Of a stretch of 34,002 nt of DNA, positions 1 through 34,002 are shown piece after piece. The stretch's first letter is position 1; the number at the start of each line of letters is the position of its first letter. Both the position numbers and the translations under genes were made by a program. Below the pieces are notes generated by a model. It made no database searches. It saw only the letters and a list, made by a program, of their open reading frames with translations, and was not told where the DNA came from. Source of the stretch: Candidatus Pacearchaeota archaeon (lineage in GTDB: Archaea > Nanobdellota > Nanobdellia > Pacearchaeales > GW2011-AR1); the NCBI GenBank assembly GCA_023142835.1, contig JAGLIS010000010.1, forward strand, positions 1 through 34,002. The letters run 5' to 3'.

Positions 1-36
1 ACACGGAGAGAACATTGTATAAACTTAATTGGTTTC

Positions 37-819
37 TTAATCTTTCCAAGCAGTATCAAATAAATATACCAACGAACTTATGAAAAATGGAGAATTAATC
101 CATACACCATAATCAAAATCTTCGTGAACGTTTGTTGGTTTAATCGTAAAGATAAGCTCAGATCTATCAGAGATAATGAAACGAGAGTTGATTGGTTTAG
201 ACTTAATTGTAACACCTAATTTCTTCGATAACTTATTTGCTTCGTCCTTGTCATCCGAAATCATAACCTTAACATCGACCTTTCGTTTCTTTAATTTCGT
301 AAAAATATCTTTAAACATTTTTTGTTTTGACAAAAGCTCATAAGCTGAAGATGTTAGGTATACCATCTTTTCAGAACTTTCCATAAGTGTCTTCATTTGT
401 AAATAAAGGTTGCTTCGTCCCTTAATTGAGGTAGAAAGTTCATGGTTCTTAGTCGGCTCAAAACCTGTTTTATGAAGCTCTTTTAATTCTTTATATTCTG
501 TAGTATCTTTTAAACCAGATAATGTTTTTACCTTTTCTTCAGAGAGCTTAATAGTGTTATTTTTCAATTTCTCGATAACGATTTCAGGTTTCACCGCGAT
601 ATATTTTACAGGTTTACCTAATTTTTGGATTACAAATCCTTGCTTTTCAAGAGATTCAAAAACATCATAAGTTCGGCTTCTAGGAACTCCAGAGAGTTCT
701 GAAACCTCTCCTGCCGAGGAGATACCCTTTGAAAGCAAAGCTAACCATACTTTTGTTTCATAAATATTCAAATCAAAATAATCTTTGATTTTTGCTATTA
801 ATTCGTTTTTTACTAACAT
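37..819 (-). CDS. trmB: TrmB-family transcriptional regulator (N-terminal wHTH plus effector-binding domain)
   Basis: 260 aa; LNIYETKVWLALL...GEVSELSGVPRSRTYDVFESLEKQGFV...GKPVKY is the TrmB wHTH signature. Confidence 0.9.
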   Translation of the reverse strand: MLVKNELIAKIKDYFDLNIYETKVWLALLSKGISSAGEVSELSGVPRSRTYDVFESLEKQGFVIQKLGKPVKYIAVKPEIVIEKLKNNTIKLSEEKVKTLSGLKDTTEYKELKELHKTGFEPTKNHELSTSIKGRSNLYLQMKTLMESSEKMVYLTSSAYELLSKQKMFKDIFTKLKKRKVDVKVMISDDKDEANKLSKKLGVTIKSKPINSRFIISDRSELIFTIKPTNVHEDFDYGVWINSPFFISSLVYLFDTAWKD

Positions 820-1067
820 GTTGTTACTAGGAAATAGGGCCTATATAAAGGTTTTGATTGTGTTGTGTTTGTTCAGGGGTGACAGAATAGAAAGTAATTA
901 AAAAATTAATTTGACTTATTTCATTTATAATTAATAATTAAATTATCCGTCATGCCATCTCGCTACGCTCCCGGCACAAGAACCTACTTCGCAGGCATTG
1001 TGCGCATAAAGATTAAACTTTTTTGAAAATATCTAAACTCAACCGAGGTCCTCGCCAGAAGCGATAA

Positions 1068-2036
1068 TTAAATTAATAAATTAAAACGTATTATCAACCA
1101 AGTAATTAACATTGCTAAGAAAATTCCAGAGACAATAAAAGGCATTGCTGGATAGAATTTCTTTTTATTTGAAAAAATTAATAATAAACTTAAACCTAAT
1201 AATGCTCCGAAGATTATTCCTATTGCTGACCAAAGACCCCAAGTTTTCATTACAATTCCAGCTGTAATTAAAGGGAAAATAATATCTCCTCCACCAAGAA
1301 TTGCAACATTTATTTTTATTGATTTTTTGTTTGCTTCTTTTTTAGAGGTTATCTTTTCTTTTATTTGTTGCCTAATTTTTTTAATTTTTTGTCTTTGTTT
1401 TTTTGAAGCATATGGAACATAAAATCCTCCGAAAATTTTTAATTCATTCATTTGGAATTTTGCCATTTTTTGCATTATCTTAGATTTCCAGACTGCCCAC
1501 ATATCATAAACTGAGATTAGAATTAAAAGAATAATTATTGAAGTTAAATTTAGAAGAGGAACAAATACTGCTGCTATTCCAGGATAGATTAATAATTCTG
1601 AAAAATTATGTATTAAGAAATTTCGTCCATATATTTTCCAAATTGCTAATGGTACTGCAAAAACTAGTGCTATTAAAGAAGCGTATTTTATCACTGGTAA
1701 AAAAGATGTAAAAGAAATTCCTAGTGCAAGAATTGTTACGAGAAAAAACCAAGTTTTCAAAACAAATTTTGCTTTGAATCTAGTAAGCATAAATAAAATT
1801 GCAATTGCAATTGCAAAAGATATTAAAATTGAGGTTAGATTTGTTTTGTAATCTTTTTCTTCATCTATTTCAGGAATTTCCATACCATAAGGTAAATTTT
1901 TTGTTGCATTAATTTTTGTAATTTCTCCATCAACGAATTTTTGTGTTGCATATTGATTAATAACATAAAGTCCAATAAATTGTGTTAATAAAAACATAGT
2001 AAGAATTATAATAGTTATTTTTGCGTTGTGTTTCAA
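1068..2036 (-). CDS. Presenilin/signal peptide peptidase family GxGD intramembrane aspartyl protease
   Basis: Multiple TM segments, YD (SVYDMWAV), LGGGD and PAMPF motifs. TTG start at 2036 chosen because AGGTGA (2047-2042) lies 5 nt upstream; the ORF track start is 2045. Confidence 0.9.
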   Translation of the reverse strand: MKHNAKITIIILTMFLLTQFIGLYVINQYATQKFVDGEITKINATKNLPYGMEIPEIDEEKDYKTNLTSILISFAIAIAILFMLTRFKAKFVLKTWFFLVTILALGISFTSFLPVIKYASLIALVFAVPLAIWKIYGRNFLIHNFSELLIYPGIAAVFVPLLNLTSIIILLILISVYDMWAVWKSKIMQKMAKFQMNELKIFGGFYVPYASKKQRQKIKKIRQQIKEKITSKKEANKKSIKINVAILGGGDIIFPLITAGIVMKTWGLWSAIGIIFGALLGLSLLLIFSNKKKFYPAMPFIVSGIFLAMLITWLIIRFNLLI

Positions 2037-2127
2037 TTTAATCACCTATTTTATAGAAAACTTTGAGATTTTTAAATGTGTGTTACAGAAGAATAATTCT
2101 TATAAATTCAGAAGAAATTATTTACTT

Positions 2128-2667
2128 ATGGAAGAAATATATTTTGTTTCTGGAAACAAAAATAAATATGAAGAAATTCAAAAAATTATAAATATCAATT
2201 TAGGTCACTTTGAGATTAATCTTGAAGAAATTCAATCTAAAGATATTTATGAAATTGTAAGAGAAAAGGCAAAATTTGCATATAATATTTTAAAAAAACC
2301 AGTGATTGTTGAAGATGTTGGTTTTTATTTGGAATGTTTAAATCAATTTCCAGGACCTTTGATAAAATTTTTGATTGGTTCTATTGGACCAGAAGGCATT
2401 TCTAATTTAGTTAAAAATTATAAAGAAAAAGCTTGTGTTGTTCGTTGTGTTTTATGTTTTTTTGATGGTAAAAAATTTAATTTTTTTACAGGAGATGTTA
2501 ATGGAAAAATTGTTAAACCGATTGGAAGAAAAGGTTTTGGATTTGATCCAATATTTAAACCAAAAGGAAACAAAAAAACATTTGCACAGATGACAAAGGC
2601 ACAGAAAAATAAAATATCACATAGATCTATTGCTTGGAATAAGTTTGGGGAATTTTTGGGGAAATAA
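2128..2667 (+). CDS. rdgB: Non-canonical purine NTP pyrophosphatase (RdgB/HAM1, ITPase)
   Basis: FVSGNKNK, VEDVG, FPGP, GFGFDPIF, KNKISHR motifs; ATG at 2128 downstream of a TATA box. Confidence 0.95.
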   Translation: MEEIYFVSGNKNKYEEIQKIININLGHFEINLEEIQSKDIYEIVREKAKFAYNILKKPVIVEDVGFYLECLNQFPGPLIKFLIGSIGPEGISNLVKNYKEKACVVRCVLCFFDGKKFNFFTGDVNGKIVKPIGRKGFGFDPIFKPKGNKKTFAQMTKAQKNKISHRSIAWNKFGEFLGK

Positions 2668-4557
2668 TTATCGCAACCTTAAAGTCTCTAATCCTCTGGG
2701 AACATTTGTTTCAACTCTATTTGCTTTGTATAACGAAGAAGCTAAATCTAGACATTTTGAAATTTCCCCGTGATTTACAATTATTCTTTTTGGTTTTGGA
2801 TTCATATTTCTTATATAATTCATTAATTCATTTCTTCCAGAATGAGGTGAAAGTCCGTTTATAAGTTCTACTTTCATATTAACATTTATTGTTTTCATTG
2901 AACCGTTATCTTCTATTTTTACCATTTTTGCTCCTTCTTGTAATTGTCTACCTACTGAACCTGGACCTTGATAACATGAAAGAATTAATAAATTATTTTC
3001 ATTTTCAGCAAAATTTTTCAAATATTCTACCGATGCACCACCTACAAGCATACCTGAGGTTGCAATTACAATGCAAGGTCCCCCTTCAATAACTTCTTTT
3101 CTTTCGTGTTGTGAACCAACTCTTTTGAAAACATCTGAAATAAACGGATTATTATCTTGAAAAATTTGATTTCTCACACTTGCAGATAAGAAATCTGGAT
3201 AAGCTGTATGAATCGCATTAATATCCCAAATCATCCCATCAATATAAATCGGGACTTTCGAAATTCTTCCAGTTTTCATTGCATCTTCAAGGATAAGCAT
3301 CTTTTCCTGAGCATGACCTGTTCCCAATTCCGGAAGCAAAACCTTGCCCCCACTAGATATAACCTCATTTACAAAATTAATTAATTCGTCTTCAGATTCT
3401 TTTCGTGGAGGATAATTGCAATCCTTCCCCCCATAAGTCGATTCTAATTGAAGAGTTTCGATTCTAGGAAAATACGACGTCGCCGCTTCAAGTGAACGAG
3501 ACTTCCCGAATTTAATATCTCCAGAGTAAACATAGTTATGTAATCCATTCCCAATGTTGAAATGAATCATCGCTGAGCCAAGAGTATGACCTGCATTATA
3601 CAATGTAATTCTTACATCGGGCGTGATGTCAGTCACTTCACAATAGTTCAATGAGATAGAATGTTTAACCATATTCCGAATGTCAGTAGACTTGAATAAC
3701 GGAGCCACAGCCTGTTTATATGCAACGCCGATAAAATCTAAAGCCATCAATGCAGAGATGTCCCTCGTAGGTGCCGTCATGTAGACAGGTCCTTTATATC
3801 CCATCCTATACAAATAAGGAACCAGCCCCGAATGGTCAAGATGCGCATGCGATACAATAACGGCATCAATTATTGATAAATCAAATTCAGGAACTTCAAG
3901 ATAAGGATATTTATTTTTGTCACTTGAAGATACATCCACTCCACAATCGATTAAGATTTTTGATATGGGTGTTTGCAAAAGAAAACAACTTCTTCCTACT
4001 TGTCGCCCACCACCGAGCGCAGTAATCCTTACCCATTCTTCAATTTTTTCAGGGTTCCATCCTTGATAGATTTTCTCTCCGATATTATTTAGGAATTTCT
4101 TTCGGTATGAATTGTCTTGATAAAGGACCTCACGTATCTTGTCAGTAATCTTGGATTGGATTGCAGCGGAACGTTGAACTTGGGGTGTCCACATAGTCGC
4201 ATGTTTTATTTCTTTCAGAAGAAAACCTCCTTTCCCAATTGCTAAACCAGGTCTTTTTGTCTCAAGAATTAATGTGCTTCTCTGAGGGTCAAAAATTATT
4301 TGTGTGAGTTCGGACTCTTTCGGAATAATTTCCCTAACTTTCTTCTCTGTTTCATCTTGGGACAAAAGGAGCGATTTATCTGCTCGAAGTTCTATCCTTT
4401 TCTTAATTGTATTTACGACATCTTTTATCGCCGCGTCACCGTTTTTGAAAAACGCACTGTCTGTAGTATAAACTATAATATTCGCTCCTTCAAATATTGT
4501 TGAACTGACTACACCCCGCGGTAGCTCAGATTCTATTGTTTTTAAGATATCTGCCAT
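2668..4557 (-). CDS. fttA: aCPSF1/FttA: KH-domain beta-CASP metallo-beta-lactamase ribonuclease / termination factor
   Basis: 629 aa; N-terminal KH domains (PGLAIGKGG), SHAHLDH, AGHTLGS, ESTYG, NHGE; directly downstream of psmB as usual in archaea. Confidence 0.95.
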   Translation of the reverse strand: MADILKTIESELPRGVVSSTIFEGANIIVYTTDSAFFKNGDAAIKDVVNTIKKRIELRADKSLLLSQDETEKKVREIIPKESELTQIIFDPQRSTLILETKRPGLAIGKGGFLLKEIKHATMWTPQVQRSAAIQSKITDKIREVLYQDNSYRKKFLNNIGEKIYQGWNPEKIEEWVRITALGGGRQVGRSCFLLQTPISKILIDCGVDVSSSDKNKYPYLEVPEFDLSIIDAVIVSHAHLDHSGLVPYLYRMGYKGPVYMTAPTRDISALMALDFIGVAYKQAVAPLFKSTDIRNMVKHSISLNYCEVTDITPDVRITLYNAGHTLGSAMIHFNIGNGLHNYVYSGDIKFGKSRSLEAATSYFPRIETLQLESTYGGKDCNYPPRKESEDELINFVNEVISSGGKVLLPELGTGHAQEKMLILEDAMKTGRISKVPIYIDGMIWDINAIHTAYPDFLSASVRNQIFQDNNPFISDVFKRVGSQHERKEVIEGGPCIVIATSGMLVGGASVEYLKNFAENENNLLILSCYQGPGSVGRQLQEGAKMVKIEDNGSMKTINVNMKVELINGLSPHSGRNELMNYIRNMNPKPKRIIVNHGEISKCLDLASSLYKANRVETNVPRGLETLRLR

Positions 4558-4651
4558 GGTTTCTTTCTTTTTAGAAAAAAGAAATTTCCCGCAAGTAGAA
4601 AAACTTAGTTTCCAAAACTGCGTTTAGATCTTTTTTCATTTTATATGATAA

Positions 4652-5317
4652 TTATTTACGTTCTCGATAAACACTCTCTACTCTTTGTTTTGAAACGTGT
4701 TTAATCCCCTCTTTTGTAATTGTGAACACATCAATCCCACACCCCGACGCAGTATCTCGCTCAGAGGACGCCCTTATAGCTTCTGTTGCTAATTCCACCC
4801 CTTCTTCCATAGTTAAATCTTTTCGATAGGATTTTTCCAAAAGCCCCAATATATACGGCATCCCTGAAGAAAAATTCGCATCAAAATCTTCAACTTTCAT
4901 AACACTTCCCGCAGGTTCAATAGAATAAAGTTCCGTAGAACCATCTTCATTTACTCCTCCGACCATCAATCCTGCGATAAATTGAATCATTGTTGGTTGT
5001 CTGATGTTTCTATAATTAATTGCCGCGATTAAATTTGCAGCTTCCTTAACTGTAGGTCTTTTTCTCTCCTTTAATTCCTTCATTCTTAACTGTGCCTTTA
5101 CTATTCTTTGTAACATATCAATATCTGAAGCTACACCAGTTCCGGATGTAATTAGGTATTCATTAATTGAGATAATCTTATCAGTATTTTTATTCATAAC
5201 AATACTACCTCCAACTGTAGCCTTCCTATCCCCTGCCATAACAACACCATCTTTACAGATAATTCCAACTAAACTAGTACCGCTTGACAAGATATTTTTC
5301 TTTAAATTTTCATCCAT
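4652..5317 (-). CDS. psmB: Proteasome beta subunit
   Basis: Propeptide followed by G-TSLVG, DGVVMAGDRKAT, ERDTASG. Confidence 0.95.
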   Translation of the reverse strand: MDENLKKNILSSGTSLVGIICKDGVVMAGDRKATVGGSIVMNKNTDKIISINEYLITSGTGVASDIDMLQRIVKAQLRMKELKERKRPTVKEAANLIAAINYRNIRQPTMIQFIAGLMVGGVNEDGSTELYSIEPAGSVMKVEDFDANFSSGMPYILGLLEKSYRKDLTMEEGVELATEAIRASSERDTASGCGIDVFTITKEGIKHVSKQRVESVYRERK

Positions 5318-5398
5318 TTTAGAATCTAATAAATTTAGAACTTATGATAGTTGTTAGAATAGACTGTTTAAAAAGTTTTTGGTGGGGGAGAGTGTTAA

Positions 5399-6661
5399 CT
5401 ATTCGTGGCTTATCATGATTTTCTGCTCTTCTGTTAATTGCGTGGCTTTTTCCTCCATTTTAGTTATTTGAATATTATTTATACTATTCATTAACATAGT
5501 ATTCCATCTGTTTCCTTGAACTCCAACACCACATTTATCAGCAGGAGTTGTTTTATTCTTAACATCTTTTCTAATGAAATTATGAAAAACCTTAAATCCG
5601 TCTTGATATGTTTGGGTTTCTGTAACTCCTTGTCTTACTTTGTGAAATTCTTTTTGTTGTGAGTGATGGCTCTCTATTGCGTTATTATTAACCTCTTTTC
5701 TTCTGCCTATTATTGAAGTAAATTTAACTTTTCTTTCATTTCCCCAATTTCTAAAAGTTTTTCTACATCCATCTTGATAACCTTTGTAACCATCTACTAT
5801 AATTTGAAAAGGGATTTTTCCGTTTTGTTTCCATGCTTCCGTAAAAACCTTTTGGGCGTCTTTTGATTTTCTACTTCTACCAGAATTAATCGAAGCAAGA
5901 AGAAACTTAGTTTTATTATCCATAACATTCCAAACATAATCAAAATTAGTGTTTGGTGCTTTCTTATCTTTTCCTCGTTTTGTTAAAATTAAAGTTTCGT
6001 CTGCATTCCAAACCCCTTTAATATTTGGCTGAATTGTTTTTGAGTATTTTTCCATAACTTTACTAAACTTTAATACCCAGTTTCTAATAGTAACATGAGA
6101 AATTTTTAAATTATAAAATTGTTTGAATTGGTCGGAAATATCTCGGTAACTCAAACCCTTATAATAACAATCCATAGCAAGACAAACCATTTTCTCGTTT
6201 CCTTTAATGTTTTTAATTGGCTCTAAAACAAATCTTTTCTTACATTCTTTACAGCAATAAATTTGTTTTTCTTTTAGTTGTGTTTTTCTTACTCCTCTCT
6301 TAATTATATTTTCAGAAGAACAATGAGGGCATAAATCTTTTTTTGGTTCTTGAATAATAAACTCTAATTCTTCTTCAACTTCGGGCTTAACTTCGTATTT
6401 GGATTTAATTTTTTGAAATAAAATAATTGCTTTAATGTGTTTACAATAAAGTCCTTTTCCTCTACACCTTTTTATGAAGTCGGGGCAAGAGCAAGAATAA
6501 CTATCTAAATGTGTAATTTCATATTTTTTATTGCTATCAAATTGAGATGGGACTATGTAGGTATTCTCGTCTAAAACTTCGGGGTTGCCTCGTTTTAATA
6601 TTTGTCTTGCTTTTTCTTCTCTTGATTGAGAAAATTGTTTTATTGTTTGTTTTGTTTCCAT
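5399..6661 (-). CDS. DDE transposase (IS6/IS240-like core) with N-terminal SWIM zinc finger and zinc ribbon
   Basis: CSCPDF..CKH (SWIM), CPHC..CKEC ribbon, HTH (GLSYRDIS..SHVTIRNWV), WNADET / IIVDG / NNAIESHH catalytic motifs. Confidence 0.9.
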   Translation of the reverse strand: METKQTIKQFSQSREEKARQILKRGNPEVLDENTYIVPSQFDSNKKYEITHLDSYSCSCPDFIKRCRGKGLYCKHIKAIILFQKIKSKYEVKPEVEEELEFIIQEPKKDLCPHCSSENIIKRGVRKTQLKEKQIYCCKECKKRFVLEPIKNIKGNEKMVCLAMDCYYKGLSYRDISDQFKQFYNLKISHVTIRNWVLKFSKVMEKYSKTIQPNIKGVWNADETLILTKRGKDKKAPNTNFDYVWNVMDNKTKFLLASINSGRSRKSKDAQKVFTEAWKQNGKIPFQIIVDGYKGYQDGCRKTFRNWGNERKVKFTSIIGRRKEVNNNAIESHHSQQKEFHKVRQGVTETQTYQDGFKVFHNFIRKDVKNKTTPADKCGVGVQGNRWNTMLMNSINNIQITKMEEKATQLTEEQKIMISHE

Positions 6662-6663
6662 CT

Positions 6664-6729
6664 TATATACCTATTAGGTATATACCCTTTATAAAGATTA
6701 TTGTGATGTAGTATACTCTTTAGGTATAC
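6664..6729. promoter_or_regulatory. Transposase promoter with two operator-like palindromes around a TATA box
   Basis: TATATACCTA-T-TAGGTATATA (6664-6684) and GTATAC-TCTTTAG-GTATAC (6711-6729) flank TTTATAAA (6688-6695). Confidence 0.65.
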
Positions 6730-6805
6730 ATAACTATTATAATGTGTTTAGTCTTATATGTTATAATAAACATATATTTATAAGCACATAAGAGTATTAA
6801 TAAGC

Positions 6806-7030
6806 ATGGAAGACCGTGTTATTAGTATGAAAAAAGAGGGCTTTGGTGTGAACGTTCTTATTTTGGGTCATCGTTGTCATCGTTGTAAACACGCTTGGGT
6901 TCCACGAGATATAAGTGAAATTCCAGAAATATGTCCTAAATGTAAAAGCCCCTACTGGAAGAAGCCTAAGACAAGATTTACTAAGAAAGAATTAAAGAAG
7001 ATGAATAAGAAAAAGGAGAGTAAAAAATAA
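6806..7030 (+). CDS. Small zinc-ribbon protein with basic tail (putative regulator), divergent from the transposase
   Basis: CHRCKHAWVPR...CPKCKSPYW; stop overlaps the methyltransferase start (TAATG). Confidence 0.75.
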   Translation: MEDRVISMKKEGFGVNVLILGHRCHRCKHAWVPRDISEIPEICPKCKSPYWKKPKTRFTKKELKKMNKKKESKK

Positions 7031-8115
7031 TGGCAAATGCTAATTTAACAAAGGCAAAAAATGCCAAGAATGATGAATTCTATACACAGTATCATGATAT
7101 TGAAAGAGAAATGAATGCTTATCTAGAATATAATTCAAATGTATTCAAAGACAAAGTAATACTCTGTCCTTGTGATGACCCTGAATGGAGTAATTTTACA
7201 AAATATTTTGCACAAAATTTTGAGAAACTTAAATTAAAAAAATTAATTTCTACAAGTTATGCTTTTACAAGTAAAGGAATTAAGGGTGAGTATAAAGTAA
7301 CCATATTTGAAAGAAAAAATCCAAAATTTGATAAAAAGAAAGTTGAGATTAAAGGGAAAAATTTTATTCTTGCAAAAGATAAAAACGGAGATAATAAAAT
7401 AGATATAGCTGATTTAGATTATAAATATCTGGAAGGAGATGGAGACTTTAGAAGTAACGAAGTAACTAAATTAAGGGATGAGGCAGATGTGATAATTACG
7501 AATCCGCCATTTAGTTTGTTTAGGGAATTTTTGGTTTGGATAACAGAGGCAAATAAAAAATTTCTGCTAATTGGAAATAAAAATTGTGTTACTTATAAGG
7601 AAGTGTTTCCTCTAATAAAAGATAATAAATTGTGGTCGGGAAAAACAGAATGGAGTGGTGGGCTATGGTTTGAAACAAAAAATCCTGATGATGTAGATAA
7701 AATTATTAATGGCATCAATATGAAGAACGTGCCTTCGGTTTGGTTTACCAATCTTGACCACGGTCGCCGTCATCAAGAATTACCTTTAATGACTATGAAC
7801 GATAATCTGAAATACTCTAAGCATAAAGAAATAAGGGGTAAAAAATCCTATGACAAATATAAGAACTACGATGCTATAGAAGTTTCTTTTACAGATGCTA
7901 TTCCTAGAGACTATAAAGGTGCGATGGGTGTTCCTGTTAGCTTTTTAGACAAATATAATCCAGAACAGTTTGAGATTATCGGAATGGCGGAAGATAACGG
8001 CAAAGGTTTTTCAGGAGGAATTTGGGATGGTAAAAATCCTCATTGTATTATAGATGGGAAAAGTAAATTTAAGCGAATTTTTATCAAACACAAAGAAATA
8101 AAAAACAAAAATTAG
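7030..8115 (+). CDS. EcoRI-family adenine-specific DNA methyltransferase
   Basis: [57 protein letters not shown]. Confidence 0.9.
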
Positions 8116-8125
8116 TATAAATAAT

Positions 8126-9286
8126 ATGAAAACAACACTAAAGGAATACAAAATAAAAGATATATGCGAAGGATTTGTCTATAATGAATTAGAAGCAAAG
8201 GGACTTTTCGGTTTAAGTGGGACTTTAACTATTCAACCAGAATATCAAAGACACTATATTTATGCTGATGGTAAAAAAGATGTTGCGGTAATTGAGTCTC
8301 TTTTAAGGGGCTATCCAATAGGGCTTATTTATTTTAACAAAATTGGGGAAGACAAACTTGAAGTTTTAGATGGACAACAAAGAATTACAAGTATTGGAAG
8401 ATACGTACAAGAAAAGTTTGCAATTAAAGATGAAAATGGTATGCCACAGAATTTCACTAGTCTTTCACAAGATAAACAAAAACAAATAATGGATACAACA
8501 TTATTGATTTATGAATGCGAAGGGAAAGAGGATGAGATAAAAGAATGGTTTAAAACAATTAATATTGTGGGGGTTCCATTAAACGAACAAGAACTTCTAA
8601 ATGCAATTTATTCAGGAGAATTTGTGACTCTTGCAAAAGAAGAGTTTAGTAATTCGCAAAATTCCAACACTCAAAAATGGAGTGCATACATTAAGGGTAA
8701 TGCTAATAGGCAAGAATTTTTAGCGGAAGCATTAGAGTGGGTAAGTAAAAAAGAGGTAGGAGATTATATGAGCAAACATCGGAAGGATAAAAATATTGAC
8801 CAATTAAAAAATTATTTTAGTAGTGTGATTGACTGGGTTTCTCAAACATTTATAGATGTTGAAAAAGAAATGAAGGGATTAGAATGGGGAAGACTCTATG
8901 AGGAATATCACAAAAAAGGATATGACCCAAAAAAAGTATCAGAAGTTGTACAAAAACTATATGCAGATTCTTGTGTTGAAAATAAGAAAGGAATTTTTGA
9001 ATATGTTTTAGGTGGGGAGAAAAATACTAAACTTCTTACTATTAGAATTTTTAGTGAAGCAGTTAAAAACTCTGTATATGCCTCTCAAGTTGCTGAAGCA
9101 GAAAAGACAGGTGTTTCAAACTGTTCTCATTGTGCCATTGGTCACGATACAAATAAAAATAAGATTTGGAGATTAGATGAAATGGATGCTGACCATGTAG
9201 GTGCTTGGAGTAAAGGTGGAAAAACAGATATCTCAAATTGTGAAATGCTTTGTAAAACACATAATAGAGCTAAGGGAAATAAATAA
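8126..9286 (+). CDS. DUF262 (ParB-like) plus HNH endonuclease, GmrSD-like
   Basis: QPEYQR, VLDGQQR, FKTIN..G.PL in the N-terminus; CSHC...DADHV..WSKGG...[10 protein letters not shown] in the C-terminus. Confidence 0.85.
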
Positions 9287-9327
9287 ATTATTACCTACTT
9301 TCTAAATAGAAACTATTTATTAATAAG

Positions 9328-9669
9328 CTAATCTCTCCACTCAAGACCCCATTCTTTAAAAGATTTCTTCATACACTCCCTATTTTCTTCAAATCGTTTC
9401 TTTCGTTTAACGTGTTTCTTTGCAGAGATAATTAATAAGATAGTTAAGAGATTTAGTAAAATTAATATTGAAATTAAGCTAATAAATAAGGAGGCAAGAA
9501 TAGTCAAAGATAATGAAATAGCAAAATAAACTTTTGAGTAAAATCTGTCTTTATCCCCTCCCCATTTATCATGTAAATAATTTGTATTATCAATGATAGC
9601 GTTTCTTTTTATAAATCCAGCCAAGTCATCTGAATTTATTTTTTGTGGGTATATCTCTCCTTTACTCAT
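9328..9669 (-). CDS. Small membrane protein (transposon cargo)
   Basis: 113 aa with a hydrophobic stretch of about 35 residues followed by a basic tail; TATA-like element upstream. Confidence 0.6.
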   Translation of the reverse strand: MSKGEIYPQKINSDDLAGFIKRNAIIDNTNYLHDKWGGDKDRFYSKVYFAISLSLTILASLFISLISILILLNLLTILLIISAKKHVKRKKRFEENRECMKKSFKEWGLEWRD

Positions 9670-9859
9670 AAGTTATACGGATAATCACAGGTTTATATTA
9701 ATTTATATTATAAAAAGCCACACCACTTAACACCACTATCCAAGCCCCGAAAACTTAACACTCCCTTGGTGGGGAAATTTTATTGTAGTATCTGTTGGCC
9801 AACTCGAGTTGATAGGTGAGAATGTAGAGGATAGTTCATCAAACGAGCGAATGCTACAT

Positions 9860-9885
9860 ATTAAAGGTAAAAATTAAAGGTAAAA
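9860..9885. repeat. 13-bp tandem duplication ATTAAAGGTAAAA x2
   Basis: 9860-9872 and 9873-9885 are identical, just beyond the stop codon of the 314-aa ORF. Confidence 0.75.
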
Positions 9886-9889
9886 ATTT

Positions 9890-10834
9890 TTATGTATCCC
9901 AAATAGGATCATAGGGCTTTTTAGTTACATGAACTTGTGAAATATCTCCAGGCCAGTTGTTTAGAGCTAATGGGGTTTCAAAAGGTTTTCCTTCATTAAT
10001 AGGTAATCCACTTAGTCTCGTCTTCGGTGCAACAAAGTAGGTACAATCGCGATATTCGTTTGAATCAGCAAGTACATTTTCAATAGATGAATAAGTTGTT
10101 TTTGGTTTATCTTCTTTACCTTCTTCAAAAAAGGTATGTGTGGGGAAATTTATATGATCCCAATGTTTATAAAATTTTGCAGGTTCTAAAAATTCAACCA
10201 TTCCTCCATCTTTTGAACCTCCAGAAAGAACCCAATTAACTGAATCTTTTAGAGTTTGTCTTCCGAAACTCACATATGTGCTATGAGGTCCAACAATCAT
10301 CAGAGACATAAATTCTGGCCAAGCCACACTATAAGTAGTCTTAAGTCCCGAAACCTGAGACCACACAAATTCATTAAAAAGTTTTGATTTATTTTCTTTT
10401 AGTCTATTTGTCAATTTTTGATATTCTGGAAGAATACTATTAACCTTTTTGATATATGTTTGTATATCATCTCGAGGGTTTTTTCTTAATACTTTAGATA
10501 TTAACGCAAATTTTTCAAGTGGAGATTTTTCATTAGCTATATCTTTTATTTCTGTTATTAAATATGGTGTATATGGAAATGTAATGTCCTCAAATTTTGG
10601 AACATCTGTTTTTGAATAATCTAATTGAAGGTTTGATGGTTTTACTTTTTCATGAGCAAGTCTTAATTCATCTAAAGCTGCAAACTGTCCTTCGTCGAAT
10701 AATTTATTTAGAAAATCTTGATACTTAGGAAGTATTTCCACTATTCGTTTTTCACGACTTCCAACAGATTCAATCATAGGCTTTAAAGCTCCAGCGATTT
10801 TACAATATTGATTAGTTTGATGTGAATTTACCAT
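9890..10834 (-). CDS. Hypothetical protein
   Basis: 314-aa ORF with TTTATAAA about 24 nt upstream; no family recognised. Confidence 0.75.
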   Translation of the reverse strand: MVNSHQTNQYCKIAGALKPMIESVGSREKRIVEILPKYQDFLNKLFDEGQFAALDELRLAHEKVKPSNLQLDYSKTDVPKFEDITFPYTPYLITEIKDIANEKSPLEKFALISKVLRKNPRDDIQTYIKKVNSILPEYQKLTNRLKENKSKLFNEFVWSQVSGLKTTYSVAWPEFMSLMIVGPHSTYVSFGRQTLKDSVNWVLSGGSKDGGMVEFLEPAKFYKHWDHINFPTHTFFEEGKEDKPKTTYSSIENVLADSNEYRDCTYFVAPKTRLSGLPINEGKPFETPLALNNWPGDISQVHVTKKPYDPIWDT

Positions 10835-11076
10835 GCGACAATAAAAAATTATATAATTTATAAATCTTTAGGTTGATAACTACTATTTAATGGTAAGATT
10901 CAAATTCGAAAATTTAAAATTTTCTCTTTTTCTTCTTAGGTCTTTCTTTCGATTTTGGCTAACAAAGATTAAATAACCTAGTACCATCAAATAGGTAAGA
11001 AATTGTAATTAATGCGGTTTAGGTCAGAGATTTACGCTTATGTAAATTTTATAAAGGAAGTTTTCATGCGAATATT

Positions 11077-11478
11077 ATGGATTATGAGTCTTTATTAGAT
11101 AATGCGTATGAAAAAATCGAGCCGGTTGAAGAATCTGGGAGGTTTGAGGTTTTGAAGGTGAAGGGACATCATGAGGGTACAAAAACTATTATTACTAATT
11201 TTGGACAGGTAGTTAGTCATGTTCGTAGAAATCCTGAACATTTGATGAAATTTTTAAATAAGGAACTTGCGAGTTCTAGTGAGATAAGCGGGGATAGGTT
11301 AATTCTGTCAAGGAAACTCTCTTCAACAGATATTAATGATAGGATTGAAAAGTATGTTAAACGGTTTGTACTCTGTCCAAAATGTAAAAAACCTGATACG
11401 GAATTGGAGAGTTCAGGGGGGAAAGTTTTTTTAAAGTGTCTTGCTTGTGGGGAGAGATATGAAGTTCATAAGATTTGA
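11077..11478 (+). CDS. eif2b: Translation initiation factor aIF-2 beta subunit
   Basis: YESLLDNAY, RFE, GTKTIITNF, CPKCKKPDT...CLACG. Confidence 0.95.
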   Translation: MDYESLLDNAYEKIEPVEESGRFEVLKVKGHHEGTKTIITNFGQVVSHVRRNPEHLMKFLNKELASSSEISGDRLILSRKLSSTDINDRIEKYVKRFVLCPKCKKPDTELESSGGKVFLKCLACGERYEVHKI

Positions 11479-11514
11479 TTGTAAATACCAAAACTAAATT
11501 GATGGAGGAAAAAT

Positions 11515-11703
11515 ATGGAAGGATATTGTGTTAAGTGTAAAGAAAAGAAAGAAATGAAAGACGTTAAGATGACGCAGACCGCTCGTGGAGGTTACATGGG
11601 CAAGGGTAATTGCAGTAGCTGTGGTTGCGGAATGTGCCGAATTATGTCTAAAGACAACGCTGAAAAAGCGGTCGCAGATGGTTCAGCTGAAAAAGCATAC
11701 TAA
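11515..11703 (+). CDS. Small zinc-ribbon protein, DUF5679-like
   Basis: YCVKCKEKKEM...GNCSSCGCGM; GGAGG RBS upstream. Confidence 0.75.
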   Translation: MEGYCVKCKEKKEMKDVKMTQTARGGYMGKGNCSSCGCGMCRIMSKDNAEKAVADGSAEKAY

Positions 11704-11712
11704 ATCAATTAT

Positions 11713-11731
11713 TCCCCTTAAGGGGATTTTT
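11713..11731 (+). terminator. Palindrome followed by T-run
   Basis: TCCCCTTAAGGGGA perfect palindrome followed by TTTTT, 10 nt after the stop codon. Confidence 0.5.
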
Positions 11732-11744
11732 AATTTTTAATTTT

Positions 11745-11785
11745 GTATTACAGCAGTTATCCAAATCTGAGTTGGACAACTACCT
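11745..11785 (+). repeat. Degenerate attC-like hairpin
   Basis: GTATTAC-AGCA-GTTATCCAA-ATCTGAG-TTGGACAAC; same core-N4-arm layout as the other sites; mismatches are G.T on the minus strand; right core is lost. Confidence 0.4.
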
Positions 11786-11913
11786 TTTTCAATCTAAAAC
11801 GTTTCAAAAACTACATCTATTTTAAAAAATCGGCAAATTGAAAACTCTTCGGAATTTTTAATTTCGTCAAAACCGCTTGCAATTATTCTTCGTCCTCACC
11901 TTCGACTCGGATT

Positions 11914-11989
11914 CCTTAACATCTATTCAACCTCCGCCTCACCCTTCAGGGAAATTGCTTCGGCAACTTCTTTGAACTTATTGTTAATT
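11914..11989 (+). repeat. attC-like recombination site
   Basis: CCTTAAC-ATCT-ATTCAA...(two internal hairpins with TTC/GAA loops)...TTGAAC-TTATT-GTTAATT. Confidence 0.65.
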
Positions 11990-12661
11990 CCAATAAAAAA
12001 TCGGCTTAATATAGAAAGGACAGGATTTCCAACACATATCTAAGGTATAAAAAATCTCTTTTCAGGTTGCTTAGATTGTTTGTATATTCTTTCTGCTTTT
12101 AAAAAAGTATTATTTTTGTATCCCCGCTCCAACCAAGGCATTAAACCTCTTGCATTCAGAGCATATAAAGATCCCAATTGTGCTATTACTTCTTTATCAT
12201 CGACTTCTTTTAGATTTATTTTTACGCCTTGTTCTTCAAATAATCTGTCAGTAAGAGCATCTAATTGTCCAAGATAATCCAATACATGTGTTTCTTCATG
12301 ACTCCTGTTCTGAATATCTGATTTTTTTGTTGATCTTTCAAGATAAAAAATATGCAAATTAAATCCTTCTTCATAATATTTTCCAATTGCATATATATAT
12401 TCATCTGCATTATAATTTGAATTATCTAAACCATATAATTTATCTACTTTCATAATTGTATCAAGGATAGAATCAACATACCCATCATCATGATACTTGT
12501 ATGATCCTGATGGCACAGTAAATCCTAATACTTGAAAACGTGCTTTATTCATAGTTATAAGATTATAATTATTATTTATAAATATTTATATTTATCAGTC
12601 ATTTAATAGTAGTAAAGCAATCCTACCCTTAACTAAAACCTAATTTCTCTTAATCCTAAAA
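11984..12661. mobile_element. Decayed integron-like cassette 1
   Basis: Starts at G|TTAA with a 25-nt motif 21/25 identical to the cassette 3 start; ends in TTCTCTTAATCCT (12645-12657), identical to 25922-25934; right boundary approximate. Confidence 0.55.
12040..12552 (-). CDS. Hypothetical protein with HExxH motif (possible zincin-like metallopeptidase)
   Basis: SHEETH motif with downstream KEVIA; 170 aa; TATA upstream. Confidence 0.6.
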   Translation of the reverse strand: MNKARFQVLGFTVPSGSYKYHDDGYVDSILDTIMKVDKLYGLDNSNYNADEYIYAIGKYYEEGFNLHIFYLERSTKKSDIQNRSHEETHVLDYLGQLDALTDRLFEEQGVKINLKEVDDKEVIAQLGSLYALNARGLMPWLERGYKNNTFLKAERIYKQSKQPEKRFFIP

Positions 12662-12717
12662 TTATAAAGTGAACCTATACACGATTATTTTATAAACTGT
12701 ATAATTTTTCTGTTACC

Positions 12718-13026
12718 ATGAGTAAAGATATTCTAGTGAAAGTTCATAAGTCTTATAGGTGGGTTGTAGCGGTTTGTGACGAGGAGCTTTTAGGACGAAA
12801 ACTAATCGAGGGGAAAAGAGCTTTAGATATATCTGGAAATTTTTTCAAAGGTGAAGCAATGAATTATCAAGATGCGAAGGAAGAAATTTCTCGATGCAAT
12901 GACGAGGACGCAACATTTAATTTCGTAGGAAACAGATCAGTTGAGGTAGCAAAAGAATTAGGAATCGTGAATGACGAGAGTATCATAGAAATCGAAGGGA
13001 TCCCTTTCGCATTAGCACTTCTCTAG
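12718..13026 (+). CDS. DUF424 family protein
   Basis: VVAVCDEELLG, FFKGE, ATFNFVGNRSV, IEGIPFA. Confidence 0.9.
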   Translation: MSKDILVKVHKSYRWVVAVCDEELLGRKLIEGKRALDISGNFFKGEAMNYQDAKEEISRCNDEDATFNFVGNRSVEVAKELGIVNDESIIEIEGIPFALALL

Positions 13027-13063
13027 TGTGAAGTTTTATAAACGAATTTTAGCTGAGTTATAT

Positions 13064-13420
13064 ATGGCGTTTAGCAAATTTAAAGATAAATCAAAAAAAA
13101 ATAAAGCAAAAGTTTTAGTACCTGGGCAGGAAAGCTCAAGTTGGGTAAGGTTGCCCCGTGACAGAGAAGTAATAGGAATTATTACACAAAGATGTGGAGG
13201 TTCGCGAATGATAGTCTCGTGCATGGATGGAAAGACACGAAATTGCAAAGTACCTGGTAGAAACAGGCGAGGACTTTGGATAAGGGAAGGCGACGCAATA
13301 ATTATTGAACCTTGGGAATTTGACGAAGATAAAGGAGATGTTTTATTTAAATACACTCCAAATCAAGTCGTAAAGTTAAAATCGATGGGCAAGTTAGACA
13401 GCGGGAAAAGCGAATTTTAA
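13064..13420 (+). CDS. eif1a: Translation initiation factor aIF-1A
   Basis: VRLP...GGSRMIVSCMDGKTRNCKVPG...LWIREGD...PWEF; ATG at 13064. Confidence 0.95.
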   Translation: MAFSKFKDKSKKNKAKVLVPGQESSSWVRLPRDREVIGIITQRCGGSRMIVSCMDGKTRNCKVPGRNRRGLWIREGDAIIIEPWEFDEDKGDVLFKYTPNQVVKLKSMGKLDSGKSEF

Positions 13421-13454
13421 TTAATCTTATAAACATCTATTCTTTTTATATATC

Positions 13455-13979
13455 ATGAGAAACATAAAAGTTGAGAAAATGAATAAGATTAAGAAAGCCG
13501 TGCCAAGGATTGAAGAAAAAATTAAAATTAAAATTTCTTTCCAAAAAAATCAGATTACAATTAAAGGTTCGGAGCTTAACGAATACTTAGTTGAAAAGAT
13601 TGTACAGGCTATAGCTTTCGGGTTTGATGTTGAAGACGCCTTGTTGTTGAAAAATGAGGATTTTGTTCTAGAGTTTATTGATATCAAAAGCCATACTCAT
13701 CGAAAGAACCTAAAAGAAGTTCGGGCAAGAGTTATCGGAACCGGGGGAAAGGCAAGAAAGACAATCGAGAATCTTACAGGGGCAGTTATTGTCATCCAAG
13801 TTAATAGAATGGGAGTTATTGTTGACAGCGAACACCTTGACTCAGCCACCCAAGCAATCATATCTTTAATCCAAGGGGCAAAGCACGGAAATGTTTTTGC
13901 ATACCTAGAAAAGCAAAATGTCTCCCGACGAAAGTTTAGGGGAGAAGATTTGGGATTAAAGAAAGGAATCGAAGAATAG
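13455..13979 (+). CDS. KH-domain pre-rRNA processing protein Dim2/Pno1
   Basis: AIAFGFDVEDAL, RARVIGTGGKARKTIENLT, LIQGAKHGNVFAYLE. Confidence 0.9.
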   Translation: MRNIKVEKMNKIKKAVPRIEEKIKIKISFQKNQITIKGSELNEYLVEKIVQAIAFGFDVEDALLLKNEDFVLEFIDIKSHTHRKNLKEVRARVIGTGGKARKTIENLTGAVIVIQVNRMGVIVDSEHLDSATQAIISLIQGAKHGNVFAYLEKQNVSRRKFRGEDLGLKKGIEE

Positions 13980-14094
13980 ACCCCAAATATTTTATAGGAC
14001 AAGTTTTAAAAATGGTTTAAATTTCTAGTTATTATTGCTTCTACCCGAAGCTTAAATTAAAAATTTATAAGGGTAGAAAGTTTGCAAATCCAAA

Positions 14095-14167
14095 GCTTCG
14101 GTAGCTCAGCAGGTAGAGCGCACGGCTGTTAACCGTGTTGTCGGAGGTTCGAGTCCTCCCCGAAGCG
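14095..14167 (+). tRNA. tRNA-Asn (GTT)
   Basis: Acceptor GCTTCGG/CCGAAGC, D arm GCTC/GAGC, anticodon arm CACGG-CTGTTAA-CCGTG, T arm GGAGG-TTCGAGT-CCTCC, discriminator G; CCA not encoded. Confidence 0.97.
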
Positions 14168-14430
14168 TTTTTATTTGAATCTGAGACAAGTCGGAGGCGA
14201 AGGATTCGCTTCGAGCAATACTAAATTCTAAATATCCTTTTGTAAAATGTTAATTGTGAATAGAGTCCTCCTCGACGATTTTGTTTTTGAATTTAATTTT
14301 TCTGATTGATTCTTCAAAATATCGCTTATTTTTATTAAAATCATGTTGTTATTATCAAATTAAACGATAAGTTTATAAAAAGACTACTTAATTTATTGGT
14401 ATAAAATTTAAAAATTAGAAAAATTTAAAA

Positions 14431-15666
14431 ATGGAAAATATACTACACATCGCTCCACCAGTAATACCTGTTTCGGAAGATATATTATATGCAGGTACGG
14501 AAAGAATTGTTTTAGCATTAAATAAAATTTTTCACGAGCAAGGATATAATTCTTTTGTTGCCGCTTCAGGAGATTCAAATTTGGGTGATTATGGAACATT
14601 AATAAAAACTATTCCTCGAAGCCTTTGGAACGCGAAAGGTATAGAACGTGAAACTATACAATCTGAGAGATTCTATAGCGATCATTATAGGAAAAGTTTG
14701 GATTTTGCAATAGAAAATGAAATTCAAATTATTCAAGATCATCCAGGATTATATCTTATAGCATCTAAAGAATATAATAAACGAGAGGTAAATATACCTG
14801 TAGTCACCACAATTCATGGGGATGTTTCTGTTGAAAGAGAAGGAGAAATGTATGAGAAATTTAAAGGATTACAGGATGGGAAAAACCCTGTTTCTTTTGT
14901 ATGTATAAGTAATTCTCAAAAAGAGAGGTATGAAAATTTAGCAGGTATAAAAATTGATAAAATGATTTATAATGGAGTTCCAACAGACGAACTTCAATTT
15001 AATGATAGGAAACAAAATTATCTCTTATGGCTCGGGAGAGTTTCTTCTATAAAAGGAACAGATTTGGCAGTTAAGGTAGCACAAGAGACTGGAATTCCAC
15101 TAATTATTGCTGGAGAGGTTCATACCCCTGATAAAAAATTTTATGAGTCTAAGATTGAACCTTATTTAACTAATTCAATAACAAGTGGAAGTCTTAGGGA
15201 TCAAAAGATTAAAAGGCAAGATTTAATAGAGCGATTAAGAGAAGGAGATCAAATTGTTGGAGACGGAGAAATATTTTTTATTGGTCCAGTTAATAATCAT
15301 CAGAAATCGGTTTTATATGGTAATGCAACAACACTATTGCAACCAAATCGATGGGATGAGCCATTTGGGCTTGTTATGGCAGAGGCACTGGCTACTGGAA
15401 CTCCAGTTATAGGGACTTACACAGGTTCAATTCCAGAAGTAGTTAAGGAAAATATAACAGGGTACATAATCAGGCCTGATTGGAAAGATAATAATAAGTT
15501 AAATGGGTTTAATGAGGAATCAATGGTAAGAGATTTGGTTTCTGCAGTTGATAAAATTAAAAAGATTAATCCTTATGATTGTAGAAAAGATGCTGAAGAG
15601 AGATTTGGTCAAGAGGTTATGGGAAAAAATTACTTGGAATTTTATAAAGAGATATTAAGCAGATAA
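14431..15666 (+). CDS. GT4 family glycosyltransferase
   Basis: YAGTERIV, VVTTIHG, IYNGV, WLGRVSSIKG, WDEPFGLVMAEALATGTPVI. Confidence 0.9.
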   Translation: MENILHIAPPVIPVSEDILYAGTERIVLALNKIFHEQGYNSFVAASGDSNLGDYGTLIKTIPRSLWNAKGIERETIQSERFYSDHYRKSLDFAIENEIQIIQDHPGLYLIASKEYNKREVNIPVVTTIHGDVSVEREGEMYEKFKGLQDGKNPVSFVCISNSQKERYENLAGIKIDKMIYNGVPTDELQFNDRKQNYLLWLGRVSSIKGTDLAVKVAQETGIPLIIAGEVHTPDKKFYESKIEPYLTNSITSGSLRDQKIKRQDLIERLREGDQIVGDGEIFFIGPVNNHQKSVLYGNATTLLQPNRWDEPFGLVMAEALATGTPVIGTYTGSIPEVVKENITGYIIRPDWKDNNKLNGFNEESMVRDLVSAVDKIKKINPYDCRKDAEERFGQEVMGKNYLEFYKEILSR

Positions 15667-15695
15667 TTTATAAACTTCCCCAACCTCGTTATCCC

Positions 15696-16262
15696 ATGCA
15701 ATTACAAGATGCTATAAAAAAGAGGAAAAGTGTAAGGAGATATTTTGATAAAAAACCTGATTGGAGAAAAATTATTCGGGCTATTGATATGGCAAGATTT
15801 GCTCCAAGTGCTGGGAATAATTTTGTGTTAAGATTTATTTTGGTTTCAGATGAAAAGAAAATTGCGAAATTGGCTGAGGCCGCGCAACAGGATTTTGTTG
15901 GGACTGCAAAGTATGTCGTAGTGGCTGTTAGTGATGATTCTAAATTAGTCAGAAGTTACGGGGATAAAGGTGTTCGTTATGCTCCGCAACAAGCAGGTGC
16001 GTCTATCCAAAATTTTTTACTCGCATTAACGGAGCAGGACTTAGTCACCACTTGGGTAGGTCATTTTTATGATGAACAAGTTAAGGAAGTATTAGATATT
16101 CCTGAAAACTTATCTGTTGAGGGGATTTTCCCTATTGGAAAGGAGACTAAGGTTAAAACTTCTGAAAAACGAAAAATAGATTTAGAAAATATTCTTTATT
16201 TTGATAAGTGGAAAAATAGAAAGATGACGCCTCAGACTATTGTTAGTGTGGAAGGGGTTTAA
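15696..16262 (+). CDS. Nitroreductase family protein
   Basis: IKKRKSVRRY, APSAGN, IQNFLLALTEQDLVTTWVG. Confidence 0.9.
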   Translation: MQLQDAIKKRKSVRRYFDKKPDWRKIIRAIDMARFAPSAGNNFVLRFILVSDEKKIAKLAEAAQQDFVGTAKYVVVAVSDDSKLVRSYGDKGVRYAPQQAGASIQNFLLALTEQDLVTTWVGHFYDEQVKEVLDIPENLSVEGIFPIGKETKVKTSEKRKIDLENILYFDKWKNRKMTPQTIVSVEGV

Positions 16263-16327
16263 TCTAAAAATTCTTATCCCCCTAAAAAACGGGGGAAAAT
16301 AAAAAAATAAAATAAAAATTATGTTGT

Positions 16328-17407
16328 TTAACTTAAATCATCTAAGCCAAGTTCGTTTACACTTATTGTGCTTTCATTATCGAAAGAACTAGAATTCTTT
16401 CCCAAGATATAAGGGGATTTTACTCCAGTCATAATTGTTATAACTCTTACTCTTCCTTGGAATTCTTTGTTAACTCTCGCTCCGATAATGACTTGTGCTT
16501 CTGGAGATAAATTTTCAGTTACAAGACGACCGATACTATCGAATTCTTCAAGCTTTAAATCTGGACCACACGTGATGTGAACTAATGCGCCTGTTGCTCC
16601 TCGATAATCTACATCTAATAACGGGTGTGTTAAAGCTTGTTGAACTGCAGCGTCTACTCGCGCGTTGGAATTATCCTCGCCGATACCGATAACCGCTACA
16701 TCTCCGTTCTTCATAATTGAAGAAACATCTGCATAGTCTAAGTTAATCAGTGAAGGTAGTGTGATTGTTTCGACAATACCTTTAATCATTGTAGATACAA
16801 GTTCATTCGCAACTGCAAAAGCCTGCTCCATTGGTAACTGACCTGCGATATCAACTAATCGATTATTGTCTAATACGATTACAGTATCTACAGCTTCTCT
16901 TAGTTCTTGAAGACCGAATTCCGCCTTATCAATTCTTGCTTTCTCAGCCTCGAAAGGCATTGTAACTACTGCGATAACTACCGCTCCTGCTTCCTTAGCT
17001 AGTTGAGCAACTACTGGAATAGCTCCTGTACCAGAACCTCCTCCCATTCCCGCTAGAACGAAAACCATATCCGAATTCGAAACAGCTTTCTTCAAGTCAG
17101 TAAGGGATTCTTTTGCAGCCTCTCTTCCTCGCTTAGGATAACCACCACATCCGAGACCTCTTGTCAGTTCTTTACCGATAAGAATTTTCTCGTCACATTT
17201 TGTAATTGATAAGTGAAGTGCGTCAGTGTTGACACCGTAAATCGTAGCACCATTAATACCTTTATTGAAAAGCCAAGTAGCCATGTTACATCCGCAACCG
17301 CCACATGCTAAAACTTTGATGTTAGCTTTTCCAGCTCTCAAATCATCAAAATTAATGGAATTTGCTTCTGCAGATTGTATAGCTTCTTTAGCAAAATCTA
17401 ATGTCAT
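16328..17407 (-). CDS. ftsZ: Cell division protein FtsZ (probably FtsZ2 clade)
   Basis: GGCGCN, NTDALHL, TRGLG, AGMGGGSGTG, LDNNRL, INLDYAD; GGAGG RBS. Confidence 0.95.
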   Translation of the reverse strand: MTLDFAKEAIQSAEANSINFDDLRAGKANIKVLACGGCGCNMATWLFNKGINGATIYGVNTDALHLSITKCDEKILIGKELTRGLGCGGYPKRGREAAKESLTDLKKAVSNSDMVFVLAGMGGGSGTGAIPVVAQLAKEAGAVVIAVVTMPFEAEKARIDKAEFGLQELREAVDTVIVLDNNRLVDIAGQLPMEQAFAVANELVSTMIKGIVETITLPSLINLDYADVSSIMKNGDVAVIGIGEDNSNARVDAAVQQALTHPLLDVDYRGATGALVHITCGPDLKLEEFDSIGRLVTENLSPEAQVIIGARVNKEFQGRVRVITIMTGVKSPYILGKNSSSFDNESTISVNELGLDDLS

Positions 17408-17558
17408 TTTCTTTTTTATTTAACCTCCTTTCAAATCTTTTAGTATGATAAGATTGGTATGATAGTTTCCTGAACTTTCTTTCAATGTATAGTTCATGTA
17501 ATTTGAAGATGTTTTTTATTTAAAAATATATATGTAGTTGGAAAGTTGTAATTAAATA

Positions 17559-18710
17559 TTAAGCGGCTCGTTTCCAGTTTTCTGTTAGGTTATGTCTATT
17601 AGATAATCCATCCAATATATATTTTAAATTAGTTGTTCTTGATTCAATTGCCTTATCTCCAACTCCTGAAAAAATTTCTAATGTTCCATTAGGTTTAACC
17701 CTGAAAGCTGTTGCAAAATTTATATTTTTTATTATTGTTTCATCCCTTGAGTTTTCAATAAAAGGATAATCAGGATTGGGTTCTAGTAGCGGATCTCTTA
17801 TTATTGAAATTATTTCATAGGTATTTGGATCAAATTCTACAACGGTGCTATTATAAAAATATTCTATTAAATTTCCTCTCCTTCTTTTTATTTTTTCAAC
17901 GCCATGGACGAGTCCAATTATTCTTCCGTCAATGTTAATAGGAGTTCCTCCAAGTCCAACTTTTTCTGATGCCCAATATTCTCCAGGGTATAAAATGGTT
18001 TGTTCTTCTAATTTTCCAAACGTGTCTACCCAGAAATCTTTAGTTTGTAAATCTTCAATTGAATTAAACGGTGTTGCCTGTACACTATCTCCAACCCTAT
18101 GAATAAGTATTGATTTTCCTTTAGGAGTATACACTATTGTTGCATCCTTATCCATTATATAGTCCTTTAAGTTAGAATTCTTTTTTCTTTTTTCTTGGAG
18201 TTCTTTATAAAATATTGAACCATAATAAGAATCTTTTCCTCCAGAAAATTTGATGCCTTCTTCTAGTCTAATTTGTGGACCGATTATTCCGCGTTTGTGT
18301 ATTTTTTTGAAATCGTCTGTTGTTGCTAATGCTATTCTTGCTCCGAGGTCTTCATTGAATGCCGTATAAATTATGTTAAAAGTTCCATTTTTTGATATTC
18401 GCGGATCTTCAACTCCATCGATTTCATATTCATGTTCTGGAGATAATATTACCCTGCCACTAGGGTATTCTTTTATTACAGATCTTTCTCCATAGTTATT
18501 TTTCCACTTTTCTCTTGCTCTATATAAAAATATATCATCATCTTTATCACCCCATAATGCAGGATTGCATACGGCAAGCTCTCCTTTTTTTTCATCTGGA
18601 GAAAGAAATATTGATTTTTTATCTCTTACAATTTCAACTAAGTTAGAATTACATGAATTTTGACGGGGGGGAGGTTCGTCGCTTAAGGTAGATTCCCCAT
18701 TTTCTTCCAT
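17559..18710 (-). CDS. GH130-like glycosidase / mannoside phosphorylase (beta-propeller)
   Basis: CNPA, LYRA, GVEDPRI, IIYTAF, DKDA, HRV, KVGLGGTPI, FSGVGD. Confidence 0.8.
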   Translation of the reverse strand: MEENGESTLSDEPPPRQNSCNSNLVEIVRDKKSIFLSPDEKKGELAVCNPALWGDKDDDIFLYRAREKWKNNYGERSVIKEYPSGRVILSPEHEYEIDGVEDPRISKNGTFNIIYTAFNEDLGARIALATTDDFKKIHKRGIIGPQIRLEEGIKFSGGKDSYYGSIFYKELQEKRKKNSNLKDYIMDKDATIVYTPKGKSILIHRVGDSVQATPFNSIEDLQTKDFWVDTFGKLEEQTILYPGEYWASEKVGLGGTPINIDGRIIGLVHGVEKIKRRRGNLIEYFYNSTVVEFDPNTYEIISIIRDPLLEPNPDYPFIENSRDETIIKNINFATAFRVKPNGTLEIFSGVGDKAIESRTTNLKYILDGLSNRHNLTENWKRAA

Positions 18711-18806
18711 AGCTTAAAAAATTCATGAAGGTTTATAAGTATAATGGTTCTCGATAAAATTTGTTTAGAGTTTATAAACAAACCTCTAGATTCATACAAA
18801 ATTAAA

Positions 18807-19817
18807 TTATTCTTTCAAAAAATTTCGAATATTCTCTTTGAATTTTTCTAAATCTTTTGTAAGGATTTGTCCTCCTGCGGCAGGAATATGACCGCCTGCG
18901 GATGCGTCATCTAATCCCTTAATTCCTGCCCTCAATAGTTCTGCCATGTCTTTCGTTTTAGATTGATTTCTTGCACTTATCGAGAGATTTTCTTCATCAA
19001 TAGGTGTTGCAAAAATTATTGTATCTTCAGGATTATTCCTACTGATTATTGCAGAAAGAGGTTTTTTGATAAAATATTTTGTTTCGAAGTAGAAAAAGTA
19101 CACATCTCCCAATTTTTTCTTTTCAAAATCAAATCTTTTTATTATCTTAGAAAGTTCATCTTCAATTTGTTCTGAATATTTTTTCAGTTTTTTGAAATCT
19201 TCTAAGGAGTTTATCTCTTTCATTATCTTGAATGCTTCTTGAAGATCTTCCTGAAAATAAACTAATGTATTGCCAAGAACATGTGAGACTTCCTCTTTGA
19301 ATTTTTCTAGGGAGATTCCCTCTTTATTTAGAAATTCGTTTATGAACTTGTCATTTTCAGGATATAAATCTCCTGCATCAGTTATTGTTCCAGCGACACT
19401 TAGCCAAGGTTTTATATTTGTGAGTTCTCCCGCGGTTCTTGACGACGGGATATATCCCTCTTCAGAAGTTCTTAACTCTAAAATTTCCTCGGGAATTTTT
19501 TCTCTTTCAGGATGATGATCTGTATAAAATATTTCTTTATCTGTGGGAAGTGAAAGCTCTTCGATTCCTCCAGGAGCTATATCTGTAATAATTATTTTAT
19601 TAAATTTTTCTAAACTTATTTTCTTATCCCATCTACAAAAATTAAAAATGAAGTTCTCAACTTCTGCACCTTTATTTTTACACCAATCATAAAATATAAT
19701 CCCTGATGCGAATCCATCTCCGTCGTTGTGGTGGATAACTGCTACGCAATCTTTATCATTGATATTATCTAAAAACTCTTTCGCTTGACTAAATGTTATC
19801 TTTGGCATTTTATTCAA
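18807..19817 (-). CDS. DHH/DHHA1 phosphoesterase (RecJ/NrnA-like)
   Basis: HHNDGDG, ITD, TDHH, SAR, GGHIPAAG. Confidence 0.9.
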   Translation of the reverse strand: MNKMPKITFSQAKEFLDNINDKDCVAVIHHNDGDGFASGIIFYDWCKNKGAEVENFIFNFCRWDKKISLEKFNKIIITDIAPGGIEELSLPTDKEIFYTDHHPEREKIPEEILELRTSEEGYIPSSRTAGELTNIKPWLSVAGTITDAGDLYPENDKFINEFLNKEGISLEKFKEEVSHVLGNTLVYFQEDLQEAFKIMKEINSLEDFKKLKKYSEQIEDELSKIIKRFDFEKKKLGDVYFFYFETKYFIKKPLSAIISRNNPEDTIIFATPIDEENLSISARNQSKTKDMAELLRAGIKGLDDASAGGHIPAAGGQILTKDLEKFKENIRNFLKE

Positions 19818-21141
19818 AACTTTTTGCCAATTTAAAAATTAATTCTTCTTGGAAATGTGGCGCTAAAATCTGTAGTCCAACATCTTTGTTATCTATCTTT
19901 CCCACAGGAATAGAGATTGCTGGAAGTCCTGCAATAGATGCTGGCGTCGTAAAAACATCATAATCATACATATCCTTAACTGAAATTTTCTCTCCAATCT
20001 TATGAGCTGTTCGTGGGACTGTCGGGAGGATTATTGCATCGACCTCTTGAAATATCTCATCAAATTGTTGTTTAATAAAGTTCCTTGCTTTCAAAGCTTC
20101 CCTATAATATTTCCCTTCATGTTCGGCCTTAGTAATCTCTGAACCACCAATTATCCTTCGAACGACTTCAGGACCCGCAACCTCTTCAATTTTTTTCCCA
20201 AATCTTCTTCCATCAAATTTTCTCGTAGCTGAAAAAAATTCAGTATAAACAATTATATAATAAGTTTGAATCACAATATCTAAGGGGAGATTTATTTTTT
20301 TAATTTTCCAATTATTTTTTTTAGCTATTTCATTAGTTTTCAATTCGATTAACTCTGTGATTTCTTCCGAACAAAAATCTCTAACATTAACCAACCCAAT
20401 AATTCCTTTTTTAGATGATTTTTCTTTTGGAGCATCTTTTGTTGTCTGGTCAAAATTATCTTGTCCTTTAATTATGCTAAAAATTAGTTTTGCATCTTCG
20501 GAGGAATTTGTTAGAGGTCCAATGCAGTCAAAAGACATTGTCATATCTATCAGCCCGTAACGTGATACCACACCATAAGTTGGCTTTAATCCAGTTACCC
20601 CGCAATGCGATGCGGGATTTCTAATTGAGCCACCCGTATCAGAACCTAATGCAAAATCACAAAGTTCTGCAGCAACTGCCGACGCTGAACCTGATGAAGA
20701 ACCTCCAGGAATCAAGTCTTCATTTCGAGGATTTTTTGTTGGACCAAAAGCAGAAGTTTCTCCCGAAGCCCCGCAAGCAAACTCGTCCATATTTACCATT
20801 CCCAAAAGTATTGCGTCCTCTTCGAGAAGCTTATTAATTACTGTAGCATTATATGGCGAGACATATCCCTCAAGAACCTTAGAACCACAATTCGTTTCCA
20901 ACCCTTTCACAGAGATATTAGATTTTACTGCAAAGCAAAGCCCTGCTAATTTCCCTGCAGTTCCGTCTTTTATTCGTTTATCGACGGCTTTCGCTTGTTC
21001 AATAGCATTTTCATTTAATCTTAAAAAAATGTTTAGGTCTTTTGTCTTCGGTGTTGAAATTTTTTTTGAAAATGTCATAACATTCTTCACAGCAGTTAAT
21101 TCGCCTGATTTGAATTTTTTGAGTTTAGATTTGAGTGTCAT
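19810..21141 (-). CDS. gatA: Asp/Glu-tRNA amidotransferase subunit A
   Basis: Amidase signature NMDEFACG, PGGSSSGSA, GSDTGGSIRNPA, LKPTYG, EVVRRI. Confidence 0.95.
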   Translation of the reverse strand: MTLKSKLKKFKSGELTAVKNVMTFSKKISTPKTKDLNIFLRLNENAIEQAKAVDKRIKDGTAGKLAGLCFAVKSNISVKGLETNCGSKVLEGYVSPYNATVINKLLEEDAILLGMVNMDEFACGASGETSAFGPTKNPRNEDLIPGGSSSGSASAVAAELCDFALGSDTGGSIRNPASHCGVTGLKPTYGVVSRYGLIDMTMSFDCIGPLTNSSEDAKLIFSIIKGQDNFDQTTKDAPKEKSSKKGIIGLVNVRDFCSEEITELIELKTNEIAKKNNWKIKKINLPLDIVIQTYYIIVYTEFFSATRKFDGRRFGKKIEEVAGPEVVRRIIGGSEITKAEHEGKYYREALKARNFIKQQFDEIFQEVDAIILPTVPRTAHKIGEKISVKDMYDYDVFTTPASIAGLPAISIPVGKIDNKDVGLQILAPHFQEELIFKLAKSFE

Positions 21142-21845
21142 ATTTTAAGAATTTTTTCTATATTTTTAGTTGTTATTAATTCCTTTTCTTTTGGGGAAAT
21201 ATTTAATGAATCTATCATTGCTAGTGATACTCGAGGATCTCCAAAAGGATAATCGCTTCCAAGAATTATTTTTTCTGCTCCAACCATTTCATATATTTTC
21301 TTTAAGATAATCGAGTATTGTATTCCTGATGTTTCAAAATATACATTATCTGGAAATTCGTAATCGTGCAATTTAAAGAATGTTTTTGTTACAGAACCTG
21401 AATGAACAGCTATTACTGGAACCTCGACCTGTTTTGCGAGACTTATAATTTTTTTTAATGTGGAGTATTCCTTAGCCTCATTTGTATGTATAAAAACTGG
21501 AAAATTTATTTTATTTACGAACTCTATCACTTTTTTATCGTCAATAGGTATTTGTCCAATATCAGGATGAAATTTTATTGCCTTATATCTAGAATCTATT
21601 TTATCTGGAATATCAAAAACATTAAACCAGTAAATAGGAATTAATGCAGAATCTTTTTCCGATTCCTCTAATACAGAATTATTATTGGGAGTGGTGTTGT
21701 GTGAAAAATTTTCTGGGAGTCCAATTGGAGTTGCACAATATTTTGTTATTCCAGTTTCTTTTAAAATTAATTTATATTCTTCTTGATTACCCCAATTTTT
21801 TCCCTTAAAAGGTAACGATCCTAAATGCATGTGTGCGTCAATCAT
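21138..21845 (-). CDS. Metal-dependent amidohydrolase (Amidohydro_2-like)
   Basis: IDAHMH, IKFHP, FIHT, AVHSG, VYFETS, LGSDYPF; ATG at 21845 overlaps the gatC end and the stop overlaps the gatA start. Confidence 0.85.
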   Translation of the reverse strand: MIDAHMHLGSLPFKGKNWGNQEEYKLILKETGITKYCATPIGLPENFSHNTTPNNNSVLEESEKDSALIPIYWFNVFDIPDKIDSRYKAIKFHPDIGQIPIDDKKVIEFVNKINFPVFIHTNEAKEYSTLKKIISLAKQVEVPVIAVHSGSVTKTFFKLHDYEFPDNVYFETSGIQYSIILKKIYEMVGAEKIILGSDYPFGDPRVSLAMIDSLNISPKEKELITTKNIEKILKI

Positions 21846-22104
21846 TTTTCCACCCACCCTTCTCAGCCACAATTAAATCTTCCTCGACAAATGGAGCGTT
21901 TAGAAACATTAAATCCTTAAAGTCAGAATCTGTGTTCCAACCATCACCTTCTTCCCGAAATCCATCACCATTTTCAAAATGCCCTTCGCTAGCTTTAATC
22001 TTAGATAATTTCGATGCAAATTCATCTAAAAGTTTTTTTGCATCTCTCTTGATATCTTCCATTTCTTTATCAGTTATTTCACGCCACTCAAAACTTTCTT
22101 CCAT
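21838..22104 (-). CDS. gatC: Putative amidotransferase subunit C (divergent GatC)
   Basis: 88 aa; helical N-terminus and FREE...MFLNAP..EEDLIVAEK C-terminus; upstream of gatA. Confidence 0.65.
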   Translation of the reverse strand: MEESFEWREITDKEMEDIKRDAKKLLDEFASKLSKIKASEGHFENGDGFREEGDGWNTDSDFKDLMFLNAPFVEEDLIVAEKGGWKND

Positions 22105-22155
22105 TTAAATTATCGGATGCAGAAGTTTATAAATCTGGGGTTATTTGATATTTTT

Positions 22156-22491
22156 ATGGAAGAATGCATATTTTGTAAGATTATTCGTGGAGAGATACCT
22201 TGTCAGAAAGTTTTAGAAGATGATAATTTTGTTGTAATCAGGGATGCAAATCCTAAGGTTGTTGATCATTTACTTGTAATTCCTAGGGAACACTATGGGA
22301 ATTTTTTAGAGATACCTTCTGAGTTATATAGGAAACTGTTGGAGATTACAAAAAGAGCTATAGAAAAATTAGATGTAAATGAATTTAATTTAGTTGTGAA
22401 TAATGGTAAATCTGCGGGGCAGTTAATTTCACATGCTCATTTACATATTTTGCCGAGGAAAGAAGGCGACGGGTTTAGGTTGAATGTTTAA
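22156..22491 (+). CDS. HIT family nucleotide hydrolase
   Basis: CIFCKII, HLLVIP, NNGKSAGQ, HAHLH. Confidence 0.93.
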   Translation: MEECIFCKIIRGEIPCQKVLEDDNFVVIRDANPKVVDHLLVIPREHYGNFLEIPSELYRKLLEITKRAIEKLDVNEFNLVVNNGKSAGQLISHAHLHILPRKEGDGFRLNV

Positions 22492-22547
22492 CATCGCGAT
22501 TAAGAGGAAATTTCAGCAAGAAATTTCCTCTTAATCGCTGTTATACG
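22486..22547 (-). repeat. attC-like recombination site
   Basis: Perfect 19-bp arms GCGATTAAGAGGAAATTTC (22496-22514) / (22520-22538), closed by TAACA/TGTTA with a 2-nt bulge; outer cores GTTTAAC and GTTATAC. Confidence 0.8.
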
Positions 22548-23347
22548 TTTTTTCTGCAAGAAAAAATCGTCGAAGGCGACAGTATGACGCAGACACCAAA
22601 CCCTAATTTGAAAACTTAAAAGCCCATTTCCGCAACATTAATAACGAGTATATAGTTTCTATAAGACAATGAAAACTAATGTAGGGTGGGACATCGGTTC
22701 ATTGGTATATGATTTATTTACTGGTAAGGTTGATGAACAACTTTATTTGGAAGTCCTTTTAGCTCTTGGTACACTAGATGGGATTAAACTTGATGAATTT
22801 GGTTGTGGAACAGGAAATTTAACTGGTAGATTGCCAGAAACAACTAAAATTAGAGCTGTTGATTATTCTCCTATTGCAATAGCTAAAGCAAAACAAAAAA
22901 CAAGTAAAAATGTGGGTTTTTTTATTATGGATTTTTATCAAGAACAACCAAATGGTTACAAACCAGATAAGATTGTGGCTTGCAGAAGTCTTTATCATTC
23001 AGACCTGTCATTAAGTTTAGGGATATTATCTAGACATTTAGGAGATGGAGGGGAAGCTATTATTGCACATCCAACTGAAAATTGGAGAAAATATGTTACA
23101 CCAATAGTTAATGGAAAAAGAGAATTTAATTTTGTTCAATTTGTAAAATCAAATTGGAGATTTGCAAACCGCATGGGTGTGCCTTATGCATTATTCAGTG
23201 CTGATGAATTTGAAAGAGTAGGGAAACAACATTTTGATGAAGTTATAATAAATTCTGCAGGTTATGATACTCATTATCTTGTTCAGTTAAGGAAAAGGGC
23301 TTTTTCTAAAAAATAATTTGTTTGGTGTTGAGTAATATTGCGTATAA
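22492..23347. mobile_element. Solitary integron-like cassette 2 (856 bp)
   Basis: TAACAT at both junctions (22489-22494, 23345-23350); GTTATACG (22540-22547) exactly complementary to CGTATAAC (23341-23348); removal restores GTTTAAC-ATGAG-GTTATCA. Confidence 0.75.
22669..23316 (+). CDS. Class I SAM-dependent methyltransferase (cassette cargo)
   Basis: DEFGCGTG motif I, AVDYSP..I..AK motif II, RSLYH. Confidence 0.85.
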   Translation: MKTNVGWDIGSLVYDLFTGKVDEQLYLEVLLALGTLDGIKLDEFGCGTGNLTGRLPETTKIRAVDYSPIAIAKAKQKTSKNVGFFIMDFYQEQPNGYKPDKIVACRSLYHSDLSLSLGILSRHLGDGGEAIIAHPTENWRKYVTPIVNGKREFNFVQFVKSNWRFANRMGVPYALFSADEFERVGKQHFDEVIINSAGYDTHYLVQLRKRAFSKK

Positions 23348-23360
23348 CATGAGGTTATCA
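23342..23360. other. attI/attG-like simple site (AAC-N5-GTT) at cassette junction
   Basis: GTATAAC-ATGAG-GTTATCA: two inverted 7-bp cores separated by 5 bp. Confidence 0.65.
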
Positions 23361-23419
23361 ATAGTTTATTATTGATAATCTCCTAATAAGTATAGAAAAC
23401 AATAATTTCATCCATCTAA

Positions 23420-24802
23420 CTACTTCCCTTTCTTCCCAATATCCAACTTAATATGAACATCTTTTAACTGCCTGTCCGAAAGCGGGCTAGGTGCATCAAC
23501 CATCAAATCCTTCGCCTCCTTATTCTTCGGAAACGCAATCGTCTCCCTAATAGATTCTACTCCAAGAATCACTTGAATTAATCTATCCAATCCCCACGCT
23601 ATTCCACCATGTGGCGGTGCTCCAAATTTTAGTGCGTCTAATAAGAAACCAAATTTCTCTTTCTGTTCTTTCTTCCCGATTCCAAGAACCTCGAAAACTT
23701 TCGCTTGAATATCTTCTTCATGAATTCTTATCGAGCCTCCACATATCTCAACCCCATTTAGAACTGTATCATACGCAATTGATTTCGCGGTTTTAGGGTC
23801 TTTGTTAAACGACTCCATTTCTGGATGTGTAAACGGGTGATGTATTGCAACAGTTTTATTTTCTTCTTTTGAATATTCAAATAATGGAAAATCTACAACC
23901 CAACAAAAAGCGAATTCCTTGGAGTCATTTTTATCTTTTCTTAAATCAGGTCTATCTGTTTTATATTTTTTCATAGCCTCATCATGAGTAATTTTTTGAA
24001 AGGGTGTTTTAACTTCGACGTTTAAAATTTCTTTCCAAATCTTTTTTATAATCTTCTCGGTTAGAGCCATAACATCTTCTTGACTAACAAAAGACATCTC
24101 GATATCAAGTTGTGTAAATTCGGGTTGTCTGTCCGACCGAAGATCCTCGTCCCTCATGCATCTTGCAATCTGAAAATATTTCTCAAATCCTGCCACCATC
24201 AAAAGTTGCTTAAATAACTGGGGTGATTGTGGAAGCGCGAAAAATTTCCCAGGCTGTGTTCTCGACGGAACGATATAATCCCTAGCTCCTTCTGGCGTAG
24301 ACTTCGCAAGCATCGGAGTCTCAAACTCATTAAACCCTTCCTCATATAATGCATCTCGAATTATCCTAACAACTTTACTCCTCAAAATTAAATTCTTCTG
24401 CATCTCTGGTCTTCTCAAATCTAAATACCTATATTTCAGACGGATATCCTCGCCAACTTCATCATTATCTATGTCAAACGGGAGTGCTGAACATTTATTG
24501 TATATTTCAAGTTCCTGAATTTTTACCTCGACATTTCCAGCAGGTGAATTTTTATTCTCCGTTCCCGTCGGCCTTGAACTAACATTACCTTTAATTTTAA
24601 TACATGATTCCTTCGTCAAAGATTTTGCTATTTCGAAATTTTTCTCATCCTTCGCAGTAACAATTGTTTGGACCGAACCAGTCACATCCCTTATTTCTAA
24701 AAAAATTAACTTACCGTGCTCTCTAATTGTATCAACCCATCCAGCTATTTCAACTTCATTTCCCTCGAGAGAAGAGAGCTCCTTAATCATTGTTCTTGCC
24801 AT
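23420..24802 (-). CDS. aspS: Aspartyl-tRNA synthetase, bacterial type lacking the GAD insertion, probably non-discriminating
   Basis: RLKYRYLDLR, STPEGARDY, ALPQSPQLFKQLLM, RDEDLRSDRQPEFTQLDIEMSF, GAPPHGGIAWGLDR, IAFPK; only 460 aa. Confidence 0.95.
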   Translation of the reverse strand: MARTMIKELSSLEGNEVEIAGWVDTIREHGKLIFLEIRDVTGSVQTIVTAKDEKNFEIAKSLTKESCIKIKGNVSSRPTGTENKNSPAGNVEVKIQELEIYNKCSALPFDIDNDEVGEDIRLKYRYLDLRRPEMQKNLILRSKVVRIIRDALYEEGFNEFETPMLAKSTPEGARDYIVPSRTQPGKFFALPQSPQLFKQLLMVAGFEKYFQIARCMRDEDLRSDRQPEFTQLDIEMSFVSQEDVMALTEKIIKKIWKEILNVEVKTPFQKITHDEAMKKYKTDRPDLRKDKNDSKEFAFCWVVDFPLFEYSKEENKTVAIHHPFTHPEMESFNKDPKTAKSIAYDTVLNGVEICGGSIRIHEEDIQAKVFEVLGIGKKEQKEKFGFLLDALKFGAPPHGGIAWGLDRLIQVILGVESIRETIAFPKNKEAKDLMVDAPSPLSDRQLKDVHIKLDIGKKGK

Positions 24803-24871
24803 AATCAGATATATTATCAGGCTTTTTAAAATTGTGGTTAAGTTTTTATAGTATCTTTATTTTGTTGAATT

Positions 24872-25033
24872 ATGAATGAAGAAAACAAACGACTTTTGGT
24901 TGCTGGAATAGCTGGAGCATTAGGGGGTGCTTTGGGTGCAGTTTGTGGTTCAAGTAGCTTATTCGTCGTCATGTGTGTTTCCCTTGGTGGTGCGGTTTTG
25001 ATTGCTTGGGGAATTAATGGGATGTTTAATTAA
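24872..25033 (+). CDS. 53-aa glycine-zipper membrane protein (not in the ORF track)
   Basis: MNEENKRLLVAGIAGALGGALGAVCGSSSLFVVMCVSLGGAVLIAWGINGMFN; TTTTTATA about 22 nt upstream. Confidence 0.7.
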   Translation: MNEENKRLLVAGIAGALGGALGAVCGSSSLFVVMCVSLGGAVLIAWGINGMFN

Positions 25034-25092
25034 AGTTCTGTAAACATCCTAAAATGATATCTTTTGAGAAATAAATTTCGCAGTACTGCATG

Positions 25093-25938
25093 TTAAACTC
25101 AATAAAAAATCAGCTAAAAATTGAAGGGGGCAAAAATTTATTTGGTTATTTTCACAATACCTAGAAGTGCATCTTTTTTGTTTTTTGGATTCTTAAATTT
25201 ATATAAAAAATTTATCAATTTTCTTCTAACAGGTGGTGCTTTTGGATTTACCTTTCTTGCTTTTTTCAACTTTGTTGAATCATAAATTAGTAATAAATCA
25301 ATTCGAACTGGATAACCTCTATCCAAAGGTGTGTGCTCGTAAAAATGCCAAACTGTATCACCAAATTCTGTGGGGTATTTGTTATCTTTTGGAATGACTA
25401 ACGTTCCATTCTTAATTGTGATTGTTCCTGCTTGAATATCATAATCATACCCACTGAATTCATCATGACACACACCTTTTCTTTTCAGATCATATTTGTC
25501 TGTCCCAGTTCTCAAAACAATATTTGCTAATTTATTCAATGATAATCCCTTATGATCATCTGATCCAATAGCACGAAAAATATATTTACCATCCGAAAAA
25601 CTTTTTTCCAATACTGCATCTACCTTTTTTCCCAATTTTAAATAATTAGGTTTCTTCTTCACATTATATTCAGGAAGATACACTTCTATTACTTTAACTA
25701 CCATATTATACTTCACAATTATATACCTTTATTAAATTTTTGCCCCTTGATTCTTTTTATTAATGGTGCTTCGCACTTGATACGCTGACTTTTTACTTTG
25801 GATTTTTCCCTTCGGGAACGTTGCACTAAAATCCAATCCCTTGCGGGAGAATTTAACAGCGATTAAGAGATTCCGAAGTCTTGCAGACTTCTCCATCCAA
25901 ATTTTCACCTACGGCGAAAACTTCTCTTAATCCTGATG
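25093..25938. mobile_element. Solitary integron-like cassette 3 (846 bp)
   Basis: Start G|TTAAACTC complementary (8/9) to GAATTTAAC (25849-25857); ATGT at both junctions; terminal attC-like site shares 16 nt with the cassette 2 site. Confidence 0.7.
25138..25704 (-). CDS. Hypothetical protein (cassette cargo)
   Basis: About 188 aa from ATG 25704 (track start GTG 25716); TATA-like TTTAATAA about 25 nt upstream. Confidence 0.75.
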   Translation of the reverse strand: MVVKVIEVYLPEYNVKKKPNYLKLGKKVDAVLEKSFSDGKYIFRAIGSDDHKGLSLNKLANIVLRTGTDKYDLKRKGVCHDEFSGYDYDIQAGTITIKNGTLVIPKDNKYPTEFGDTVWHFYEHTPLDRGYPVRIDLLLIYDSTKLKKARKVNPKAPPVRRKLINFLYKFKNPKNKKDALLGIVKITK

Positions 25939-25944
25939 TCATCC
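25849..25944 (+). repeat. attC-like recombination site
   Basis: GAATTTAAC-AGC-GATTAAGAGA...TCTCTTAATC-CTGAT-GTC with two internal hairpins (GAAGTCT-TGC-AGACTTC; TTTTCACC-TAC-GGCGAAAA). Confidence 0.75.
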
Positions 25945-25948
25945 ATAA

Positions 25949-27373
25949 TTAAATAACTTCCTTCAAAACATCCGCAACCTCTTTCCCAGAAACTTTTCCC
26001 CTAAATTTTCCCATAACCAATCCCATGTACGCCCCCTGCGACAACCCTGGATTCTCTTTAACAAATTTCTCAACTTCTTCTTTCAAATTAATATCTGATT
26101 TTTCTATTGCCTTATCAAGAGTTTCCCCCTGAACAATTTTTTGCATAACCGTCCTAACATCATTCTTCGAAATCTTTTTCCCAACCTCTTCTAAAATCGC
26201 CTCTAACAAATGAACATTTAAAATTTCACTAACTTCAGCCAAAGATTTCTTTTCTTTTTTTGCAATCTCCATCTGGAAAAGCGTTAAAGATTTTGCTATC
26301 AATTCAGGACTCTCGATAACATGATTAAGTGTTTTAAAATCCTCGACCTTATTCTGTTTCAAAATCAACTTTACTAACTCTTCATTTAACCCAAACTCAT
26401 CTAAATAAGACCTATGCTCGGATGCAAGTTTTGGAAGATTATTTTTAGCTTCGTTAATTAACTCTCGTGAAATTTTCAAAAGTGGGACATCAGTTTCAGG
26501 ATACATTCTTGCAGCTCCTGGCATTGGTCGTTGAAATACTGAAGTCCCATCGGGAAGTGCTCCACGAACTTCGTTTTTACATTCATTATTTTTAAGGCAT
26601 TCTTTCTGTCGAGAAATTTCTATATCAATCGTCTTAATCATCATCTTAGGATCTTGGAATCCTTTAATTTCAACTCGCTTACTTCCCTTAATCGAAACAT
26701 TGACATCTTGACGAATCGTTCCAATTCCTCTCTTTACATTACATGCCCTCAATATCTCCCCAATTTTCATGGCGACTTCCTTACATTGCTTAGGAGAATA
26801 AATTTCTGGTTTTGTAGTAATTTCAACAAGCGGGATACCCAACCTATCTAACTTAAATGTCTTCGTTTTCTCATCCTCCGAAACTTTCCTCGCTGAATCT
26901 TCTTCTAAGGCAATAGTTTCAATCCCAACCTTTCCCTCAGGAGTTTCGACATAACCATCATGAGCAATCAACACAGTTCTTTGAAATCCAGAAGTGTTCG
27001 TTCCATCGACGACAGTTTTTCTCATTACTTGAGTTACTGGAAATGTATTACAATGAAACAATTCTGCAATTTGTAAAACTATCTTTAACGCATCAACATT
27101 AATTTCTCCCGGAGGAGATTCATCAAGTTCGACTAGACAGTTAGTATCATAAACATGGTAAATAAAAGTTTTATTTTTCATTTTTTCATGGGCAGCAGCG
27201 ACGTCAATTTCTCCAGTCTCACCTACCACAGGATTCAATATTCTCTCAACAGTATAGTCTGGCTCGTCATTTCTTAACAAAGAAGGACAATCACAAAATA
27301 GTTTATTCGTATTAAGTTGCTGATGAATTTCCAATCCAATCTTAAGTCCATCCTTTTTATAATCATGTTCCAT
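25949..27373 (-). CDS. gatE: Glu-tRNA(Gln) amidotransferase subunit E, short form
   Basis: GLEIHQQL, CLVELDE.PP, MRKTVVDGTNTSGFQRT, RGIGTIRQDVNVSI, RPMPGAARMYPETD. Confidence 0.95.
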   Translation of the reverse strand: MEHDYKKDGLKIGLEIHQQLNTNKLFCDCPSLLRNDEPDYTVERILNPVVGETGEIDVAAAHEKMKNKTFIYHVYDTNCLVELDESPPGEINVDALKIVLQIAELFHCNTFPVTQVMRKTVVDGTNTSGFQRTVLIAHDGYVETPEGKVGIETIALEEDSARKVSEDEKTKTFKLDRLGIPLVEITTKPEIYSPKQCKEVAMKIGEILRACNVKRGIGTIRQDVNVSIKGSKRVEIKGFQDPKMMIKTIDIEISRQKECLKNNECKNEVRGALPDGTSVFQRPMPGAARMYPETDVPLLKISRELINEAKNNLPKLASEHRSYLDEFGLNEELVKLILKQNKVEDFKTLNHVIESPELIAKSLTLFQMEIAKKEKKSLAEVSEILNVHLLEAILEEVGKKISKNDVRTVMQKIVQGETLDKAIEKSDINLKEEVEKFVKENPGLSQGAYMGLVMGKFRGKVSGKEVADVLKEVI

Positions 27374-27434
27374 ATTTTTACTTAAGACAATAGCTTTAAA
27401 TAATCTTTCTTCCTGATTTTTGTAAGGAGGTTAT

Positions 27435-27881
27435 ATGGTAAAAAAGAAGTCTATTAAGGATACGGGGTTAGTTCGAGATATTCCAGAGGGAATAAAGATT
27501 TTAGCAGTATTCTGTTTTATTGGAGCTCTTTTCTCTTTTATCGCAGGAGGGTTTTTATTCAGCTTCTCTGATAGTGTTTCTCAGAACGCAGATATTTTTA
27601 TTCAGCAAGGAATCGATATTCCAAGCTCAATGGAATTAATCTTTCTAGGTATTGCTTTGTTAGGTCTTGCAATTTTGCAGTACATCGTTGCTAGGGATAT
27701 CCTTAAATTAAAGAGTTGGGCACGAAATGTAGTCGTTGTTTTCTCAGTTTTTGGAATTATTACAGCTATAGCGAATTTAACAGAAAAATTCTTTGCTAGC
27801 GGAATATTCTCATTGCTCGTTAATCTGTTAATTATTTGGTATTTAACAATCAGAAAAGATACGAGAAAAGTATTCAAATAA
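27435..27881 (+). CDS. Four-TM membrane protein
   Basis: PEGIKILAV...LKSWAR...IIWYL pattern, four hydrophobic segments, GGAGG RBS. Confidence 0.8.
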   Translation: MVKKKSIKDTGLVRDIPEGIKILAVFCFIGALFSFIAGGFLFSFSDSVSQNADIFIQQGIDIPSSMELIFLGIALLGLAILQYIVARDILKLKSWARNVVVVFSVFGIITAIANLTEKFFASGIFSLLVNLLIIWYLTIRKDTRKVFK

Positions 27882-27894
27882 TTTTTATTTTTAT

Positions 27895-29136
27895 CTAGCT
27901 GTTGGAGGCTTTCTCCGACATTTTTTCTTTTGAATTCCAGTTTTTATGTCCGAGAACCCAACCAAGTTTTATTAATGCAGTTTCAGATAGCATGTCTTCA
28001 AGAAAAATAATTCCCGTTTTTTTTAATTCTCTTCCAGAAGAATATACATTAGGATTTAATCTACCATAAATAGTTTGAGCTGTAGCACATACGGTTATTC
28101 CTTTTTGTATCGCTTTTTTTATTTTTGGAATCCAGTTTGTCGAGGAGAATTTTCCAGGAACTTGACCTAGTCCAGTAGTTTCGATGATCAATCCATTATA
28201 GCCTTGTTGTTCATAATATTCAATTATCGACGGGTCTTGCCCAGGATGAATCTTTATTAGTGTAACTTTGTCCTGAAATTTAGTATCGAGTTTTGGCTTG
28301 TTATTCGAACGCGCATTAAATGTTTTTAAAATTTTTAATTCTTGTGAAGTGATTTCTGCGATTGGAGTATCATTAACTATCTTGAAAGCATCTCTTCGTG
28401 AGGTATGCAACTTCCTAACTTTAGTTGCAGGCATTGCTACACAGATTTTATCGTCGGAATTTTTATGTCCAACTAAAGCTATTTCAGCTATATCTGATAT
28501 TGCATATCTTGCTGAGCAGATTAGATTAAGTGCGGCATCTGTTGAAGCCCGATCTATGGAACGCTGAGAGTAAGTTAGAGCGATTGGTTTATTCAAATTT
28601 TGAATAAAAAATGATAGGGCGGCTGCGGTATAATGTAATGTATCAGTCCCGTGAGTTATAATTATTCCGTCGACAGATTTATCATTAAGATAAGGTTCGC
28701 ATGTTTCGGCTAGTTTTTTCCAATCTGAAGGAGACATATCCTCGGAGAACTTCATAAAAGGGGTATCGATTTTTGTAACATTACATACATTCTTTATTTC
28801 AGGAGCGATGTTTAAAATATCTTCAGCGTCGGTAGGAATTACTCCTCCGGATTTATAGTCGAGTCTTGATGAAATTGTCCCCCCAGTAATTATAACCACA
28901 ACATTTCTTAACTTAGGATTTTTTTCCAGGACAACTTCTTTTTTATCTTTTGGTTTAGCTTTCTCTAAAACTTTAGCATTAAGGATTTCTCCCTCCCGAA
29001 TCCCGATATTATAACCTGATTCTAGTTTCAGCAGAATAACTTCCGAATCGTGCGACTCAAGAGCGTAGCCTTTCCACAACTTGCTTTTCGTTTGCAATGC
29101 TACTTTATCTCCTGGAGAAAATGTTTTTGTTTTCAT
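27895..29136 (-). CDS. gatD: Glu-tRNA(Gln) amidotransferase subunit D
   Basis: LKLESGYNIG, TGGTISSRLDY, HGTDTLHYT, SQRSIDRASTDA, KLHTSRRDAF, EDMLSETA. Confidence 0.95.
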   Translation of the reverse strand: MKTKTFSPGDKVALQTKSKLWKGYALESHDSEVILLKLESGYNIGIREGEILNAKVLEKAKPKDKKEVVLEKNPKLRNVVVIITGGTISSRLDYKSGGVIPTDAEDILNIAPEIKNVCNVTKIDTPFMKFSEDMSPSDWKKLAETCEPYLNDKSVDGIIITHGTDTLHYTAAALSFFIQNLNKPIALTYSQRSIDRASTDAALNLICSARYAISDIAEIALVGHKNSDDKICVAMPATKVRKLHTSRRDAFKIVNDTPIAEITSQELKILKTFNARSNNKPKLDTKFQDKVTLIKIHPGQDPSIIEYYEQQGYNGLIIETTGLGQVPGKFSSTNWIPKIKKAIQKGITVCATAQTIYGRLNPNVYSSGRELKKTGIIFLEDMLSETALIKLGWVLGHKNWNSKEKMSEKASNS

Positions 29137-29341
29137 GTTGTATTATTTTGTCCTTCCAATCTTTTAGTGTTAATCTGCGCATATCCTTGTCATGGAGCAG
29201 TTCCCCAGAAATTAATTTTAACAACAAATAAGGAGCTCCACATTGTTCGCATCTCGTTGAGCCTCCAAAGTTGCAACTGCCTTTTTCTTCCCAGAGGTTT
29301 AAACAGAATTTCAGTTCTTCAAGTAGGGTCTCTTTATTCAT
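29105..29341 (-). CDS. Small Cys-containing hypothetical protein
   Basis: 78 aa, C..W....C.FG...CEQCGAPYLL; overlaps the gatD start; preceded by a TATA box. Confidence 0.7.
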   Translation of the reverse strand: MNKETLLEELKFCLNLWEEKGSCNFGGSTRCEQCGAPYLLLKLISGELLHDKDMRRLTLKDWKDKIIQHENKNIFSRR

Positions 29342-29354
29342 AATTTAATCAACA

Positions 29355-29378
29355 TTGAAAGATATAAAAATGTTTGGA
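29355..29378. repeat. 24-bp direct repeat, copy 1 (contains leftward TATA box)
   Basis: TTGAAAGATATAAAAATGTTTGGA, identical to 30080-30103. Confidence 0.9.
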
Positions 29379-29466
29379 ATCAAATTCCTATTAATCTCTC
29401 ATAGCCTGAAACAATTTGGATTTCAACTACAAAATATTTTTAAAGAAATAGATACTATTCTATAAC

Positions 29467-30057
29467 ATGATAAAAGCTATTGTTTTTGATTTTGATGGAG
29501 TCCTCTTGGACACATATGAGAATCATTATCAGACTTATGCAAAAAAATATCAAGATCTTGATAGGGAGACTCATAAACGATTATTTGAAGGAAATATTCA
29601 TGAAATGAGATCTAAACTTGTAGTTAAAGATGAAGCCCTTGATTATCCCAGCATATTAAGAAAGCATCTCCTTGGGCAAGGGATTGAGGACAATATCCCA
29701 TTAACATTAAATAAACTCCAAAAGAAGTTTCCCTTATTTATTATTACATCACATAGAGAATCGATTTTAAAAAAATTTTTTGAAAAACAAAACTTGTCTG
29801 ATTTATTTGATGATATACTTGGATTTGAAACACACAAAAAGAAGGAAGTCAAATTTCAATATCTCTTTGAAAAATATAACCTCAACAAAGATAATATTTT
29901 GTTTGTTACAGATACGTTAGGAGATATATTGGCAGCAAATAAACTTGGAATAAAAACAATAGCTGTAGATTTCGGGTTTCATGAAAGATGGAGACTTGAA
30001 AAAGGAAAGCCTTTAAAAATTATTTCTCAGTTCGAAGAAATTTTATCCTTAGTATAA
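29467..30057 (+). CDS. HAD-superfamily hydrolase (phosphoglycolate phosphatase-like)
   Basis: FDFDGVLLDT, IITS, FVTDTLGDI, GFH. Confidence 0.92.
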   Translation: MIKAIVFDFDGVLLDTYENHYQTYAKKYQDLDRETHKRLFEGNIHEMRSKLVVKDEALDYPSILRKHLLGQGIEDNIPLTLNKLQKKFPLFIITSHRESILKKFFEKQNLSDLFDDILGFETHKKKEVKFQYLFEKYNLNKDNILFVTDTLGDILAANKLGIKTIAVDFGFHERWRLEKGKPLKIISQFEEILSLV

Positions 30058-30079
30058 TATAATTTAGTTCTAACCCTTT

Positions 30080-30103
30080 TTGAAAGATATAAAAATGTTT
30101 GGA
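30080..30103. repeat. 24-bp direct repeat, copy 2
   Basis: Identical to 29355-29378. Confidence 0.9.
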
Positions 30104-30120
30104 GTTGGCAAACATTTAAA

Positions 30121-30157
30121 TACTAATGGTTACCATAAATATACTATTAGTAACCAT
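30121..30157. promoter_or_regulatory. Tandem operator-like repeats upstream of the RHH gene
   Basis: TACTAATGGTTACCAT (30121-30136) and TACTATTAGTAACCAT (30142-30157), 21-bp period, between TATA and ATG. Confidence 0.55.
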
Positions 30158-30332
30158 GGTAAATAAAAAAAGAAAAGATACAGCAATTAAGGTAAGTAGA
30201 TGGTTAGACGATGCCGTCAAGGGTTATATTTCTAATAGGAAAATTAGTGTGGAGTTTCCGTCGAAGCGAAATTTTGTCGACAAAGCTGTAATGCAATTCC
30301 TGGAGGAAAAAGGGGTAAAATTAAATGAATAA
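30156..30332 (+). CDS. Ribbon-helix-helix (CopG/MetJ-like) DNA-binding protein
   Basis: TAIKV strand, SRWLDDAVKGYI helix, FPSKRNFVDKAVMQFLE helix. Confidence 0.7.
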   Translation: MVNKKRKDTAIKVSRWLDDAVKGYISNRKISVEFPSKRNFVDKAVMQFLEEKGVKLNE

Positions 30333-30456
30333 TAAATTTAAGGAAAAGTTAGAACTAGCTAGAGAAATGTTCAACACTCTAGAAAGCAAAGGAATTGGAC
30401 AAGCCTCAGAAATTGCGAAACGAACCTTTTATATCCAAGATAGATTATCAAATTGA
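30325..30456 (+). CDS. 43-aa hypothetical protein coupled to the RHH gene (not in the ORF track)
   Basis: MNNKFKEKLELAREMFNTLESKGIGQASEIAKRTFYIQDRLSN; 8-bp overlap, AGGGG upstream. Confidence 0.45.
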   Translation: MNNKFKEKLELAREMFNTLESKGIGQASEIAKRTFYIQDRLSN

Positions 30457-30498
30457 ATGCTTAGCAAAGCATAAAAAGGTTAGAGGTTTTAATCAGTT

Positions 30499-31890
30499 AT
30501 GGAAAAGGCGTTCCCAATTAAGATTGGTCTGGAGATTCATGGGTATTTAGATACTTGTGAGAAATTATTCTGTATGTGCAAAACTGATTTCTTAGATGCT
30601 AAACCAAATTCTTTAGTGTGTCCAATTTGTACAGGACAACCAGGCTCAAAACCAATGGCACCGAATTCAGATGCTATAAAAAAAATGATTCAGATTGCAT
30701 TGGTCTTCGGTTCAAAAATTAATTATTCAAATATTATTTGGCAAAGGAAACATTATAATTGGGCGGATTTACCAAAAGGTTATCAGACGACGATTTCTGG
30801 AATGCACGCGACGACAAATGCAACGAGTGGAAAATTTAAAGGAATTAATTTGACAGAATTGCATCTTGAGGAAGACCCCGCTCAATGGAACCCTGATTCA
30901 GGAAAAATAAATTATAATCGTAGCGGATTGCCGTTGATTGAGATAGTTACAGAACCAGAATTCAGCGACGCCGAACAAGTCATCGAATGGCTAAAGAGTT
31001 TGCTTTTATCATTAAGTTATATTAAAGCGGTTCGGAAGAATGCGGGAATTAAAGTTGATGTGAATGTTTCGACTTATGGCGAGAGAGTCGAGATGAAGAA
31101 TTTGAATTCGTTGGAGAAGATTCGGAAGGCGATAGGGTACGAAATTCTTAGACAAGTTGAAAATCATGATAAGGGAATTGTTCAGACGAGAGATACCTTG
31201 GCGTTCGACGAAAAATCAGGAAAGACAATTAAGATGCGATCAAAGGAAGGAGCTGCAGATTATAGATTCATACCTGATCCAGATTTATCTATGATAAAAA
31301 TAGATAAGAAAATTGTTAATAAAATCAAATCGGGTTTACCTGAAATGCCCGAAGTAAAACTGTCGAGGCTGTTAAAGAAGTATAAGGTTGGTGAAAAGGA
31401 CGCGAAGATTTTGACGAAGAATTTGGAACTGGTAGAATTTTTTGAAGAACTTGTGAATCATTGTATAGATACTGTTAAGAATATGAGCTGGGTAACTATC
31501 GAGTTGTTGAGGGTTTTGAATTACAATAAGAAAACTCTCGAGGACGATGATGTAGAAATTTTACCATCGCATTTGGCTGAACTGATTAAGATGGTTGAGT
31601 CGGGGAAGATTACAGTTTTGAAAGGGAAGCAGATTATGAATGATTTTGTTCCGAAGTCGTTTTCGTTGGCTGAGCATAAGGGGGAGATTTCTAATATTGA
31701 TGATTCGGCGATTGAGAATTTATGTAAACAAGTTATCTCGGAAAATGTTCATGTTGTTGATGAATATAAATCTGGGAAGGTAGCTAGTTTGAATTTTTTA
31801 ATTGGGCAAGTTATGAGGTTGTCGGAGAGGAGAGCCGACTACAAGGAAACAACAAAGATTTTGAAAAAGATATTGGGAGGCTCGGAGTAA
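30499..31890 (+). CDS. gatB: Asp/Glu-tRNA amidotransferase subunit B
   Basis: IGLEIH, CPICTGQPG, RKHYNWADLPKGYQ, YNRSGLPLIEIVTEP, RSKEGAADYRFIPDPDL, NFLIGQVMR. Confidence 0.95.
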   Translation: MEKAFPIKIGLEIHGYLDTCEKLFCMCKTDFLDAKPNSLVCPICTGQPGSKPMAPNSDAIKKMIQIALVFGSKINYSNIIWQRKHYNWADLPKGYQTTISGMHATTNATSGKFKGINLTELHLEEDPAQWNPDSGKINYNRSGLPLIEIVTEPEFSDAEQVIEWLKSLLLSLSYIKAVRKNAGIKVDVNVSTYGERVEMKNLNSLEKIRKAIGYEILRQVENHDKGIVQTRDTLAFDEKSGKTIKMRSKEGAADYRFIPDPDLSMIKIDKKIVNKIKSGLPEMPEVKLSRLLKKYKVGEKDAKILTKNLELVEFFEELVNHCIDTVKNMSWVTIELLRVLNYNKKTLEDDDVEILPSHLAELIKMVESGKITVLKGKQIMNDFVPKSFSLAEHKGEISNIDDSAIENLCKQVISENVHVVDEYKSGKVASLNFLIGQVMRLSERRADYKETTKILKKILGGSE

Positions 31891-31904
31891 TGGAGTGGTG
31901 GGTG

Positions 31905-31958
31905 GATTTTAAGATTGCTGGGGAGACTTTGAAGAAAATTATTGGGGATTGGGAGTAA
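31905..31958 (+). pseudogene. Diverged duplicate of the gatB 3' end
   Basis: Encodes DFKIAGETLKKIIGDWE* versus gatB DYKETTKILKKILGGSE*; both followed by GGAGTAATGG. Confidence 0.65.
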
Positions 31959-32470
31959 TGGGATTTTGGGAGGAGACAGTAAAAGAATTAAAAAAAACAT
32001 GGACACTTTTTCTTTTCTTTGGTATTTTCTTTTTGATTGCTAGTGCGTTTATTAATGCAGGAGTAGATATTTGGATGAATAATAATGCTCAAGGAGATCC
32101 TTGCAGGGTAGATTTCCCAGTAGACGAATTTACATTTACTGGACTAAATGAGCATTTTCGTATAAAATATCTTTTGATTAATTTGAGAGATAAGGATTTG
32201 CAAATTGAGGGTATTGACGCTTATTGTTATTGGAATACTGAAGATGAACTTAAAGAGATTGAGGAAATAAAGAAATCTGTTACAAGCCCTCCTTCAATAG
32301 AACAGATTTCTGTACCTCGAGAGTTGTATAAAATTAATGCTTCTAGTTCGGAGTCCCGAGATTCCAATTGCAAATCTCCTGAAGAGGAAGGATTGTACAA
32401 GATTAGAATAATTGCTAGGACAACCGAAGGAAGCTGTGAGGGAATTATTCTGATGGAGGTAGAGGAATAA
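31958..32470 (+). CDS. Membrane-anchored hypothetical protein with beta-rich extracellular domain
   Basis: N-terminal TM helix, 4 Cys, GLYKIRIIART; ATG via TAATG overlap. Confidence 0.7.
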   Translation: MGFWEETVKELKKTWTLFLFFGIFFLIASAFINAGVDIWMNNNAQGDPCRVDFPVDEFTFTGLNEHFRIKYLLINLRDKDLQIEGIDAYCYWNTEDELKEIEEIKKSVTSPPSIEQISVPRELYKINASSSESRDSNCKSPEEEGLYKIRIIARTTEGSCEGIILMEVEE

Positions 32471-32631
32471 TGAAAGATTTAGTAAGGAGGTAGTCAACGA
32501 AGAGAGATGATAATTTTGGAACACAGATTGCGATTATGATTTTTTTGTGTCTTGGTTTTTTAGGTTTTTTTAAATATGGTTTTAAATCTGGCAATCCCAT
32601 GTTGGATGTTTTCCATTGGACTAAAGAATAA
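32470..32631 (+). pseudogene. Possible small membrane protein gene with in-frame TAG
   Basis: TAATG-coupled MKDLVRR*STKRDDNFGTQIAIMIFLCLGFLGFFKYG... Confidence 0.35.
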
Positions 32632-32697
32632 TAATGAATGTTTTGCCGAGAATCAGAGTGCAATAATTCTTATAAAGCTGTATTGGGTTGTGTCAAG

Positions 32698-33618
32698 ATG
32701 GAAATTAAATCAGAAAAAGATTTGCAAGAATTGATTAATAATAAGATTGAGGAAAGTACAACTTTGGAATATAAGTCTATGGATTCTTTAACTAACAATG
32801 CAGAGATAGCCAAAGATATTTCTGCTATGGCTAATTCGGAGGGAGGTCTAATAATTTATGGGATTAAGGAAGATGCTGAGAAATATCCAGAAGAAATAGA
32901 ATGGTCTTCTGATAAGGGGTTGAAAGACAAGATAGACCAAGTTCTATCCTCTAAAATTACTAGGAAAATTGAAGGGTGTAATATTAAGGAAGTCCAATCT
33001 GATAGAGATAATAAGAAATTTGTTATAGTTGTTAATGTCCCAAGGAGTGATATTGCACCTCATCAGTCAAATAAATCTGTAGAAGTTAAGAAATATTATC
33101 GTAGGAGCAATTCTAGAATAAGAGAGATGGAACATGGTGAAGTAGAAGATTTATTTTTTGCGAGAAAGAGACCAAAGTTAGAGATTGAATTAAGAAGAAC
33201 ACCTACTAAAATTCCTGCTTATGAAATTATAATTCATAATAAAGGAAAAGTTTTAGCAGAGAAAATCTCCATAAAGTTTTTGATTCCCTCAGTGCTTAAA
33301 ATAATTGACGATGCTTGGTCGAAAATAAAAGATGGATACACTCATAAGGGGTATGGCTATTCAGAATATCAATATACTGGAAATGAATATGTTTATCCAG
33401 AATTGCCGACATGTATTGGAAAGATTTTTCATTCAAAAGAAGAATGTGTGGTATCATTAGATATAGGATTTTTGATTGTGTGTGAGGATATGGAGATTAA
33501 AAGAGGGAAAATAATAATGGGGGATAGAAAGCCGACGGAAATAATATATTTAGAAAAAGGGGTTCCATTGCCCGATTGGGAATTTAAGGATGGATTTTAT
33601 AGCATATATCATCAATAG
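32698..33618 (+). CDS. Schlafen/AlbA_2-domain protein with C-terminal beta-sandwich-like domain
   Basis: ESTTLEYKS, IAKDISAMANSEGGLIIYGIKE, VPRS..APH, YYRR. Confidence 0.88.
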   Translation: MEIKSEKDLQELINNKIEESTTLEYKSMDSLTNNAEIAKDISAMANSEGGLIIYGIKEDAEKYPEEIEWSSDKGLKDKIDQVLSSKITRKIEGCNIKEVQSDRDNKKFVIVVNVPRSDIAPHQSNKSVEVKKYYRRSNSRIREMEHGEVEDLFFARKRPKLEIELRRTPTKIPAYEIIIHNKGKVLAEKISIKFLIPSVLKIIDDAWSKIKDGYTHKGYGYSEYQYTGNEYVYPELPTCIGKIFHSKEECVVSLDIGFLIVCEDMEIKRGKIIMGDRKPTEIIYLEKGVPLPDWEFKDGFYSIYHQ

Positions 33619-33818
33619 TTATTAATTAAGTTGCTCAAGTCACATAAGATACTTTTAGGGTTACAGTGAACAATGGCGGACGGTACGACTACTTCTTCAA
33701 ACCCTTCCAAATTATCGGTAACGAGAAAATTATTATTAAGATGACGTAAGCATACCATTGGATGCTCATTGCGTCGTTTAGAAATCTTGGCCATATTGTT
33801 AGAAGAAGGATAGTACAT
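33612..33818 (-). CDS. Hypothetical protein
   Basis: 68-aa ORF filling the gap between convergent genes; no motif. Confidence 0.35.
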   Translation of the reverse strand: MYYPSSNNMAKISKRRNEHPMVCLRHLNNNFLVTDNLEGFEEVVVPSAIVHCNPKSILCDLSNLINNY

Positions 33819-33876
33819 AACATTGTAGTTATTATCTTAGAATCTAATTCATACCATTTCGGCGTCCAAACAAAAA

Positions 33877-34002
33877 CTAATACCCAAACTTCCTCTCGTA
33901 TTCCTTATGATCTATCCAATCCAAAATAATCGTTATAATTACTGCCGTTCCTCCCCGTATAGAATAAATGAGTCTCCATGCTCCAGGTAAATTATATTTC
34001 CA
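33877..34002 (-). CDS. RelE-like toxin, C-terminal part (gene starts beyond the window edge)
   Basis: WKYNLPGAWRLIYSI...IILDWIDHKEYERKFGY*. Confidence 0.7.
   Translation of the reverse strand, partial: WKYNLPGAWRLIYSIRGGTAVIITIILDWIDHKEYERKFGY

Follow-up and report, generated by a model that had tools for sequence, protein, structure and literature searches.

The window, a 34,002-nucleotide stretch of the genome of a Candidatus Pacearchaeota archaeon, contains three units, each consisting of a site, an antisense gene and a second site. An earlier note on this DNA had described the three genes as bounded by members of one repeat family. The repeat family is real and is termed E here, but the two boundaries of each unit differ in type, one being a simple, attI-like site and the other an attC-like E site. 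A covariance model (R1) was built from 12 E copies and matched two window sites; it missed three of the five, designated E4, Z and Y, which are considered putatively related on the basis of homology to sites elsewhere.

The first unit starts with E4 (11825-12010, + strand), a divergent E-type site with partial homology to the C65 copy of E. Its 5' module resembles the one in C65, and it also contains small hairpins with TTCG/TTCA loops and the boxes TAACA (11917-11921) and TGTTA (11982-11986), the latter followed by N4-CAAT. Its predicted DNA fold is weak (z = -2.0/-1.6). Cargo gene 1 (12040-12552, - strand) encodes 170 aa without a Pfam or NCBIfam family and is antisense to its flanking sites; a paralogue occurs together with its flanks on contig C53. 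On the far side of the gene lies what is putatively left of an E-type site's 3' half (L'-R'; 12645-12665, + strand), consisting of TTCTCTTAATCCT and a decayed core, which was identified by eye against the family consensus and gives no R1 match.

The second unit is bounded by B (22480-22586, - strand), a compact E-type site that R1 scores at 32.3 bits (E = 4.6e-5, filters off). B is a hairpin of 19 bp, a 2-nt bulge and 5 bp, closed by TAACA/TGTTA, with a predicted DNA fold of -22.9/-23.1 kcal/mol (z = -9.6 on both strands). The TGTTA|TTA end of B makes use of the HIT stop codon. Cargo gene 2 (22669-23316, + strand) encodes a 215-aa SAM-dependent methyltransferase by Pfam and is antisense to both B and Z. 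Z (approximately 23330-23410, - strand) is a simple site with one hairpin followed by ATGTTATACGCAAT (fold z = -2.1/-2.9), and alignment shows it to be homologous to the attI-like site adjoining the recombinase gene of relative G045.

The third unit is preceded by a conserved 53-aa membrane-protein gene (24872-25033, + strand), which is kept in G012, G005 and G055 and forms the left flank of the insertion, outside the element. Y (25034-25115, + strand) is an unstructured simple site ending in ATGTTAAACTCAAT. Its R1 score of 7.9 bits is not significant, and its fold z of about 0 is as expected of a double-stranded site. Y is homologous to the attI-like region adjoining the G057 recombinase gene and to a site on contig C66, with 72% mean column identity. 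Cargo gene 3 (25138-25716, - strand) encodes 188-192 aa with no family and is antisense to Y and to E1 (25792-25953, + strand), an E-type site of full length in which none of the seven helices is missing and which R1 scores at 171.3 bits. The attC-like part of E1 has a predicted DNA folding energy of -13.3 kcal/mol on the + strand versus -16.4 kcal/mol on the - strand, the bottom strand thus being the better folder. GATG (25935-25938) is followed by TCATCCATAA and the stop codon of GatB. A 13-nt inverted repeat also surrounds cargo gene 3, with GGGGCAAAAATTT as the left arm (25127-25139, + strand) and AAATTTTTGCCCC as the right arm (25735-25747, + strand); the repeat sequence GGGGCAAAA has 15 matches in the genome versus approximately 2.6 expected.

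Comparison with orthologous loci identifies all three window genes as insertions with empty sites in close relatives. Cargo genes 1-3 are accessory, with no match at the orthologous loci of the relatives compared. Cargo gene 1 is missing from the DUF5679-DUF424 locus in 8 relatives, and the locus is empty in G045; the 357-aa gene without such sites found at this locus in G012 and G055 counts against the cassette explanation. The relatives compared have no cargo gene 2 between AspRS and HIT, a gap of 5 nt in G012 and G005. Cargo gene 3 is missing between GatB and AspRS in 16/16 relatives compared, and the GatB to small gene spacing is 13-14 nt in the empty G012 and G005. The C65 locus is likewise empty in G012 and G004, and in G055 it holds a different cargo between a Z and an E site. 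These empty alleles bear out the proposal that single cassettes were inserted between housekeeping genes. At the HIT junction, comparison with the G012 empty site shows that the element ends in ...GCGATG and that a pre-existing TTAAACA completes the core, which fits G|TTA; the E1/GatB junction is ambiguous. The relatives are metagenome-assembled genomes (MAGs) and kin, so the genome and locus counts given here and below are not independent.

The short motifs that had drawn attention to the sites were confirmed at their coordinates. Positions 22528-22543, when reverse-complemented, match 25854-25869 exactly, TTCTCTTAATCCT occurs at 12645 and 25922, and TGTTAA-N3-CAATAAAAAATCRGCT starts at 11982 and again at 25091. 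Nowhere else in the 802,536-base genome do these longer strings occur. The 9-mer GATTAAGAG has 25 genome occurrences, mostly within coding sequence, and is nothing special alone; TGTTA-N4-[CT]AAT occurs 78 times genome-wide versus a mean of 61.6 (47-79) in mononucleotide shuffles and is not enriched. The background frequency of the short motifs alone, and the occurrence of some variable genes without sites, would suit an explanation in which AT-rich intergenic DNA gives rise to the repeats by chance or low-complexity similarity and the cassettes are nothing more than strain-specific genes. The observation nevertheless rises above chance because of the E family behind the motifs. Chance similarity is refuted by the 171 and 32 bits against a calibrated model, by 109 matches in 35 genomes, and by covariation above all controls, and we give it practically no credence.

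E sites are approximately 100-200 nt long, and the typical copy has approximately 160 nt and seven helices. The earlier layout of a folded AAC/GTT repeat holds, and attC-like folded inverted repeats with these boxes are conserved across the family, but the site is larger than proposed: a conserved 5' hairpin domain precedes the closing stem, which encloses a three-way junction. This stem resembles attC in combining a TAACA/TGTTA box that does not vary with a second box that covaries, and it contains an asymmetric loop or bulge. Across 42 copies, 92.7% of cells are paired and 33/40 pairs have changes on both sides; none of 500 shuffles reached this level of pairing, and pairing in slid controls did not exceed 53%. 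Hardly any copy departs from the TAACA/TGTTA helix (A-U 39, A-U 41, C-G 40 of 41-42 copies). The 10-bp inner box, by contrast, has kept its structure and not its sequence, with 8/10 pairs changed on both sides. The internal loop has approximately 2-3 nt on the 5' side versus 4-5 nt on the 3' side. The earlier note saw no obvious extrahelical base, and this does not hold, as an asymmetric loop or a 2-nt bulge is present; it is the putative counterpart of the attC extrahelical bases. Two loops, CGTTGCACTAAA and TCCAYCCAAAT, are conserved. The simpler sites Y and Z have only the 3' core TGTTA-N4-CAAT in common with E.

Strong covariation and conserved loops are also properties of functional RNAs, and E could chiefly be a structured RNA, such as a 3'-UTR stabilizer or terminator or a small noncoding RNA, that travels with accessory genes while the recombinases mark hot spots at which these genes accumulate. 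An RNA role is possible because E sits in the 3' UTR of 'sense' arrays: in many arrays E begins 10-20 nt past the end of a co-oriented ORF, and one G.U pair is conserved in 28/41 copies. With this conserved pair excluded, however, the wobbles show no sense-strand bias (G.T 30 versus A.C 49), a slight lean to the bottom strand that does not decide which strand folds. The sequence of the outer helix, not just its pairing, is conserved. The 3' core is common to E and to unstructured sites adjoining a recombinase gene, and in the window and several arrays the genes are antisense to E. No Rfam family matches E; a search of the window with Rfam 15 (E up to 1), which contains no attC family, returned only tRNA-Asn and chance hairpins below gathering scores. 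We consider a primarily RNA function unlikely.

Scanning relatives with R1, as the earlier note had suggested, gave 109 E matches in 35/49 genus genomes, and E is present in 88/151 phylum genomes. Neighboring E pairs within 6 kb are always co-oriented in genus genomes (27/27), and single ORFs lie between neighboring copies in the arrays of relatives. Arrays are short, with 1-4 sites detected, and co-oriented arrays also occur on contigs C66 and C53 of G000. In the window, E1 (+) and B (-) lie 3.2 kb apart on opposite strands and do not form a co-oriented array. The cargo of E units is diverse, mostly small enzymes or unknowns. The repeat family, its structure and covariation, and its co-oriented arrays are established.

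A link to an HUH (RAYT/IS200) transposase had been named as evidence against a cassette system, and E is not tied to one. The corresponding explanation is that a Y1 HUH transposase mobilizes an IS200/IS605-type element of which E is either an end or a non-autonomous offshoot (MITE, PATE or REP). The ends of IS200/IS605 elements are typically rich in hairpins, and the one IS200-like TnpA of G000 (151 aa, contig C3) has an E copy directly downstream. That insertion sequence, however, has different terminal hairpins of its own, no TnpB domain was found, and Y1_Tnp occurs in 6/41 relatives versus E, by BLAST, in 16/41, with both only in G000 and G029. Co-oriented arrays with a tyrosine recombinase do not fit such an element either. 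An IS200/IS605 origin is largely refuted and very improbable.

A tyrosine recombinase gene lies divergent to and within 4.3 kb of E at 16/16 loci in 15 genomes, whereas 21 control loci had no E match. The same layout was found in 5/10 more distant genomes checked. In a tree of 35 recombinase rows, all 15 E-adjacent sequences fall in one clade of 17 (clade A), which is split 100/100 from 18 housekeeping XerA rows. AttI-like simple sites lie 50-110 nt upstream of the recombinase gene in relatives; the core TGTTA-N4-CAAT is found there in 14/15 loci and in the 2 remaining clade members, compared to 1/18 housekeeping xerA genes. The linked enzyme has conserved catalytic residues and belongs to XerA family NF040815, and its closest solved structure is Pyrococcus abyssi XerA (4a8e). 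The IntI-specific insert looked for in these recombinases is absent. The integron-integrase model TIGR02249 scores 199 and 190 bits, short of its 265-bit cut-off, and matches in two stretches that skip model positions ~185-236; VchIntIA (2a3v) also aligns in two stretches, and the one reported (query 193-267 = chain 244-318) ends at the would-be insert. The expected tyrosine recombinase is linked to the sites in relatives as a divergent gene with its own clade, but it is a dedicated XerA paralogue, neither IntI nor, in relatives, the host Xer. Clade A is patchy, occurs twice in G046 and G061, and is found alongside vertically inherited XerA. Recombinase linkage and clade, the attI-like sites, and the insertion/empty-site polymorphism are established.

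Membership of the linked recombinases in the XerA family, with P. abyssi XerA as nearest solved structure, also fits Xer-exploiting elements (IMEX or pdif-like), in which the housekeeping XerA would recombine dif-like cores and the clade-A enzyme would be dispensable or otherwise employed. The core may resemble a Xer-binding arm of dif, and this genome has units but only a housekeeping XerA; no dedicated recombinase is present in its 81.6% complete assembly. The linkage data oppose this explanation, since E is linked to clade A in 15/17 cases and to housekeeping xerA in 0/18, and the attI-like core accompanies clade A in 17/17 cases versus 1/18 for housekeeping xerA. No dif site was identified here beyond a candidate palindrome. 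Exploitation of the housekeeping XerA is improbable as the main explanation.

We infer a mechanism in which E sites would fold on a single strand and the clade-A recombinase would exchange strands at or next to G|TTA of the core. E and attI-like sites would be the substrates of the linked recombinase, this point the crossover, and folding of single-stranded DNA would take place in vivo. Through this exchange, cassettes of one gene each would enter and leave at the attI-like site and between E sites. More rarely, secondary positions resembling the core, in the short gaps behind stop codons, would serve as well. The three window units, each an antisense gene with a promoter of its own between two sites, would be secondary insertions of this kind, in which a two-site unit reached a target without a site. 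Because the assembly lacks the dedicated recombinase, the window units are either fixed relics or are moved in trans, which an unassembled or incoming recombinase or the host XerA might accomplish. Scattering in trans, as proposed earlier, is something we infer, because the paralogue is absent from the assembly and no recombination event was observed; contigs of 4 runs contained no clean joint representing a recombination product across a cassette.

Several findings count against an integron-like explanation. The empty sites hold no recombination site, and simple attC x attC or attI x attC recombination should leave one. The two-site units are beyond simple integron chemistry and would not be expected if each cassette simply carried a single attC. 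The integron-like model also gives no role to the conserved 5' domain and loops of E. Further points against it, given above, are the missing recombination product, the presence of only a housekeeping XerA in the assembly, the failure of R1 to recognize E4, Y and Z, and the ambiguous E1/GatB junction. With these points weighed, the E sites and the Xer-derived integrase probably constitute an integron-like cassette system across the lineage, of which the window holds three dispersed units. We lean slightly toward the broader view that Nanoarchaeota-type DPANN own an independently evolved integron, comprising an integrase that derives from XerA and has no IntI domain, a site resembling attI, and large folded sites that resemble attC but have an additional conserved domain. 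Over half of the phylum genomes sampled would have this integron, which would deliver single accessory genes to short arrays and to post-stop-codon spacers throughout these minimal genomes. If true, this DPANN integron would be a main engine of gene flux in a lineage whose evolution is seen as mostly gene loss.

IMEX such as CTX-phi use a folded single-stranded attP and Xer-family chemistry, and the pdif modules of Acinetobacter plasmids are single-gene modules between recombinase sites scattered over replicons. The E system has in common with them the Xer-family chemistry, the folded-strand site (CTX-phi), and the scattered single-gene modules (pdif). It differs in that E sites are tied to a dedicated paralogue rather than the housekeeping Xer and their arrays adjoin its gene; no 11-6-11 double-stranded dif-like site was defined. 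XerS/difSL and XerH/difH are dimer-resolving systems, one per genome, with the site directly upstream of the gene. Clade A is also a single Xer-like gene with a presumably cognate site immediately upstream, but it is patchy, sometimes occurs twice, and coexists with vertically inherited XerA. IS200/IS605, REP/RAYT and PATE elements are, like E, dispersed intergenic hairpin repeats and act as single strands, as E would, whereas E has no HUH linkage and forms co-oriented arrays with a tyrosine recombinase.

Integrons and CALINs are known from archaea (Ghaly et al. 2022, PMC9668308). The findings point to integron-like gene capture, apparently undescribed so far in this DPANN lineage. Relative to integrons, the linked enzyme is a XerA paralogue without the IntI insert and below integron-integrase cut-offs, E sites have a conserved 5' domain in addition and their junction loops are conserved too, arrays contain few sites, dispersed units between an attI-like and an E site are numerous, and many cargo genes are antisense. 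The two systems share a number of features: a divergent tyrosine recombinase gene with an adjacent attI-like site; co-oriented arrays of mostly single ORFs between imperfect inverted repeats; repeats with conserved AAC...GTT boxes, an inner box kept in structure, unpaired bases in an asymmetric arrangement and a terminal structure that varies; and diverse accessory cargo, with integrase-less clusters also occurring.

The window is contig C2 of the genome studied (G000; 802,536 bases in 66 contigs, 33.6% G+C) and encodes archaeal housekeeping functions (aIF2-beta, aIF1A, DUF424, FtsZ, GatA/B, AspRS and tRNA-Asn). Orthologous loci of relatives share a genus-conserved backbone, which runs orf413-DUF2127-GatB-(53-aa gene)-AspRS-HIT-GatC-GatA. 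AspRS of the closest relative, G012, is 92% identical to that of G000. The AspRS and HIT stop codons lie a few bases apart in G012 and a second relative, G005 (5 nt in G012), and 13-14 nt separate GatB from the 53-aa gene in the same two genomes. G000 carries an insertion at both spots. Between AspRS and HIT (22492-23419) stand site B (22480-22586, minus strand), a methyltransferase gene (22669-23316) and site Z (about 23330-23410, minus strand). Between GatB and the 53-aa gene (25034-about 25948) stand site Y (25034-25115, plus strand), orf192 (25138-25716) and site E1 (25792-25953, plus strand). Other relatives have stretches of 1-2.8 kb with different genes at these two spots. The DUF5679/DUF424 gap holds site E4 (11825-12010, plus strand), orf170 (12040-12552) and an L'-R' remnant in G000 and is empty in G045. 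The earlier note had read the three genes as cassettes scattered over the chromosome, and an empty allele was found for each of them.

All three units consist of a site, an antisense gene and a second site on the same strand as the first, a pattern that recurs on contigs C65, C39 and C3. The empty sites of relatives contain no site, whereas the inserted unit has an attI-like and an E site. At the HIT junction the element ends in ...GCGATG, and the pre-existing TTAAACA, stop codon included, completes the core. An exchange at G|TTA would fit this junction; the remaining ones give a less clear picture. A fourth locus, on C65, is empty in G012 and in a further relative, G004. In G000 this locus contains Z-orf129-E3 and two more genes, and in G055 it contains a Z site and an E site with cargo different from that of G000. 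One cargo gene is common to different loci at 71% nucleotide identity (G000 C65 5736-6185; G055 locus L034 5241-5696, where it adjoins an E fragment).

The E system is not behind all gene turnover here, since the DUF5679/DUF424 gap of G012 and G055 (loci L043 and L048) holds an unrelated 357-aa gene with no flanking repeat sites. Searches of the variable GatB-AspRS regions of relatives with nhmmer and with R1, the covariance model of E, detected a single E fragment, in G055; hot-spot genes are not all flanked by detectable sites. Inside this hot spot at L034 (G055:C14), the 3' end of the 53-aa membrane-protein gene is partly duplicated (about 5855-5935), directly after a Z-type site; insertion may have recurred at the stop codon of this gene and left the duplicate as its footprint. 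The DUF2127 membrane-protein gene (window 27435-27881) is part of the local backbone in some relatives only, and in G015 a DUF2127 gene is the first cassette beside the recombinase (L062:2600-3022). Another variable gene lies beside a tRNA (tRNA-Asn, 14095-14167): 8 relatives lack a match to the GT4 glycosyltransferase gene (14431-15666) at their KH-nitroreductase locus, where the gap in G055 measures only 347 nt. Sites of types E, Y and Z were not detected with this gene.

The strings quoted by the earlier note were all confirmed at the positions it gave, each as a unique pair genome-wide in G000. A 9-mer within them and the short core alone occur at background frequency across the G000 genome, and short motifs were dropped as evidence. 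An Rfam scan of the whole window returned just one tRNA and hairpin look-alikes below threshold. A repeat scan also listed a tandem-like direct repeat at 31856-31974 (51 nt, 71% identity, 68 nt apart). Intergenic self-comparison of G000 placed related copies of the folded family E, to which E1, B and, as a divergent copy, E4 belong, on C66, C65, C53, C3 and C39, and 16 of 41 relatives gave BLAST matches to the family. R1 matched 109 copies in 35 of the 49 genomes of the genus. Of 151 genomes taken from across this DPANN phylum, 88 had copies, representing 75 of 118 genera.

E spans about 160 nt in four successive parts. The first, a 5' domain, is a stem of 9 bp that has a hairpin inside it and includes the conserved strand CGTTGCACTAAA; the second is a small hairpin of variable make-up. 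In the third, the long closing stem, an asymmetric internal loop separates a near-invariant TAACA/TGTTA helix from a helix of 10 bp whose pairing, not sequence, is conserved. This stem closes the fourth part, a three-way junction that carries two hairpins and the conserved strand TCCAYCCAAAT. N4-CAAT comes after TGTTA. The closing stem resembles attC: its R boxes are conserved, its L box is kept in structure only, and unpaired bases lie between them. An alignment of 12 full-length copies showed compensatory changes at 25 of 40 predicted pairs. For the 42 copies gathered with R1, 92.7% of cells were paired, and both-sided changes occurred at 33 of 40 pairs (323 cells). None of 500 shuffles matched these pairing and covariation values, and slid partners paired at 53% at most. 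One G.T pair is conserved (28 of 41 copies); with it set aside, the remaining wobbles number 30 G.T versus 49 A.C. These counts argue against a purely sense-strand RNA and lean slightly toward the other strand. Both strands of B give a very strong fold (19 bp and 5 bp on the two sides of a 2-nt bulge; z -9.6).

E copies form arrays. Neighbouring copies within 6 kb were on the same strand in 27 of 27 pairs, and single ORFs lie between them on the locus maps. A tyrosine recombinase gene (267-302 aa) is located 4.3 kb or less from the first E at 16 loci in 15 genomes, two of these copies being damaged, and is oriented away from the array in 16/16. The divergent layout was also present in 5 of 10 more distant genomes. 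In a maximum-likelihood tree of 35 such recombinase proteins, the E-adjacent rows (15/15) fell within a single clade of 17, clade A, which was split from 18 housekeeping XerA rows (one per genome) with 100/100 support. Support inside both clades is rough, because the ultrafast bootstrap stopped short of full convergence, at a correlation of 0.978 (0.99 wanted). The sole recombinase of G000, on C51, groups with housekeeping XerA; a clade-A gene is absent from this assembly, which is 81.6% complete. No E was found around housekeeping xerA in 21 control loci. Public names of close recombinase homologues point to Nanoarchaeota/Pacearchaeota, which makes the label DPANN reasonable.

The earlier note had proposed an IntI-like enzyme or the host Xer. 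Clade-A proteins are XerA-like: NF040815 matches them, and 4a8e is their best solved relative. Integron-integrase models match clade A in two pieces only, skip the IntI-specific insert and score below cut-off, and the IntI-like half of the proposal is not supported. The E-linked enzyme is Xer-like, yet it is not the host Xer in relatives.

The earlier note had named a tie of the repeat to an HUH transposase as a refutation of its reading. This link to E was rejected: TnpA stands at one E copy, has end hairpins of its own and is distributed differently. No TnpB was found. The gene in question, at locus L019 of G000, encodes a 151-aa IS200-like Y1 transposase (C3 8587-9042, minus strand) with the same GC-rich hairpin before and after it. 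An E copy (C3:8371-8548) lies directly downstream, and both are inside a Z...E unit with a 602-aa antisense gene.

The clade-A start codon is preceded, at a distance of some 50-110 nt, by a short site ending in (A/T)TGTTA-N4-CAAT, the terminal core of E. The core was present at 14 of 15 loci and at both clade members without a detected E, compared with 1 of 18 housekeeping xerA genes. In the window, Y shows no fold (z about 0) and is homologous to the attI-like site of G057, and the weakly folding Z is homologous to that of G045. The sequence GGGGCAAAAA had 15 matches in the genome against about 2.6 expected and forms inverted pairs that bracket single cargo genes (window 25127-25139 and 25735-25747; C65 3668/4086; C66 15045/15487). 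On C65, C66 and locus L054 it lies after the CAAT of the core and before E, and could therefore extend the stem around the whole site; the window orientation is reversed. When dif-like palindromes made of the core were sought, the only candidate chromosomal site was on C19 (about 13458-13490), a near-perfect palindrome with a ATGTTAAAT-type arm as in the core.

DNA of the organism occurs in 5 sequencing runs from 2 studies, no RNA run being listed, and contigs of 4 runs were compared with window 11000-27500. No clean joint skipping 22492-23419 or 25034-25948 was found in these contigs, which cannot show rare excision. The joints listed either had sides as short as 20-35 nt or contained unknown inserts, and they were read as copies from other organisms. 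One contig, in which 30 other nucleotides link 25901 to 25092, was rejected as a circle junction and is another E copy. E is a common repeat in the community, which is why contigs break at it, and the E system would also account for assemblies of these organisms breaking at such repeats.

In bacteria, the textbook device for gene capture is the integron. For archaea, Ghaly et al. 2022 (PMC9668308) describe integrons with IntI-type integrases, singleton attCs being excluded; only a few IntI genes are reported there, the attC clusters are mostly orphans, and about 1% of genomes are concerned. No description of an Xer-like recombinase with attC-like arrays in DPANN was found in the literature, and the CALINs of PMC9668308 may include some of the arrays seen here. 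Standard integron finders would miss the E-linked recombinase because the IntI insert is absent. If the recombinase acts on the sites, cassette capture through folded hairpins arose, or diversified, from Xer in a line separate from IntI, archaea that are ultra-small and depend on a host own a dedicated route for swapping accessory genes, and compact new recombinase/site pairs are on offer. Among the cargo observed are membrane proteins and proteins of restriction, methylation and redox functions. The E system resembles integrons in its sites, arrays and attI-like sites and differs in a recombinase without the defining IntI insert, and it is therefore not filed as a canonical integron. The comparative evidence suggests that it would nonetheless work like one.

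Follow-up and report, generated by a model that had tools for sequence, protein, structure and literature searches.

How did a methyltransferase gene come to stand between two convergent genes of a Pacearchaeota genome, framed by short inverted motifs? The window, meaning the whole stretch of 34,002 nucleotides that was analysed, contains an intact HIT-family gene of 124 amino acids (22117..22491, + strand; Pfam PF01230, E 7.1e-22), with orthologues in 101/101 genomes searched. Convergent with it lies aspS, which encodes an AspRS of 460 amino acids (23420..24802, - strand; Pfam PF00152, E 5e-123). Between them is the gene for a class I SAM-dependent methyltransferase of 215 amino acids (22669..23316, + strand; Pfam PF08242, PF13649, PF13847). 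A sequence-only reading proposed that this gene had entered as a cassette at the HIT stop codon. By the evidence presented here, this is probably a single orphan cassette that belongs to a gene-capture system resembling integrons and common among DPANN archaea of this family.

The folded site, its framework and the core rule

The motifs on which the sequence-only reading relied are all in place, with GTTTAAC at 22486-22492, ATGAG at 23349-23353 and GTTATCA at 23354-23360. A sequence check of the deletion of 22492-23347 gives exactly the junction that it wrote. The left boundary belongs to an attC-like folded site, referred to here as M1 (22484..22547, + strand), which is defined by covariance model R1, by covariation and by its fold as DNA. 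Structurally, M1 consists of the outer core GTTTAAC, AT and one further base, a 19-bp stem (22496-22538), a T, and the inner core GTTATACG. The HIT stop codon TAA (22489-22491, + strand) is contained in the outer core, and the left junction TAAC|AT (22488..22493, + strand) carries the probable crossover, AA|C, or G|TT when read on the minus strand. The host gene was said to be left intact by the insertion, and a comparison with orthologues bears this out, as the HIT protein has the same C-terminus and length.

The M1 hairpin is perfect, with arms at 22496-22514 and 22520-22538 and a loop of 5 nt, and the 64-nt site folds as DNA with -23.1 kcal/mol (z = -10.8). Model R1 prefers the + strand of the site, with 49.3 bits vs 23.6 for the - strand. 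The same model finds matches in 80/150 same-family genomes (E <= 0.001), as many as 18 in a single genome, and the present one has at least six such places. Across 17 aligned copies, 88.3% of cells are paired vs 67.8% in shuffles (0/500 as high), and 96.8% in the L stem. Pairs altered on both sides amount to 19 of 28, including 9 of the 11 in the main stem. Slid controls gave 37-47%. The AAC, the GTT and a T two bases past AAC are invariant in 17/17 aligned sites. The asymmetry of the site is equally constant, the distance from core to stem being 3 nt on the 5' arm and 1 nt, the invariant T, on the 3' arm. By its invariant AAC/GTT and its paired stem, M1 is an imperfect palindrome of the attC type (R''-L''...L'-R') that folds as a hairpin. 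The window copy is a shortened member of this family. It lacks the first inner hairpin of the three-way junction, being the sole row without it in alignment A2, where the other 16 have it, and may be decayed. Its stem is perfect, with no obvious unpaired central spacer.

The inner core also forms the cassette start (22540..22547, + strand) and is the exact reverse complement of 23341-23348, the cassette-end core CGTATAAC. The GTTATACG 8-mer occurs three times in the window on either strand, where 0.37 occurrences are expected and 0/100 shuffles reach three. This count, the fold of the site and the recurrence of the architecture in many genomes exclude chance. The remaining occurrence of the 8-mer, at 9672-9679, is without any M1-M4 element nearby.

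Between the two cores, the sequence-only reading overlooked that about 60 nt past the cassette start and about 30 nt before its end are conserved framework and not cargo. The 5' framework, M2 (22548..22601, + strand), has two hairpins, one T-rich (22548-22566) and one a GC hairpin whose loop is GAA (22567-22579); behind them lie a conserved 13-mer (22580-22592) and a closing-stem strand ACACCAAAC (22593-22601). It is recognized by its 83-94% DNA identity to copies in other genomes that carry different cargo. In the 3' framework, M3 (23320..23348, + strand), a conserved 12-mer (23329-23340) separates the second closing-stem strand GTTTGGTGT (23320-23328) from the cassette-end core (23341-23348), and seven other loci have the same 3' end. 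More broadly, 22506-22615 and 23322-23415 match many genomes of the same order at 80-94% identity, while the cargo between them differs.

The two closing-stem strands, 22593-22601 with 23320-23328, form a 9-bp stem that encloses the cargo, another feature that had been overlooked. The longest exact complement between the 5' and 3' frameworks averages 11.5 nt within the same cassette vs 6.9 in 272 mismatched pairings, and a closing stem of at least 9 nt is found in 13/17 cassettes vs 19/272 mismatched pairings. The cores follow a comparable rule. Within one cassette, the start and end cores are complementary at a mean of 4.35 of the 5 variable bases, perfectly so in 11/17, and the 17 cassettes involve seven different core sequences. 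The two cores that flank one site are complementary at a mean of 2.09 of 5, perfectly so in 3/35. The window cassette stands at 5/5. As had been proposed, what its inner core complements is the beginning of the same cassette and not the adjacent outer core, and this rule extends across the family. Such complementarity implies a crossover at G|TT, and by this comparison the cassettes have the G|TT boundaries of integron cassettes. Two loci, L079 and L089, contain several cassettes in a row with the same grammar.

The cargo is an accessory gene. No NCBIfam model recognizes the methyltransferase at its cut-off, and no match was found in 48 same-genus genomes. Homologues elsewhere are 50-73% identical, and at 10 other loci they have no M1-M4 nearby. 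The motif AACATTAATAA (22634..22644, + strand), about 25 nt 5' of the methyltransferase start codon and part of the cargo, also lies 5' of three non-cassette homologues (L040, L042 and L043), with a one-base variant in L044, and is a candidate promoter. The gene is antisense to the array direction. A PADLOC assignment as mad2 was rejected, as the weak match of 30 bits represents generic methyltransferase similarity. An ordinary resident gene of other lineages is here packed, with its putative promoter, into a cassette frame, which offers a rare view of cassette genesis.

The terminal site and the recombinase linked to it in relatives

The cassette end abuts M4, an attI-like or dif-like site (23344..23405, + strand; 22 listed copies plus L060). 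In M4, an initial TAAC-AT is followed by two inverted arms of 13 nt each (23351-23363 and 23370-23382), which the 6-nt spacer GTTTAT separates, and then by about 23 conserved bases. GTTATCA opens this second hairpin, which the earlier reading had overlooked. That reading described an AAC-N5-GTT simple site, which does not hold for the family, as the GTT is found in the window copy alone among the 22 M4 copies listed. The conserved part is TAAC-AT and then the 13-6-13 palindrome, whose arms change with compensation in L079, L087 and L073.

The importance of M4 lies in its neighbour. It stands directly 5' of a gene for a XerA-paralog recombinase in 9/23 copies examined, and conversely 9/9 of these "Group I" genes in the examined loci have M4 just upstream. 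The Group I recombinases, 267-275 amino acids long, share 67-79% identity among themselves and 40-48% with the housekeeping XerA group; both kinds are present in the five genomes checked. With XerA_Arch (cut-off 220), two of the recombinases linked to the sites in relatives reach 249.7 and 238.2 bits. With TIGR02249 (cut-off 265) they reach only 213 and 203 bits, and the match falls into two stretches, without profile positions 182-236. Their closest solved relative is XerA (4a8e), ahead of IntI4 (2a3v). An integron in the sense of IntegronFinder and of Messier and Roy (2001) has an integrase of the IntI clade, with an additional domain near patch III. No such IntI-specific domain was found in the linked recombinases, which places them outside the IntI-clade integrases.

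Cassette ends abut the TAAC|AT edge of M4 beside a recombinase gene in five loci (L063, L064, L065, L073 and L079), and a different terminal module, M5, in L110 and L112. An attI-like site beside its recombinase gene is seen in relatives only. At array ends, the M4 proximal to the recombinase has the TAAC|AT side only, while the distal site meets the flanking DNA through its AAC core, and this supports the cassette orientation proposed earlier. Across genomes, M1 is found in 25/34 with a Group I gene vs 55/116 without, a modest association among related genomes that are not independent; nine recombinase-bearing genomes have no M1 match.

The window M4 has no recombinase gene behind it, the contig carries no tyrosine recombinase, and a search of the assembly, at 81.6% completeness, found no Group I gene. 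In three other genera, the Group I locus lies upstream of a topoisomerase-like gene; at the corresponding locus here the recombinase is missing and the intergenic region is intact. In L058, what follows M4 is the remnant of a recombinase gene, which shows that such loss does happen. None of the M4 copies inspected was truly empty, each being preceded by an apparent cassette end.

A second cassette of this family occupies 25034..25948 on the - strand and is presumably the one that the sequence-only reading counted as its first. It contains an M1 (25946-25850, - strand; R1 55.6 bits), a cargo ORF of 192 amino acids (25716-25138, - strand) and a 13-bp closing stem. In place of M4 it ends in M5, the module found upstream of a recombinase gene in each of L110, L112 and L113. 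A resemblance of the M5 end to the 3' end of gatE in G012, the closest relative, came to only about 16 nt outside a shared small ORF and was dropped. The two M1 sites of the window are 3.3 kb apart on opposite strands, and being attC-type sites without an integrase nearby they correspond to a SALIN or CALIN. The genome contains four such single-cassette units without recombinase, namely these two with C65 and C66, and its cassettes are dispersed singly at core-gene 3' ends.

From these parts an exchange can be proposed. On the minus strand, the attI-like M4 is followed by the cassette from G|TTATACG, with the methyltransferase and its putative promoter inside, and then by M1 up to G|TTAAAC, the end that overlaps the HIT stop codon. 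The circular cassette would fold a framework of about 230 nt as single-stranded DNA, composed of the closing stem, M3, the core stem, the stem and junction of M1, and M2. A Xer-type recombinase, probably the divergently placed XerA paralog that M4 directly precedes in other genomes, would then recombine this folded site at G|TT with the TAAC|AT edge of M4 by strand exchange, in the way that attC and attI are recombined by integron integrases. The window copy may itself still be mobile in this manner.

The state before insertion and competing explanations

The reconstructed empty site has no counterpart in relatives. M4 is present in 0/12 orthologous HIT-aspS intervals, and no module occurs at the 29 HIT-orthologue loci searched. 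In G012, only 5 bp separate the HIT and aspS stop codons and homology stops right after TAA, while aspS itself is 92% identical; 8/12 intervals have a gap of at most 37 nt between the aligned gene ends. Since the 12 intervals lack M4, the whole 928-bp block (22492-23419) is extra in the window, with aspS as its right border. Of the breakpoints predicted for relatives, the left, TAA|C, agrees with G012; the right does not, falling at the aspS stop (23419/23420) and not at 23347/23348. One "TAAC" does occur where the block ends on the right (23416-23420), but the boundary of the second cassette has no equivalent, and the motif was dropped as chance. The joined form and circle junction expected in reads did not appear in contigs from four public runs of two studies covering 21900-23900, where no contig skips 22492-23347. 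Rare variants are dropped from contigs, so this does not refute excision. All public contigs break at the repeat 22528-22567, and hence no independent contig spans HIT, M1 and cargo; further cassettes could have been collapsed in assembly.

These observations leave some room for another course of events, possible though on balance unlikely, in which M1, cassette and M4 entered between the stop codons as one unit, or are what remains of a platform without its recombinase, so that the cassette was not inserted into an M4 already beside HIT. Arrival as one unit would account for relatives without the entire block and for the same pattern at the second cassette, where G012 has 13 nt vs 915 bp in the window, terminal module included. 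The four recombinase-free units fit either version, and L058 illustrates the remnant. Against this, the 37 nt between M4 and aspS hold no recombinase remnant, and no boundary signature or mechanism was found for movement of the block. The nearest relative is also distant (HIT 75% amino-acid identity), so that intermediate states may be unsampled. A much lower probability attaches to the idea that the framework is a structured RNA, whether ribozyme, intron-like or regulatory, with the cargo gene in a loop. Strong covariation, the strand preference of R1 and a closing stem that encloses the cargo, as in ORF-bearing introns, would suit such an RNA. Rfam, however, returned no family at threshold for 22300-23500 (E <= 10), only sub-threshold microRNA-like hairpins, and the cargo occurs in either orientation relative to the sites. 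The promoter-like motif lies downstream of M1 and M2, so a cargo transcript would lack the 5' half of the fold, and the boundaries follow a DNA-recombination rule.

It is, if anything, still harder to credit that a HUH transposase of the IS200/IS605 type, or a REP-associated relative, moves the hairpin-ended unit as single-stranded DNA. The genome does encode one Y1 transposase (C3:8587-9066, PF01797, E 1.2e-30), insertion follows a short conserved motif (TAAC), and the element ends are hairpins with GNA-type triloops, which are stable in DNA. IS200/IS605 elements have matching subterminal hairpins at both ends. The IS copy, however, has its own, unrelated flanking hairpins, and no Y1 gene adjoins the cassettes in the loci read. 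Core complementarity and tandem arrays fit attC logic and not IS200/IS605 ends, and the gene linked to the sites across genera is that of a tyrosine recombinase. The hairpin could also be taken for an ordinary feature of the terminator kind, with an 8-bp inverted repeat arisen by chance, and its place directly past the HIT stop codon and between convergent genes would suit this. This view has next to no probability left, being refuted by the covariation, the core rule and the spread over 80/150 related genomes; the 8-mer count also exceeds that of all 100 shuffles, and none of the 29 HIT-orthologue loci has the hairpin.

Relation to integrons and biological meaning

The integron-like cassette system favoured here shares much with integrons, among them the sedentary chromosomal kind, CALIN/SALIN orphans and the archaeal integrons: single-gene cassettes, each bounded by an imperfect palindrome with AAC...GTT cores; an inner core complementary to the cassette's own start; tandem arrays; a recombinase gene directed away from the array, with a distinct terminal site next to it; sites homogeneous within a lineage with diverse cargo; and orphan cassettes without integrase. 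It differs in a recombinase that is a XerA paralog without the IntI-specific domain, in a terminal site that is a perfect 13-6-13 palindrome, and in an M1 with a conserved three-way junction followed by about 90 nt of outward framework and a stem that closes the cargo. Cargo may here have either orientation and a putative promoter of its own, whereas cargo antisense to the array direction is unusual in classical integrons, and in this genome cassettes are single and dispersed at core-gene 3' ends.

Other mobile elements provide partial parallels. In the case of the CTX phage, an IMEX, the DNA that integrates is single-stranded and folded so as to mimic a Xer site. IMEX and the dif modules of Acinetobacter plasmids (PMC6449649, PMC13141974) resemble the present system in that a Xer-family recombinase is the likely enzyme and in the dif layout of M4, two inverted arms around a 6-bp spacer. 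They differ in that a dedicated paralog, and not the housekeeping enzyme, stands beside the site here, in that cassettes do not lie between pairs of double-stranded dif-like sites, only the M4 end being dif-like, and in that insertions fall outside the palindrome at TAAC|AT and not in the spacer; the locus has the make-up of neither a Xer/dif module nor an IMEX. IS200/IS605 and REP/RAYT elements likewise have hairpin-ended units inserted beside a short motif with no visible target duplication. Unlike them, the cassettes combine core complementarity, tandem arrays and linkage to a tyrosine recombinase, and the genome's single IS200-like copy has hairpins unrelated to theirs.

A literature search found no paper that describes this cassette system. 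Archaeal integrons were reported in 75/6718 genomes, with singleton attCs excluded, by Ghaly et al. 2022 (PMC9668308), whose Nanoarchaeota CALINs may include M1 sites. We tentatively suggest, with slightly less than even confidence, that DPANN archaea possess a second, independently built kind of integron, with a dedicated XerA paralog that lacks the IntI domain, a folded site of about 230 nt that includes a cargo-looping stem, and attI-like pads that can stand alone at core-gene 3' ends. Such solitary pads would let cassettes be scattered through a streamlined genome and not stacked at one platform.

Recombination of folded attC sites is considered to depend on the IntI-specific domain. If the proposal is true, a widespread G|TT cassette system beside a plain Xer-type enzyme would mean that integron-like capture is possible without this domain, which would have a bearing on the origin of integrons from Xer recombinases. 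For ultra-small symbiotic archaea, the system would represent a concrete route to accessory genes.

Gene block between the HIT and aspS stop codons

The source assembly (0.80 Mb in 66 contigs, 33% GC, 81.6% complete) codes for an archaeal-type XerA and a class II AspRS, and the window is its contig C2. The HIT gene (22117-22491, plus strand) and aspS (23420-24802, minus strand) are convergent, and between them lies the gene of a 215-aa class I SAM methyltransferase (22669-23316, plus strand). A perfect 19-bp hairpin, belonging to a folded attC-like module termed M1, begins 4 nt past the HIT stop; the DNA folding z of the M1 site is -10.8. The 8-mer core GTTATACG lies at 22540-22547 with its reverse complement at 23341-23348, the pair enclosing the methyltransferase gene, and a closing stem pairs 22593-22601 with 23320-23328. 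A second hairpin, beginning with GTTATCA and having 13-nt arms and a 6-nt spacer, is part of a terminal, attI-like module, M4. All motif positions stated by the sequence-only reading were confirmed. With 0.37 copies expected, the window contains three of the core GTTATACG, a number not reached in any of 100 shuffles. The third copy (9672-9679) directly adjoins the start codon of an ORF of 113 aa on the minus strand; it is probably due to chance, since its surroundings are without cassette modules.

A search of 48 genomes of the same genus gave no match to the methyltransferase, and among 100 relatives just four showed weak ones (25-34% identity). HIT is present in all 101 genomes searched. The HIT-aspS convergence is kept in 12 relatives. 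In eight of these the gap between the aligned HIT and aspS ends is at most 37 nt, and in the closest relative, G012, the two stop codons are 5 bp apart. Unrelated inserts of 236-334 nt, without M1-M4, occupy the junction in four of the 12 (L018, L019, L020 and L034); those of L020 and L034 have in common a tiny lysine-rich ORF preceded by a Shine-Dalgarno-like GGAGG. Judged from these sequences, the convergent junction looks like a general hotspot of gain.

In the alignment with G012, homology stops directly past the HIT TAA and restarts at the aspS stop, and the extra DNA is therefore 22492-23419. The sequence-only reading had placed it at 22492-23347; its left edge agrees with the break after TAA, but the right edge must be moved to 23419, giving 928 bp. 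The hypothetical empty site that it had reconstructed was not found: 29 HIT-orthologue loci hold no M1-M4 modules, and no contig skipping the window cassette occurs in four metagenome runs. Its AAC-N5-GTT simple site is a property of the window copy only, GTT being absent there in the other 21 listed M4 copies.

Modules and boundary rule of the cassette family

A BLAST search of 400 same-order genomes with 22480-23425 as query showed that two short non-coding blocks, about 22506-22615 and 23322-23415, recur at 80-94% identity in many genomes, some pairs lying 250-1000 bp apart and enclosing other genes. The M1 module starts with a core xxTAAC, followed by AT and one base, a stem strand of 11-12 nt, AAGT and hairpin 1, and continues through ATTTGG, hairpin 2, the complementary stem strand and a T to the core GTTxxxxx. 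The cargo is preceded by M2, a conserved 5' framework of about 60-100 nt carrying small hairpins, and followed by M3, a conserved 3' framework terminating in a core xxxxxAAC. Another M1 or a terminal module stands 3' of M3, and three-cassette arrays were seen in L079 and L089. Among 17 aligned M1 copies, that of the window is the only one without hairpin 1, which is why it reads as a single long perfect hairpin.

Across these 17 copies, M1 pairing holds in 88.3% of cells, a level that none of 500 shuffles (67.8%) attained; a control with a slid partner gave 37-47%. Both sides have changed in 19 of 28 pairs, among them 9 of the 11 that form the main stem. For the boundary rule, five variable core bases were compared in 17 cassettes with both ends available. 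The start and end cores of the same cassette complement each other at 4.35 of 5 bases on average (11 of 17 perfect; seven different sequences), against 2.09 of 5 for the cores on either side of one M1 (3 of 35 perfect). The proposal that the inner core complements the start of its own cassette is thus borne out, and it is general; this is the mark that a circle opened at G|TT would leave. In addition, a cassette-specific closing stem encloses the cargo in most cases. The longest run of exact complementarity between the 5' and 3' frameworks averages 11.5 nt, versus 6.9 nt in 272 mismatched pairings, and stems of at least 9 nt occur in 13 of 17 same-cassette and 19 of 272 mismatched pairings.

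The attC logic parses on both strands of the arrays, because the cores of two cassettes flank every M1 body. Orientation is decided by the array ends, where the recombinase-proximal module presents the TAAC|AT side only and the distal M1 meets foreign DNA via its AAC core. These ends agree with the minus-strand parse first proposed, which equals the classical integron layout. Along the minus strand, the order would be recombinase (absent here), attI-like M4, G|TT, cassette, attC-like M1, G|TT and flank. M1 has a constant 2-nt excess on its AAC-side arm, which in this orientation would lie opposite to the arm that carries the extrahelical bases in classical attC.

Terminal modules, recombinases and further copies

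M4, with 22 listed copies and one more in L060, opens with TAAC-AT and continues through a 13-6-13 palindrome into about 25 conserved bases, and its arms show compensated changes in L079, L087 and L073. The spacer is ATAAAC or ATAAAT in four of the 22 (L064, L071, L073 and L076) with flank orientation unchanged; these spacers resemble an inverted form of the usual GTTTAT, and recombination inside the palindrome may be the cause. In nine loci a tyrosine recombinase gene (267-275 aa) begins directly downstream of M4. These XerA paralogs, Group I, share 67-79% mutual identity and 40-48% with a second, housekeeping XerA group that takes in the only full tyrosine recombinase of the source genome (contig C51); both kinds are present in five genomes checked. 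Group I lies above the cut-off of the archaeal XerA model and below that of the integron-integrase model, where the match omits the IntI-specific domain region. Its genes overlap or abut downstream core genes, which makes the platform a chromosomal one; by eye, the downstream gene of three genera resembles a topoisomerase. Other recombinase paralogs also stand beside arrays (L052, L090 and L096).

Of 150 other genomes of the family, each from a different genus, 80 are matched by the M1 covariance model (E <= 0.001), with a maximum of 18 matches per genome. Among the matches listed, Group I genes (identity of at least 59%) occur in 34 of the 150, and M1 is found in 25 of these 34 versus 55 of the 116 others, a rough association only, as the genomes are related. 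No Group I gene was found in the source assembly (81.6% complete), and on contig C13 the intergenic region upstream of the topoisomerase-like gene is intact without one. A 331-aa open frame at C52:2-997, cut by the end of a 2.9-kb contig, has a distant tyrosine-recombinase-like core. It is 44% identical over 92 aa to a Group I enzyme, falls below the PF00589 search at E <= 0.01, and may be the integrase of a virus or other integrated element.

In the source genome the M1 model matches C66, C65, C53 (twice) and two window sites. The second window cassette (25034-25948, minus strand) is bordered by the stop of a GatE-like gene on one side and by a 53-aa ORF on the other. Its M1 (25946-25850, minus strand) has GAC instead of AAC as outer core, its cargo is a 192-aa ORF without family match, closed by a 13-bp stem, and its terminal module, M5, is unlike M4 and in L110, L112 and L113 precedes recombinase genes. 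Further copies, none adjoining a recombinase, lie at C65:3600-4260 (M1, 129-aa ORF, M4), C66:14897-15580 (M1, antisense ORF, M5), C53:2400-4100 (a small array) and C42:14850-15650 (degenerate cassette copies). Single-cassette units whose terminal module has no recombinase therefore number four in this genome: the two of the window and those of C65 and C66. Across four metagenome runs (X1-X4, two studies), contig depth summed over the M1/M2 bin (22503-22569) is 68-337, versus about 0.4-13 in flanking bins, and the M3/M4 bin (23307-23440) is elevated in two runs. The modules are therefore high-copy in cold-seep and marine-sediment communities, and assembly-breaking.

Cargo origin and rival explanations

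Homologues of the methyltransferase (50-73% identity) occur in other DPANN lineages, and in 10 fetched loci they are ordinary genes with unrelated neighbours, without M1-M4. The promoter-like AACATTAATAA ahead of the gene is common to L040, L042 and L043, with a one-base variant in L044. Given these homologues outside cassettes and the common AACATTAATAA, a resident gene with its own putative promoter seems to have become framed as a cassette.

The lone position of terminal modules at the 3' ends of core genes may be due to transfer of M1, cassette and M4 as a whole block, or to loss of the recombinase. The second cassette repeats the pattern of the first: 13 nt separate the GatE-like and small-ORF stops in G012, where the window has 915 bp (M1, 192-aa ORF, M5). 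Movement by an IS200-type transposase could draw on the 159-aa Y1 transposase at C3:8587-9100, but that gene bears its own, different hairpins, an identical GC-rich one on both sides. The Y1 gene adjoins sequence similar to the cassette framework, so a cassette region may have been the insertion site of the element.

The conserved framework could also be a structured RNA, a reading disfavoured by cargo that has its own putative promoter and is found in either orientation, and by a boundary rule acting at the DNA level. Many framework hairpins of M1 and M2 (window 22567-22579; L051, L054 and L089) end in a GAA or GCA triloop closed by a C-G or T-A pair. Triloop hairpins of this type are unusually stable in single-stranded DNA, and the motif suits a structure formed in DNA better than one formed in RNA.

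Archaeal integrons with a true IntI have already been published, in a study that left out singleton attCs (PMC9668308). No account of a Xer-type cassette system in archaea came up in literature searches; the nearest Xer-based analogue among the published systems found is the dif modules of Acinetobacter. The cassette geometry of the sequence-only reading is right, and the window block is a genuine and well-formed orphan cassette, belonging to an integron-like system associated with Xer.

Follow-up and report, generated by a model that had tools for sequence, protein, structure and literature searches.

Integrons are the textbook case of gene capture, in which the first acquisition of a recombination site by a gene is still an open question. 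In sedentary chromosomal integrons, such as those carrying the Vibrio VCRs, the attC sites are homogeneous. According to the accessible text of Loot et al. 2017 (PMC5371416), the first bases of a classical cassette pair with the inverse core site located at the opposite end, and the genesis of cassettes is largely unknown. Sites of the attC type and arrays, mostly integrase-less, were reported in archaeal MAGs, including Nanoarchaeota (DPANN), in the available portion of Ghaly et al. 2022 (PMC9668308), the only paper on archaeal integrons found in our search (subscription papers and supplements lay outside its scope).

The window considered here is the whole stretch of DNA analysed, 34,002 nucleotides from a Candidatus Pacearchaeota archaeon. 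Three cassettes were examined in it, and these are probably mobile gene cassettes of an integron-like, DPANN-type system, in which the inverted repeats at the cassette ends are halves of an extended recombination site on one folded strand. The outermost stem is already known from classical integrons; the inner arms go beyond it, and the literature searched, including the accessible text of PMC5371416, did not describe any complementarity extending past the R box. In this large group of uncultivated archaea, the site does not simply accompany the gene but encloses it in helices that are specific to each cassette and keep a fixed register, and a given shell recurs around different genes.

Cassettes in the window and their end-to-end stems

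Two inserts were evident in comparison with the closest relative, G012: 928 nt separate the HIT and AsnRS genes in the window versus 24 nt in G012, and the gap between the 53-aa gene and GatB measures 915 nt versus 20 nt. Duplicated gene ends were also observed at the positions of the window insertions in the genomes G002 and G022.

Cassette 2 (22540..23348, + strand), delimited by pair counts and DNA folding, is preceded by a short attC-like site (22484..22553, + strand; covariance model R1, 33.7 bits, E 1.4e-4), which is missing at the G012 empty site. In this short site, the R'' box GTTTAAC (22486-22492) overlaps the stop codon of the HIT gene, a perfect 19-bp stem (22496-22514 / 22520-22538, inverted repeat I5) follows, and the R' box GTTATAC lies at 22540-22546. 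The cassette itself consists of an R' end (22540-22547), side hairpins at 22548-22566 and 22567-22579 (the latter with a GAA triloop), a 5' arm (22580-22601), a methyltransferase gene as cargo (22669-23316, identified by Pfam methyltransferase domains), a 3' arm (23320-23340) and an R'' end (23341-23348). A promoter-like TTAATAA is located approximately 25-31 nt upstream of the ATG. The PADLOC search yielded only a weak methyltransferase match for cassette 2 (mad2, E 6e-8) and none for four other cargo proteins.

Immediately 3' of cassette 2 lies a terminal hairpin site, designated type-a (23349..23390, + strand; stem 23353-23363 / 23370-23380), which is an attI-like candidate. The type-a element was also found about 50-90 nt upstream of the starts of array-type recombinase genes at three loci (L147, L114 and L075), and the C65 cassette ends in such an element.

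Cassette 3 (25092..25857, - strand) was delimited by pair counts, DNA folding and shuffled controls (0/500). On the same strand, its R' end (25849-25857) and R'' end (25092-25100) enclose a small hairpin (25837-25848), a conserved hairpin with a GAA triloop and the loop motif GTGCAACG (25798-25836; copies in C3, C53 and C66), an outer arm (25784-25797, partner 25101-25114), a GTGC-GAA-GCAC hairpin (25766-25776), and an inner arm (25733-25746, over a BRE/TATA-like site) whose partner (25127-25140) lies over the stop codon. The gene (25138-25716, - strand) encodes a 192-aa protein without a Pfam or PADLOC family; since only one partial match to it was obtained among the 48 other genomes of the genus, orthologous cassettes are absent for a covariation analysis of cassette 3.

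Ahead of cassette 3 lies a full-length attC-like three-way-junction site, H (25844..25946, - strand), which adjoins the stop codon of the GatB-type gene, matches model R1 at 101.9 bits and has a consensus fold with compensatory changes. After the cassette, a terminal type-b module (25034..25091, - strand) reaches the stop codon of the 53-aa gene; it shares 82% identity over 62 nt with the end of the C66 cassette, and no other copy was present in the sequences searched.

Cassette 1 (12016..12656, - strand) is a decayed copy with arms at 12016-12027 / 12619-12630, a gene at 12040-12552 and a half-site remnant, GGATTAAGAG, at 12647-12656 (- strand). Its upstream flank shows 84% identity over 68 nt to a C53 cassette, and its site varies among relatives. 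Our own model finds two sites in the window, 3.3 kb apart on opposite strands, and the window contains single cassettes only, without a recombinase. The motif GATTAAGAG was also considered as a genome-wide repeat and rejected: its 25 copies compare with about 10 expected and are mostly intragenic, and those in C2 alone form part of the element.

The earlier note had described the cassette ends as nested inverted repeats able to enclose the whole gene in the loop of one stem. Its pair counts were reproduced exactly, being 8/8, 9/12 plus one G.T, and 9/9 for cassette 2, 8/9, 12/14, and 14/14 for cassette 3, and 10/12 for cassette 1. The arms of the inner stem of cassette 3 cover the stop codon and the BRE/TATA-like site, as had been noted, and when the whole of cassette 2 or 3 was folded as DNA, the MFE and centroid structures alike retained the end-to-end stems and the two side hairpins (z of -3.1 and -3.7, respectively; 20 shuffles each).

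For the flank control, the two flanks of each cassette were co-folded and compared with 500 dinucleotide shuffles. The gain was -18.5 kcal/mol for cassette 2 (shuffle mean -9.0; 3/500 as low), -32.0 for cassette 3 (mean -11.6; 0/500 as low) and -9.5 for cassette 1 (mean -5.8; 57/500, not significant). The earlier note had held that equally good matches in shuffled AT-rich flanks would speak against its reading; such matches were rare for cassette 2, did not occur for cassette 3 and were more frequent for cassette 1, and unrelated real flanks reached equal energies.

Among the 790 ORFs of the genome, cassette 3 ranked 2nd in flank complementarity, cassette 2 25th and cassette 1 66th. When upstream flanks were combined with unrelated downstream flanks, 1.5 cases were expected at or below -38 and 2 were observed, and 43 were expected at or below -28 and 31 were observed. 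No genome-wide excess over unrelated flank pairs was present, and the genes of this genome are not in general marked by flank complementarity. Cassettes 1 and 2 fall within the genome-wide chance distribution and cassette 3 only at its edge; because unrelated flank pairs give the same distribution, the window alone does not beat chance for cassettes 1 and 2.

One reading of these values is that A-rich promoter regions and T-rich terminator regions match by chance in a genome of 34% G+C: unrelated flank pairs reach the same duplex energies, and cassette 1 is not significant. Against this stand the 0/500 shuffles of cassette 3 and, in the family described below, the fixed register and the controls of the same composition between cassettes, which match in 5% of cases versus 51-57% within cassettes. 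The nested inverted repeats are confirmed as real, the case for them rests on the family tests, which reject chance, and the chance reading, to which we give hardly any credence, is already contradicted.

The attC-like site and the recombinase

Of the 49 genomes of the genus, 33 carry sites of this type, as do 49 of the 151 genomes sampled in the order, often as same-strand arrays. In these sites, which bound the cassettes, ...TAAC is followed by a short spacer and a stem of 10-11 bp; the three-way junction comes next, and then GTTA.... Over 91 sites, the R' box carried G in 88, T in 91, T in 90 and A in 80, and the R'' box ends in AAC. In the stems, 94.6% of cells were paired, and 25 of 28 pairs were changed on both sides (0/500 shuffles). 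The sites thus show the imperfect palindrome, the AAC and GTT boxes and the conservation of fold over sequence that characterize attC.

Wobble pairs favour one strand, as 289 G.T cells versus 44 A.C cells were counted in the site stems. G-N-A triloops, which are unusually stable in DNA, accounted for 89 of 182 terminal loops. Both the wobble bias and the triloops would suit a single-stranded substrate. The Rfam search returned only tRNA at the gathering threshold and, below it, microRNA-precursor look-alikes on the perfect hairpin.

A wobble of the G.U type that favours one strand could in principle also reflect a transcribed structure, that is, a cassette transcript whose 5' and 3' parts interact, or a structured non-coding RNA. 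Action of the pairing in RNA is nevertheless highly unlikely. TATA-like boxes were read from the sequence 25-32 nt upstream of the starts in cassettes 2 and 3, and the 5' arms lie upstream of or on these boxes, so that the gene's own transcript would lack them. Furthermore, the cargo occurs on either strand, the largest ORF being on the folding strand in 10 of 30 cassettes and on the other strand in 20; the loops are G-N-A triloops, the sites stand in arrays with exchange breakpoints at the boxes, and no Rfam family reached the threshold.

A classical IntI (TIGR02249) reached the cut-off in none of the 49 genomes of the genus. The recombinases present match the IntI model at positions 1-181 and 237-315 only and are without the IntI-specific insert. 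In relatives, a Xer-like gene lies downstream of the array on the folding strand (13 loci), and all 13 array-adjacent copies fall in one separate Xer-like clade (15 of 32 rows; split supported 100/100). In G000, the only tyrosine recombinase belongs to the housekeeping-type Xer clade.

In metagenome contigs, site H displayed an approximately tenfold depth spike together with alternative junctions. In four metagenome DNA runs, neither a contig skipping a cassette exactly nor a circle junction was found, the uncovered parts being uninformative.

Cassette-private arms, shells and cargo

The outermost stem is the R box pairing, in which the first 9 bases of the cassette pair with 9 bases at its far end. 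In the genus, the R box formed a mean of 7.0/9 pairs across the cassette versus 5.2/9 with the site's own box. R' paired better across the cassette than with its own R'' in 17 of 26 intervals and worse in 6 in the genus, the corresponding values for other genera being 20 and 10 of 41. As in classical integrons, where the crossover falls in the box, the variable bases of the box are part of the adjoining cassette. Homology breakpoints occur at both boxes, so that either the upstream or the downstream flanking site may travel with the cassette. The earlier note did not know such stems as a feature of classical cassettes; the outermost one is ordinary R'/R'' pairing, and only the inner arms extend the classical picture.

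Inward of the two conserved side hairpins, an arm private to the cassette finds its partner in a stretch ending 2 nt short of the far R'' box. The gene thereby comes to lie in the terminal loop; it has a promoter of its own and may face either way. An arm was defined as an ungapped match of 10 or more, and cross-pairs between cassettes served as the control. Arms were found in 17 of 30 cassettes of the genus (14 of 26 array cassettes) versus 5.1% of 870 cross-pairs, and in 21 of 41 intervals of other genera versus 5.0% of 1640 cross-pairs. End-to-end complementarity is thus present in other family members, contrary to the absence that the earlier note would have taken as a refutation. The architecture is the same across the 30 genus cassettes and the 41 intervals while the inner stems differ in sequence, as the earlier note had described for the cassettes of the window.

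Where the R boxes paired at 8/9 or better, arms were present in 25 of 31 intervals, compared with 13 of 40 for the others (Fisher p 9e-5); 6 of the 31 well-bounded cassettes had no 10-base arm. In 30 of 38 cases, the arm ended exactly 2 nt before the R'' box. The arms, too, were more stable on the same strand in 21 of 30 cassettes; the opposite strand was the more stable in 8, and 1 cassette gave a tie. One arm sequence occurred three times in the genus set and another three times in the set of other genera; since several cassettes share a shell, not all of them are independent.

A gene lying between inverted repeats and inserted between conserved genes could also be a transposon or MITE whose terminal inverted repeats are recognised as double-stranded DNA. 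We regard this as very improbable, as the arms are private and match in 5% of cross-pairs, where a transposase would need common ends. No clear target-site duplication was seen at the G012 empty sites, and the boundaries coincide with the AAC/GTT boxes of the structured site.

Compensatory changes among homologous cassettes were found in the inner arm of cassette 2 and the G059 cassette, which reads ACACCAAAC/GTTTGGTGT in one and GGCCGATTTG/CAAATTGGCC in the other. These two cassettes have homologous ends and different cargo. Likewise, cassettes of G119, G181 and G084, from three genera, have about 100-156 nt of their 5' ends and about 100-136 nt of their 3' ends in common, including the arm TTAAATTTTCAC/GTGAAAATTTAA, around unrelated cargo of 1.6, 1.7 and 9.7 kb, and the GGGGCAAAAA arms surround three different genes in G000. 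Arms also adjoin or overlap the stop codon or the promoter. One shell with different cargo fits the idea of a gene captured into a hairpin loop.

From such observations, the arms might be a record of cassette making, in which a ready-made hairpin shell receives a gene and no present function is needed. This overlaps the preferred explanation and is favoured by the shared shells with unrelated cargo in all three sets and by the position of the arms at stop codon or promoter, yet in its own right it appears unlikely. No empty shell or loading event was seen, and even the shortest cassettes (393 nt) still carry an ORF. The fixed register, the wobble strand bias and the compensated arms, moreover, point to continuing selection on pairing. 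In a single orthologous pair, the arms differed at 1 of 27 positions, compared with approximately 11 of 50 in the side hairpins (counted by eye).

Proposed mechanism and comparison with known systems

In the preferred reading, that of an extended recombination site, the private arms would hold both ends of one cassette together on single-stranded DNA and would keep the cargo sequence from interfering with the site, and the Xer-like recombinase near the arrays of relatives could excise or circularise exactly one cassette. The suggestion of the earlier note that the arms bring the ends together for excision is plausible, the one computation that bears on it showing a weak effect: the predicted R-box pairing probability was 0.55 with native arms, which gave the higher value in 20 of 28, versus 0.50 when arms were swapped, but 0.63 for the minimal arm-less site. 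The three copies in the window may be stranded single cassettes with degenerate terminal sites that are no longer mobile.

More tentatively, the site might be a two-ended rod of single-stranded DNA, with a three-way junction at one tip, a crossover box in the middle, closing helices and a cargo loop, and cassettes might arise by loading of the shell loop, the inner arms being either a scar or a tool. If true, shell loading would offer a concrete and testable route for cassette genesis. As scars, the arms would record the capture step itself; if functional, they would be a novel device that keeps a structure-specific recombination site robust within an AT-rich genome and pairs both ends of one cassette. 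The domain regarded as defining integron integrases is lacking in this system, which bears on the evolution of integron-type recombination from Xer.

The system shares attC-type sites, arrays and DPANN hosts with the integrons and CALINs that Ghaly et al. 2022 (PMC9668308) describe from archaea, as presented in the available portion of that paper. That portion describes a standard attC fold and an IntI with an extra domain, and mentions neither a Xer-like array recombinase nor complementarity beyond the site; the present sites may be among those reported there.

Elements of the IS200/IS605 type have a Y1 HUH transposase, subterminal hairpins and no inverted ends, whereas inverted R boxes and a tyrosine recombinase beside the arrays were observed here, which point elsewhere.

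Several features are shared with classical integrons: the site is an imperfect palindrome that folds and carries conserved AAC and GTT triplets; short cassettes follow one another on one strand; the variable bases behind GTT pair with the inverse core site of the same cassette's opposite end; one strand is favoured for folding; and, in relatives, a tyrosine recombinase gene stands at an end of the array and points away from it. The textbook attC differs from the archaeal site in spacer lengths and in the three-way junction. The archaeal site has spacers of about 4 nt and 1-2 nt, an R box of 9 bp and a conserved three-way junction as its tip; the system is without IntI. Classical cassettes are mostly promoterless and in one orientation, served by Pc, whereas archaeal cassettes carry their own promoters and lie in either orientation. 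The side hairpins and the private closing helix on the cargo side of the R box would also set the archaeal site apart.

In site homogeneity, the system resembles integrons of the Vibrio VCR type, which likewise have long, lineage-specific and very similar sites with unrelated cargo. In contrast to that type, the conserved block of the archaeal site passes the crossover box into the cassette, taking in the side hairpins and the outer arm, and is matched by a partner at the cassette's other end.

Cassettes between neighbouring genes

The assembly holding the window (contig C2) comprises 0.8 Mb at 33.6% G+C, and the genes of the window include the archaeal marker families DUF424 and DUF5679 together with housekeeping genes. 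By comparison with relatives, cassettes 1 (12016..12656, minus strand), 2 (22540..23348, plus strand) and 3 (25092..25857, minus strand) are insertions between neighbouring genes. In the closest relative, G012, whose AsnRS is 92% identical, the HIT-AsnRS gap measured 24 nt vs 928 nt in the window, and the gap between a 53-aa gene and GatB 20 nt vs 915 nt. The same joints were occupied by other genes in other relatives, and the cassette-1 site was likewise variable.

At locus L026 of one relative (G002:C35, about 2800-2920), two unrelated genes of 258 aa (nucleotidyltransferase-like by eye) and 216 aa lie between the 53-aa gene and GatB, separated by a ~45-nt copy of the 3' end of the 53-aa gene. 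At the equivalent of the cassette-1 site in L176 (G022:C6, 1907-1945), the real DUF424 gene has next to it a 13-codon copy of its start. The cassette-2 methyltransferase (22669-23316) gave a weak PADLOC match to the methylation-associated defence model mad2 (E 6e-8); for the remaining cargo proteins, neither Pfam nor PADLOC gave a match.

The earlier note had claimed nested inverted repeats at the cassette ends, able to fold each gene into the loop of one stem. All seven of its pairings were reproduced with exactly the same counts, and the MFE and centroid structures of whole cassettes 2 and 3, folded with DNA parameters, both retained the closing stems and two side hairpins. Co-folded flanks outperformed dinucleotide shuffles in cassettes 2 (3/500) and 3 (0/500) but not in cassette 1 (57/500). 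A genome-wide control, fairer than shuffles, weakened this result: among 790 ORFs, flank complementarity ranked cassette 3 second, cassette 2 25th and cassette 1 66th, and upstream flanks matched to the downstream flanks of unrelated genes gave the same distribution as the true pairs. The window alone is therefore insufficient evidence for more than chance.

The attC-like site family and a recombinase clade beside its arrays

The cassette flanks recur around other genes on contigs C66, C65, C53 and C3 of the window's genome. The hairpin element, in its four long copies, folds into a common three-way junction in which 12 of 28 pairs are compensated, and a covariance model built from these copies matched 10 places in this genome. 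Further candidate matches of the model there are C39:2456-2552 and, more weakly, C31:6282-6377, C3:8377-8489, C53:3505-3638 and C20:5810-5898. Within the genus, 33 of the 49 genomes had sites, and the sample from the order gave 49 of 151 genomes (32/84 genera); the sites often form same-strand arrays spaced 0.4-5 kb apart. In an alignment of 45 sites, 94.6% of cells were paired and 25 of 28 pairs varied on both sides; none of 500 shuffles did as well, and slid controls reached 30-59%. Across 91 sites, the 5' box reads ...TAAC and the 3' box GTTA-D-D-Y. No Rfam family matched the site.

No IntI above cut-off was found in any genome of the genus, and the IntI-model matches obtained there were without the IntI-specific insert. 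A tree of 32 such proteins separated 17 housekeeping-type copies, including the sole copy of the window's genome, from 15 others (split support 100/100), which included all 13 genes observed beside arrays. This array-type clade consists of Xer-like tyrosine recombinases encoded on the folding strand 0.5-4 kb past the last attC-like site (for example G062:C1:328813-329610, G024:C2:173222-174010 and G046:C13:7188-7976). The type-a hairpin, the terminal site after cassette 2 (23349-23390), occurs ~50-90 nt upstream of the array-type recombinase start at three loci (L147, L114, L075) and is a candidate attI-like primary site.

The attC-like sites fragment assemblies. Many sites in relatives fall at contig ends; in metagenomes, contigs diverge at the site boxes and unitigs break at sites. 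Summed contig depth rose about ten-fold on both sites of the window (22504-22654 and 25826-25976) in all four runs, and none of the contigs in these runs skipped a cassette.

Outer stem and inner arms

The nine bases following the G of GTT paired on average at 7.0/9 with the box of the next site vs 5.2/9 with their own, better in 17 and worse in 6 of 26 array intervals, and the preference was replicated in other genera (20 vs 10 of 41 intervals). In integrons, the variable box bases are described as belonging to the neighbouring cassette (PMC5371416). The outermost stem is thus a classical integron property and not new. Homology between genomes stops at the boxes, in most cases 2-13 nt ahead of the C of AAC and in some 2-8 nt past the G; further breaks fall at the side-hairpin end (+57 to +72).

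The arms, inner stems private to a cassette, were sought as ungapped matches between the 200 nt after the R' 9-mer and the 40 nt before the R'' 9-mer (the boxes at the first and last bases of the cassette). With cassettes of common shell, which are not independent, included in all arm counts, matches of at least 10 were present in 17 of 30 genus cassettes (26 array cassettes, 14 of them with such a match, and four defined by hand in the window's genome) vs 5.1% of 870 cross-pairs, and matches of at least 12 in 11/30 vs 0.8%. In 41 intervals of other genera, those under 250 nt being excluded, the values were 21/41 vs 5.0% of 1640 cross-pairs and 15/41 vs 1.1%. Where the R boxes matched at no less than 8/9, arms were present in 25 of 31 intervals; the remaining 40 intervals had them in 13. 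The distance from the arm to the R'' 9-mer is exactly 2 nt for 30 of 38 arms, and the 5' arm lies 42-116 nt into the cassette, beyond the conserved side hairpins.

Compensatory changes were encountered between cassette 2 and a 403-nt cassette of G059, whose inner arm pairs differ and are both complementary; the two cassettes have both ends and the outer arm part in common and carry different cargo. Around unrelated cargo, G119, G181 and G084 have cassettes with 100-156 nt in common at either end, one arm pair included, and the inner arm of G181 is of different sequence, again complementary. The sequence GGGGCAAAAA has 11 copies in the window's genome, among them three inverted pairs, each placed around a different cassette gene. 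In L158, L171 and L155, a short hairpin (TATATGTGCGAAGCAC-like, GTGC-GNA-GCAC) directly precedes the inner arm at both cassette ends, forming a direct repeat; cassette 3 carries it at one end only (25766-25776).

Folding strand and relation to integrons

Wobbles in the site stems (289 G.T vs 44 A.C) favour the strand reading ...TAAC-site-GTTA..., on which the arms are also more stable in 21 of 30 cassettes. Of 182 terminal loops, 89 are triloops of the G-N-A type, which is very stable in DNA. The 5' arms of cassettes 2 and 3 lie on or upstream of a TATA-like box, as read from the sequence, and the genes' own transcripts would therefore lack them. Cargo is encoded on either strand (20 vs 10 cassettes). 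Because of the wobble bias, the triloops, the position of the arms outside transcripts and the cargo on either strand, the folding molecule is read as probably single-stranded DNA. Computed R-box pairing rose slightly from 0.50 with swapped arms to 0.55 with native arms; the minimal site gave 0.63.

On archaeal integrons, only Ghaly et al. 2022 (PMC9668308) was found, and the parts of the literature covered do not describe arms extending past the R box. Relative to classical R-box pairing, it is the inner stems that are new, and the AAC...GTT box signature of the archaeal sites is that of integron attC sites.
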